Assembly: GCF_964194025.1 (NCBI RefSeq)
Contig: NC_134481.1
Coordinates: forward strand, 35,092,001-35,156,000
Length of the DNA stretch: 64,000 bases
Reading direction: 5' to 3'
Origin: Convolutriloba macropyga
Lineage: Eukaryota
Positions within the stretch are counted from its first letter, which is position 1; each line of letters starts with the position of its first letter. The notes below the pieces were generated by a model. It worked only from the letters and a program-made list of their open reading frames with translations. It made no database searches and was not told where the DNA came from. Below, piece by piece: positions 1-64,000 of this stretch. The position numbers were made by a program, and so were the translations under genes.

Positions 1-466
1 CATTCTCGTCCATTCTCGGTGTACTCACGTCTCCGTTATCAATATCCGTTCGCGGTCCCAGACCCCATAACAACCTCACATCAACCTCATCACGAAGAGA
101 ACCTAACTGGTTCTCATACATTGGCATTTTGGAAAGTTGATATGCAGCAAACTCCTCTCTAACACCCTCACTCAACATATCTGAACCAATGGGGAGATTT
201 CCCAAAGATAAATTGATAACCGATCTCTCCGTTCGATAAAACCAGGGATCAACTTGTGTGTAGGGAAGCTCTATCATCGTCTCACTCCTACTACTGTTCA
301 CTTCAGCGAAGTTCTCCATTACAATACGAGGAATAACAACCTTTCCAATTATTACCCAAGTGTTGTCCACTAATTTTTCATGTACAATAAACACATCATC
401 AGGATTCTCGTTGATAAGATAAACGTATCGCTCAAACTCACCCTTTTTCACAATTTTTACTTCCAT
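1..466 (-). CDS. 5' part of a second copy of the 8806-9471 Polinton accessory gene (runs off the window start)
   Basis: ATG at 466 (MEVKIVKKGEF...). Same sequence as 9471 downward, with one L>R change. Confidence 0.7.
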   Translation of the reverse strand, partial: MEVKIVKKGEFERYVYLINENPDDVFIVHEKLVDNTWVIIGKVVIPRIVMENFAEVNSSRSETMIELPYTQVDPWFYRTERSVINLSLGNLPIGSDMLSEGVREEFAAYQLSKMPMYENQLGSLRDEVDVRLLWGLGPRTDIDNGDVSTPRMDEN

Positions 467-660
467 TTCTAAAAAAAAGAGATCAGTTTTTCTCCTATCG
501 AAACAAGAGTTCATACACAAAAAAAATCATCATCAAACGAAAACTTCATAACACTAACCTGATATCCTGCTGTTGTTTTTGCACAATGTAGCTGATAAGA
601 AGCGATAAAGAAATCCCTCAATAGAAGCTCTGAACACAGTTAAATGAAGGAGTAAAGTTG
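1..660 (+). repeat. Direct repeat copy 1 (truncated by window start) of 9006-9665
   Basis: Matches 9006-9665 at offset 9005. I found only two mismatches (327/9332 and 635/9640). Confidence 0.95.
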
Positions 661-687
661 TAATAATGCGTTTTGCGTTTTGGGATA

Positions 688-1071
688 ATGCGTTTTGCTG
701 AAGAATCGTTCCGAAGGAATCCAAACAACATTTCACAGGAGGGAAACGCAGTGGTAGATTACGGATTTCTAACACCAGAGCAAGATGCTGAGTACTGTGA
801 TCAGTATTGGGATGTCTTGGAGACTGCTAGGCGAAAACTACGAGTGTCAACAGTTTGGTACGAAAAACAAGACTTCTCCAGGACATACTTCCAAATCAAA
901 CTTTTTACGAGAAAGTCGGTTGATGCTGAATTCGTGAAGAAGGGTTGTGTCACCATTCGAGTGGGAGAAATGCAAAAAATGATTGACCATTCAGATGCAA
1001 TGATTGAGCAGATGGCGCGTGAATCTTTCCGAAGAACCTCAACATCAATGTTAAACAACAAAAAAGAATAA
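688..1071 (+). CDS. Polinton accessory protein, possible PC4/whirly-like ssDNA-binding fold
   Basis: First ATG of ORF 673..1071. The pattern RKLRVSTV...YFQIKLF...KKGCVTIRVGEMQKM resembles the PC4 beta-sheet plus helix. AATAAA overlaps the stop. Confidence 0.6.
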   Translation: MRFAEESFRRNPNNISQEGNAVVDYGFLTPEQDAEYCDQYWDVLETARRKLRVSTVWYEKQDFSRTYFQIKLFTRKSVDAEFVKKGCVTIRVGEMQKMIDHSDAMIEQMARESFRRTSTSMLNNKKE

Positions 1072-1173
1072 AACTATGTGAACTCATATTAATTTGTCAT
1101 TGTTGATGCTAATGATTTTGTGTACAAAAAAAATAAAAAATTCATTCCAAAAAATTCTTTCATTTATTGTAGT

Positions 1174-1566
1174 ATGATTAACATTGGAGAAAATCGTAGA
1201 ATAATTTTAAAAACTTTAGAGAAAAAATCTGTAACTTTTTTCTATTTAAGAGTTTTTGAGCTAGCAAACCATCGAAAAACTCTACAACTAACATTTTTGG
1301 AAGCTAAAAATCTCCCAGCAGAGTTACAAAATCTCACGAAATTATCGTTCTCAAACGGACGAAGGCTGATTGAGTTAAATAAACTCAACAAAGATCAGTA
1401 TAAACTCATAGTTTATCAGTACAAGAAAGATCATTTCGAAATTCGTCAAATTGTTATTTTAACAGAGAGTGAGTATAAGAATTTGTACAAATACATCCAA
1501 TCTCATCAAATTCCAGAGGAAGACACCTTCAGTCCCGAAATTGATTTAGATACATCTATCAGATGA
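1174..1566 (+). CDS. Polinton accessory protein, possibly two PC4-like repeats
   Basis: ATG 1174 in ORF 1120..1566. Two internally similar halves (RRIILK..FFYLRVF..LQLTFLEAKNL and RRLIEL..YKLIVY..IVILTESEYKNL). Stop overlaps the next ATG (ATGA). Confidence 0.6.
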   Translation: MINIGENRRIILKTLEKKSVTFFYLRVFELANHRKTLQLTFLEAKNLPAELQNLTKLSFSNGRRLIELNKLNKDQYKLIVYQYKKDHFEIRQIVILTESEYKNLYKYIQSHQIPEEDTFSPEIDLDTSIR

Positions 1567-1973
1567 ATCTCGAAACAATTTTCAACAACAAACGAATACT
1601 GAGTTGTGACTATAGCGAGTTAGACATAGGTCAACGCAAGCTTTATTTTCTTGCAACTTGTCTTTCAATAAAAGCAGATGTTGATATTCATCAAGTGAAC
1701 GAATTATGCCCCTATGGAGGATTGATCGGTGTTGGGAATTCACAGCTCGAAAAAATTTTTGGAGGATCAAAAATTTTGAGAATGCATGCTATGATTCACG
1801 ACGCATGTGGTTTTATGAAATTTAATTATGGTGAAGGACCCGGTTACTGTTATATGATTCCGAATGCTCCTGACTGGATGAATAAGTGTGTACTTGGTCA
1901 CGTGACAGGAGTCCTGTACTGTCTATACTTGAAAACATTTCAGAACTGTTCATTCAACAAAATTGATATTTGA
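1563..1973 (+). CDS. Phospholipase A2-like protein (parvoviral/adintovirus PLA2 type)
   Basis: LIGVGNS resembles the YxGPGN Ca-binding loop. It is followed by HAMIHDAC (AxxHD catalytic motif) and GPGYCY. Confidence 0.65.
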   Translation: MNLETIFNNKRILSCDYSELDIGQRKLYFLATCLSIKADVDIHQVNELCPYGGLIGVGNSQLEKIFGGSKILRMHAMIHDACGFMKFNYGEGPGYCYMIPNAPDWMNKCVLGHVTGVLYCLYLKTFQNCSFNKIDI

Positions 1974-1997
1974 TAATTGGTCGAACCGAAAAAAAAA

Positions 1998-2666
1998 ATG
2001 AATCTGGTAGTAGTTGTTGATGTGGAACTATTCCCCAACGGTATCGTCAAAGAAATTGGGATGTATAGAAATGGTACAATTATTGGACTCTCTTTTTGCG
2101 CCCCCTTTCCGTACGAAGATCTTGAAAAATGGGAGGAACGACAAACCAAATGGTTAACCAAGAACCTTCACAAGATTGACTGGTCATCGGGTGAAATACC
2201 TTACGACTACTTACCTTATGTTATAGATCTAATTCGAGAACCTCAGATAATTGAAGAGAAACAACTTGATGGTGAATTATGGTGGAGTAAATTGAAATAC
2301 ATTTCACTGATTGAAAAGGAAGATTCGTTTCCAACTGGTGAAATAAAATTACAGCGTGAGAAAAGTACAGCCAACGATATTACTGGGAAATTGATATACT
2401 TTGCGAAAGGACTCCAGAAGTGTACTCTTCTATCATCAATTTTTCACGAAGATTTTGTTGATTTGGATACTATACTTTGTCCGACAGCTGAAGAACTACA
2501 TGAACAATACATGAACACTGAAAAAATCTCAGAGTGTGCACAATACCCAGTGGAGCATGGAGGAAATTTTACAAAACATTGCGCTCAGAAAAAAGTTCAC
2601 TTATTTGGTATTTGGCTTCAAAAACAGCAAGAGTATGAAAACTTTGTAAACTGTCTTGTCAATTGA
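1998..2666 (+). CDS. DEDD/DnaQ-like 3'-5' exonuclease-fold protein of Polintons
   Basis: N-terminal hydrophobic strand VVVVDVE followed by VKEIG (ExoI-like), AKG..K, VDLD..CP, and C-terminal C..H......HCA. Confidence 0.55.
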   Translation: MNLVVVVDVELFPNGIVKEIGMYRNGTIIGLSFCAPFPYEDLEKWEERQTKWLTKNLHKIDWSSGEIPYDYLPYVIDLIREPQIIEEKQLDGELWWSKLKYISLIEKEDSFPTGEIKLQREKSTANDITGKLIYFAKGLQKCTLLSSIFHEDFVDLDTILCPTAEELHEQYMNTEKISECAQYPVEHGGNFTKHCAQKKVHLFGIWLQKQQEYENFVNCLVN

Positions 2667-2733
2667 TTGTGTTCTGTAACTTAGTCATTAAATTGAATTC
2701 AATTCTTTAAAACAGTTCGTTTTTACAACAGGA

Positions 2734-3036
2734 ATGATGAAAAAAGATTTAGAAACAAATAACGGAAAAGATGAGGTTGATGGGTTTACGGGTGGTTTAA
2801 CTCAAGATATTGTTTTTGATCATACAAACCAAGAAAGGAAACCTTGGACAATTTGTGGTAAAAACTGTTCCAGATCGTTTCTAGTCTTTATGTACCAGTG
2901 CTTATTGATTCTGATTCTTACTACGATGAGTATTATTCGGATAACATTGGCTGAAACGTGTGAGGAAACGACCATTTGGGTGGCTGTACTGACAAGTTCT
3001 GTTGGCTACATGCTTCCATCTCCTCGTCCGACATAG
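2734..3036 (+). CDS. Small two-transmembrane protein
   Basis: Two hydrophobic segments (FLVFMYQCLLILILTTMSII and TIWVAVLTSSVGYMLPSP). Co-oriented within the viral gene cluster. Confidence 0.65.
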   Translation: MMKKDLETNNGKDEVDGFTGGLTQDIVFDHTNQERKPWTICGKNCSRSFLVFMYQCLLILILTTMSIIRITLAETCEETTIWVAVLTSSVGYMLPSPRPT

Positions 3037-3115
3037 GGAAAAAATTTTGGAGTAAGTAATTGTATTGATCTTGAGAGGTTTTATATCAAATAATTGGTGC
3101 CTGACCGCGAGCGCC

Positions 3116-3265
3116 GGATTTAATTTCGTAACGCGTCGTCGGTTTTAAATTAAAGACGCGTCGGCGGTTTTAAATTAAAGACGCGTCGGCGGTTTTAAAT
3201 TAAAGACGCGTCGGCGGTATTAAATTAACTACGCGGCGACGGTTTTAATTCAACAACGCAACGCA
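3116..3265. repeat. About six copies of a 25-bp tandem repeat GGTTTTAAATTAAAGACGCGTCGGC
   Basis: Three exact copies at 3141, 3166 and 3191, with diverged copies at 3116, 3216 and 3241. The exact copies contain the palindrome GACGCGTC. Confidence 0.92.
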
Positions 3266-3370
3266 AGAAATTTTTTTGATCAATTCTCAAGAAGTCATTT
3301 GTTGATTTGATAACAAAAAGATTAGTTACTCCTCAAAAGAAGAAAAACCGTTGACCAAAAAGTTGAAAAT

Positions 3371-4123
3371 ATGAATAAAATTATCTCAACCGATGAAAGA
3401 GTTTTTATGGCATTAGTTGGTCCCAGTGGCTGTGGGAAAAGTTACCTGATTTACGAAATGTTGAAAAATAAAACGTTTTATCCAAAGTTTGATAAGATAA
3501 TCTATTTTTACAAATACTATCAGAATCTTTACGATCGAATGTTGACTGATTTAGATAATATCGAATTCATTGAAACACCTGATTTCGAGCTGATTGAAAA
3601 TTTACCAAACGATGGAACGAACTATCTGATAATTTTTGACGATTCCTGTGAAGAGATTTCAAAGTCTAAAGAATTTAATCAATTAGCAACAGCAGGAAGA
3701 CATAGAAAGCTTAACTGTCTCTACATAAAACATAACCTATACCATAAAAACTCTGGAGGTAGGGATGCAGAGCTTCAAAACACACATATCGTTCTGTTTA
3801 AATCTCCTCGAGATGTGCAACAGATTGGAGTCTTGGGAAAACAGTTAGGTTTAGGTAAGCAATTAGTGTACTGGTACAATGACGCAACAGCAAAACCATA
3901 CGGACATCTAATGATTGATCTCTCTCCGCGAACTCCAGATATATTACGTTTCAGCACAAATTCCACATCATTTCCATCTTTATTCTTCCTACCAAACAGT
4001 AAGGCTCGCACAACAGAGATTGATGATAACCGTGCAGAACTTCTATATGCTAAAGCTCTTTCTAGAATTCAAGCCGAACCTCCAAAAAATTGTCCTCCAG
4101 AATTGTTCCAAGGAATTTATTAG
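3371..4123 (+). CDS. DNA packaging ATPase (A32/FtsK-HerA-like)
   Basis: Walker A GPSGCGKS, Walker B LIIFDD, arginine finger TAGRH, and the later KSPRD and PYGHLMIDL motifs typical of Polinton ATPases. Confidence 0.92.
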   Translation: MNKIISTDERVFMALVGPSGCGKSYLIYEMLKNKTFYPKFDKIIYFYKYYQNLYDRMLTDLDNIEFIETPDFELIENLPNDGTNYLIIFDDSCEEISKSKEFNQLATAGRHRKLNCLYIKHNLYHKNSGGRDAELQNTHIVLFKSPRDVQQIGVLGKQLGLGKQLVYWYNDATAKPYGHLMIDLSPRTPDILRFSTNSTSFPSLFFLPNSKARTTEIDDNRAELLYAKALSRIQAEPPKNCPPELFQGIY

Positions 4124-4376
4124 ATTCCTCTGTGAATGTACCAAAAATTTAGTCTTAGGCAAATTTGAAAACATCAAAAAATCACAGGTGAAAAAATTTG
4201 AGGGTTGTTTGAAAAGAATACTATCCAAAAACACATCACAGAAGGAACGTCGTTTCTTGTTATCCTCAAATCGCGGACTACAACTTATAAATTTTCTAGG
4301 ACAGTTCGTGATTTCCAAGTTCTCATCAAACTTCAACTCGGATGGGAACAGAAAAATTGATAAACAATTCGACTAA
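4047..4376 (+). CDS. Conserved Polinton small basic protein overlapping the ATPase 3' end
   Basis: ATG 4047 is in frame with ORF 3915..4376. The FLCECTKNLVLG...KERRFLL...GLQLI pattern and the position after the ATPase match what I recall for Polintons. Confidence 0.6.
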   Translation: MLKLFLEFKPNLQKIVLQNCSKEFIRFLCECTKNLVLGKFENIKKSQVKKFEGCLKRILSKNTSQKERRFLLSSNRGLQLINFLGQFVISKFSSNFNSDGNRKIDKQFD

Positions 4377-4947
4377 AAAGTTTGTTTTGATACCACAACA
4401 ACTGTGGGATAGATATAGTTCATTAGAAGTTACAAATAAAAACGTGCAACTTGATACTACTAAAACAGTGAGTTCAACCGAAGAACAAACACCCACCAAT
4501 TCAATATTCGTGAAACAAAAAGAAGAGAAGATTGAAAAATCTATTCCTCAAACGCAGAAAGTTGAATTGGAAGGAACCGAAGACCAAAAGTTGGAGGAAA
4601 CTGTTAATGGTGAAAAAACCGAACAACTGAAGAAATTTTTCATGCTGAAAATAAAAACAAACGGATACAAAAAGAAAATATTACAGGAATTGTTCAAATC
4701 AGACGCAATCAAATTCTCCAACGATTTAACAATCATAGCCAATAACGTTGACACAAATATTCCTGTTCTCTCATTCATTGACACAATTCGTAGCTCAAAG
4801 AAACGAGCGTTTACGGACCTACATCAATTAGTACTAAATACAGTAAACATCCCTTCCCATCTTATAGTTAACCCCAATGCCATCAAAAACGAACAAATTA
4901 AAAAGTCGGACCAAGAGAAAATTGGATGGGTACCTTTCACTTTCTGA
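4342..4947 (+). CDS. Polinton hypothetical protein preceding the integrase
   Basis: 201-aa ORF with KKFVLIP N-terminus, NIP..LIVN, and a C-terminal W motif. It overlaps both neighbours. Confidence 0.7.
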   Translation: MGTEKLINNSTKKFVLIPQQLWDRYSSLEVTNKNVQLDTTKTVSSTEEQTPTNSIFVKQKEEKIEKSIPQTQKVELEGTEDQKLEETVNGEKTEQLKKFFMLKIKTNGYKKKILQELFKSDAIKFSNDLTIIANNVDTNIPVLSFIDTIRSSKKRAFTDLHQLVLNTVNIPSHLIVNPNAIKNEQIKKSDQEKIGWVPFTF

Positions 4948-5869
4948 CAGGATGAAGTTGACTAAGCTATATCGCAAAGGAGAAAGTGCCTACGGTTCTA
5001 TAAAAAATCTCGTTAGAGTGAGTGGAATTCCAGAAAGATTGGTAAAACAGTTTCTTCATTCCAAAGCATCCTATACAAAACATCGACAAGCAAAGCGTAA
5101 ACATGATCGATTACCGGTGAGATGTCGTTTTATTAATGAAATTTGGTGTATGGACTTGGCACAGGTTGACAAACTTGCAGACAGTAATGGAGGAATAAAG
5201 TATTTAATGCTAATTGTGGATGTATTCTCTCGATTTGTTCGTGTCGGTACAATGCGAAACAAAAGCGCAGAGACAGCTAAAGCTTGTTTCATCAACCTTT
5301 GTTCAGAAAAAAATGATCTCATTTTCCCTCGGAAACTTTGGATAGACTCAGGAAAAGAGTTTTTGGCAGACTTTAAGAACTTTTGTGAGGATGCGGGTAT
5401 TCGAGTATATAGTACTCACACAGAAAAGAAAGCATTGTTTGCTGAGAGGTACATTCAGTCCTTCAAAAATATTTTGTACCGTTTCCTTGAGGAACGTAAA
5501 ACCACTCACTACAAAAAACATCTTCAAGAGTTTGTGAACACTATGAACAGTCGAGTCAACAACACAACAGGTCTTGCGCCCAAAGATGTTAGGAATCACC
5601 ACTACTTACAAGTTCTTCATTCCAGTCGACAGCAAATGAAGATTCCGAAGCTAAGAAAACCGAAATTACAACCGGGTGATAAAGTTCGCTTAGCTTATGC
5701 AGAAAAAAGTTTTCGCAAAGGGTACAAAGCACAGTTCAGCGACGATGTGTACGAAATTGTTCGAATAACAACTATCAAACCTGTCGTGACTTACCAAGTT
5801 AAAGATGAGACAGGAGAAACCTTAAAAGGTCGGTACTACGAACAAGAACTACAAAAAACAATCATTTGA
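4877..5869 (+). CDS. Retroviral-type (rve, DDE) integrase of Polinton
   Basis: DDE triad in WCMDL, WIDSGKEF and FAERYI; YLMLIVDVFSR; C-terminal SH3-like GDKVRL..F.KGY..GRYYEQEL. No chromodomain follows. Confidence 0.95.
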   Translation: MPSKTNKLKSRTKRKLDGYLSLSDRMKLTKLYRKGESAYGSIKNLVRVSGIPERLVKQFLHSKASYTKHRQAKRKHDRLPVRCRFINEIWCMDLAQVDKLADSNGGIKYLMLIVDVFSRFVRVGTMRNKSAETAKACFINLCSEKNDLIFPRKLWIDSGKEFLADFKNFCEDAGIRVYSTHTEKKALFAERYIQSFKNILYRFLEERKTTHYKKHLQEFVNTMNSRVNNTTGLAPKDVRNHHYLQVLHSSRQQMKIPKLRKPKLQPGDKVRLAYAEKSFRKGYKAQFSDDVYEIVRITTIKPVVTYQVKDETGETLKGRYYEQELQKTII

Positions 5870-5871
5870 TT

Positions 5872-6711
5872 ATGGACTATCATATTGTTGAGTTGCTATC
5901 CAATGCTTCTGATAAAATTTATCCAGATAATACACTTTCATGCTTCACAGTATTTTTACCCGAACAGTTAAACTTTGAGGGTGAGTGGGAAGTAGCGCTA
6001 CTAGAAATTTTGCACCCATCAGCGTACAACAACATTTCCGAGGGTAAATTTTGGTATGTTGATTCAAAATCCGATTCTAGAGATGAGACGCAAACTAACC
6101 CTGACACAGGTCTAAGCATTAAGCTAGACCCTATTTACATTGCTCCAGGTCTTTATATGTCCTTAGCAGAAATTCTTCTTGCAATGAATGATGCTCTGGG
6201 GAAGATAAGACCGAAAGAGAAAGTTAACATCAAGTGGAGTTTGGATAATGTTTCAAGCAAAGTAAAAATAACTCTTCCCTCAGAAAACTCCCAGTTGATT
6301 GTTGCAAGCCAAGACTTAGCATCAATCTTAGGTTTCAAATCCAACTTCTGGCTATACACAAAAGGTCCACATATCAGTCAGTACCCGATTGATATCCTCA
6401 GAATTCATTCTGTAATGGTTTACACAGACATTGTAGAGTACAGCATAATTGGAGATACCAAAGCTCCTATACTCCGAACTTTTCCTTTCAACCAAAAAGT
6501 TCAACACGGGAATATATCGGTTACTAAATTCATGAGCTACACTTCGTTTCAAAATCTTCATTTCCGTAAACTGTTAAAAAACTCGTTTCAGACAATCAAA
6601 ATAGAACTTCGATCACAAACTGGAGAGTTAATCCCTTTCGTTGATAGGGGTCTAACTAGTTTAGTTCTTCTCTTTCGCAAAAAGCAATCACTTTCAGTTA
6701 ATCACCCCTAA
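5872..6711 (+). CDS. Minor capsid protein (penton, single jelly-roll; Polinton PX)
   Basis: N-terminal LLSNAS..YPDNT.S.F.V.LP...GEWEVALLEI, VYTDIVE..IIGD..APILR, and C-terminal I.IELR...GELIPF. Confidence 0.88.
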   Translation: MDYHIVELLSNASDKIYPDNTLSCFTVFLPEQLNFEGEWEVALLEILHPSAYNNISEGKFWYVDSKSDSRDETQTNPDTGLSIKLDPIYIAPGLYMSLAEILLAMNDALGKIRPKEKVNIKWSLDNVSSKVKITLPSENSQLIVASQDLASILGFKSNFWLYTKGPHISQYPIDILRIHSVMVYTDIVEYSIIGDTKAPILRTFPFNQKVQHGNISVTKFMSYTSFQNLHFRKLLKNSFQTIKIELRSQTGELIPFVDRGLTSLVLLFRKKQSLSVNHP

Positions 6712-6714
6712 CAA

Positions 6715-7101
6715 ATGGCAGGCTATAATTCTTTACCATACTTTAGCGGAGTACCTCGTCAAAGAGGACGTGGTCTGGGTGCTTTTGCTGGTACAGTGGC
6801 TCGTTCCGCTTTCCCAATACTGAAAAAATATTTTGTACCCGCAGCCAAAAGAATTGAAAAAGATCTAATTGAAGCCGCGATACCTCAAATCGAAGAAGTG
6901 ATGTCAGGTCGTAGTAATATTAAAAAAGCTGCAAAGCGTACAGCTACTGCAACTCTTAAGAAACAGTTGGGAGCAGGACCTCCACGGAAAAAGTCTAAAC
7001 TGAAGAAATCAAAAGCTCCGCGAAAGAAAAAGAAAAAAATCACTTCAAAAAAATCACGTAAGCAAACCAGTCGTCAAGATTACTTGAAACATTTACCTTA
7101 A
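6715..7101 (+). CDS. pVII-like basic core/DNA-condensing protein
   Basis: YFSG..RQRGRGLG N-terminus, a second QLGAG site, and a very K/R-rich tail. Lies between penton and major capsid. Confidence 0.8.
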   Translation: MAGYNSLPYFSGVPRQRGRGLGAFAGTVARSAFPILKKYFVPAAKRIEKDLIEAAIPQIEEVMSGRSNIKKAAKRTATATLKKQLGAGPPRKKSKLKKSKAPRKKKKKITSKKSRKQTSRQDYLKHLP

Positions 7102-7109
7102 ACAAAACG

Positions 7110-8351
7110 ATGATTCCAAATTCTGTACAACCAGACTGCTTAGATATCTTTGAGGAAATATCTATTCTGAACTCTATTACAAGAGGTGACGAACAAAAAA
7201 TTTACCCAATAAATTCTCTCAATGAATCCAGTATTGACTTTTCATTTGTAACTGACAGAAATGTTTTCACCGACCTTCGAAAAGTTGACATGTATCTGAA
7301 AGTTAAACTTGTCAAAGATGGGAGACCTGTCACCGCGGAGGATGATGTTTGCTTAGTTAACAACTCCATGCACTCTTTGTTCTCAAACTGTGAAGTAACA
7401 TTTAACACAGATCAAGTTTACACCACAAACGGTCTCTACGCGCATAAAGCCTTCATGTCTAACGAATTCTCGGGTACACAGGGAACAAAAGAATCTATCA
7501 GTTGTTGTCAGGGCTATAGCTATGAACAGTCACCCGGCGATTTTGAACACGAACCAGCAATCGTGAAAAGAAAGAAGGACAATCTAGAGGAAATGGAGTT
7601 TTATGGTGAATTACCAATCGAAATTTTTAACTGTAAAGGGCTTCTTCTACCTAACGTTACAGTTCATATTAAATTAATCAGATCGCGACCCCAGTTCTAT
7701 TTAATGTCATCAAAATCAGAAAATATTCATGCAGTTATAACGAATACCTATCTCAAAATAAGAACCTTGACAGTCGACGAAGGTAGTTTTCAAATTATTC
7801 GTAAAAAACTTGTAGAAACTCCAGCCAGGTTTAATGCTTTGGAACTTAAACCCAGAACTTTTATCATTCCAGCGGGTCAAAACCAATTTATACATGAAAA
7901 CATTTTCAACAACGCTCCAATTCGAACACTCGCCATTGCGATGAACACAAATAGTGCTTTCACCGGTGATAAAAGTGGAAATCCTTTCCATTATCAAAAG
8001 TTTGGTTTACGAGAAATCAAAATATCGAGAGGGAATCAAGTTGTTGTGCACATGGATACTAGTAGAAATTGTGTTCCATACATTACAACAATGAGAGCTT
8101 TAAAATTCTACCAAGACGGTCCTAACATTAAAATTAATGACTACGAAAACCATTTTTGTTTGGTTTTTGATCTAACCTCTACACAACAATCAGAACTGAT
8201 GATTCACTATCCTGATGTCATTTCAGCAAGCTTGAGACTTGAGCTATACTTCAGAGAAAATTTAACGAACACTATCGAAGTAATAGTCGCTGGTGAACAG
8301 TTGTCATCTATTTTCATTGACAAAAACGGAAAAGTAACGAAAAATGGATAA
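7110..8351 (+). CDS. Major capsid protein (double jelly-roll; Polinton PY)
   Basis: IDFSF, YLKVKL, NNSMHSLFSNCEV, YAHKAF, LLLPNV, NPFHYQKF, FDLT and LRLEL.F motifs; 413 aa. Confidence 0.9.
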   Translation: MIPNSVQPDCLDIFEEISILNSITRGDEQKIYPINSLNESSIDFSFVTDRNVFTDLRKVDMYLKVKLVKDGRPVTAEDDVCLVNNSMHSLFSNCEVTFNTDQVYTTNGLYAHKAFMSNEFSGTQGTKESISCCQGYSYEQSPGDFEHEPAIVKRKKDNLEEMEFYGELPIEIFNCKGLLLPNVTVHIKLIRSRPQFYLMSSKSENIHAVITNTYLKIRTLTVDEGSFQIIRKKLVETPARFNALELKPRTFIIPAGQNQFIHENIFNNAPIRTLAIAMNTNSAFTGDKSGNPFHYQKFGLREIKISRGNQVVVHMDTSRNCVPYITTMRALKFYQDGPNIKINDYENHFCLVFDLTSTQQSELMIHYPDVISASLRLELYFRENLTNTIEVIVAGEQLSSIFIDKNGKVTKNG

Positions 8352-8911
8352 CACACAAATAGAAATAATAGTAGCACTTATTCCTGTTCTGAAATATAAG
8401 TTTATGGGTTGCTACCCTTCGAACTTATTACCGAACGACATACCGGAACTCTTTCTACATTGTTAACACTGATGTGTCGAATGGTAGAGGGATTCACTGG
8501 ATTCTATTAGCCCGAAAAAACAGTTGCTATTACTATGGAGACTCTCTTGGAAGAGACATCAATCACTATGCAAACATTAAGTTCACCAGAAAAACTCGTA
8601 AACTGATCGCTTCCAAACTTCAAACTGATAGTATTTGTGCACTATATTCAATTTACTTTGCCTATGTACTGTTTAATAATTTGTCCTTGTTCAATGTTGA
8701 CGATGCTTTTATAATGAGGTTTTTGCTGAATATTTATAATTCATTTTTTTATAATCAACAACTTTTTCAATCTTGTACAAACATAACAGTTGTAGTTTCA
8801 ATTATTCAAAAGGTAGTTGCATGCTCATCATCCGAGTCATCAAAAAGTCTTCCTCTTCTAGCTTTTTTCACTATCGGTACCCAGTATTCACATTCATCAT
8901 CTGTTTCCTGA
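8344..8911 (+). pseudogene. Adenain-like cysteine maturation protease with frameshift(s), either decayed or a sequencing indel
   Basis: ATG 8344 overlaps the MCP stop and reads MDNTQI...FMGCYPSNLLP, stopping at 8464. The +1 frame from 8447 gives FYIVNTD..G.GIHW, YYGDSLG and QTDSICALY (H, D, Q/C catalytic residues). One extra T at 8720-8724 would end the protein at TAA 8737-8739. Confidence 0.85.
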
Positions 8912-9471
8912 TCTTCGTCAACTCTCCAAAACCTTTTTGATGAAACGTCTTGGAAGCGAACCATCTTTTTGGGTGCTCGCGTTACAGACGATGACGATGA
9001 AGTTTCATTCTCGTCCATTCTCGGTGTACTCACGTCTCCGTTATCAATATCCGTTCGCGGTCCCAGACCCCATAACAACCTCACATCAACCTCATCACGA
9101 AGAGAACCTAACTGGTTCTCATACATTGGCATTTTGGAAAGTTGATATGCAGCAAACTCCTCTCTAACACCCTCACTCAACATATCTGAACCAATGGGGA
9201 GATTTCCCAAAGATAAATTGATAACCGATCTCTCCGTTCGATAAAACCAGGGATCAACTTGTGTGTAGGGAAGCTCTATCATCGTCTCACTCCTACTACT
9301 GTTCACTTCAGCGAAGTTCTCCATTACAATAAGAGGAATAACAACCTTTCCAATTATTACCCAAGTGTTGTCCACTAATTTTTCATGTACAATAAACACA
9401 TCATCAGGATTCTCGTTGATAAGATAAACGTATCGCTCAAACTCACCCTTTTTCACAATTTTTACTTCCAT
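8806..9471 (-). CDS. Polinton accessory protein with acidic, motif-rich C-terminus
   Basis: ATG 9471 in ORF 8806..9525 gives 221 aa. It is the only antisense gene of the block and converges on the protease. C-terminus has STPR, KKMVRF and KKARRGRLF. Confidence 0.7.
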   Translation of the reverse strand: MEVKIVKKGEFERYVYLINENPDDVFIVHEKLVDNTWVIIGKVVIPLIVMENFAEVNSSRSETMIELPYTQVDPWFYRTERSVINLSLGNLPIGSDMLSEGVREEFAAYQLSKMPMYENQLGSLRDEVDVRLLWGLGPRTDIDNGDVSTPRMDENETSSSSSVTRAPKKMVRFQDVSSKRFWRVDEDQETDDECEYWVPIVKKARRGRLFDDSDDEHATTF

Positions 9472-9665
9472 TTCTAAAAAAAAGAGATCAGTTTTTCTCC
9501 TATCGAAACAAGAGTTCATACACAAAAAAAATCATCATCAAACGAAAACTTCATAACACTAACCTGATATCCTGCTGTTGTTTTTGCACAATGTAGCTGA
9601 TAAGAAGCGATAAAGAAATCCCTCAATAGAAGCTCTGAAGACAGTTAAATGAAGGAGTAAAGTTG
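9006..9665 (+). repeat. Direct repeat copy 2 of 1-660
   Basis: Identity with 1-660 ends at ...GGAGTAAAGTTG (660/9665), after which the two copies diverge. Confidence 0.95.
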
Positions 9666-10160
9666 AAGTTGAGAAATGTAACTCCGAAAAAAACCTGAAA
9701 TTTTCAAAGGTTATCAACTATTACACACAAAAAAAATTTTGTAATTGTAATAAGAATAAATTTACCAGGATGATCGAGTTTTGTTCCAAGTTCTTTACTT
9801 TAATCGCAGAAGAGATTCAATCAAACAATTATCTGAAAGAAAAATAGGACCATAATATATGGAGGAAATTATTTAATTATTCTCTTAGATAGTGGAACAT
9901 ATTCGACACAAACTTTTTCTGTAAATGGCAACAATTTAATTTGTTTTTAAATTGGAAATTGTCACCTATTTACAATTTGAGTTTGCATAAATTTTTATGA
10001 CAAGTCAAGAATTAACAAAACAACAAAACTAGAATAATTTTAACTGAGCAGAATAAAATCGAAGGTGAAAAATCCTTTTTGAGTAACTCAATAAACATAC
10101 AATCAGAAACAACAGATAATCAAACGCTTCCTCCAAACCCCCAATTTTTGAAAATGATTT

Positions 10161-10745
10161 AAATTTCAAAAACAAAAACTCAAGATGTGACATAATTACT
10201 CCTGGAGATAATTAGGGTAATTAAAAACCCACGCCAATTAATTTCACATTTTAATATGACCTAAAATTTCAAAACCAAAATTCAAGATGTCACATAATTA
10301 CTCCTCAGATAATTAGGGTAATTAAAAACCCACGCCAATTAATTTCACATTTTAATATGACCTAAAATTTCAAAACCAAAATTCAAGATGTCACATAATT
10401 ACCCCTCAGATAATTAGGGTAATTAAAAACCCACGCCAATTAATTTCACATTTTATTATGACCTGAAATTTGTAAACCAAAATTCAAGATGTCACATAAT
10501 TACCTCTCAGATAATTAGGGTAATTAAAAACCCACGCCAATTAATTTCACATTTTAATATGACCTGAAATTTGTAAACAAAAATTCAACCTGTCACATAA
10601 TTACCTCTCAGATAATTAGGGTAATTAAAAACCCACGCCAATTAATTTCACATTTTAATATGACCTGAAATTTGTAAACAAAAATTCAACCTGTCACATA
10701 ATTACCCCTCACATAATTACAGCAATTAATTACCCACGCCAATTC
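10161..10745. repeat. Subterminal tandem repeat, 101-bp unit, about 5.8 copies (probably within the terminal inverted repeat)
   Basis: CCCACGCC recurs at 10228, 10329, 10430, 10531, 10632 and 10733. Confidence 0.95.
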
Positions 10746-10800
10746 TATTGTTCTCAAGTAAACACTTAATAACTACACAAAAATTGATATTTTCCCCTCA

Positions 10801-10863
10801 AAATTTCAACCAATCAGGAGCGTCTCCGAACCTACCCCCCACATCTGCACCGACTATACTACT
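10801..10863 (-). other. Putative Polinton right terminus (TIR end)
   Basis: The minus strand starts AGTAGTATAGTCGGTGCAG. A CCAAT box lies about 50 bp inside. The next 6 nt (GACGTT) are the candidate target-site duplication. Confidence 0.75.
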
Positions 10864-12759
10864 GACGTTGTTACTAGGTGCTTTTAAACTTAGATTAGAT
10901 ATTGACTTTTTGCCGCGAAATCTTTGTTTTTGCTCATTTTATTTGTGAGCGCAGTAATTTTGCTTATTTCTCGTGAGCCCAGAAATGAGGCATGGCATTA
11001 TGAATTTTAATTAGCTTGGGTGGGTAATTATTTTCTCAATTATCTATTTTTGAGTACCTCATTTGTTTGACAACGAAGTCAAAAATGTAGATGAGCTCGA
11101 GTCGGAACATCATGTGCAAACGCACATTAACGATCCTCCTGCTTAATGCTGACAATTTAAACACTTTACACAATTTACATTTCAAATGAATAGTTAAGAA
11201 CTGAAGCCCAGCAGATTCACGCTAAAACGTTAACAAATTAAAATCTTTTTTTCACGATTTCCCCCAAAAATTGTTGTTCCAAAAAATTCCTCTTATATCA
11301 AACTAATTCAACGAAGAACACGAACAACATAGCCGGCAGATTGCCGGAAAAAAGGCAGATTGCCGGAACAGTTTTTTTTGTTTCGAAAAGCTTTCAAATT
11401 TGGCGCGCAGTTTCAGTTGGATTCAAAAACTATAATTAATTCAGCTACTAAGCTGAAAGCTAATAAGCCTAAAACCAATGTCAGCCAGCAAAAACTCTAA
11501 TGAACTTTGATAACCTAATTCTAAATGACTTAATATGACCGGGCTTTACCGGCTGATCCCATCTCTTTTGATTTTGCTTTTTTGAATTTGACCGTTTTCA
11601 CTATATTGCGTAATTCAATTCATGAAAGAATTTAAAATCCATTCAGTTGAAACAGTGAGTGAAGTAAGTCTCAAGTCGAACGTGAAAATCGTACTTATGT
11701 AAAACGAAAAACGTGATCAAAAGGTAAAGCGAATTAAAACATAGGAGGACAAGTCCTGACGTAAAATTTAGAGAATTTTCCTTGACTAAACAAATAATAT
11801 ACTTAAATCGACTAAATCGGAATTGATTGGGAAAACCATTTCCAAAAAATCAGATAAAAAAATTGCATGTGAACAAAAAACCACTAGCGAGAAAAAGAAA
11901 TTTGGTTCAAATAAAAAGCTACGCCCAGAATGAACTATGAATGGATTGGGAAAACCATTCAGAAAAAAAATTCAATCCAAAGAAAACAGTAAAAATCAAA
12001 GCGAAAATGCCGCGTGTGAACAACAAACACTAGCGAGAAAGCAATTTTTTGTTCAAACACCGTTTTCAATCGACTTTAAAATTAGAGTAAGAAAATTTCA
12101 CGCCGCACAACGACTCGCTTTTTCGCTCCACTTCCTGTTTCTGCGTGACCAAAATCACTACTCCAATTTGACTTCAAAAATCATGAAAATGTGTGAACAT
12201 ATCTTAAAAAAAGACTGCACCCCAATACAATTCAAATTCTTTGAATTGTAAAAAAAAAGGAGCGCGCAGACGGCAGCTATTAAAAATGAAACCAAAACGG
12301 CCGACTACACCTTTGCACGTTCAATTTTATAAATGTCCGGGTCGACAAACTCATTAGAATTAACCCTAAAACTGAAGCCTCTTCCAATTTTAGATGACAC
12401 GAGCTATAAAGGAACAACAATTTGATTTGCACAATCTGAAGAGAACAGCACGAAAATTTAGGGCATAAAGTGATTGCTGAAACTGTTTCCTCCACCCTCA
12501 TTTGTGAAAAAATTCTAAATCATAGCTAACCCCCAAATTTTTTGGGCTTAATTAGAAGAACCGGACATTATGAGTTCAGATTGTCAAATAACTCAAATTC
12601 AGAGCAAATATTTCCGCATAAAGGCCAAATGAGTTGTCAAAATATCTGTTTATGGACGTACGGGCATTAAAATTTGTCATAGGTGGCTAATCGCAAAAGG
12701 GAAAACAGTTCTCATATGTATCTAATGAATGAGAAATTCTATAGCATAAGATACACAGA

Positions 12760-13300
12760 TCAGACCGTCTGAGAGTCCGGCTTCTCAAGTTGCATTCCAT
12801 TAGTGTCTTTGTTCTTCTTCAACAATTGAACAACTTCCCCATTCAAGTGACTTCCTCTCTCTCCATTCGTCAGTTCATACTCAACATACAATACTGCATC
12901 GTGTACACTCGGAAACATGTTCTCAGCTCCGATTTTGTCCACGAAACCTTCCCGTTCCAACTTTTCCACGGTTTCCAGTTCGGCACACGTTATCAGGAAC
13001 TGGACTTCCAGACTTTTGCAATACTGCAACACTGTGACCAAAGCGATAACACCTGAATGGTCGATGAAATTGAGCGGTTCTCCATCTAAGATCAGGAACC
13101 TTAGCTTGGAATCGTCTTCTCTTTTCGGAGTTGTTGATGACGCCACACAGCCATTCATGCTACTGTGGTGGTTGCTACTGGAGTGACTTAGGCACTCGAT
13201 ATGCCGTTGTGATATCTCTTTCTTAATTGAAGATAGGAAGCTGTCCACGTTTGCAAAGTAGAGCGACATGTTGAAACGGAATATGATTGTCTGAGGAATC
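12760..13300 (-). CDS. SLC26: SLC26 coding exon 7 (STAS domain, stop)
   Basis: TTTTCAG|G ATT CCT (KIPQTIIFRFNMSLYFAN...FPSVHDAV...SQTV*). Confidence 0.92.
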
Positions 13301-16300
13301 CTGAAAACATAAAAACTACTTTTGCGATCTGTTTTCTCATCTTACCTCCTCATGAACGCAATGTTACTTATCATAAGCAGAATACATTTGCATATATGAT
13401 GATACTGCTTGATAATGGTATCTTTATCGTGGTTAAAACATTAAACTATTCATTACATAGATTGTTCGACCTCTCAAATTTAGATAAAAATATATTAGCT
13501 AACCTTTAGATGAGAAATCGTGCAAAGGACACAGAGCATCCAAATAATCGTTCAAAACTCAGTTTGAGAGCATTTAATTAAAATAGCTGGCAGCTTGCCA
13601 AAAAATACCTGCAATAGCCCCGCAGATCGGCTGTTTCAAAAGATAATGGAAAACATAGCCGAAAAACAGCCACGACATAGACCGCGAGGAGTGCTTGTTA
13701 AAAATGACACCAAGATCAAGACAATTTAAATATTGAGATTGAATTCAAATCCTGTGCTTATTTCGAAATCGATTTTTTTTAGAGTTTAAATTCTAAATTT
13801 AGATTTAATAAGTAAGAGCAAAGTCATTTTTTGAGTGAGTTAAGTTATGTGTGATCAAAAACATTTTCACATGATTGACCTAAACGTGAAAATGACGTCA
13901 CGCACACCAATTCAGTTGGCTGAGTGCAACCAATCACCAAAAAAGTCGCACTTTAACTTCTTGGCGCCATTAAACAAAAAGAGGGAAGATAACGAATTGA
14001 AAACACAGCAAGACAAGTTCAAAATTAAAATCCAAAGAACTGAAATCACTAATGAACCGTATATCATCATTTTTCTAGGAACATTCAACTTTGGCAATTA
14101 ACAAAGCATACGACCCTATATAGGCAAAACAAAAAATCTTAACAATTTTAAAAATCCTCTCCTTCCAAAATCATCTGAAACAATAAGCTTTTAGATAAAT
14201 ATAGTAGAAGGGCTTACAACAACCACAAAAAAAACTAACACGAAGCAAAAAAAAACATTGTTAATTTCCTCTAATACCTATAAGTATAAAATGCAAATGC
14301 TAAAGAGGCAATGCACAGTTAAGAATATATCATTATCTAAAATTAAAAAACATAGCCAGCAGACTAACGGAAAACAGCCACGACAGACGCTTGTGGCATT
14401 CCATGGAATGAAACAGCTAAAGAAATAAGATAGACAGATTGACCACCAGTCCTTTAATAGACCACTAGACTTTTTGGGTTAGATTCGGATTGTCATTTTT
14501 ATGAAACACATACGCTCTATATGGAAAATCCCTAATTGAGCTTTTCAAAATTAATATTCGAAATCAAAAACTCAAGACTCTAATACTCAAGAATTAGGGC
14601 ATATACGTTTGGCACTATTGATCTTCAACTAGTAAAGGTTCAAAGAAATTAAAGTTCATCAAGTGACTTCAGAAGTCATTTAAGGTAAGTCACGCAATTG
14701 ACCTAAAAGCAGAACAAATGACGTCATACATACAAATTTTAACTGCAAAGCAGAAGTCACTGAAATTGAAAAAAAAATGGTCGCAAGAATCATCGATGGA
14801 GACGACTAATTAAAAAAAACAAGGATGTCCCCAACTATAGCCGCTATCGCTTCGCGGCTATTGAACATTAAATTAGTTATTTAAAGAACTTGACCTTACA
14901 TGAGTAAAAGCAAGCATAAAGTTTCTTTGCACAATTTTTATGTAACAGCGTGAATATCTAGAATGTAACTAAAATTAGAAACGAATGCTTTCAATGAAAT
15001 CTTGTATATCAATTACTTTTCAGTCCTTCAAAAATTCTTTCCAAAAATGCTGCTTCACTTCTTTTTTCAACTACGCTCTCGAAATCTATTTAAGCCTGAT
15101 ATTAGAAAACGGACAAAAATAACAAAAAGTGAAATACAAAATTCAAAAATTCACTAAAACCTTTCTCAAATGGTGTCTAAATAAAAACACAACAGCAGAA
15201 ATTTGAAAATGATTCAACCAGGAAATCACAACTCATTAGAAAGCCCATGAGACAATTATTCTTGACATATAGCGACAATAGTTCACCAGAAGCAATAACA
15301 AGTACACGTTAAAAATCACAAGTCTTGAACTACAATTCGAAGTATTTTCATTGACGGAACAAACGATTAGACTTAGAAATTACTATGAATGGATTGGGAA
15401 AGCAACTAAGAAAACCGATCACAGAACTTTAAAAAAACAGTTCAAAAACGAAATCAAAATTTTGCATGCGCAAAAAATTCACATTCGAGAAGGCAAACAC
15501 TGTTGTACCACTCAGCTTAAATTTTAAAATGAAAAATTGGATCTTTTTCGTTTGTGCCCCCCCCTATCTTAGTGGGTTTATATTATTTGCGCCACCCCCC
15601 CCCGACGCACGTGCCATATTTTTACAAAATAATTTACTACCTAATGGCACGTGCTCTGTAACTGGGGGAGCATAACGTACTGGGAGGAGGGGGGGGGGCA
15701 CAAACGGAAAAGATCTGAAAAATTTCACGCCACAAAACACCTAAGTTTTTCCACTTCAGTTGCTGTTTTGACGTGACCGAAATCTCTACAACAATTGCAC
15801 TTCAAAAAGTATAGAAATGTGTGAATAGATCTTTAAAAAGAGAGCGCCCCAATACAATTTGAATTATGAAAAAATTTATGAAGTCATTACTGTTCATAAG
15901 ATGAGCTGTAAAATTAATAAGTCACCAAAAAACCAAAAAAAAGTGCAGAGAAGTTGTCACAGGAAAACCACGAAAATTTGCGCAGAAATATTAAAAATAA
16001 ACATAGTCTGAAGATTCCGGAAGCGACAAGAAGAGTTATCTCTGACTAAAAATAACCGTTCCAGAGAAATATTTTACACTTAAACCAATCACGAAAAATA
16101 CAAAATAAAAACAGCTGGCAGGTTGCCAGAAAACAGCTGCGATAGCCTTGTAGATCTGTAGTCACTTCTTTTAGCATATTCTGAGACATTTTGATTAAGA
16201 ATAAGTATAACTTGTTGCTGCTTCTAGTAGCTGCTTCTGAGTAACCTTCAATTAAAGGGACACAATTAGTTGACCTTATCTCCTTGAATTAAAAAGAAGT

Positions 16301-19300
16301 AATTTTTAAAGCGAGGAAAATCATTTTAGAGATTGACGTAAGTCATATGTATCCAAAAATTAACTCATGCAAATGAACAAAAAAGACACTACTAAAAGCG
16401 AGTGAAAAATCATGTTAGGCACGGCACGCATTACAGTCACAATTTCCGTATTTGAAGTTATGGTGGCATCAATGATCGAAACAACAAACTTGACGCTAAG
16501 TAATAGGCGTCTATTTGAACCACAATTATTACAATGAAACAAAACAATTGGCAACAAATTGCCCAATTGCCGCAGCATTGAAAATTTTTAATATAAACCT
16601 ATTCAAACCTCGAAAAAACTGCCTGTTCACAAAAAATTTCCGTTCACAGAACATTCTTTCACGCGTCAACTCGCTTTCTCAAAACAGCGGCATGAACTAA
16701 AAATCACTCTTTTCACCCAACTCCCAAAATTTGTTCAACAATCAAACTACTCAAAATTTAATGCATTTCATTTCCCGTTTCAATTCAGTCCAATAAAATT
16801 GATTATAAAAATCACGACTTTTTGTCGTAAAAAAGGTAGCGCGCCAATACAATTAATAGCCTCTGAGAGGCTGACGGCTGCTATTAAAAAGATACCAAAA
16901 AAATCAAAATCAGCAAATAATCTTCTGAAAAGCCCTACAAATCGCAACGTGCCAACGAGGTCTACGTTCCCATGCACACCTACTTTTTAATGTTCTCGTA
17001 AGAAGATATGTCCCTGTACTGCTTAGTGCCCACTACTTGTCCCAACTGAAAGGAGTGGGGCCTCTGAGACCTCCAGAGAACAGAGAGGAGAGACAGCACA
17101 ATTCCACAGATAAGACCATACGTGATGTTCATCAGGATTGTAAAGAGAGCAGTCAAAACCCAACAGACGAAGTCATACTTGGCGCTTCGGTACAACGACT
17201 GAAACAATAATGGCTTGATAATTAAATAAACAAGTGGGATCAGAAGATGTTTTCGGTTTTTGAGTATTCTCAGATATTCAATTTCGGAAAATTAAATTTT
17301 GATGGTAGAGCACTGAATTTTAGTTTATTTTGCCTCAAATGCATATATTGCCGCAAGCATCAATTTTAAATGGTTAGTTAGTCAACAAAAACCCCGATAG
17401 CAACTTTTTGATGGACTAACAAATACACGGCTCTCAGAGAAAACAGTGGGAAATTGCCAGTATCAGTCACCGTTGACCCGTGACCAAGGATGGTTTCACA
17501 CAGCGAAAAAAATTGGCAACAGTGTCAAAAAGTGTTCTAATTTGGTTCGCAGTTTTATCAGACTCAGGTGAATTCAGCCTCTAAATTGGCTTTTTGATAA
17601 GCGTAAAATGAATACCAAATTAGAAGTATACTAAAAGAAGCCTTGATAATTTTATGCACTAAGTCTTTCAACTTCATGTCTGTGCCCGGATCTTAATTGT
17701 TTTATCCGGTTTCTTCTTTCAATCCTTTTTTGAAACGAATTAAAAAGTATAGCCAGAACAATCTGGAATCCACTCAAATAAACCTTTACCATGAAGTGAG
17801 GGGGCTGATGTGGGAGAGGAATTAAGTGTGGGGGTGGGGGTCAAACTCTAAGAAATGTCCTTCACAGCATACGTCTCTAATACAGTTTCTGTGAATCGCA
17901 TACATGGAGACTAGTGAGCTGAAAGGGTCTAAGAGAACTTGATGCCCTTTGGGTGCTACCTGTTTATCAATTTTTTGCCGCAAGCATATATTGCCTGTTT
18001 ATCATATATTGCCGCAAGCATCAATTTTAAATGGTTAGTTAGTCAACAAAAACCCCGATAGCAACTTTTTGATGGACTAACAAATACACGGCTCTCAGAG
18101 AAAACAGTGGGAAATTGCCAGTATCAGTCACCGTTGACCCGTGACCAAGGATGGTTTCACACAGCGAAAAAAATTGGCAACAGTGTCAAAAAGTGTTCTA
18201 ATTTGGTTCGCAGTTTTATCAGACTCAGGTGAATTCAGCCTCTAAATTGGCTTTTTGATAAGCGTAAAATGAATACCAAATTAGAAGTATACTAAAAGAA
18301 GCCTTGATAATTTTATGCACTAAGTCTTTCAACTTCATGTCTGTGCCCGGATCTTAATTGTTTTATCCGGTTTCTTCTTTCAATCCTTTTTTGAAACGAA
18401 TTAAAAAGTATAGCCAGAACAATCTGGAATCCACTCAAATAAACCTTTACCATGAAGTGAGGGGGCTGATGTGGGAGAGGAATTAAGTGTGGGGGTGGGG
18501 GTCAAACTCTAAGAAATGTCCTTCACAGCATACGTCTCTAATACAGTTTCTGTGAATCGCATACATGGAGACTAGTGAGCTGAAAGGGTCTAAGAGAACT
18601 TGATGCCCTTTGGGTGCTACCTGTTTATCGCGTTTTTGAGGACCAAAAGTTAAAAGCGTCAGTCGAAAAATCGGTCCAGCGAAAAATCGCATAAAAAAGA
18701 GCTTGTTTGAGAGCAATTGAAAACGATACATACTCAAAACCTTTTCCATCAATCTTAACAATATCCTCAATTTCCAACGTTTGGTCACTTGTTTTTCCGA
18801 GATTTCCTGATCCCGTAGAAAAAACCTATGTAGAAAAACATTACGCGCTTAATTAATAAAGATTGTTAAAATTCATTCCGCAGAAGCTTTTTTATTAGTG
18901 TCCTTTATTACACATGAGTTCCTTTGATCTTATACTAACTCAAAGTAAACTTAAGTTTTAAAGCCCAAAAGTCATTTAAATGAGTGAAGTAAGTCACTTA
19001 TGTTCAAATCTAATCACGCAAATGACCTAAAAACGTTGGCTAAAGAGAGTGGGAAATGAAGTCACGCGCGCAAATGCCATTAGTGAGAGGACGAAATCAA
19101 TCAGAAAATTTGACTTTCAGCTTTGCTGTATGAAAAAATATAAAATATAACCGACTAACGCCGGGCGATTTGCTCTCAAACAACCGGCGAGCGGTTGGCT
19201 TCGTCAGTAGCTAACCATGGTTTAGTGAGGCTAGCTTCAGCTTAATTGAAGAGGCGTGAAGTGAGCGCAGCGGTGGAGGGCAACAGTGAGAGGGTTTTTT

Positions 19301-22300
19301 GGCTGCACGGAGCCCTAACGGCTTGAACAATGTGCAGGGATGGGGACGGGGTGAAGTGAGAGGGGGCTGATGTGGGGGTTGTTGGGTGGGGGGTTGTGGG
19401 TTAACCTCTAAGAACCGCCATTTACACCATTAGCAAGTCTTCAAAAAAGTTTCTGTGAATCGCGTACTTGGAGACCAGCGAGTTGAAAGGCTCTAAGAAA
19501 ATTTAATGCGCGGTGCGCGCTACCTGTTGATCCCGTTTTTGAGGACGAAAAGTCAAATGAATCAAACGAAAAATCGGCAGACCGACAGGCCTAATATAAT
19601 TGCTCCAAACTACGCTTGAGAGCCATTAAACGAAAGAGCGTCAGACGACGAAACAAAAAAACAAAAGCACTGTAATAGAGCTCCACTTAGCTTACAGCTT
19701 CGCAGCTATAACAAAGACAAAAAAAGCAAAAAACGGTATTTTTTTCACACAAAACTGTTTCATTTATTTCCTTAAAGTATGGCCCATCAAACATTCAGTT
19801 GTCACCTCTTAAAAGCCATTCAAGTAACATATCTTAAATACGACAGCGACTAATTTATAGCCTTTAAGAGACTGCCAGCGGTTATTAAAAATGGACATAT
19901 TGTAAGCAATACAAATTAACTCAAAGCCGTAGAATTTAGAATTTTTCCCACCCCAGCTCAAGAAAAAGAAACTTATAATGCAGACTGAATAATTACTTGG
20001 TACTTTATCAATAGCCCTCTTGCAACAAGAAATGCGACACTAGGAAGAGAAAAACATCTTTAGAACCATTTTATTTCAGTGGGGTTTGAGTTTTAGATAA
20101 TATATTTCCTGCCTTACACTTTAAGTCAGACCAAAAGCCCAGGATTTCAGCCTTGCTTTTTAAAACTTCAATTGCCCGTGACTGTATAACCATCCTAACG
20201 ATTATGAACACGCATATTCAAGCTACCAAACATTTCTTCATTGCCATATTCCAGAGAAACTTGGGAACAGATCGGCTGATCTCATAGTGCTTCAATGGTG
20301 CAATTTTCTCACTTTCTTAAAGCTACTAATATTTTCAATCACTAGCTGTTTGAGAGATATTCAGTTTTATATAGTTATCATAAATTATATCAGGTGAACT
20401 TCTAATTCCTCGTCAAACTAGTTCATATCACACCAAGACAATTTATTGTTGTTAAAACTCAATGCATTAATATTGTTACACTTCCCGCTAACATGATTAT
20501 TATACATCATCAAGTAATTTCAAAACGAAGCTGTCACTGCTTGCTCGATGAACTTTGATAGCTTATGCTGAAAGCCAGGGTCAGTCATTTTCGAACAGAA
20601 TTCAATTTACAACAATTGGAGAGAACAAATAGACAAGGTTCAACAAACTTTCTTTGATGAATTACAACTGAACTAATATTAGAACCTGTGCTATTTATAA
20701 ACATAGAACTCAATGTTGATATGTCCTAAAAGCAAAGCTATTTGGGAACAACAAATTTTTTGTCCATCTCGAATGGAAAAGTAGTTCACATTTGAAACCG
20801 GAGCAAAGTTTTTTGAAATTAGCCACGTATTCAATTTAGGACACCTTTATATTTTTTAAGTGAAGGTTTGAAACAGCTGCACAATATAAGAACAACCCAA
20901 TCAATTGTTCTTCATTTCACAAAAGTTTGAAAGTTCGAAAAGATAATTAGCTATTTTACATACTATAATACCGCCTAGCAGGTGAGTAGCTATTTTAGAT
21001 ACCGACCAGCAGGTGAGCATGGGGGACAGCAGGGGGTGGTGTTGAAGCGACAGGGGACGAGGAAGGAGGTAGAAGTGGGGAGGAATAAGCTGGGGGGGGG
21101 GGTTGCTGAGGAGGATATGTCTCATAAAATTTGGTGAATAGCAATTTTGGTACTTAGAGGCTAGTGAACCGTAAGGCTCTCTAAGTTAACTTAATGCCCT
21201 CCGGGCTTTACCTGTTTATCCCGTTATTGATGACAAAAAGGCAAATGGAAAGACGAAAAATTCGACCAAACAAAATTTCAAAAGTACAAAATTACATTAA
21301 CATAGCCGGCAGATTGGCCGAATAGCTGCGAAAGAAGAGACTTGCGTGCCGTATAATAGAGATAGAAACAGATACAGATCTAAATTGAAAAAAATCGACG
21401 CCGCTCAAAAAGCTAGGTAAAAAAGACGCCGCTCATTCAGCGATAAACTAATATAGCTTGTTAAAATTTATTCCGCAGAAGCCTTTTATTAGGGACCTTT
21501 ACTGCACATATGAGTTCTTTTGACCTTAAACTAACTCAAATAAGTTTTAAAGTGCAAAAGTCATTTTATTGAAATGGGGTAAGTCACGTATGATCTAAAT
21601 CTAATCACGCAAATGATCTTAAAACCTTTGCTAGAATGAGAATGAGAAATGACGTCACGCACGCAAACACCGTTAGTGAGAGGAAGAAGTCATTCAGAAA
21701 ATTTGACTTTATCAGCTTTGCTGTGTGAACAAATGTAAAACGAAAAAGAGCGTCAGACGACGAAACAACGAAACATAGCAGGACAAGTCCTGACGTACAA
21801 TTCAAAGAATTCTTATTGACCATACAAACAACTGGACGTAGAAAAGACTGAGTGAATTTAGAAAACCATTTCTACATAATCAGATCAAAAAACAAAAAAA
21901 AAAACAGTAAATGTCAAAAGGCCGCATGTGAACAAAAATCCAGTAGCGAGAAATGGAAAATCAGTCAAACAGAAAACTAGGCCTAGAGGGAACTATGAAT
22001 GGATTAGGAAAACCAACTAGAAAAGAATCCGATCCAAAAATTCGAAAAAAAACAGTAAAAATCTAAGTGGAATTGCCGAATGAGAAAAACCACCAGCGAA
22101 AAAGCGAATTTTTGTTTGTTCTTACACCGTTTTCTCACTCTACTTTAAAAAAAGCGAAAAAACTCAAGCCGCAAAACCAGTCAATTTTTGCTCCACTTCC
22201 TGTTTCGGTGTGACCAAAATTACTACTCCAATTTGACTTCAAAAATCATGAAAATGTGTGAATAATCTTAAAAAAAACATCCGGAAGAATTCCAAAAGCG

Positions 22301-25300
22301 ACTCGAAGCTTCAAAGCTTCAAAACAACGTAATTACAGCTGAAACCACTACCTTTTGAATTAAACCATTAGCTCATTACCTCCACTGGTCTGATCTAAAA
22401 ATTGGTGAAATATAAACCACTGTCACCAAGAGAAAAAAATGTCACCAGACAAAAAAAGAGAAAGTGCTCAAATTTAAGAATCAGAAAACCACTACAATTA
22501 TATTTCTAATCACTGTAATTAAAAAAAGAACAACACATACTTCTTACTTATTGTATATATTCTAGACATGATTTCATACTAATTCAAAAATTAAATTAAT
22601 CAAAGAAAAGAAATAAGCAACAGAAAAATCAAACGCAAAAAATCGTTTAAAAACAACACCAAGGCCGGAAGATAATTGCAATAGAAAGTAATATGTGGAA
22701 TTTTTGGAAAAAAAACTTCTAGCAAACTCTCAGTACTGCCTTATGTTGAATGAAATCAATTGCAAACCAAAGAAATGACAAAAATCTAAGAAAAAGCTGA
22801 AATCATTCAATTTTTTAACAACTGAAAAAAATCAATATAACGAATATAAATGTAGGTGCCAGGATAAAGCTAGAATGATACAAACTAGGATGTGAAGAAT
22901 ATGGACACAATGTAAGGAACACCGTAACGAAATGACTCATTAAAAATCAAATTGAAAAAATCAAGAAAAACAAATACATTTCATTGTTCAGCATTCGAGA
23001 CATAGAAAAGAAAACGAGTCATCCGAGACAAAGATGCAACCTCCTGAACAAAACAAAAAAAGAAAAAGCAGAAGTCAAACATTGAAACATTTCGCAAAAA
23101 AATTTTTTTGTGAAAAATTTTAACTGTTTTTCGAAAACTTAACGCCAAAAAATTTTTATTGAAACGAAATTCAAAATTTTCATTGAAACGAAATTCAAGC
23201 CCCTCATTTTTCACAAAAAGACTTTCTATTAATTAAAACCAAAATACAAAATTTGAGAAAAACTGAAAAAAAACTATCGAAATCGGATTAGCATATGTAG
23301 TTTTAAAAAACAAAAATACATCGAGGTAGAAAGAGGCGTTGAGTATATAAAATATCAAAAGGAAGTTGCCATATTAAATGATTTGTGACAAAAAGACGGC
23401 TTAAAGATTCGAAAATAAAGAAACTAATAGAAATAAAAGCAAAAATTAACTAAAAAATCAAGAAATATGTGCCAATTTTGAACTTCGAACGCATTTTCAG
23501 GCTCTGCAAAACACTGTGGTATCAATTTCCGAGGTCTACATTTCAATATAGCATCGAATAAGAAACTGGGCCACTTGGATGAAAAAACGGCTAAAAACGA
23601 TTATCTATATGTGCCATTTAGTCAAAAACTACTTTTCAAAGTCAAAAAGTCATTCACTAAACGCCGAGCATGATCGAAAAACTTCTCTCGCTCAGAAAAA
23701 CTGGTTCACAAGGCAATTTTATTCACTTTCGCTTTTAGGTCAAAACATCGTCTGAACGAATAGTACTTCCGGTAAAAAAACCTGAAAACCAATACTCCTC
23801 TTCGAGTCGTAAAAAAAAGACAGCGCCCCAATAATTCAATTTCTTTGAATTGTAAAAAACCAAGAGCACCGCAATATAGCTCCACTCAGCTTACAGCTTC
23901 GCAGCTACAAAAAAAGACCAGCACGACTAATATGATTGCGACAAACTTAGTTTGAGAGCAACTAAGAACACAAAACATAACCGACTAACGTCGGGCCAAT
24001 TGCTCTCAAACGACCGGCGAGCGGTTGGCTTCGGTAGTAGCCAGCTGGAGCTTAGGGATGCCATCATTGGGGGTGTGTGAGCGAAGTGAGGTTGGGGAGG
24101 GGGTTCAAGTGATGGGGGTAGAGTTGAGGAAGAGCTGGACGAGGAGGGTCCAAATCGCAAGGTTAAAGGAGGGTAGACGGGGGGAGTAGGGGAGTATCAG
24201 AAGGGGGGGGGGGGACTGCGGTTTGGGGGTGACTGAGGGGGAGGGGTCAAGGGACTTTTCGGTGAATCGCATACTTAGAGACTAGTAAGGCTCCAAGAGA
24301 GCTGCTCAGCCACTTAATGCACTCCGGGCGCTACCTGTTTTTCCCGTTTTTTAGGACGAAAGGTCTTTACATCTTCTTTGTGCCATCGAGCATTCCAACT
24401 TATTTTACCCACTGCTGAAGCTGATTTTTCTTTTGTGCTTTTTTCCGTTCTTCATCTGCTGCTCATTCTTCTCTGTAATGTCATGATTAAATCATTTGCC
24501 GACGGTTTTCGTTTGACTTTCGGAACATTATGGCGTTGTCGGCAAATATGTAATGGTTAAGTGACTTTGCCTGAAGTCACTGAGAACTTCTGGCGTTTAT
24601 CGAGAACCGCAAAACGGTTCGAGATATTAAATCAGAATTTCGAAGTGACTTCTCCAGAGTCACTCAACCATGCTCAAAACAGGAAACGCGCACGTTTTAA
24701 AATGACGAAAGTCAACGAAATTCAACTTCTGGCTAAGTAGAAACTTCTGGCATTTTGACTTCTGTCTGGCACTGCAGACTTTGGGCATTTTAAAATGTGC
24801 ACGTGAGTGTTTTAAGTGATATTCCACTTCGCTCATCGTTTCAATAAACTTCTTCATTATGAACTTTTCGGCTGTTTTCTGAAAAGCTAGATTGCTTCTT
24901 GATCCGGAGTGCATTGGGCAAGATTGAAGACTGCTACGAGTTCTGTTTCAAACCAGAGTGTTGAAACCTTTGTGAAATAACCCTTTAATTCTTTACTCCT
25001 GATGGTGGTCCCCCCATTGGGTTTACTAGTCCGGATCTCCAGTTGTCTTAGGAAACTGACTCTCGAACGACAGGCGGGGCTATTCAATTTAAAGGGGCGC
25101 ATGTTTTAAATAATAATAATAATTGTGGTTTCTGCGTAATCGCAGCGGAACAGCATTAGGCCTACAGTAGCCTGTTTTCAGCTGCCCTTTTTTCTTATTA
25201 GTCCCCACATTTCAGACTGATCTTTTCATAGGTGATCATTTTAAGGGTGCATTTCAGACTGATCATTTTAAGGGTGCAAAAAACAGAACCCACAGAGGTT

Positions 25301-28300
25301 CGAACCACGTGCCTCCAAGATGTCAGTCTGACATCTTAGATTACTCAAAAATGAAGGATTCAACCTAGAAAAACTCACTCGAGTGAAAAGTTAAAGAATG
25401 TGTAGAACAAGAGTGCAAAAAACGGTCAAGCAAAAATTTTGCATAAAAACCGCGTTTGCAATAATTACTTAAACTTCGTCCGAGATCAATTTATCATTTA
25501 ATTTAAATTTGAGCTTATCTAATCTACGGTGCTAGGTAAATCGCAAGTTCGATGGCCTGAGCAGACTCGGTTAGACTCACTGGTAACTCTAATGCCTGTT
25601 TGAAGAAGGAGCGGAGGGCAATGATGATGATGGCACCCAGCACTGTATATGGACAGGAGTACATCAGAGGACCAGCACAGATCATCACCACCAACATAAC
25701 ACCACTAAACATCAATAACTGTCACAGCATAGCACTTAGAGGCAGAAATAAAGATAATGCTGCGCAACCTCTGCCTTTCCGAGAAAACAAACGAACAACA
25801 AAAATAATTTTGTCGCCATTTTAAATTATATCCCTTACCGACACATGCTATCAATTCTTACGCTCAAAATTTTAGCAAACAAAATTTTTCAGCTTGTTTA
25901 AAAAAAACTTTCAGCTATTTTATAATTTTGATGCTTGGATCAATTTTTTTAAAGAGCTCGCGAAGTTTCGGCATTCGTATATCTTATGCCAAAAATTTTA
26001 CAATTTCAGGGGCAAATTTTAAATTTAGTAGTCAGATAACCAGAAAGCATCTTAGATTTTACATAATTGCAGGTAGGAAACCTTCGAATGCCATTAGGGG
26101 GGTTGAACCAATTAAAGATAAGCTATCCGGCTGACTTCCGGCAAACTGTTCTCAAACGACTGGCAGCGGTTATTCGTAGCTTGCTTAAGCAAGAGCCGCC
26201 ATAATTTCGCTACGGGTATTAATGATGTTTGCTATCGAGCAGTTTCTTAATTTTGATTGCATTTAGAACAAAGAGATGATACTCCTGATGAAATTCTATT
26301 CAGTAGACGCAGTGAGTTAGATCAGGTAGTAAGCTTAAGCAAAAATAATTGGCATAACAAAAGACTTGAGCAGAAAGCGAAAAACTCACGAAAGACAAAA
26401 CATGATATATAATCTAGTTAAAAAAATCTAAAACCTACCTGAAGACAGTTACCGAAGTTACAATAATAACCACATTAAAAAAATAAAACAGAAGAATCCT
26501 CAAGTAACTTTTAAACAACTGGATAAACAACTGATTTAAACAACTTTTAAACGTTAGCTCTCTGATGCAGTAAAAACGCCAAAAGAAAGTCAAAATTAAG
26601 TTAAAAACGTCAAAATTCGGATTGTGCTATTACTAACGTCTGAAACTGGAAAGAGAAGAATAAGTCAGTATTATTACAAAAACTGTAAAAAGTAAAAATC
26701 CTTCAATCTTTCGAATAATTCCGTTCATTAAAATTTGAAAAAGAAAACCGCCACAACAAACTTTTAAACAAAAACAGACGCAGTACTTCTAAAATCTCCA
26801 AAAATGCAAAGCCGATAAAGGCAAAAAAAACTAGAAAACAGTAAAATCAAAAAAATATATTGGTGAAACATACCCTCTTAGAGCTTCAAAAAGAAACAAC
26901 AACGGGATAGAACCTGAAGTATAACAGAATTAAATCGAAAACACCCTTTTCACTATGAACTAGACTGCCCAACAAAGAATTATGCTTTGCGGGAGCATCT
27001 CCTTCAACTAATAGGCTAGAAAATCCAACTTAAAAACTGCACTGTATGATGTTCTGGGGCTTTGCCAATCTATTCTATTTCTATAATCCATGTCTTTCCA
27101 AAAAAATGACCAGTACAATCAAATTATTGCAGAGTAAACAAAACCAGTTTCAAAAAAATGACCACAAAATTGTTGACCTTCTTGGTGCCAATGAGTCACA
27201 AAACAAAAACTGCGAGGTCAAAATTTTCCACATGAATGCAGACTTTACCTCTAAAAGATTCAAGACTTCAGCTCAGAAAGTACAAAACTTAGAAGACATT
27301 CAAAATTACATAAGTTATTGCGAAATGGTCGATTTCATTCAAACTTGTGTCTTCGAAAACAAATTGTCTTGCCTAATCTACGGAACAGCTAAAGTGCAAG
27401 CTAGCAGACATATGGTTGGAAATTAGAGAAATCAAGCAAAAACGAAAAAAGTTTTTGAAAAACTAGACAAAATTTGCATACGTTTTTGAAGCTCACGTCG
27501 CCGATGCAAAATAGATGCTGCTAAAATCTGTCCATTGAACCACACAAAAGCTTCAAAAAAGCTACCAATGCCCCTCAAAAAAGAAAACTTAAAGGCCAAA
27601 ATTTTCCAAAAAAACAATGAGAAGTAAATGGAGCGTGCACAACGCCTTTATGACCTCAGCGTCAATTAAAGATCTTTTAAACACAAACTCAAACATAACC
27701 GGAAAATTGCCGGAATGTAGTCACCGGTGACCCACTTGACGCACAAATGGGATTGAAACAGAAAAACAGCCTGCGCATTGACGGAAAGTAGCTGCGATAG
27801 ACGATTGCGGCCTTCCATGGAATTGAAACAACTAAAGAAATGAGATAGACAAATTGACAACCAGGCCTTTAATAGACCACTAGACCTTTTGGGACAACCG
27901 CTTTACAAGGATAAATCCCATCAGACCTTTTTCAAATTTAATATTCGAAATCAAGAACTCAAGATTCTAATACTTAAGAATAAGGGCATATACGTTTGGC
28001 ACTACTTAGATGCATACTACTGATCTTTCACTAAATTTAATGTTCCTTAAGTGAGATCAGCAGTCACTTTTTTTGCGTGAGATAAGTCAAGCCATTTGGC
28101 CTAAAAGCAGAGCAAGAAACGTCACGCACACAAATTTTAACTGCGAAGCAGTAATCACTGAAACTGAAAATGTCAATGGTCGCAGGAATCATCGATGAAG
28201 ACAAGGAATTAAAAAACACGCTTCGCAGTTATCAAAAACATAGCCGGCATATTGCCGGAGTAGCTGCCAAAGAATACACTTGTGTGCCGTATAATATAGT

Positions 28301-31300
28301 TAGAAACATACAGATATAAAATGATAGAAACCGACAGAATTTTTTTAAGTGTTAAAGAGATCTTTTTGGTGTGTAAATTCTGCAAATTCGTTAAAATTCT
28401 AAAAAACGATTAATTCAGCTTCTAAAGTGAAGGCTATTAAGCATAATATCGATGCCAGATGGCAATCGCGTTAATCAACTTTGATAACCTAATGCATTAT
28501 GACTTAATGACAGGGCTAATAAGTTTATACCGTTTCTTTTGATTTTGATCTTTGGCTTTGACAATATTCACTAGAGTACGTAATTCAATACGTGAAAAAA
28601 TTTTGTATCCATTCAGTTGAAACAGTGAGTGAATTAGGTCAGAAGTCAAGCGTGAAAATCGTGACTTACATAAAACAAAAGGTAAAGCGAAATGAAAAAA
28701 AAGGAGGGCTTCTATATAATAGCCGTTGAAAAGTTGACGGCAGCTATTAAAAAAATGACAATAAACGCGAAAAAGTGCACAATTTTGGGCTTAAATGTCA
28801 AGAAAAACCTTCTCACATCGATTTCAGGCCCGCTCACCAATTTCACCACAAATAGCAATTGACAAAGAGTACTAAATAGCAACAGCAATCAATTATTTGC
28901 AACAGCCCCTGTAATAGTTATTTTCGTTGATTAAACGACAAACAGATAATAGTTAAAACAAAAAATAGACACAATGTAAACAGAAGAGAGAAACCAAATG
29001 AAGAAAGGAGACATCAAAATCTACAAAAACACTTTACAAAAACACGTTACAAAGCTAACCCCCTACGTCACAATGAATGTTCTGTAAAAATCAATGAAAT
29101 ACTCGCTGTATAATGTTCTGGGGCTTCGCCAACCTATTCTATTTCTATAATCCATGTCTTTCTTTTGAAAATGCCCAGTACAATCAAATTATTGCAGAAT
29201 AAACAAAACCATAGTTTCAAAAAAGTCACCTGAACAGAAGGCTCGGCTGCCAACACACAAAATTATCAATCAGGTCATGTTTTTTTTGAAAAAAAGTTAC
29301 GCAAATGTACCAATGAGTCGACGTTCACCCTCAAAAATTAGTATTTTGAGGTCATGAAAACACCCTTGTTTTCATGACCTCAAAATTGTTGAAAAATTAC
29401 GTAAATTGACGGAAAAAATACATACATTAATCGTAACTTCAAAATGCAAACAGATTTTGGATTATCAGAGAATATCAAGGGGCCAGCAGACGCAGCAAAA
29501 ACAAAGTTAAAACAAAACATTAAGGAAGGCTCGCCAAAAATGCTGCACAGTTGCCAGACCTTCTTGGTGCCAATGAGTAAAAACAAAAATTGAGAGGTCA
29601 AAATTTTCCACATGAATGCAGAATTTACCTCCAAAAAGATTCAAGACTTCAGCTCAGAAAGTACAAAACTTAGAAGACATTCAAAATTACATAAGTTATT
29701 GCGAAATGATCGATTTCATTCAAACTTGTGTCTTCGAAAACAAATTGTCTTGCCTAATCTACGGAACAGCTAAAGTTCAAGCTAGCAGACATCTGGTTGG
29801 AAATTAGAGAAATTAGGCAGAAACGAAAAATTTTTATAAAACTAGCCAAAATTTGCATACGTTTTTGAAGCTTACGTCGCCGATGCAAAATAGATGCTGC
29901 TAAAATCTGTCCATTAAATCACACAAAAGCTTCAAAAAAGCTACCAATGCCCCTCAAAAAAGAAAACTTAAAGGCCAAAATTTTCCAAAAAATAATTAGA
30001 AGTGGAGCGTGCACAACGCCTTTATGACCTCAGCGTCAATTAAAGATCTTTCAAACACAAACACAAACATAACCGGAAAATTGCCGAAATGTAGTCGCCG
30101 GTGACCCACTTGACGCACAATGAGATTGAAAACGAAAAACAGCCGGCGGATTGACGGAAAATAGCTGCGATAGACGATTGTGGCCTTCCATGGAATTGAA
30201 ACAATTTTAGATTATCAGTGAATATCAAGGGGCCAGCAGACGCAGGAACAACAATAAAAGTTAAACAAAACATTTAAGAAGACTTGCAAAAAATTATGAA
30301 GAACTGCCAGACCTTCTTGGTGCCAATGAGTCACAAAACAAAAACTGCGAGGTCAAAATTTTTGACATGAATGCAGACTTTACCTCTAAAACATTCAAGA
30401 CTTCAGCTCAGAAAGTACAAAACTTAGAAGATATTCAAAATTACATAATTTATTGCGAAATGGTCGATTTCATTCAAACTTGTGTCTTCGAAAAAAAATT
30501 GTCTTGCCTAATCTACGGAACAGCTAAAGTGCAAGCTAGCAGACATCTGGTTGGAAATTAGAGAAATTAAGCAAAAACGAAAAAATTAAAAAAAAACTAG
30601 CCAAATTTGCATACGTTTTTGAAGCTAACGTCGCCGATACAAAATAGATGCTGCTAAAATCTGTCCATTGAACCACACAAAAGCTTAAAAAAAGCTACCA
30701 ATGCCCCTCAAATTAGAAAACTTAAAGGCCAAAATTTTCGAAAAAACAAGGAAGTGGAGCGTGCACAACGCCTTTATGACCTCAGCGTCAATTAAAGATC
30801 TCTTAAACACAAACTCAAACATAACCAGAAAATTGCCGGAAAGTAGTCGCCGGTGACCCACCCACTTGACGCACAATGGGATTGAATTAAAAAACAGCCG
30901 GCGGATTGACGGAAAATAGCTGCGAAAGACAATTGCAGTCTTCCATGGAATTGAAACAACTAAAGAAATGAGATAGACAAATTTACCACCAGGCCTTTAA
31001 TAGACCACTGGACTTTTTGGGTTAGATTAGGACTGTCATTTTAATGAGATACAAACGCTTTATAAGGACAAAAACCCATTAGAGCTTTTTCAAACTTGAT
31101 ATTTAAAATCAAGAACTCAAGATTCTAATACTTAAGAATAAGGGCATATACGTTTGGCACTTCTTAGATGCACAGTATTGATCTTCAACTACTAAAAATT
31201 CTCTATATTTTGGGCTTAAATGTCAAGAAAAACCTTCTCATATCGAATTTAGGCCCTCTCACCAATTTGACCACAAATAGCAATTGACAAAGAGTACTAA

Positions 31301-34300
31301 ATAGCAACTGCAATCAATTATTTGCAACAGCCCCTGTAATACAGTTATTTTCGTTTATTAAACGACAAACAGATAATAGTTAAAACAAAAAATAGACACA
31401 ATGTAAACAGAAGAGGGAAACCAAATGAAGAAAGGAGACATCAAAATCTACAAAAACACTTTACAAAGTTTCCAAAAAGCTAACCCCCTACGTCACAATG
31501 AATGTTCTGTAAAAATCAACGAAATACTCGCTGTATAATGTTCTGGGGCTTTGACAACCTATTCTATTTCTATAATCCATGTCTTTCTTTTAAAAATGCC
31601 CAGTACAATCAAATTATTGCAGAATAAACAAAACCATAGTTTCAAAAGAAGTCACCTGAACAGAAGGCTCGGCTGCCAACACACAAAATTATCAATCAGG
31701 TCATGTTTTTTTTAAAAAAAGTTACGCAAATGTACCAATGAGTCGACGTTCACCCTCAAAAATTAGTATTTTGAGGTCATGAAAACACCCTTGTTTTCAT
31801 GACCTCAAAATTGTTGAAAAATTACGTAAATTGACGGAAAAAATACATACATTAATCTTAACTTCAAAAAAATTCAAACAAATTTTAGATTATCAGAGAA
31901 TATCAAGGGGCCAGCAGACGCAGCAAAAACAAAGTTAAAACAAAACATTTAAGAAGGCTCGCCAAAAAGCTGCAGAGTTGCCAGACGTTCTTGGTGCCAA
32001 TGAGTAAAAACAAAAATTGCGAGGTCAAAAATTTCCTCATGAATGCAGACGTTAGCTCCAATAAGATTCAAGACTTCAGCTCAGAAAGTACAAAAATTAG
32101 AAGAACTTCAAAATTACATAACTTATTGCGAATTGGTCGATTTCATTCAAGCTTATGTCTTAAAAACGAAATTGTCTAGCCTAATCTACAGAACAACTAA
32201 AGTGCAACCTGGCAGACATCTGGTTGGAAATTAGAGAAATTAAGCAAAAACGAAAAAATTTAAAAAAAACTAGCCAAAATTTGCATACGTTTTGGAAGCT
32301 TACGTCGCCGATGCAAAATAGATGCTGCTAAAATCCGTCCATTAAACCACACAAAAGCTTCAAAAAAGCTACCAATGCCCCCATCAATAGAAAACTTAAA
32401 GGCCAAAATTTTTCAAAAAAACAATGAGAAGGAAGTGGAGCGTGCACAACGCCTTTATGACCTCAGCGTCAATTAAAGATCTCTTAAACACAAACTCAAA
32501 CATAACCTGAAAATATCCGGAATTTAGTCGCCGGTGACCCACTTGACGCACAATGGTATTGAATTAAAAAACAGCCGGCGGATTGACGGAAAATAGCTGC
32601 GATAGACGATTGCAGCCTTCCATGGAACAAACAACTAAAGAAATGAGATGACAAATTGACCACCAGGCCTTTAATAGACCACTATACTTTTTGGGTTAGA
32701 TTCGGACTGTCATTTTAATTTAATGAGATACGAACGCTTTATAAGGACAAAAACCCATTAGAGCTTTTTCAAACTTAATATTCAAAATCAAGAACTCAAG
32801 ATTCTAATACTTAAGAATAAGGGCATATACGTTTGGCACTACTTAGATGCACACTATTGATCTTAACTACTAAAAGTTCAATAAATTTAATGTTCCTTAT
32901 GTGCGATAAGCAGTCACTTTTTTGGGTGAGATGAGTCACGCCATTGACCTAAAAGCAGAGCAAATAACGTCACGCACACAAATTTTAACTGCAAAGCATT
33001 AGTCACTGAACTGAAAAAGTCAATGGTCGCAAGAGTCATCGATGAAGACAAGGAATTTTAAAAAAAAACACGCTTCGCAGCTACCAAAAATATAGCCTGC
33101 AAATTGCCGGAGTAGCTGCAAAAGAATACACTTGCGTGCCGCATAAAACAGTTAGAAACATATACAGATATAAAATGAGAAAATCGCCGCTCAAAAAGCT
33201 ATCTAAAAAACATTTGGCGATAAATTATTGAAGCTTGTTAAAACTCATTGCGCAGATAGTGGCTATTATAGAACACATCGAATTAAAACTACATCGATTC
33301 CCCCAATAATAGCTGCTATCACTTGGCCTCTATTAAATTAAGAGATAGAAATCTACAGAATTTTTTTAAAAGTTAAAGTGATCTTATTTAGTGTGTAAAT
33401 TCTGCAAATTCGTTAACGTTCGAATGCATTATGACTTAATGACAGAGCTTTAACTTTATACCGTTTCTTTTGATTTTCATATTTGACTTTGACCATATTC
33501 ACTACAGTACGTAATTCAATACGTGAAAAAATTTAATATCCATTCAGTTGAAACAGTGAGTAAATTAGGTCAGAAGTCAAGCGTGAAAATCGTGACTTAC
33601 ATAAAACAAAAACAAAAGGTAAAGCAAAATTAAAAAAGGAGGGCTTCTAAAAAATAGCCGTTGAGAAGTTGACGGTGGCCATTAAAAAACTGACGAAAAA
33701 CGCGAAAAACTGCACAATTTTGGGCTTAAATGTCAAGAAAAACCTTCTCATATCGAATTTAGGCCCTCTCACCAATTTGACCACAAATAGCAATTGACAA
33801 AGAGTACTAAATAGCAACTGCAATCAATTATTTGCAACAGCCCCTGTAATACAGTTATTTTCGTTGATCAGACGACAAACAGACGCTAGAAAAAACAAAA
33901 AATAGACACAATGTAAACAAAAGGGAAACCAAATGAAGAAAGGAAACATTAAAATCTACAAAAAAACTTTACAAAGTTTCCAAAAAGCAAAACCCCTACG
34001 TCACAAGGAATGTTCTATAAAAATCAATGACATACTCGCTGTTCAGTCAAAGACACGTCTACGAACCGACTCGCCATCCTTAAATAAGGAACGATAGGAT
34101 AAAAAATCTGAAAAAACGAAATTTAGTGAAAACTGTCAAATCTAACAATCAAATGCTTCTTATTGGTACAGAACAATCAACGACTAGTTTTGCGACTGAA
34201 CAGAAAAAATTACAGCCAAATTCTCAACAGCAGAAGTTGGCTGGCAAAAACACAAAAAAAACAGGAAAACAACTAATTAACGTCCGAAGAATTGCTCTCG

Positions 34301-37300
34301 GAAGACTAATTGGTGCTCAAACCCTTTACGGCCTACTAATAGCCGCAATAGCTTCGTAGATCTGCAGTCTCAAAAAAACAGTAAAACAGACAGACCAAAA
34401 AAATTCGTCTTTTCATTGAAGGCTGATATGTTGTATTTTGATTAAAAATCTGTATAAGTATTTGCTGCCTCTATTAGCTGCTCTGTAATAACCTTAATTT
34501 ACAGTGACACACACCCATTTGACCTTATCTCTTTGAATTGAAGTAAATAAAAGTCAATTTCGAAAAGAGGAAGTCATTTTTGTGAGTGAGGTAAGTCAAG
34601 TGTGACCAAAAATTTAATCAAGCAAATGAACAAAAAACTCTCTCCACTAAGACCAAAAATGACGTCACGCACGCACTTCAGTTGAAATTGCATGAACGAA
34701 TGAACAAAAAGCAGATTTGAAGTAGTTGTGACGTCATATGGTCGTAGCAAAAATCGCGACGACGAAGTAAAAAAAAAAGACCAAGAGAAGACCAATAATA
34801 GCCCCAGCTATCGCTGTGCGGCTATTAAAAGATTATAGTTAAACCATAGCCGTTAGTCTGCCGGAATAGCTGCAAAATAGACCTGCGTGCCGTATAGATA
34901 AAATAGATAAGACAGTTAGGCCGTAAACAGATAGATAAGAAGATAAATTTTTTATCGATGCCGCCCAAAAACATTCAGCGATTTGAAAAATAAGTTTTGA
35001 AAATTCACTACCTGGAAGCCTTTTTAATAGTAAACATTATTAAACACATGAGTTCCTTTGATCTTGAACTAATTCAAAAACTACGTGCCCCGCACTATAG
35101 CTACACTGAAATTACAGCTTCACAGCTGTAAAACAATTACACAAATTCCAGCGTTTTCATTGAACTTTTAGTAAGGAAATTCTTCCACTTGAGTTCAGCT
35201 GCTGACACTTGTGAATGAGAAATTTAGATCACGCAAAAAGAAAAAGTCACTCTGAAAGTCAGAACAACCAGGCAAACATTTCGCATCAAAAAGACAAACA
35301 ATAATTACAATAATTTACAATTTTACAATAATTAATTCATGTTCATTGAGAGCAATTATAAATGGGCCAAAGTTTGCTTTAACATAATCAAATTCTTTTA
35401 CAAATTCCATTCCGAAAAACAAGTCTAATTAACACCAATTAACCAAAACGCCACCAATTCTACTAAAAACACAATTGTTAACATAAACTAATCGAGCAGA
35501 AGAGACAGATTGCCAGAAAAAAGCCGCCGTTGATTCCCATAACCAGGACTGGGATTGAAAGAAGAGAAAAAACTAATTTAAAAAATGATTTTTGCACAAA
35601 CAATTTTAAAGTGCGAACTATTTTTAAGTCAGTTTTGAGCTGAACAAACTCCTGTTTCGTAGTGAGACGACCAAGGGGCTAGTATCAATACCAATAGGCA
35701 TTAGAGATGGTAACTAAGAACAAAGTTCGAGCAACAGGTATCGAAAATTGGGCTTTGTGTTTATCACGTTTCGATTTCGTTTTTTGATACTGACTCTGTT
35801 TTTAATTGCTTTGCTGAGCAACTGCTGTCTAAAAACGCTTTTATCAGAATGAGAGAAGAGCGAAACTAAATAGAACGACTAAGTAAAGAAAATCAGAGCG
35901 CCATAATAGCCTGCTGTGAAGCTGAGGCGGCTATTCAACATAAACCGACTACTATCGCTCCGACTAAACCGACTACAAATTGCTTTCAAACGACAGGCGG
36001 GTCACTTTAATGCAGAGACGGCTACTAATTTTTAATGGGAGCAGAAAATTCCGAATAAGCAGGTATTCGATACCCAGAACTCCGCTGTAACGGACCAGAG
36101 CATCAACCTCTCAGCTATCACGTGAAATCAACCGTTGAACGTCGGGCGAACCGCTCTCAAACGACCGGCGAGCGGTTGGCTTCGTCAATAGCTAGCTAGC
36201 CACGGTTTAGTGAGGCTAACATTAGCTTTATTGATGGGTTGTGAGCGCAGCGGCGGGGGGGGGGGGGGGTAGCAGGGGACGGGTGAGGCAACGGTGGGTT
36301 TTTGGCTGCACGAGGCCCTTGCGGCCTGAACGATTTGCAGGGTGCGTATTGGGGGTGAAGTCAGAGGGGGGCTGATTTGGGGCCCCCTCTGTTTCTGTGA
36401 ATAGCATACTTGGAGACTAGTGAACTGTTTTTGAGCTTGAAAAATCAAATGGGTCAGACGAAAAATCGGTCAAGCGAAAAATCGCATAAAAAAGACCGAC
36501 ATGACTAATATAATTGCTCCAAACTTCTTTTGAGAGCAATTAAAAAAGAGGAGCGCTATAATAGCCGGCTGAGAAGCTGGGGCGGCTATTTAAAATTCTG
36601 AATAAGATACCAACCGACTGACGTCGGGCGAATTGCTCTTAAACCACCGGCGAGAGGTTGGCTTTGTCAGTAGCTAGCTACGTTTTAGTGAAGCTAGTTT
36701 TAGCTTAATTGAAGGGGCGCTATGTCGTCGCAGTGGAGGGGGGATGCTGATGGGGGACAACGGTGGTGGGGGTTTTTGGCTGCACGGGGCCCATACGGCC
36801 TGAATGAAGTCCAGGGGTGGGGATTGGGGGGTGGTTAAGTGATAGCGAGTTGATGTGTGTGTGTGTGTGGGGGGGGGGGGGGGTGGGGACGTTGGGGGGG
36901 GGGTCAACCTCTAAGAGCCGCCCTTCACACCATAAGTATGAGTCTCCAAAACAGTTTCTGTGGACCGCATACTTGTAGACTAGTGAGCTGAAGGGCACTA
37001 AGAGCACTTGATGACCCCTGGGCGCTACTTGTTAACCCGTTTTTGAGAACAAAAAGTGAAATGCGTCCCCGACAAAAATTCGCTCAAGTAGAAAATCCCA
37101 TAAAAAAGACCAACAGGACTAACATAATTGCTGCTAACTTCGTTTGGGAGCAATTAATAACTGCTCTGAAAAAACCGCACGTAATCAAAAATTCGCTTCT
37201 TTCGCAAAAACTTTTTCAAACCTGCTCTCAGAACATTGTGAAAACAGTCAATATCTCTTTAAATTCTCTAAAACAATTCTTTTTATTATAAAAAATAATT

Positions 37301-40300
37301 AGCTCCGCAATAATAGCCGGCCAGCTGAGATGCCGAAATAATAGCCGGCCGCCTATTAAACAACCAATTGAAGTCTTACAAAATACTCTCAAACAACGCG
37401 CGCTAGGTTGACGGCTGACAACAGTGCTTCAGAGAACTGGTAACACAAATCGCATACAGAGATCATCAGGATTAAATAATTGCCTCTGACTTTGATCGAC
37501 CGCAATTACTAATATCAAAATTTTAATCATTAAGATTTTTAAAGATTAGCACAATAGGGATCCTGCTTGCAGTTACTATCACCCAGCCTAATTTGATATC
37601 CTAACAAAAATTTACCCTGACGAAATCTCCCCCTCAACCAAAGAAAACTAGGATTAGAGTTAAAAATCAACCTTCTTTCCCCAAGTGTTAAAAAGTCAAA
37701 AAGTAGCTGACAAAAAAACATAGCTGACTAACTTCGCGTGAATTGCTCTCAAACAATTGGCAAGATGCTGATAATTGAAATTGTGCCTTAATGAGGTAGC
37801 TTAGTCCTAGCATTCAGAGGGGCATTCTGGAGTTTAAAAAGTGCCACATGCTTAAAAAGTGCCACAGACTTCCTCTTACCAACAAATTTCCGCTCTTTGC
37901 ACTTCTTAGAGACGCAAAAAAAATCCAAGAAAACTACCGCAATTTAATGCCTTTGAGCTTTACCAGTTTATACAGTTTTTTCAACGAAAAAAACAAACGG
38001 TCAGATGAAAAATCGGTTGTACGAAAAACCGCATTAAGAAGAAATACCAACAGGACTAATATAATTGTTACGCCATTGGTTTGAGAGCAATCAATGAACA
38101 AAAGGAATGTGATACACAAAGGGAATAAATTGGTAGCCAGGGAATAAAAATACAATTCAGTGGCATTTCTATTAACAGTAGCTAAACTGGAAAAATAGAT
38201 AAGTCAATTCTTCTCATATCATCGACCTTGCACAGCTAACAAAGTTCCACTGGCATTTGATTAAAAGGTACTACATCTTTATGCAAATTATTTTAATAGA
38301 AATTTTGAGTTAACAAAGCGTCAAAGTAAGTTGGGTTGGCTTTTAAACAATAAAAGAAAAGATGAATCGCTTCAAACCATGTACGATAGAAAAAGAAAAC
38401 AAAAAATAAGCAACACACACAAACTACTTACATGAACTAGCGGTGCACTGTCTTAATGAAATTCAGAGGCATGGATTAAGCAGAAGTCATCTGGACCCTG
38501 GAGGGTTTGTGCGAAAAGCGAAGATTTTGAATGTTTGTTTCATAGCTTCAAGCATCAAATTTGTGATATAGTTTGTAATTTAATGAAGCAAACTTAGACG
38601 CCATTACGACGTTTCTTTGTTAACACCAATTAAACTGCTTTTCATCTGGACTAGTAGGTTTCATCAAAATGATTATACAACCATTATCTGATTTCCAGAT
38701 CTTCAGTACTATCGTATTTTGGACCTATCTTGATGGTCGGGCAACAAACTCAAAACTATGTTAGTCACAAAAATGCCTCAACTTAACTTAAACAACAGGC
38801 GGCTACAAACTTGATCTCACTCGAATAAACTGCTTACTTCATTAATGTACCTAAGAAAACCGATGAAATCTGATAACGTCTTCTTTGAAAATTCTTTAGT
38901 GGAATCAATTACAATTATTCTGACGAGCCACAGAATTTCTATTTCATTCTATTGAAACAGTGCGTCACGGCAAATTATATAAATCAATAAAAACGATATA
39001 TACTAAACTAATAAATCCTGAGAAACGAGAAACCAAGAACAAAATCAATATGTGATCATATTCCTAAAAACCTACTTGCAAAATTTAGTTCTATTAATAC
39101 TTCGTTTGAGAGCAATTAAACAGTCAGACGAAAAAACGCAGTACGAAGAACTTGATAAAAAAGAACAAGAGCACTAAAACAAATGCTACAATCTGTGTTT
39201 GGGAGTAAGTAAAACTATCAAAAAAACATTCAATTATTTCAGAAAAATCCACTTTAAAGGTATTTTGAAAAAATCACGCTTCAAACCAACTCGCTTTTTT
39301 CGCTCCCTTTACTCCAGCCTGAATAAAATCACCACTCAAATCTGACTTCTCACAGACGCGGAAAGGCCGAAAAATTTGAACAGATCTTAAAATAGACAGC
39401 GCACCAATATAATCCAAAGACTTTTTAAGGATGAACACTATAATAGCCAGCTGAGAAGATGAGTCGGCTATAAAATAAAACTAACTAAACAACAAAACTA
39501 GAAAGTATGGAGACATTTTTTAAATAGATAAAAAGCAAGCATTTTCTCTCTAAAAACAATCTAAAAATGATTGACGCTGTTTGACACTGGACTTTCTCGC
39601 AGTTACTCATAGTAGTGCATGAAAAAAAACCATTCTATTCATCTCTGCTATTGAATTTCAGCGAATAGACATCAGAATTTGTTTTCACGCGCGACAACGA
39701 AATTTACATGCTGCATCACTGGACAGATTTAAATAAGCATAACCGACTAACGTCGGGCGAATTGCTCTCAACGACCGGCGAGCGGTTGGCTTCGTCAGTA
39801 GCTAGCCATGGTTTAGTGAGGCTAGCTTTAGATTAATTGAAGGGGCGTAAGGTAACCGCAGCGGGGGTGCACCGCAGCGGGGGTCCAAAAGTGCATTGGT
39901 GGGAATGATGTGGGGGCGGTGTGTGGGTGGTGTCTGGGATCAATTTCTAAGAAATGCGCTTCGCACCATTAGTATAAGTCTCCAAAAGAGTTTCTGGTAA
40001 TTTCATACTTGAAGATTAGTGGGCTGAACGGCTATAACAGACCTTAATACAAACTGGGCGCTAGCTCTTTATCCCGTTCGTGAAAACGAAAGTCAAATGG
40101 GTCAGACGAAAAATCGGCCGACCGAAAAATTGCATAAAAGACAAACAGGATTGATATTTGCAACAAAATGCTTTTGAAAGCAATTTAGAATGATTTCCTA
40201 AAAAGTTCCTGTTAACTCATGTATGATAAAAACAATACTACTATAACTCACTTTTAATGAGGATCAGATATGATGACACTACGCTGCAGTGCGGCATCAA

Positions 40301-43300
40301 CAAAAAGAGAGAGAGAGAGAGAGAGATAAAACGTGAACGAGAAAGAGAAGAAAACAAATCCTAACCGACAGAGAGATAAAAAGAGATAGGAATATATTCC
40401 ATGATGGTGTTCGACTCGGCAACTTTAGTTTTCTAGCCCTGTTAGTAAATAAATCTTATAGAAAATGAAAATAAGGCAAACTTATAAAATAAGTATTCAA
40501 ATTCGCAGTAAAAAAAGTTTGAAACAATTTTTTGTCTCAAAACTTCTGTTAAGTATCTCATCTCCAAGACTTAAAAAGTTTCGTTGGCCAGTAATGGTCG
40601 TTAAACCCAGAAAAGAACCAAAAAATATTAAAAAACTTTGGAAACAATTGCAAATTTTAACAGAATCTTGCTTAAAATCAAGACATTAATACTTTAAGAA
40701 CCATTTCATTGTCTCAAGAGACTATCCAGTATCCCTGTTTCAAGACCGAAATAGTTTCACTGGCTCATAAAGATCCATACACTTGGAACATGGTAAAATT
40801 TTTCCAAAGATTTAAAAATTAAATTTTATCAACAAATTACTAAAATTGGAGTCATAAAAAGTATTGATCACCATCCCATTAACTCTAGAAACTATGCAGC
40901 GGCTTATTATCAAACCTTGGAGGTGGTTCCAGGCCCCCTGGTGGAAGAAAAAAATTCAAACCTGAAAAAATTGCATATAATTTTAAAACCTGCTTAAATT
41001 CGTGCTATTAAAATCATGACAAACATTGCATTACATCTCTAAGCTATTCTGTAACATATTATCAAAACCTAGAAGAAGTTCCCTGGCTCTTGAAGCTAGA
41101 GAAAGCTAAAAAAAATGACAAAAAAACTTCAAAATTTTAAGTTTTACTAAAAAGTGCTAAAAATTGTGATATTAAAACTTGAAAATTAATCCATGAGCAA
41201 CAAAAATTTTCCAGTAACTTATTATCGAAGCCTAACGGAGGTTTTCTGACCCGTGAAGCTCAAAAAACCTAGATAACGACTGTCAAAAAATTGAAAAAAT
41301 GGGCAAAAATTGTCAAAAAAAAAGCTAAAATTCGTGAATAGAAAGTCTTGCAAGACATTCCATTGCAAATACAAATAATACAGTAACCTATAGGAGGTAA
41401 CCAAACCTTAGAGGAGGTTCCTTGGCTCTTGAGGCTGAAAAAACCTAAAGAACGGGAAAATCTGGCAAAAACTTGAAAAGCAAGTTTTAACAAAAAATCG
41501 CTAAAATTTGTGACATTTAAAAGCTGAAAAACCATTCCATGGACAATAAAAAATTGTCACTAAAATATCATGAAACCCCTTAGGATGTTTTCTGGTCCCA
41601 GGGTTTAGAAAGACCTGAATACGGCAAAATGTCAAAAAAATTTTACGAAAATGCACGTTTTGTTAAAAATGATAAAATTCGTATGTTAAAATGTTGAAAC
41701 CATTCCATTACCACTAGATACTATGCAGTAACCTATTACTAAAATCTAGAGGAGGTTCCTTGACACCTAGGACTGATAAAAATTAAAAAAAATGTCAAAA
41801 ATTTTCAAAAAGCGAGAAAATTGCAAAATAGTATAAACTTGCGTGTTTTTAGCGAGCGGTTGTTCGTCAGTAGCTAGAAACGGGAGGGGGCGGGGGTGCA
41901 CCGAGGGCTGATGGGGGCGGGGTGGGGAATCAGTGGGGTGGGGGTGGGGGTAACAGCGTGCGGGGGGAGGGGTGGGGCAATAGTGGGGGGTCAACAGTGG
42001 AGGGGTTTTCAACCTCTAAGAACCGCCATTCACACCATAAGTATAAGTCCCCAAAACCGTTTGAGCTGAAACAGGACTGAAAGGGTTTAAGAGCACTTAA
42101 TGTCCTCTAGGTGCTACCTGTTTATCCCGCTTTTGAGAACGAAAGGAAAAAAGCGTCAGACGCGAAAAAGCGCAGTAAAAAAAGACCGACCGGACTAATA
42201 TAATTGCTACAAACTTCGTTTGAGAGCAATTAATCAAGCGAATATCGAATCGTAATAAAAGAGATTAATAATAGGTCCAAACTATTGCTTGATAATTCGT
42301 CATGTCAAGTCAGTTGGAGGCAAGCAGTATCTGGTTTCATTTCTCATCTCATTTCACGGAGAACGTTACTTTCCGGCATTTTATATCCGTTATTTTGTAC
42401 CGATCAGAGAAAAACTGCGTAGGAGCCAATGATTTGTTCAGATTTGAGGTGTGAAGAAATGTAAAACGAAAAAAAAACTCCAGACGACGAAACAAACCAA
42501 CCAAGAGCACCGCAATATAGCTCCTCTCAGCCTACAGCTTCGCAGCTATAATAACTTCAACTGAGGTTCAATATTATTGAACTGCAAATTGTACAAATCA
42601 ATTTCTACTCTTCCGTTTCTGTTCGTTTGTTTTTAACATTGAGAATGAAATTCTGCTCAGCTGAAACTAATAATCTGCATGCACGATAACGATAACAATT
42701 TTGACAGACTTAGCTGTCAGATTAATAGAAAATAGCTACGATAGTTTTGTAGACATGCAGTCTCAATAAGATGATAAAAGATAGCAGGAGAAAAAATCAA
42801 GTTTTTCTTAACTAATAACGGAGATGTCACATTTTGATTTTGAAGATACTTGGGTGTTGTTTCTATAGCTGCCCTCAAAGAAACTTCAACTAGAAAGAAG
42901 TACAAATACTAAGTTGGCCTTATCTCCGTGAATTAAAGTAAGGAAAACAAAATTTGAAAATCGAGGAGTCATTTTTGAGAGTAACTTCTGACCGAAAACA
43001 ATCATACGAAAAAAATCGCCCCACCAAGAGTATAAAATGACACTTCAATCCGTCAAAATTTCATAAATTAATAAACAAAAAGCACATTTGAAGTAATTGT
43101 CACGTCGTTTGTTTGTTACAAAAATCTTGACGACGAAATAAAAAACATAGCGAGACAGGTCCTGAAACCAAAAAACAACTATGAATTGACTTGGAATTGA
43201 CTGTGAAAACAATTTGCTAATGAGAAAACTTAAAAATAACAGCCGTTGAGAGGCTGAAGGCGGCTAGTAAATAGAAAAAATTCAAATTTCCGCATGCGAA

Positions 43301-46300
43301 CAAAAATCAGCTGTTCCTTTATGCGAGAATACAGGGGCTGATATCTATACAAACAACCATTAGACCTAATTAAAACAAAGTTTGAACACCGTACATCAAA
43401 AACTTGGCTTTATTGGTTTATCCCATTTTTATTTTCGATTTTGTTTATTTTGGATTGCTCTGCTGAGCAACTGCTGTTCAAAAGGTCGTTCAGCAGAATG
43501 AAAGAAAAACGGAAGTAGCCTAAAGAATTTAAAACTAAGGCACGCAAAATGTCAAAAAAGCGGTAAAGGAAGTGAAGCGAAAAAAATTTGTGTCTAGCGA
43601 TGTAAAAAGTAAAAAAAAAACATAGCCGGAAGCACTCAATAAACAATTCGAAGTGTCGTCTCCACCGAACACGTAGCCTATGCCTAACTGTTATCTAATA
43701 GACCAACTGGAGAAAACCAGAAAGGCAATTTTAGTACATATAACAACGATATGCTTTCTCTCGTGAAATTGAAAAACATTAATTGGGCACACTAGACTGC
43801 TGCAACCATATTAAGTGCTAAATTCTCTAATTCCAAAGATATTAACAAAAACCGCAAAAAAACATTACATTTTTCTCGATTTTTGATCATACTTTTCGAC
43901 AGAAAACTGCCTTATACCTGCAATCAAGTTGGAATCAGTAAGCAAATGTTTGTAGGCAATTAAAACAAAAAACCGATTGAAAAAGCCTCACGGAACAATA
44001 ACAAATTTGCGAGTTTCGATAACATTTTATCCACACCCCAATTTCTTGATCTCTCGAAAACAAAACTCTCCGGCTTTGTTCAACACTCTCCAATTCTCCT
44101 CTGCGAGTCTCAAAAACTGGGAGTGCTAACAAGTCTTGTTTTTCAAAACTGGTGGAATGAACGCCCAAGTGACAAAATAAATTTTCGTTCTCAGCAAAAC
44201 TAAGACAATTCACATGTACCAATTCCTTATATCAAAGCCTCGTGACGTAACTCCAGAAAAGCTCGAAAAGATTGGCAACTTTTATAAAATACACACCTGG
44301 TGATTATACCAGCGATTTGAGTCTTTCCGCCCACTTCGCTTTGCAAATTTGTTCTACTAGGCGAAGCTGCACTTGGTAGACAGCCAAAGAAAGATGCAAT
44401 GATATCCACGAATCCCAGTGCCACCAGTTCTTGACTATTGTGGATGGCATAATTGTGCTTCTGGGCCAGAAGTTTTGCAAGAGCTAGAGATATGGCGAAA
44501 GAGACTAGAGCAATAGGAATCGCGGATGAAATGAGGTTTCCGACTATCGAAGGGTTGTCTACCAGAATTGTGATTTGATTAATTGACGGAAGCGGGAATC
44601 CTGTGGGAACGTCACCAATAACCTGCAAAAAAGAACTAACAATTGGAGAATAGGGAGCAGAGTTTCACAAAAGACAATTTTTAAAAGGCAGTAAATAGTT
44701 TGAGGGATAACCACACTATGACTGTAAATAAGACACCGGGTTTTAGATTACCGAATTTTGACGGGAAACTACAAATCTGGTCTCTTCATTTTAGCAACAT
44801 TAGTTTAACCTAGAATCTTTGCATTGCCGTTTCGTATATCTTTCTTGGTATAGATATTTTTCAAGATACTAATGTTCTTTCTGCGTCATTTGATGTTTTG
44901 AAGTCCCTAGGAAAATTTTGTACAACCCATTGCCACTGTAGCAAGTATATCTCAATAAAAAAATTTAAAAAAGATCGCAAGATGAGAATTTTCTGTTTTT
45001 CTATACTATTTGCTGAGCTGTCACATTTTGAATTAGAAGAAACTGTATAACTTATGTGTTGTTTCTATATCGGCCCTCGAGTAACTTTCAAATAGAAGTA
45101 CATATACAGTCAGTTGACCTTGCCTCCTTCACTTAAAGAAAGCAAAAGTCATTTCAAAAGTGAGGAGAGTAATCTTCGAGATTGAGGTAAGCCACATATG
45201 ACCGATTCACTAATAATGATGCCACGCATGCAATTCATTCAAAATTGCATGAAAGAATTAACAAAGGGCAAAATGCGAGGAACTTCATTTCCCGGCATTT
45301 CGCAGAGATAACCCACTTGTAGAATGTTATCTTGAAAAACAAAAATATTTTGATGGACAGAGATGTCAGGAGTTAGCCTCTCTAAAAATTTTAAACTCCG
45401 CGACCCGAAAGACACATTGCAAAACATCAATCCCATGAAAATCTTAGAACAGAATTTTTTAAAAATAAGAAATTTTAGGTACCAAGAAAACAATAAAAAT
45501 TCGGTTTCAGCATAAAAAATGAACTGAGAGTTAGCTGTTTTTGGAAAAATCCTTGAAAAAATATATTCAATCTACGGCAAAACTAAAATTTATCAGGAAC
45601 TGGACAAATAAAAGAAATAGGAAATACAAAGCAAAGCAAACAAAAACCAAAGTTTTGACAACTATTTGTAATAGACAATTGTGAAAAAAAGCTGCCAAGA
45701 ACTAATTTGAGAAGCTAATGCACACACCGAGAAAATTAGAAGGGAAAAGGATCTTCATAGATTACAAAAACAAAATAGCCAGCAGACTGCCAGAATAGCT
45801 GCGAAATAGTCTTGAGTGACCTAAAAAAAAAAACAAATATAAAGATACAGAAATGAGTTTAAACAGAAACTTTAACTCTATCATTGAGAACATTTTTGTT
45901 GCAAAACGTTTTGAGAACGAAGAGGTTCGAAACCTAATCCCTGAGGTACAAAAATAACCATAAAGCTATTACGCCCATGATACAGTTTATCTTACAATCG
46001 AATTTGTTTTAGCAACAGACAATTTCAGAATGCTCGCAATTTAGGTCACGCAAAAAGCAAGAAATCAAGCGTGAAAAATTCACTGAAAAACTCAAGATGA
46101 AACAAAAAATCGAGAGGACCGACTGCAATATAGCTACTCTCAGCTTACTGCTTCCCTACTATAACTACAAATTAAAGTGTAAATGAATCACATAACAAAT
46201 AAGTGACAAAGAAAAATTCTCTCCTTAGTCTTACTGCTTCAGTTAATTCACTTAGCGATTTCTGTCAAAATAAAAATTGAAAACTAAATTCAAAGATTTG

Positions 46301-49300
46301 AAACATTAAAATGAACAGATCAAAATATTAAAATACCGAATTTAAAAACATAACCGACTAACGTCGGGCGAATTGCTCTCAAACGACCGGCGAGCGGTTC
46401 GCTTTGTCAGTAGCTAGCCAAGTTTTATTGAAGCCAGCGCTAGCTTGACTCGACTCTTAAAATTTTGGTTTTCTAGCTTTGTTAGTAAACAAATCAAATA
46501 GAAAACTGATATTTAAAAAATTCGCAAATATTGCAAAATTTAAATAAAAAAGCTTCCAGATTTTGCAGTGAAAATGTTCACAATTATTTTTTCTCTCCTG
46601 AGTTATGTCAAGTAAACCATCTGCAAGACTAGAAAAAAATCGCTGGCCAGTAATGATAGTTAAACTGAGAAAAGGACAAAAACACTTGAAAACAATTGCA
46701 AATTTTAACAAAATCTTGCCAAAATTCAACACATTAAAATCTTCAAAACCATTCCGTTGTTTTAAGAGACTATCCAAATTCACTATTTCAAGCTTCAATT
46801 AGTTTTAATGGCTCAAAAACATCCATAAACTTGGAACGTGATAATAATTTTTGGAAAATTTAAAAAATTATATTTTATCAAAAAAGTGCTAAAGCTGGAG
46901 TCATTAAAATATTGATAACAATTCCATGAATCTAGAAACTATGCGACAGCTGTTCATGAAGCTTTGGAGCAGGTCCCTAGGATCCTGGTGCCGGAAAAAA
47001 TGATAAAAAAGTCAAAGATTCAAAAAAATTGAAAAAATTGGAAATAATTTTAAAAATTGCTGATCTTAAAATCTTGAAAACCCATCCACTACATCTAGAA
47101 GCTATGCAGTAACCTATGCTCAAACTCTAGAGGAGGTTTTGTGTTTATGTGGCTGTTGAGGTTGGAGAAAACAAGAAAATGACAAAAAATTTCAAAAAAC
47201 TTGAAAATTAGAAGTTGAAAAAAACTGCTAAAATTTGTGATAAAAGTATCAACTTATCCATGACCAACATACATTTTTCAGTAACTCATTATCAAACCCT
47301 AACGGAGAATTTTTGTTAGGCTGAAAAACCTGAAAGTATGACAATAATGGCAAATAAACTGACAATAGCGATAATAAACTGACAATAAATTCAAAAATTT
47401 GCAAGTTTTGTAAAAAAAAACAATGCTGAAATACGGGGTGCTGAAACCTGGAAACACATTTCATTACATTTAGAAGTTATACAGTAACTACTTTTGAACC
47501 ATAGAGGAGGTTTCTCGAGTCTTGAGGCTGGAGAAACCTAAAAACCAACAAAAACCTGAAAAAATTGCAAAATTTATCAAAAAAAATTGATAAAACTTGT
47601 CATATTAAAAAACTGAAAGCTATTCCGAGGCAAATAAAATTGTTTGAGTAACTTAACTTATTATCAAATCTCTAAGGACATTTTCTGGCCCCTGCGTCCG
47701 GAAAGAAGTGGATAATAAAATATAAATTTCGAAAAAATTGGAAAAATTTGCACGTTTTGTCAAAAAAAGGCTAAAATTCGGGATGTTAAAATGTTGAAAC
47801 CATTCCACTACCACTAGAAACTATGCAGTAACGTAATATAAAACCCTTGAGGAGATTTCTTGACACCTAGGCACCTAGGGCTGAAAAAACGCGAAAAATG
47901 ACAAAAAAATTTTAAAAAACTTGAAAAAATTTGTGAAAATTAGTATAAAATTGCGTGTTTTTAGCGATCGGTTGTTCGTCAGTAGCCACGGCAGGCGCGG
48001 GCGGGGGGGGGGAGGGGGGTGTACACCGGGGGTCTGATGGTGAGGGGGGCGTGCAACAGTGGGGTGGGGGGGGGCAACAGCGCCGTGGGGGGGTGTTGGC
48101 AATAGGGGGGGGGGGGGGGTCAACAGTGGGGGTGTCGTCAACCTCTAAGAACAGCCCTTCACAACATAAGTATTAAGTCTCCCAAGCAGTTTGAGCTGAA
48201 ACAGAGCTGAAAGGCTCTAAGAGCACTTAATGCCCGCTGGGCGCTACCTATTTATCCCGTTTTTGAGGACGAAAAATGAAAAGCGTCAGACGAAAAATCG
48301 GTCAAGCGAAAAATCGCATTAAAAAAGACCGACAGGACTAATATAATTGCTACAAACTTCGTTTGAGAGCAATTAAAAATATTGAATTTCAAACACTTCC
48401 CACCAAAAAAGAAATGCAATAAAGAAGAGGTTATGCTAGTAAACCGAACAAAAAAATATGATAAAACCATCGAAATTGGTTTTGTATACGTACAAACTTA
48501 TAAAAGAGAACACCTCGGGTCAAGAACCAAGCAAATTAATGATGGATTTGTTAAAGGTGCTTACTTTAAAGACCACTAGACTTACTTTCGTTTTAGGTCA
48601 AAACTCCACCTAAATACAGTACTTCGTCGTAAAAACGAAGAGAAGACCAATAATAGCTCGCTACCGCAGCTATTAATAATTAACTGTCCACTCACATCTA
48701 ATCCGTACTTGTCATGGAAATCGGCGAAATGTGAGATGATAGTGGCTGCGATAACAAGTATAAGCTCCATGGGAACAGGCACTCCCTTCAGTTTGGACTT
48801 GAACTTCTCCAGCAGAAACAGAGAGACATACAAGACAATGCCAGCGCACAGTCCAAACACCAGCGAGCAAATGTTGGTCTTGGAAATATTCAGAAGAATA
48901 TCTAAAATTTAAAAACATTTACGGAATAGCACTACAATATAAAGACAATATAATTCTTTGATTCAAATATTATAAAAGTACAATTTCAATCAAAGGCTGA
49001 AATATCATTAAATTTTTTTATGATTCTTTCAACAATGCCCCACTTGTTCCGACTCCCCTTAGTGGGGGAAGAACTATATGCTCAGCTGTTTTTTTGTTCA
49101 GCCAATTTTGGTCAATCAATATATCCATCGTAGAAAGTTGTGAGTGATACCATTAGAAAGCCCGCCCAGAGTAAAAGAAATAGTTAAAAGACTTTTTTAA
49201 ATTTCGTGCACTTGCAAATTAGTCTCAGCAAAGAGGTCCCTTTTTCTAGTGAGTTAAAATTTCGTCTTTATTGGGGATCAATGTTTGTATTTTTTTTTTA

Positions 49301-52300
49301 CTTTGACACTGTGAGTTGTAGTAATTTCTTCATTTTTAAACATTTGTTCACTATTGGCCTCTTTCATCACACTATTGGCGTTGGAAAAGGCGCAGTTGAA
49401 AATATCTAATGATTTTAGTCAATAGGTTATGGTTTTAACGGCTTCACACCGTTTTCTCACAAATTTTGAATGAAATTCTGAATTTTGCCTATATTTGTAG
49501 TTCTTTTTGTAGTCATATGGCATATTCTGTACAATTATAGGTCTCAAAGACTTCCTTTTGGGGACATAAATGAACCTATCTAATGATTTCAGTTGATAGC
49601 AAATCGATGTTTTCAAAATAATAACCTTTATTTATTTTAATTTGCCTTTTTTGTGCTCTCTTTGTCTACTTCTTACCTAGCCTCATTAGGGACAATTCCC
49701 AGATATTTTTAGGGGAAGTACAAATTAATTTGTTTAGTTGGTTTTATCTGATGCTATTTTGATTTTGTTATTAAGAGGTTTTTTTAAAGACATCGAGTTT
49801 TGATCATAATTCATTTTTTTTGTTATTCAATTTCGTTGTTTGTCTTGTCTCGGGGTCCCGTTTATGACAGGCCTCATTAGCCCTTTAGTCCGACATTATT
49901 TAATTCGTTTTGGTGGTTTGAGTTTAAAGCAGTTTTTATCCGTACAGCAATTATTTTTATTATGTGAATTTTTGAAAGTTTTCCATCTCCACCCAATTTG
50001 GTAGACATTTAGGTCAAGAATGTGGATTAGAGAAGTCGGAAAATGATGTACAAACGCACATTATCGAGGCCCCTTGATTTCATCACAATTCGATTTCATC
50101 ACAGAAGTGGGAGGGCTGTCTTAGATCGCTCTTTAAACTATGGATATCTGCCTCCTCAAGCATTCGTAACAATATGAACTGTCCGCTTACAGACCAGCAA
50201 AGCTCTAAGACAGTTGCTCAACCAATTAATGCTCTAAGGGCTTTATCTGTTCATCTCGTCTTTTAAAAGCGTGAGACGAAAAATCGAACAAACTAAAAAT
50301 TGCATTTAAAAAGACAGTATGACTTCGTTTAATAGCAATTGATGTCAAACACGGGAAAATCCCTCTGCAGATATAACCAGCTCTGTGAGGGCTTTCGAAC
50401 GCTTCACGCATATCTTCCTCCAATAGATGGTTCGGGACTCAGAAATGACGGAACAAAAATATACCCTTTACTATACAGTTCCTTGCCTCGTTACATTAGG
50501 TCGTTACAAAACGCTCAAACTGCAAAATCTATCCTTTAGTGGCTTGTGACATGAATTCTCGGGATTAAATTTCAAAATTTTCAATAGTAAAAAGTAGCCC
50601 TGCGAGGGTACATATGTAAGATCACGTTATTTTTTTTTAATCTGCAAACATGTAAATTAAACTAACCACTTGGTTAATGTTACATGTTAGAAATTTATTA
50701 ATCAAACATTTTTTTTCTAATTTATAACAAACTAAGGTTCGGTTTTCGTAAAATAATTTAATAAAAAATATGTTTAAATCCTGCAACCCTTCTGTCTATT
50801 GGAACTCTTTCGTGTCGTTTAAGCATTTCCGCTGTAACTTTTTGTTTAAATTTGGTCTTCGACGTTTCTTTTCTAATTGTAATTGGAAGTGTGTTCCATT
50901 TTCGAATAAAGTTACGAACAATTGAACCATTACTCCATTTTGACTTACATTTTTGTTCTAAGAAAAGGTTATGGGTTCGTTTGTTTACAATAATAGGCAC
51001 GTTTTCTAAAAATCTGAAATGTTTATTAGAGCGATTTCTTGTTTGTTGGAGAATATTGAAAAACCTATTTAAAGACACCCGTGTTATTTGGAGCTCTGCT
51101 GGAAGAATTTTAGTCTCCAGAAGTAGATCTCTGGCAGTATCGTATTTGGTTTTCATAAAGCAAACTTTTATTCCCCAGTTTATCTGTTTGTTAATTCTCT
51201 CAATAGAGTAAGATTGTAAATTTTGAAAAAAAATTGCGCTAAAATCTAAATGAGACAAAACTAGTGATTTAAAAAGATTTATTCTTGTTATTAGCGGTAC
51301 CTGATGCTGACCGTTTTTACAAGCAATACTTGATTCTTATACTTAGCAATGTCTCTCTCATACTATTTCTCAAAGAAGCTGACTGACCTCGCCATGTGAA
51401 TATGAGACACCCAACATCCACATACTTCTCAATGGTCAGTCCCAATATTTTGATGACCTGAGATGTGCTGACGTGGAACACGACTCCAAATGTGAACCCT
51501 TTGACCAGGCTGACAGAAAAGTATCCGCCCACAAACCCTAACCTCAACAGGCCGAGGGCTAGCAGGAATATTCCTGAACAGAGGCCAATGCTTGCAGCTA
51601 TTGCTATTAACTGATCCTCGATTTGTTCCTGAGTTTGAACTGAAGGTGGAATCACCTCTCCAGTGGTCGCATTCGTTGATAGAGTTTGGCCCTTGTCGAT
51701 TGCTTTGTTTATTGAGTCAACTGAGAAACCGACCATCATACAAACGGGAGCAAATGTTGCGACAGACAGATGATTGGAAGTTCCGAATATGAAATAGATT
51801 AGAGGTGCCACGAAGCTCATGTATAGACCAATGACCGGTGGCATTCCAGCAAGTGAGGCGTAGGCCATACCTATAAAAACAATAACATTGACCTTCAACC
51901 AAGATTTGGAAATACTAGTTCAATCTAATGAATTTTTAGACCAGTTTTGACACTTATGCTGAGTTTTGAATAGATGCTATATCTTGCATTGACCAATATT
52001 CAGATATTTTAGATGTTTCAAAGCATACGTTTCGTTTTTTTGAGACATTCAAATTGTTCATTAACAGTATCGATTTTATCTGCTTGATTTGAGTCTTTCT
52101 ACTTGAGTGTCTGTCATGGGGGATGTTTGAACAGGAATACAAAATTCTGTCTATCTACTTTGTCAATTGAATTTCCGCAAACGTCAAGATGAAAACTTCG
52201 TTCTACTCTGTATCTGAAAAACATGCACTCAAGCTTTAGGTGTCGATTCGTACATACTACTTCATGTAATTGAGCGTATTCGAGAACACTGGGAGTCAAT

Positions 52301-52956
52301 ATACGTTTATTAAAGCATCGGTAAACAAGTGATTGAACTTACTTTGAGTGAACTAATTGAACTAATTATTGACATGTTTCTTTTTTAATAGCTGAGATTA
52401 CGTCAATTGATGTGAATAAATTGATGAAGTCATCGTAGTTCATTTAAAGTTTATCGCGGTTTCACATCACATAGTAAAAATAGTTTTTGTACTTTTTATT
52501 ATTGAACTAATTAGAAACGCCGAATCGCAGTTCATAAAGTTGAAGTTGGCTTTAAGTCAAACTAAACTTCACCTTTAAGTTTTACTCTAGTAATAAAAGA
52601 TCTCCCTTACCTTTTAAAGGTTATAACGGCTAGTGATAAAAATGTACGAACTAATTTATTCTGACACTAAAAAAATCAAGCTAGACAATTAGTGAAAACG
52701 AAAAACAATCAATCAAATGATTGTTTAACTTATTTTAATTTTGAATTTCACCTTGAGGAATGTTGAAAGCAGCCACTGTTAATCCCGCTATCACGTCTCC
52801 CATAATGTATGACTTCTGATATCGTTTGAACATGTCAATACAGGGGAAGAAAGAATACAAGAAGTTCACCGGGGAGCATTTCGATTCTCCACCTTTCCTC
52901 CTTTTCCTAATCCGACCATAAGTTTGGTCAAACTCATTTTGGTTGTGAAAACTCAT
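12760..52956 (-). CDS. SLC26: SLC26/SulP family anion transporter (prestin/pendrin-like), 7 coding exons, 699 aa
   Basis: Exons 52956-52752, 51870-51388, 48901-48696, 44622-44297, 25704-25581, 17198-16984 and 13300-12760 join with GT-AG and phases 1,1,0,2,0,2 into 2100 nt. Motifs: GDVIAGLTVA..IPQGMAYA, GLY, FGTS.HLSV, SRT, GGKTQ, and STAS domain LYFAN/FIDHSG/FPSVHDAV. The specific paralogue cannot be assigned by eye. Confidence 0.93.
14349..14862 (-). mobile_element. Non-autonomous Helentron-associated (HINE-like) element, family B, representative copy
   Basis: One end is the hairpin TAGCCGCTATCGCTTCGCGGCTATT. The other end is AACATAGCC(G/A)GCAGA..; the intact family hairpin CCGGCAGATTGCCGG is at 11333-11347. 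Related ends recur near 21300, 28240, 30070, 33090, 34845 and 45775. Confidence 0.55.
15539..15715. mobile_element. MITE with ~24-bp TIRs and 9-bp TSD (Mutator-like)
   Basis: GATCTTTTTCGTTTGTGCCCCCCCC ... GGGGGGGGCACAAACGGAAAAGATC, flanked on both sides by TGAAAAATT (15530-15538 and 15716-15724). Confidence 0.85.
16984..17198 (-). CDS. SLC26: SLC26 coding exon 6
   Basis: GTTTCAG|TCG TTG TAC (SLYRSAKYDFVCW...LGQVVGTKQYRD); donor AA|GTAGGT. Confidence 0.9.
17342..18629. repeat. Recent 627-bp tandem duplication with 34-nt junction filler
   Basis: 17342-17968 matches 18003-18629 (offset 661); filler at 17969-18002. Confidence 0.93.
19146..19628 (-). mobile_element. HINE/DINE-1-like non-autonomous Helentron, family A
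   Basis: Subterminal inverted repeats related to AATTGCTCTCAAACGA / TCGTTTGAGAGCAATT, terminal hairpin of the CCGACTAACGTCGG type, and a G-rich variable core. Confidence 0.7.
23974..24360 (-). mobile_element. HINE-like family A copy, truncated
   Basis: AACATAACCGACTAACGTCGG..AATTGCTCTCAAACGACCGGCGAGCGG and G-rich core; the distal subTIR is missing. Confidence 0.65.
25288..25350 (-). mobile_element. Degenerate tRNA-like sequence (probable SINE head)
   Basis: The minus strand reads GAGTAATCTAAGATGTCAGACTGACATCTTGGAGGCACGTGGTTCGAACC: a B-box GGTTCGAACC and a tRNA-Leu/Ser-like D arm, but no proper acceptor stem. Confidence 0.4.
25581..25704 (-). CDS. SLC26: SLC26 coding exon 5
   Basis: GTTTAG|T GGT GTT (SGVMLVVMICAGPL...ALELP); donor CCA|GTGAGT. 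Confidence 0.9.
27010..34040. repeat. Cluster of nested segmental tandem duplications in SLC26 intron 4
   Basis: The block containing CTTCAGCTCAGAAAGTACAAAA recurs near 27265, 29647, 30400 and 32073. The block TTTTGGGCTTAAATGTCAAG recurs near 28783, 31208 and 33719. Confidence 0.9.
29343..29386. repeat. Perfect 20-bp-stem hairpin (second copy at 31768-31811)
   Basis: ATTTTGAGGTCATGAAAACA-CCCT-TGTTTTCATGACCTCAAAAT. Confidence 0.9.
36055..36122 (-). mobile_element. Degenerate tRNA-like sequence (probable SINE head)
   Basis: The minus strand has TAGCTGAGAGGTT (A-box-like) ... GGTATCGAATACC (B-box-like) at tRNA spacing. Confidence 0.4.
36138..37156 (-). mobile_element. Two adjacent HINE-like family A copies (36138-36542 and 36611-37156)
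   Basis: Each has the GTCGGGCGAA..CTCT.AAAC end and the TTG(A/G)GAGCAATTAA end. The second has a (TG)n plus poly-G core. Confidence 0.7.
39738..40186 (-). mobile_element. HINE-like family A copy
   Basis: CATAACCGACTAACGTCGGGCGAATTGCTCTCAA ... TTTGAAAGCAATT. Confidence 0.7.
40420..42233 (-). mobile_element. Long HINE-like family A copy with internal tandem subrepeats, one end missing
   Basis: Colinear with 46455-48375; ends in TCGTTTGAGAGCAATTAA. Confidence 0.65.
44297..44622 (-). CDS. SLC26: SLC26 coding exon 4
   Basis: TTTTGCAG|GTT ATT GGT (VIGDVPTGFP...SRTNLQ..GGKTQIAGIIT); donor AG|GTGTGT. Confidence 0.92.
46348..48375 (-). mobile_element. Long (~2 kb) HINE-like family A copy with both ends
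   Basis: Perfect subTIR pair AATTGCTCTCAAACGA (46371) / TCGTTTGAGAGCAATT (48359), hairpin CCGACTAACGTCGG, and a ~1.5 kb AT-rich internal array. Confidence 0.75.
48696..48901 (-). CDS. SLC26: SLC26 coding exon 3
   Basis: TTTTAG|AT ATT CTT (DILLNISKTN...PVPMELILV...YGLD); donor GAT|GTGAGT. Confidence 0.9.
50758..51300 (-). mobile_element. 3' fragment of a non-LTR retrotransposon ORF2 in SLC26 intron 2
   Basis: 166-aa ORF with the post-RT signature ..RKWNTLP..IR......KFKQKV. Confidence 0.6.
51388..51870 (-). CDS. SLC26: SLC26 coding exon 2
   Basis: TTTTTATAG|GT ATG GCC (GMAYASLAG...CLIFTWR); donor G|GTCAGT. Confidence 0.92.
52752..52956 (-). CDS. SLC26: SLC26 coding exon 1
   Basis: MSFHNQ...GDVIAGLTVAAFNIPQ/G; donor AAG|GTGAAA. 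An acceptor-like TTATTTCAG lies 8 nt upstream of the ATG. Confidence 0.88.
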
Positions 52957-53748
52957 TATTACGACTGAAATAAGAAGGGTTTAGCCCTGTACTGCCTGAT
53001 TCCTTCTTGTCTCAAATAAGAAATGATCTGCAATCGATATTTGGATGGAAATTGAAGTAAAGAGTGGACACGTGATATTTATAATAAACAGATCATCAAG
53101 TAAATGTACGATAGGTTTACAAATCAAAGATACTTCAAACTCGTTTACAGAACAAATGTAAAGGATGAACAGCAAAGATACTACAAAGGTACAAGCATAT
53201 GAGTTAAACAAACAACTTCACTTCTTCAACAGCTCCTATTAAAGTCAACAACTCCGCGCCCCCTTAGTGCCCTAGAGCCTCGCATTCTGAGGATGGAGCT
53301 CCCTGTTTATGGAATGACTGGTAAAAAACAATCACACTATACCATGATGTGCCAGACGGCGGACGAAACTTAAAGTTGATGAACAAAATCTCCGATCTCC
53401 GAATTAGTAGATTCGCGTTTCAAATGAGTAACCACAACATGTGTTTCATATCATGTAATAATTTCTTTTTCGATCACACTAATAGGGCACAGTGAACTAC
53501 TCACTTGATCTGGTGTCTCCTTGGAAAAAGGAAAATATCCTCATGAATATTTTTAAAGTAAATTATAGTTATCCGTATATACAGACTTGGTCGAACAGAA
53601 CTGATGAAAAGAGTACATAAATAGAACGCATCCAAGTACTTAGTGTGTTTGTGTTTTTAGTTAATGTTGCAAAATATGTCTATTGAAAAATGATATAACT
53701 TGGCAGGGGTCTCATATTTCTAAGCTCAAGCTTAAGTAGGAAAATGCT

Positions 53749-54045
53749 TTACGAGCCATTCAGTCGTCCCTCACGAAAAAAGGCGGGGGATAAATTTTCG
53801 GTAGGATTGTTCCTTCGCATTGACCTACATCCTCGCAGGCAGAGAAAACATCTTCGAAGGAGAGCGAAGCTAATTTTGTTCCGAATGAGGGATATAACGT
53901 CAGCGTACGGTTCCCTTTGTTTTTCGCTCATCTTAGCGGTGATTCGTTTGAGAGCTTTTGTTTCTGCAGGGCTGCGGTGCCCGGTGCAGGCGAAGATTAG
54001 TAGGTTGAAAGTGCTGTGCTCTACATCTATCACGAAAAGGAATTA
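53749..54045 (-). mobile_element. 3' fragment of a CRE-clade-like non-LTR retrotransposon (restriction-like endonuclease end)
   Basis: IDVEHSTFNLLIFACTG...SEKQREPY..VISLIR.KISFALLR...CLRGCRS resembles the C-terminus of RLE-bearing CRE elements. Confidence 0.65.
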
Positions 54046-54210
54046 GAAAGTAAAAGCAGAAGGTAATAGTTATATTAGTAAAAGATTTATCAATAGCAGA
54101 TAAAACAAAAATTTATAGCCCGTGATAATAAAGAATGTCAAATACATAAATTTCAATTTGACGAGTAGACAAAACAACTCCGTTGGTCTCACTCATGCTA
54201 CAAAAAAGAC

Positions 54211-54365
54211 GGATCTTTTCCGTTTCTCGCCTTCTAGGTTAGTGGGTGCATACCATTTGGAGCAAGCCTCAAGCACACCACGCGATATATTAAAACAATG
54301 ATTTGCTATTTGACACATTTGTAACTGGGGCACAACGTACTAGAGGACGTGAGGAGAAAAGAAAC
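54211..54365. mobile_element. Diverged relative of the 15539 MITE
   Basis: Starts GGATCTTTTCCGTTT and shares TTAGTGGGT and TGTAACTGGGG..AACGTACT with 15539-15715. Confidence 0.5.
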
Positions 54366-55242
54366 TTAGGAGAAACAATTTTTAAAATGTTGATATGACA
54401 GTGGGTTTTGAATATCCAGGTGTCTAAAGAATCTAACCACCAGACGTGTACAAAACATTATCGCCGTTAGCTATAGCCGCGCCGCCACATCAGAAATTAG
54501 TATATTCAAATTTTGTTTTAAATAGTGAGAAGAGAAGGCTCATTCCCACTATAAATTTTCGACCACCCAGTTATTATAACAGTTGTCAGCGCGTGCAAGT
54601 ACGTGTAGGAATTGAAATGCCAAGGTTGAATTTATAATTCAAACATTTTTTCTCAAATAAATTATAAAAAGGTCAGCAATTCTAAACATCTGGCCCATAC
54701 ATCAGTTGATTGAATTCCACTGAGCAGAAAAACCGTTTGGGAAACATATTTTAAATACCAGAGCAATTTAAAGATAAGTGAATAGACACCCATTGAAAGC
54801 TATTTTTGCAACAAATGCTGACTTGATTGCTATATTCTCATTTTTTAATACTTGGCAGGTTCTGTATGTTGAATGAAACACTAATTCAATTAAAATTGAT
54901 AACGAGCATCTAGATTATTTATTTTGATAAATAATAAAAGATGAACTCTTTTTCAAACCAAGCAGTTGTCTGTTTCTCTTAATTCCACAAGAATTCAGAG
55001 CTCACGCTATCCGTAAATCCTGCTCAGGCAATCTAAATTTCTAGTAAACGATAGGCTTTTCAAATTCCATTGGGAAATAAACAACTTTTTACAATGAGCA
55101 GAACTCCTGTACATGGCAGTTTGCGTGCAAATGTCACATCTAAGTGGAATAGTGTTGAATTTAACAAAATGTGAGCAGATAACTTCCTCTAGTCACAGCT
55201 CTCTGTGGACCACAGCCAGTTCCAACTCCCAGAATCATGAAC

Positions 55243-55626
55243 CTACTTAAGCTCTCGGTACTTCCAGTGGTCTAATCTCGACTTGAACTGCCTAAATCTC
55301 TGTGAGGAGATAAGTTCAGTCGGAAAGTTATTCCACTCATTAACATGCTGGCTGAAGCTGTTCTTCCATAGTTCAATCCTCAGCTTGTCCAGTTTAATTT
55401 TTTTGCCGTGGCCAGGCAATGATTTGGCAGTATCGGCTCTGTTCAGGGGTCCTTGGGACACTTTCTTGTTGTGCCCAATTTTGGAATTGAGGAGTTTGAA
55501 GGTTGCTGTTATGTCGCACCGCAGTTTTCTGTAGTCAAGTGTTGGCATGTCGAGTCTTTTGAGACGTTTCTCATAACTGAGGTGCCAGAGGTCCATGACT
55601 TTTATTGTTGCACGACGTTGAACATT
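55243..55626 (-). mobile_element. CR1-like LINE, 3' piece (continues from 60277-60690)
   Basis: NVQRRAT..V..L.HLSYEKRLKRLDMPTL.YR.LR.D....FK ... FS....WN..P, the CR1-type ORF2 C-terminus. Confidence 0.75.
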
Positions 55627-56287
55627 GCCTCATCATCAACATCAAAGAACACACTGTCCGATTTCTAGGGTCGACCCTGAACCATCGAGCCCCAGTTTTC
55701 TCCTTGCTCAGTCGTTGTCTTCGCAACACGTCGTGAATTGTCTCCATCCAGGTCTTCTTCGGTCGTCCTGGTTGTTTACGTCCCTGGACTTCAAGCTCAT
55801 ACACCCGTTTGATGGAATGCTGGTCTTCGCGAAAAAAACAACGCGTCCATACCACCGTAATTGCCTGCATTCTATTTCTTGGGCAATGTTGGTGTCGAGA
55901 CCCCGTCCAACAGCTAACGATGTAGATGGTTGTCTGTCAGTTAGGGTTACCCCACAGATCATCTTGATCATTCTGCTCTCTGTTGACTGGAGCCGCTGAA
56001 TACTCCACTGGTCAAGGTCCAGGATTCCGCGGAGTAAAGAATAACCGTCCTGACGCACGTTTTATACACTGTGTCACGCTGCAAGAGAGAGAATCCACTC
56101 TTGCCCAAAAGTGTGTCCCTCAACCTCCGGAATGCCAGCCATCCAGCCCGAATTAGTTGCGCTATCGCTATGTCGCTTGATGTGCCTGTCGCATCCCTAC
56201 AATGGCCCAGTTAGGTGAAACGTTCAACAACTTCGAGATCCCCAAGTTTCTGTCCAGTATCCGGATCTCTTGACCCGTTTTGACAGG

Positions 56288-56882
56288 TTGCTACAAGTCA
56301 CTAATTTTGCCAGTACTCTTATATGGCTCTTCATGCAGAAATCCGAACCGAGGTGAGCTACAACAGCTTGAAAGATTTCAAAAGAAAGTAGTCAAATGGA
56401 TCCTTGGACAAAAAGTCATGCCGTATCCAAATCAACTGAGACTTCTTAACATACTACCACTACCAATGTTCATGCAACTAAATGACATTCTACTTTTATC
56501 GAAATTGACAGAAGACGACAGCTTTTTACCAATGCTGAAACAAAATTCAGAAAAAGGGAGAACAAATGAATTATTCAAGCTCCCGAAAACCAGAACTGAA
56601 AAGGCTAGAAATGATTTCTTTTTCCGTACATGCAGACTAGCAAATCGAATAGAAAAAAACATTGAATTTAATACGAAAAAAGTCCTTAAAAATCGAGTTT
56701 TAAATTTCAAGTGGACGTTTGTAAACGAGCGATTCGACGAAAATAACATCTGTAGCTGGCATCTATGCTGTGACTGTTAGATCTGCAGAAATAATAGGAC
56801 AATTTTCAAAGACGACGACTGGGACGAAAATCCCCTCAGTGAAAACTGTAAATCCCCAAAAACAACAACAACAACAACAACA
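56288..56882 (+). mobile_element. 5'-truncated LINE (CR1/L2 group) with (CAA)n tail, inserted in the RTE element
   Basis: YKSLILPVLLYGS...LERFQKK...LLNILPL, C-terminal CDC..C and (CAA)n tail. ACAGG is duplicated at 56283 and 56883. Confidence 0.8.
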
Positions 56883-57183
56883 ACAGGAACTGCAAACAAA
56901 TGTATCTACATGACGGCTCAGGCTCCTGTTGACGCCTGAGCAGTTCTTGTGTACCCAGCCCTTGCAAGTGGTACATCTTATGGAGTTCCTTCCTACTCGG
57001 CTGCCACAGACAGTGCATGGGTTCACTCTGGCACGCGTGAGGATTCGTTGAGGCATTAGAAGAGCTTTGGTTTTGCCAACAGTTACTTGCAGGTCCTTGC
57101 GTTCCATTGCCGTTTTCCAGTTGTTGTACTAAGCAAGTACCTCCTCCTTGGGGTGAACGGCTAGGGCAAGGTCATCTGCAAAG

Positions 57184-59165
57184 ACAGAGAGAGAGAGAAA
57201 GACTTAATTCTCAAAGAGAAACCAAAAGTATTAGCATATGCTCTTCATAACAACACAATTTGAACAAATACATACAACATAATAGGTACAGATTAAATCC
57301 ACGCAAAACGTTTTTTTGATCCAGAAATCTTTGACAGCAATTATGTTATCTTACTGAATCCGGTAATAATCTTATGACGAAAGAGATAATTAGCCATAAG
57401 TGTACTCCGTGAGAAGAATGATTTTGAGTTGCTAAATTTGGGGTCCATTACAAATAAGCTGGAGGAGCAGACACGGTTTTCACTTTTGTTAGCATTGAAG
57501 GTGATAAATTGATCGTAGTCAAGTTTGTATTTATTGTTCTTGAGTTGTGCTAGAAAAACAAGGGTCCGGAATTCGATAAGATGACACATCGGTAGTATGG
57601 AATGCTTTTTGAGTACTGACTGATATGGCGTTTTTGTCCCAAATATCCATTTGAAGCATTGCATTTGAAACTTTTCCATTGACTTCAGACGTGTTATGTC
57701 AGGAGACCAAGATGGTATTCTATAGAGAAGTACAGATAACACTAAGGATGAATAGAGTTCATACTTCTTACATGAAGGCGTTTGCCATGAAATTTTCTGT
57801 TTCAAAGCGCGAAAGCATCTCATAGCATTATTCAACTTTGTTAACACGTGCTCTGTCCATTTGAGGTTATTGCTAACGATTATTCCAAGATCCTTTATAT
57901 GAGCAACATTATCTAAGAGATGGCGATTCATTTCAACAGAGGAAGACCCTTTTAAATTAACACTTTGTTTTATCGAGATTAGCGATCATTCCGTTTGCAA
58001 TGTTCCAGTTGTAGAGCCACGAAAGATCATTATGAAAATTCAAAGACGTGAAAAGGAGTTTAAGGTCATCTGCAAACATCCAGGCTAGACAGTCTAGAAA
58101 AATACTTGGAGGCTCATTAATATGAGAAACAAAAACGGGCCAAGTACGGAACTTTGTGGTACTCCACTAGTGACCAAAATCGGATCAGAAAAATAACCAT
58201 CCAGATTAACAAATTGGGAACGGTTCTCCAGATAGGAGACGAATAAGGTACAGAGCTCCTCGTCGAAGCCAAAAAATGTTCAGTTTGGCGATTAGAATTT
58301 CATGCCGAACTTTGTCAAAGGTCTTTTCATAGTCACAGTAAATCGTAAAAAGGGTTTGAGACTGCGGGAGCAGCAATAAATTTGAGACTGCGGGAGCTGT
58401 CTCAAATTTATTGCTGTACAATGTCTCAAAAGTTAATTAAAAAGATTAATCGCAGAACTGCATTTTTTCGTGACTGAAAGCCGAACTGTTTTGGATGGAT
58501 TTGGTGTTTAGATAATTCATAAAGATAATTGAAAAGTAAGCTTTCAAAAATCAAAGAGACTAGTGGCAGTAAACTGATAGGGCGGTAATTTTCGATGTTG
58601 GATTTGGAAAGCTTTTTGTTCAAGGGCCTAACATATGCTACTCTCCAAATAGCGGGAAAAGATCGTGATTGAGTAAAAGAGATAAGATAGTAAATCTGCA
58701 AACAGATGTGGAGTTAGTTTAAGCAGAGAAAAAGGGAAGAAATCATTCGTTAGGTGAGTTGATGTTTTCGTTTTCATTATCTCATCTAAGATCAAATCAG
58801 GTCTTATGGATGAACTGAAAAGTTTAAGTCTGATTGACTCGGCTGGAGCAAGTGGATTGCGGACATATGAGATTGCGTTAAATTTTTTTTAAAGAAATTG
58901 AACTCTGTATTTGCTTGAGGATGGTGGTAGATATACGCACATGAAAACAAGAGCTTCAGACGAATTATCTACCACGAAAGCAGTTCCAAAGTCATTTTTG
59001 AGAAAGTTAAGATGTCGCGTTCCTAAGTCACTTGAAGTCTTACGTAGAACAGCAACTCCACCATGTTGACCCTTGAGTCTGTCAACTCTCGATAATAGCT
59101 CATACTGACCAAAATGGTTGAAGTTATCACTCATGGTGGAGGAATCGAGCGAGGTTTCTGTCATT
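57184..59165 (-). mobile_element. Decayed LINE (CR1/L2 group) with APE and RT fragments and (TC)n tail, inserted in the RTE element
   Basis: APE pieces (RVDR...HGGVAV, CVYLPP), NYRPISLL, QFGF, KTFDKV.H, SGVPQ, FADDL, KDLGIIV and C-terminal CIC..C. Confidence 0.82.
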
Positions 59166-60276
59166 AGATCCCCGTGCATTAGATAGCAAGAGAAGTTCAT
59201 TGATCCCCGTGCCCAGAGAAGTTCATTGCAAGAGAATATCGTTAGATCCCCGCGCCCAGCGGTGCGCGACACGTACTGTAGTACCGCAATGAACAAGAAA
59301 GGGCTTAAAATAGAGCCTTGAGGAACTCCAAATCTACCATCGAACATTTTTCAGACAGGCTTCCATCCACACTGGTCGACGTTCTGCACCCCTTGTACGT
59401 TGCCATGGTTGCTCTCACAAGCGGTTCCGGGACGATGTTGCTGTCTTTTAATCAATTTGATTCCGGGACTCAATAGAAACGCAAAGCCTCCACGATGACC
59501 TTCCTCGGCATCCTTTGGAAGGTCTTTTCAAGGTAAAACAAAATCCGGTTCAACCGCTTCTTCTTGGCTATGTATTTTTCGCACTGCTGCCTCGCTACAA
59601 AGACTGCGTTGGTTGTGCCTCTGCCTGGCATGAATCCAAACAGGGTTTCATTGATCTCGATCAGCTCCCGCAGTCGGACCCAGAGTACTTTTTCAATGAT
59701 CTAGAAATGATGTTCTAGCAATTTGATGGCACGGTAGGAAATGGGCGAGAGTGAGCCTCTTTTGTTTGAAATCCAAAGGCTGGGCACCAGAAGCGAGCAG
59801 CTCTTTTGCAACTGTCATCAACATAGATTCCAGAGTTGTTGGCTGCTTTAATCCTTGCGCCGTTTACGTCCGATGGATCATTGCCCGGTATGCCTTGAAA
59901 CAGTTCAGCGAGCCTAGGGCTGCTTGAAATTCAACCTGCGAGAATTCGCATGGACCTTCTACGGGCGGGACATCATCCTGAACGTGCTCATTGTCCACGT
60001 TCATAAAGTCTGCAATGTGGTCCTTCCACACTCTTTCTATATTCCAGACAGGTGTGAAGCTTGTCGTTCCGGTCCCTGATGTAGTTTTGCACCCCGCACA
60101 TTCCACTGATCTTTTGTGCGCCGCTTAGCTATGGCAAAGAGCCCCTGAGCATTAGCATCTTGACATGCCTCTTCAGCAGCCGTGCTTATCGCTCGTCGTG
60201 CCACTGCTTTTGCTTCCGTTCTCAATCGCACATATCCTTCTCTATTTTCTTGTGATCTTTCTTTGCCATTTTTTGA

Positions 60277-60690
60277 ACGCTGAACATTCTACAGCATGGC
60301 AATATGTTTTAGCCGATGTGGGGAGTAAACTGTAGTGGCTTCCTCGTGGAACGGTGTGAACAGTCCGCTGAAGACGTTTCTGAACAATATTATGTCTCCA
60401 TGAACAAAAGATCCTAATATCAGTCCTATGATTCTGTTGGCCTAGGCTGCTTTCTCTGCAATGTGTTTGTCAATTGTGAGTTGGCTGTCGGAGTTGATAC
60501 CCAAGTCCACCTTTAATCTTGTTGTCTGACTGTTCTTGTAGGTACAACAATCAAGTGACTCAAGTTTTCTGTTTCCAAGTTGTAACACATGCTTTGTCTG
60601 GATGAAAGGTAAGTTTGCCAATCATACTCTGGTCGTTCATTTTGTAAAAGTCTCGCTGCAAGACTTGGACTTCCTCATCGTTTTGATAGC
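60277..60690 (-). mobile_element. CR1-like LINE, upstream piece
   Basis: The minus strand reads DLGINSDSQLTIDKHI..KA..ANRIIGLI..SF and leads into the NVQ motif that resumes at 55626. Confidence 0.65.
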
Positions 60691-63600
60691 TTGGTAGATT
60701 TTTGTGTATAGATCAGCAGTATCAAGGACAAGAAAAATTGAACAAGATACAGTTATGATAAACCTATTAAATAGTCTTACATTGAAAACGGCAGATGAGT
60801 AGAGCAGCAGTGGAGGCTCCCGAACGCAATCACCAAGTTGTTCAAGAGGTAAGTATCACGATCCGACGATTGATGGGCACATATGCAAGCGGTTGACAAA
60901 TAATTCAAGTTACAGACATAGAAGTTGACCATTTCAGTACTGTACTTGCTTCGAGAATCAATAGCAAACCTTCCCCAAGCTTATTGCAACTACCCTTAAT
61001 TTCAAAATTTACACACGATGATTTCCTGATGCAAAGCGAGTTTGACGAAAATACAAAAGTAGAACAATTTTTTTGATTCTGTGAACGCAAAAGTTAGCTG
61101 AACTAAGAGATGATGGTCTTGTACTGAGCAAATTTATCCCGGTTTGAAAAAGAATGAATTAATAGAAATATCTATTGGCAAAATGGATACGGTCACGGAG
61201 ACTTAAAACAGTCAATATCAAAAACCCGAGATCAAATTATTTCAATGGTATCGGTAATTCAACGTCTATCTGTCAATCTGGATAATCGAGCTGTTACTAT
61301 TGTAGGCGACGCGTAGTTCCGCGAAACTCTATCAAACAGCCTACGTATTAGTGGATTTCATGAGAAAGGTGATGAAAAAGAGTCAAAACGAGTCGAAAAA
61401 AAGAGTCAAGCGCGACACTAAAGACGACAACGAATGCAATGCACACATCAATGTTCAATGCAGTATTCAAGACCAAGATGGGGTAGGGAGAAAAAGGAGA
61501 TTATTAACAGACCTATTTTTCTATTGGATGAAATAGGCCGGACAAAACGAACAATACTTGCGTCTTTGCACTTTTTAAGGAGAATACAGCAACAAAATTT
61601 ACGTTTCACTAGATTTGTCAACTGTTGAACTCGAAAAGGAAACTTGATGGCGTCGTAAACGAGAACTAATAAGTGGTGGCACTGAATGAAAGAGAATTTA
61701 TACTAACAGTTTAAATTCTCCATATACTAATAAAGACAATTGAATGCCCTAATTTTCCTTGATAGCTTGGTAGATTTTGGTGTGTAGAACTGCATTATCA
61801 AGGATAACTTAAAATAAAAAAATAAAATGTCCTCATAAACTTATTAAAGTTTTTTCATAAAAAAAGGCAGATGAAGGGAGAAGTCGTGAAGATTCACGAA
61901 CGCAACCTCCAAGTTGGTCAAAAAAATGCTCATCCAACAACTGATGGTTAACTGTGCAAGCGGTTGACGACAAGTTCAAATTACAGACGAGAAATTGATC
62001 AAAAAACTTTACACTGCTTGCATCGAGAATCAATAGCAAACCTTCAAGCTTACTCAATCAATCCAAAATTTCAAAAATTTTTAAACGATGATTCCTTTTT
62101 TCGAAATGAGTCTGCCGAAAAGAGAAAAGTTGAGCGGTATACTGAATTCTGTGACCGCAATTGTTAGTTGAACTGAAGGACGGTGCCCTTGTATCGAGCA
62201 AACCTGTACCAGTTGTAGAAAAAATGAATGATTTAATGGAAATTTTTGCTTGAAATATCGTTACGGTTGAGCACTTGAAACAGTCAATGTCGAAAAACCC
62301 AGATCAGATAATGAATAGTATGGACAATTCAACAGCCATGTGCAAATCCGGATAATCGATCTGTTCCTATCTTATACGGTGTTACTATTGTAAACTTATT
62401 AAAAAGAATGAATTAATAGAAATATCTATTGGCAAAATGGATACGGTCACGGAGACTTAAAACAGTCAATATCAAAAACCCGAGATCAAATTATTTCAAT
62501 GGTATCGGTAATTCAACGTCTATCTGTCAATCTGGATAATCGAGCTGTTACTATTGTAGGCGACGCGTAGTCCCGCGAAACTCTATCAAACAGCCTACGT
62601 ATTAGTGTATTTCATGAGCAAGGTGATGAAAATTTATCCAAACGAGTCGAAAAAAAAGAGTCAAACGACCCTCACATTTATAAGAAAAAAGATAGTGCTG
62701 ACAATATAATCAAACACGACACTAGAGAAGTCAACGAAATTAATGCACAAATCATTGTTCAATGAAATAGTCGAGATCAATATGGGCTAGGGAGAAAAAA
62801 GGAGATTATTAACAGACCTTTTTTCTATTGGATGAAATAGACCGGACAAAACGAACAATACTTGCGTCTTTGCGCTTTTTGAGGAGAATACACCGAAAAA
62901 TTTCGTTTCACTAGATTTGTCAACTGTTGAACTTGAAAAGGAAACTTTTTGATGTTGTTGTAATCGAGAACTAATAAGTGGTTGCACTGAAGCAAAGAGA
63001 ATTTATACTAACAGTTTAAATTCTCTATATACTAAAAAGACATTTGAATGCCCTCATTTTCCTTGATAGCTTGGTAGATTTTGGTGTGTAGAACTGCAGT
63101 ATCAAGGATAACTTAAAATAAAAAAAAGAAAATGTCCTCTTAAACTTATTAAAGTTTTTTCTTAAAAAAAATGCAGATGAAGGGAGCAGTCGTGGAGATT
63201 CACGAACGCAACCTCCAAGTTGGTCAAAAAAATGCTCATCCAACAACTGATGGTTAACTGTTCAAGCAGTTGACGACAAGTTCGAATTACATACCGAGAA
63301 CTGATCAAAAAATTGTACACTGCTTGCACCGAGAATCAATAGCAAACCTTCAAGCTAACTCAATCTATCAAAAATTTCAAAAATTTACACACGACGATTC
63401 TTTTTTTCAAAACGAGTCTCCGAAAAGAGAAAAATTGAACGGTATACTGGATTCTGTGAACGCAATTGTTAGTTGAACTGAAGGATGATGCCCTTGTATC
63501 AAGCAAACCTATACCAGTTGTAGAAAAAATGAATGATTTAATAGAAATATTTGCTTGAAATATGGATACGATCGAACACTTGAACCATTCAAATTTGGAA

Positions 63601-63870
63601 AACCCAGATCAAGTAATGAACAGTATGTACAATTCAATAGCCATGTGCAAATCCGGATAATCGATCTGTTACTATCGTATATGATGTTACCATTTTAAAC
63701 TTATTAAAAAGTTTTCTTTGAAAGTGGCAGATGAAAGGAGCAGCCGTGGAGGCTCAAGAACGCGAAGTCAATAGTCAAGAAAACCTATCCAACAAATAAT
63801 GGGCAACCTTGCAAGTGGTTGACCACAAATTCAAATTACAGACTAAGAAAGTGATCAAAAGACAGTACAC
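60660..63870. repeat. Diverged long-period tandem repeat (about 1.1-1.3 kb units, 2.5-3 copies)
   Basis: TTGATAGCTTGGTAGATTTT recurs near 60683, 61759 and 63063. AAAAAGAATGAATTAATAGAAATATCTATTGGC occurs at 61147 and 62401. Confidence 0.88.
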
Positions 63871-64000
63871 TTGCAAATTTTCTCCATTTGCGGTCGACCT
63901 TCACTTCAACCGTATCGCATTCATTGCCAATCAGTTTGCTCTTTTTGTTTTTTTTTTCATGTTACCTTGAAGTTTGTTAGCAAATACAACTTTAATAATT

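Follow-up and report, generated by a model that had tools for sequence, protein, structure and literature searches.

The first positions of the window, a stretch of 64,000 nucleotides from Convolutriloba macropyga, raise the question of whether capsid and integrase genes form an element without a polymerase here, or whether the polymerase gene lies beyond the window's edge. The first-pass annotation had offered two readings of a direct repeat at this position: a recent internal tandem duplication, or a helper-dependent capsid donor derived from a circle or concatemer. It is the former that agrees with the data, with one element holding two 9-kb copies of a block that is single in its sisters. 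The element is an ordinary Polinton/Maverick with its own polymerase gene (pPolB), and its capsid half has been doubled once.

A single Polinton/Maverick of 28,490 bp was delimited, with a whole span of G000:C15:35074374-35102863, of which positions 1-10863 lie in the window. The right terminal inverted repeat (10802-10863, minus strand) is 62 bp long, ends in ACTACT and has one mismatch relative to the left repeat. The target-site duplication GACGTT follows directly (10864-10869, plus strand), and the terminus had been correctly placed at 10863. The left terminus was found 17.6 kb before the window, where the terminal repeat starts from L010:2374 of the upstream tile with AGTAGTATAGTCGG and GACGTT stands directly ahead of it (L010:2368-2373). 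This end belongs to the same terminal-repeat pair as the right end in the window, and the 6-bp target-site duplication flanks the element on both sides. The repeats carry the (AGT)2...(ACT)2 end motif given for Polintons in PMC8097293. A 111-bp array lies upstream of the window (L010:3447-5767), and a sub-terminal array of 5.8 units of 101 bp occupies 10161-10744.

The pPolB gene is located 11-14 kb upstream of position 1 and is enclosed by this terminal-repeat pair and its two GACGTT copies. Its frame (L010:6018-9023 and beyond, minus strand) matches Pfam PF03175 (E 2.7e-16, 60 bits over a cut-off of 25.8) and carries one in-frame stop near its start at this locus. Alpha adintoviruses (Starrett et al.) combine an OTU domain with a PolB of the PF03175 class; here PF03175 is present, and a Pfam scan at E<=0.01, which covered the frame except for some of its N-terminal portion, reported no OTU family. 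When this pPolB was used as a tblastn query on the whole 64 kb (E<=1e-3), no pPolB-like sequence turned up in the window, so the absence reported for 1-10863 by the first-pass annotation holds there and in the rest of the window, and not for the element. Its own proposed checks, for an upstream left terminus with a polymerase and for other genomic copies, both went against the polymerase-less reading: terminus and PF03175 match were found as described, and the three sister elements have the block once and a pPolB match at 99% identity each. A window edge can give a complete element a polymerase-less look.

The genes of the window copy are on the plus strand unless stated. A 127-aa remnant (688-1071) is what the breakpoint left of a 228-aa ORF, namely its 3' part; in copy 1 this ORF is whole. 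Four accessory ORFs of 130, 136, 222 and 100 aa (1174-3036) have no Pfam match; the 136-aa ORF among them (1563-1973) may resemble, by a motif, adintovirus PLA2X, a gene of the virion module in alpha adintoviruses. A 25-bp tandem repeat of 4.7 units (3131-3248) is followed by an A32-type packaging ATPase of 250 aa (3371-4123; PF04665, E 3.7e-6, over the cut-off), two ORFs of 117 and 201 aa with no assigned function (4023-4947), and a retroviral-type (rve) integrase of 330 aa (4877-5869; PF00665, E 6.2e-11). The 279-aa product of 5872-6711 is a probable minor capsid protein (penton), which would be of the single-jelly-roll type, based upon Atlas feature similarity, where 28 of 30 matches are unnamed clusters, the Sputnik minor-capsid cluster (0.97) ranks 30 of 30, and the recognition value of 2199 is under the tool's threshold of 2300. 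A basic 128-aa protein without a Pfam match (6715-7101) is a candidate core protein (pVII-like). The double-jelly-roll major capsid protein (413 aa, 7110-8351) was identified by structure prediction and Foldseek; the model, with a pLDDT of 87, matches iridovirus, PBCV-1, mavirus and Sputnik capsids at E 1e-15 to 1e-12. Pfam gave no match for either capsid protein.

An adenain-type protease gene at 8344-8742, with an approximate end based upon the 132-codon length in the three sisters, is frameshifted near 8447. The frame is 40 codons long in the window copy, 189 in copy 1 and 132 in the three sisters. The copy 1 ORF scores 0.97 to Peptidase_C5 clusters in the Atlas, and the protease has no sequence match in Pfam or the PDB (best PDB E 0.12). 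A 237-aa ORF with no assigned function follows on the minus strand (8806-9519). Because the protease gene is frameshifted, the window copy is without a full working morphogenesis set; the earlier statement that the interval holds all morphogenesis genes plus the integrase is right for the ATPase, integrase, major capsid and probable minor capsid genes and needs correction for the protease. With a stop in pPolB and a frameshifted second protease, the locus is decaying.

As had been annotated, 1-660 is repeated at 9006-9665 with exactly two mismatches, at 327 and 635. The repeat is far longer than this segment, as a further proposed check revealed: aligned over 8326 columns, window positions 682-9005 match the upstream tile at 99.89%. 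The block of about 9.0 kb occurs exactly twice, head-to-tail. Copy 1 (plus strand) has a full length of 8,983 bp; it begins at L009:1678, 8.3 kb before the window, and its last 660 bp are 1-660; copy 2 (plus strand) is 8,981 bp, at 685-9665. The annotated 9005-bp unit at 661-9665 was thus correct as a tandem of about 9 kb and imprecise in its bounds: positions 661-684 are an insert, and a 2-base indel changes the repeat period from 9007 where the block starts to 9005 where it ends. An array of more than two units was rejected, there being no match of at least 80 bases to window 1-11200 in tiles L010-L012. The copies differ at 10 places in all, with the junction counted as one, and 11 ORFs of the block are equal in length between them, including the ATPase, the integrase and both capsid ORFs.

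The copies are separated by a 24-bp insert (661-684, plus strand) that is absent from both parent positions and from the three sisters. Positions 662-676 copy 15 bases at the block start, and a short re-copy follows, a scar of the type described for end joining by polymerase theta; among 3000 random context pairs the maximum was a match of 8. The two ends of the block share 0 and 1 base of homology, and unequal crossing-over between repeats is therefore rejected. Within the assembly the junction occurs at one place, 1 of 13 matches spanning it. An 84-base contig of public run X3 is identical to 631-714, which argues that the copies were not falsely joined. Its depth is 79.6, compared with 280-309 on the flanks; it extends 30 bases past the insert in both directions, one below the tool's 31-base rule at the insert edges, and may derive from the assembled individual. 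Among the 31 of 54 contig pieces listed, a junction contig is present for one of four runs and absent for X2 and X4, and the X2 depth bins point neither way. Run X1, from another study, covers 12 of 30 bins, gave no junction contig among those listed and is neutral on the junction. For run X4, depth-bin arithmetic suggests a junction contig (about 68 vs 145 for the normal continuation), this depth not being a copy number.

Three near-identical sisters of 18.3-18.9 kb, each with its own 6-bp target duplication, allow the duplication to be placed in time. Among the two copies and three sisters there are 78 substitution sites, 11 common to both copies alone and absent from all sisters, 5 and 2 private to one or the other copy, and 27, 17 and 13 private to the respective sisters; 3 fit other patterns. 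The pattern is a star, with the duplication probably late on this element's branch: since the copies share 11 substitutions and have few (5 and 2) of their own, it would have occurred in place. Both copies carry the same 11 private sites, and recombination between two different sisters was rejected. Dating relies on few sites, the non-duplicated part having 5 private sites in 5677 bp vs about 9 predicted by the rate of the duplicated part. The 11 shared substitutions comprise 7 non-synonymous, 3 synonymous and 1 non-coding, and those private to either copy and classed as coding are all non-synonymous (5/5). The terminal-repeat mismatch is identical in all four elements, and terminal-repeat divergence is therefore useless as a clock.

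Tandem copies are also found elsewhere in this genome. Four other Polinton loci have internal ones, two of which double pPolB and not the capsid genes. Tandem pairs number 2 among 101 scored capsid matches and 2 among 74 scored pPolB matches, and there is thus no bias toward capsid genes. A tandem duplication with a like scar is also present 6.5 kb past the end of the element, in host DNA that is mostly single-copy (17342-18638); its junction has a match of 12 bases, against a maximum of 9 in 2000 null draws.

Insofar as these observations can be joined, we consider it quite probable that a Polinton of about 19.5 kb was inserted here and later duplicated over about 9 kb by host repair with a polymerase-theta join, with no evident function. 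A standard Polinton/Maverick of that length was integrated by its own integrase, as its terminal repeats, 6-bp target duplication and pPolB, integrase and capsid genes show. It would then have sat in the chromosome while the mutations seen in the site counts gathered. Following the published model, a late break or stalled fork inside the element may have been repaired with the sister chromatid as template for some 9 kb of copying, after which the extended end may have been joined back onto the original end. Polymerase theta would have copied a few bases beside the breakpoint, released and restarted, leaving the 24-bp patch that is observed. This would leave a single element of 28.5 kb in which the half bearing the capsid and integrase genes is doubled. 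The POLQ gene is present in the genome, and POLQ is the presumed enzyme of this join; MMBIR and fork stalling and template switching are other template-switching routes that leave similar patches.

A copying error before integration would also give two copies, if pPolB had switched template during extrachromosomal strand-displacement replication and the 28.5-kb product had then been integrated. Both breakpoints are inside the element, its termini and target duplication are clean, the templated patch does not identify a polymerase, and the 11 shared substitutions might come from a parent copy missing in the assembly. We nevertheless regard this as unlikely, given that those substitutions occur in 0 of 3 sisters in a star pattern, that 7 of their 10 coding changes are non-synonymous and resemble the sisters' private decay, that the junction is confined to one locus, and that a like junction lies in host DNA. 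The duplication could instead be a host accident that was kept since the locus is a replication-dead supplier of virion proteins in trans to sisters or host, for which the stop in pPolB and the 11 ORFs of equal length may be cited. Open frames are, however, expected without selection because the copies differ at 10 places only; the private coding substitutions, the protease frames altered in both copies and the unbiased tandem pairs all make this account highly improbable. The first-pass suggestion that doubling raised virion-gene dosage finds no support, other Polinton loci having doubled the polymerase part and the second copy here having lost its protease frame.

A false head-to-tail join of two haplotypes or sister elements by the assembler would fit the 99.9% identity of the copies, and the support for the junction comes from a short contig. 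The X3 contig spans the junction without difference, a 24-base templated insert would not be expected from a false join, and both copies carry 11 substitutions seen in no sister; there is very little probability left for an artefact. As for a polymerase-less element from a circle or concatemer, helper-dependent by design, the window itself has no pPolB, and the stop in that gene means that this copy may in practice need help. This origin is next to impossible, however, with pPolB inside the same termini and in the sisters, two copies only at one locus, and a junction that joins internal positions and not termini.

The preferred origin by host repair leads to a broader and tentative idea, which we consider rather doubtful, that this germline is a natural tandem duplicator in which polymerase-theta-type duplications of 0.6-9 kb are frequent and persist (five Polinton loci and host DNA). 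If so, young Polinton families would be built-in reporters of duplication rate and junction spectrum in a wild genome, with sisters that keep the unduplicated state and supply the clock. Should the genome-wide count be unusually high, this mutation class, elsewhere a subject of work on repair mutants, would have a natural model in the genome. No internal Polinton/Maverick duplication was found in titles and abstract beginnings of the papers listed, which is weak evidence of absence, and supplements may contain such loci; the accessible part of PMC11131425 contains nothing relevant. As a virus finding the locus has little weight, being a decaying Polinton with a doubled half and no new life style. 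Its value is as a clean natural tandem duplication of about 9 kb whose junction is templated and which three sisters make datable.

In grouping its capsid, ATPase and integrase genes in a single block, the element is like those Polinton-like viruses and virophages that lack a polymerase or depend on a helper; it differs from them in having its own pPolB gene within the termini and no circle or terminus-to-terminus junction. It resembles animal Polinton/Maverick elements (adintoviruses, Starrett et al., PMC8502044) in its pPolB, rve integrase, A32 ATPase, double-jelly-roll capsid, probable penton and adenain-type protease, in its AGTAGT...ACTACT ends and 6-bp target duplication, and in the opposite strands of polymerase and capsid genes. 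It differs from them in the stop in pPolB and the one frameshifted protease copy. PMC10748475 gives Polintons as 13-25 kb with terminal repeats of 100-1500 bp; the present element exceeds that size at 28.5 kb because its capsid block is duplicated. The repeats, at 62 bp in it and in all three sisters, are shorter. In PMC7368036 and PMC13031629, POLQ-dependent tandem duplications are described that measure about 10-25 kb or more and carry microhomology or templated inserts; they come from repair mutants, and tandem duplications were rare in the wild types. The duplication described here is like those of C. elegans brc-1/brd-1 and tnsl-1 mutants and BRCA1-deficient tumours in its head-to-tail copy of about 10 kb, its ends without long homology and its insert templated from the flanks. 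The 24-bp insert, apparently from two rounds of copying, is slightly above the 1-20 bp class given in a published legend, and the setting is a natural genome without a known repair defect, as opposed to mutants and tumours.

Comparison of the window with the 40 kb upstream of it (four tiles of the 1.18-Gb assembly, which holds the window at G000:C15:35092001-35156000) and with five further loci that match it placed both ends of the element. Its left terminus, beginning AGTAGTATAGTCGG, is found 17.6 kb upstream of the window, at position 2374 of upstream tile L010, and is directly preceded by GACGTT; its right terminus lies at window 10863 and is directly followed by GACGTT. The whole element measures 28,490 bp, with terminal inverted repeats of only 62 bp that differ by one mismatch. 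Dissimilar long tandem arrays occur just inside each end, of 111-bp units (L010:3447-5767) and 101-bp units (window 10161-10744). The first-pass annotation had described a polymerase-less cassette, a description overturned by a 1001-aa open reading frame between the termini (L010:6018-9023) that matches DNA_pol_B_2 (E 2.7e-16). The direct repeat it had noticed was confirmed: window 1-660 and 9006-9665 are identical but for two mismatches. Window 682-9005 matches the tile directly upstream at 99.89% identity over 8326 columns, and 1-660 therefore forms the end of a complete first copy. The copies measure 8,983 bp (copy 1) and 8,981 bp (copy 2, 685-9665) and are separated by 24 bases (661-684), which bears out the internal tandem duplication suggested as one reading. 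The duplicated block encodes an A32 ATPase, an rve integrase, an adenain-type protease, a probable minor capsid protein (weak match) and a major capsid protein. The model of the latter, built from a 62-sequence alignment (pLDDT 87), is a double jelly roll and best matches iridovirus, PBCV-1, mavirus and Sputnik capsids. According to PMC8502044, virion genes of the adintovirus type seem to be confined to animals, which would point to an animal host.

Three sister elements, at C15:44.8 Mb (18,911 bp), C2:82.0 Mb (18,298 bp) and C9:5.3 Mb (18,725 bp), are 99.1-99.5% identical to the element. Each has a single block, both termini, its own 6-bp target duplication and a pPolB match at 99% (3/3), and the junction is spanned by only one of 13 matches to window 600-1600. 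The family design is thus a normal, polymerase-bearing one, and the duplication is private to the window locus. Helper dependence by design, the other reading proposed, fails on the pPolB between the element's own termini and on that of the sisters; the locus could, trivially, depend on other copies, but through decay. A single in-frame stop interrupts its pPolB frame about 154 codons in; many Polinton pPolB frames of the genome extend over 1440-1485 codons. The protease frame, 132 codons long in the three sisters, runs for 189 codons in copy 1 and for 40 in copy 2, and a 228-aa frame is cut short by the breakpoint in copy 2. The 11 other compared frames have the same lengths in both copies, which requires no selection because the duplication is so young. 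On the minus strand at window 12763-13269, 1.9 kb beyond the element, a host frame or exon carries a STAS domain (PF01740, E 9e-14) and is probably where an SLC26-type transporter gene ends.

The junction was compared with read contigs over window 300-3000 for four of five listed public runs (31 of 54 pieces). An 84-base contig of run X3 equals window 631-714 with zero differences at a depth of 79.6, and in each of X2, X3 and X4 loose ends at 660 and 685 represent the two normal continuations. The X3 contig flanks the insert by 30 bases per side, one short of a 31-base bridging rule at the insert's edges; such flanks would be expected from 31-mer assembly at a junction between repeated flanks. 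Run X1 covers too little of the region to bear on the junction. The runs may derive from the assembled individual, and so test the assembly and not the population.

Crossing-over between repeats was excluded as the origin of the duplication, since the two ends of the block share 0 and 1 base. Within the insert, 662-676 reproduce 15 bases found at the block's start; when 3000 pairs of 100-base contexts were drawn at random from the element, the longest match was 8. The remainder re-copies part of this 15-base motif, as might be left by a polymerase restarting on one template, and the join would have been made by polymerase-theta end joining, the enzyme being inferred. Microhomology and flank-templated inserts are described as hallmarks of such joining at tandem-duplication junctions and are lost in polq-1 mutants (PMC13031629). 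Most of the duplications measure 10-20 kb in worms, those of BRCA1-deficient tumours about 10 kb, and the proposed model has one break end elongated along the sister chromatid before it is joined back (PMC7368036); they are rare in wild types (PMC7368036, PMC13031629). The genome contains a POLQ gene with helicase, POLQ helical and Pol A domains. This gene (tile L036:3665-10000, G000:C5:4.65 Mb) stays open in a single frame over at least 2112 codons (2242 between stops) and is apparently intronless. POLQ is multi-exon in many animals.

Over 685-9665, the two copies and three sisters differ at 78 substitution sites, indel sites left out: 27, 17 and 13 are private to the sisters, 11 are common to both tandem copies only, five are private to copy 1 and two to copy 2, and three show other patterns. 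This star-shaped pattern indicates four elements from a nearly identical source, and about three quarters of the window locus's branch predates the duplication. The 11 shared changes (seven non-synonymous, three synonymous, one non-coding) resemble the sisters' private ones (35 non-synonymous, 15 synonymous, three stop, four non-coding), protease changes being counted as non-coding because that interval was absent from the frame list. This favours an origin of the duplication within the chromosome, once the element had been decaying for some time. This dating rests on few sites, and the five private sites in the 5677 non-duplicated bases, versus about nine expected, count against it.

Only the best candidates were scored, and tandem pairs were picked by eye among them; as lower bounds, there are two among 101 scored capsid hits (the window locus and C2:11.25 Mb) and two among 74 scored pPolB hits (C7:9.09 Mb and C1:73.27 Mb); tandem duplication is not special to capsid genes. 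The C2 unit is 4.12 kb at 99.9% identity with 3 bases of junction microhomology; the C7 (5.44 kb, 99.7%) and C1 (2.78 kb, 99.2%) units show short imperfect microhomology, all three junctions being read by eye. The duplications at these three loci (tiles L029-L033) are recent, and the Polinton-type genes there belong to other families. An older relative (about 93%) at C9:4.53 Mb (L022-L024, G000:C9:4.516-4.544 Mb) has the target duplication CCGGAG. Its 3.1-kb capsid-protease block is tripled in tandem with identical junctions, and an additional partial copy lies just outside its right terminus. In mostly single-copy host DNA, window 17342-17977 is repeated at 18003-18638 (636 bp, 99.5%), and the 25-base patch between is made up of pieces of 12 and 9 bases that derive from the two breakpoints (longest match in 2000 random draws, 9), a scar of the same type as that of the Polinton duplication. 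Self-comparison of the window also revealed older nested direct duplications at 27020-34042 and 60683-63871, with 0.6-1.4 kb units at 71-94% identity. At G000:C5:70.32-70.34 Mb (L026-L027), an older relative (about 88%) has its terminus in at least 10 copies. They form a satellite-like array based on a Polinton end, with units of about 1.4 kb and nearly identical 12 bases after each terminus. Genome-wide, at least 101 capsid and at least 74 pPolB matches were found, with thousands of candidates unscored; the Polinton load is large, partly recent and of several families.

Among titles and abstract starts on Polintons or Mavericks with internal duplication, no report of such a locus was found, which is weak evidence of absence. 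The one lead that deserves pursuit is how frequent templated tandem duplications are in the C. macropyga genome as a whole. The locus itself is a Polinton whose internal tandem duplication is most likely host-made, and a known kind of element: its termini, target-site duplication, pPolB, ATPase, integrase, capsid and protease are features listed for Mavericks in PMC8097293 and PMC10748475.
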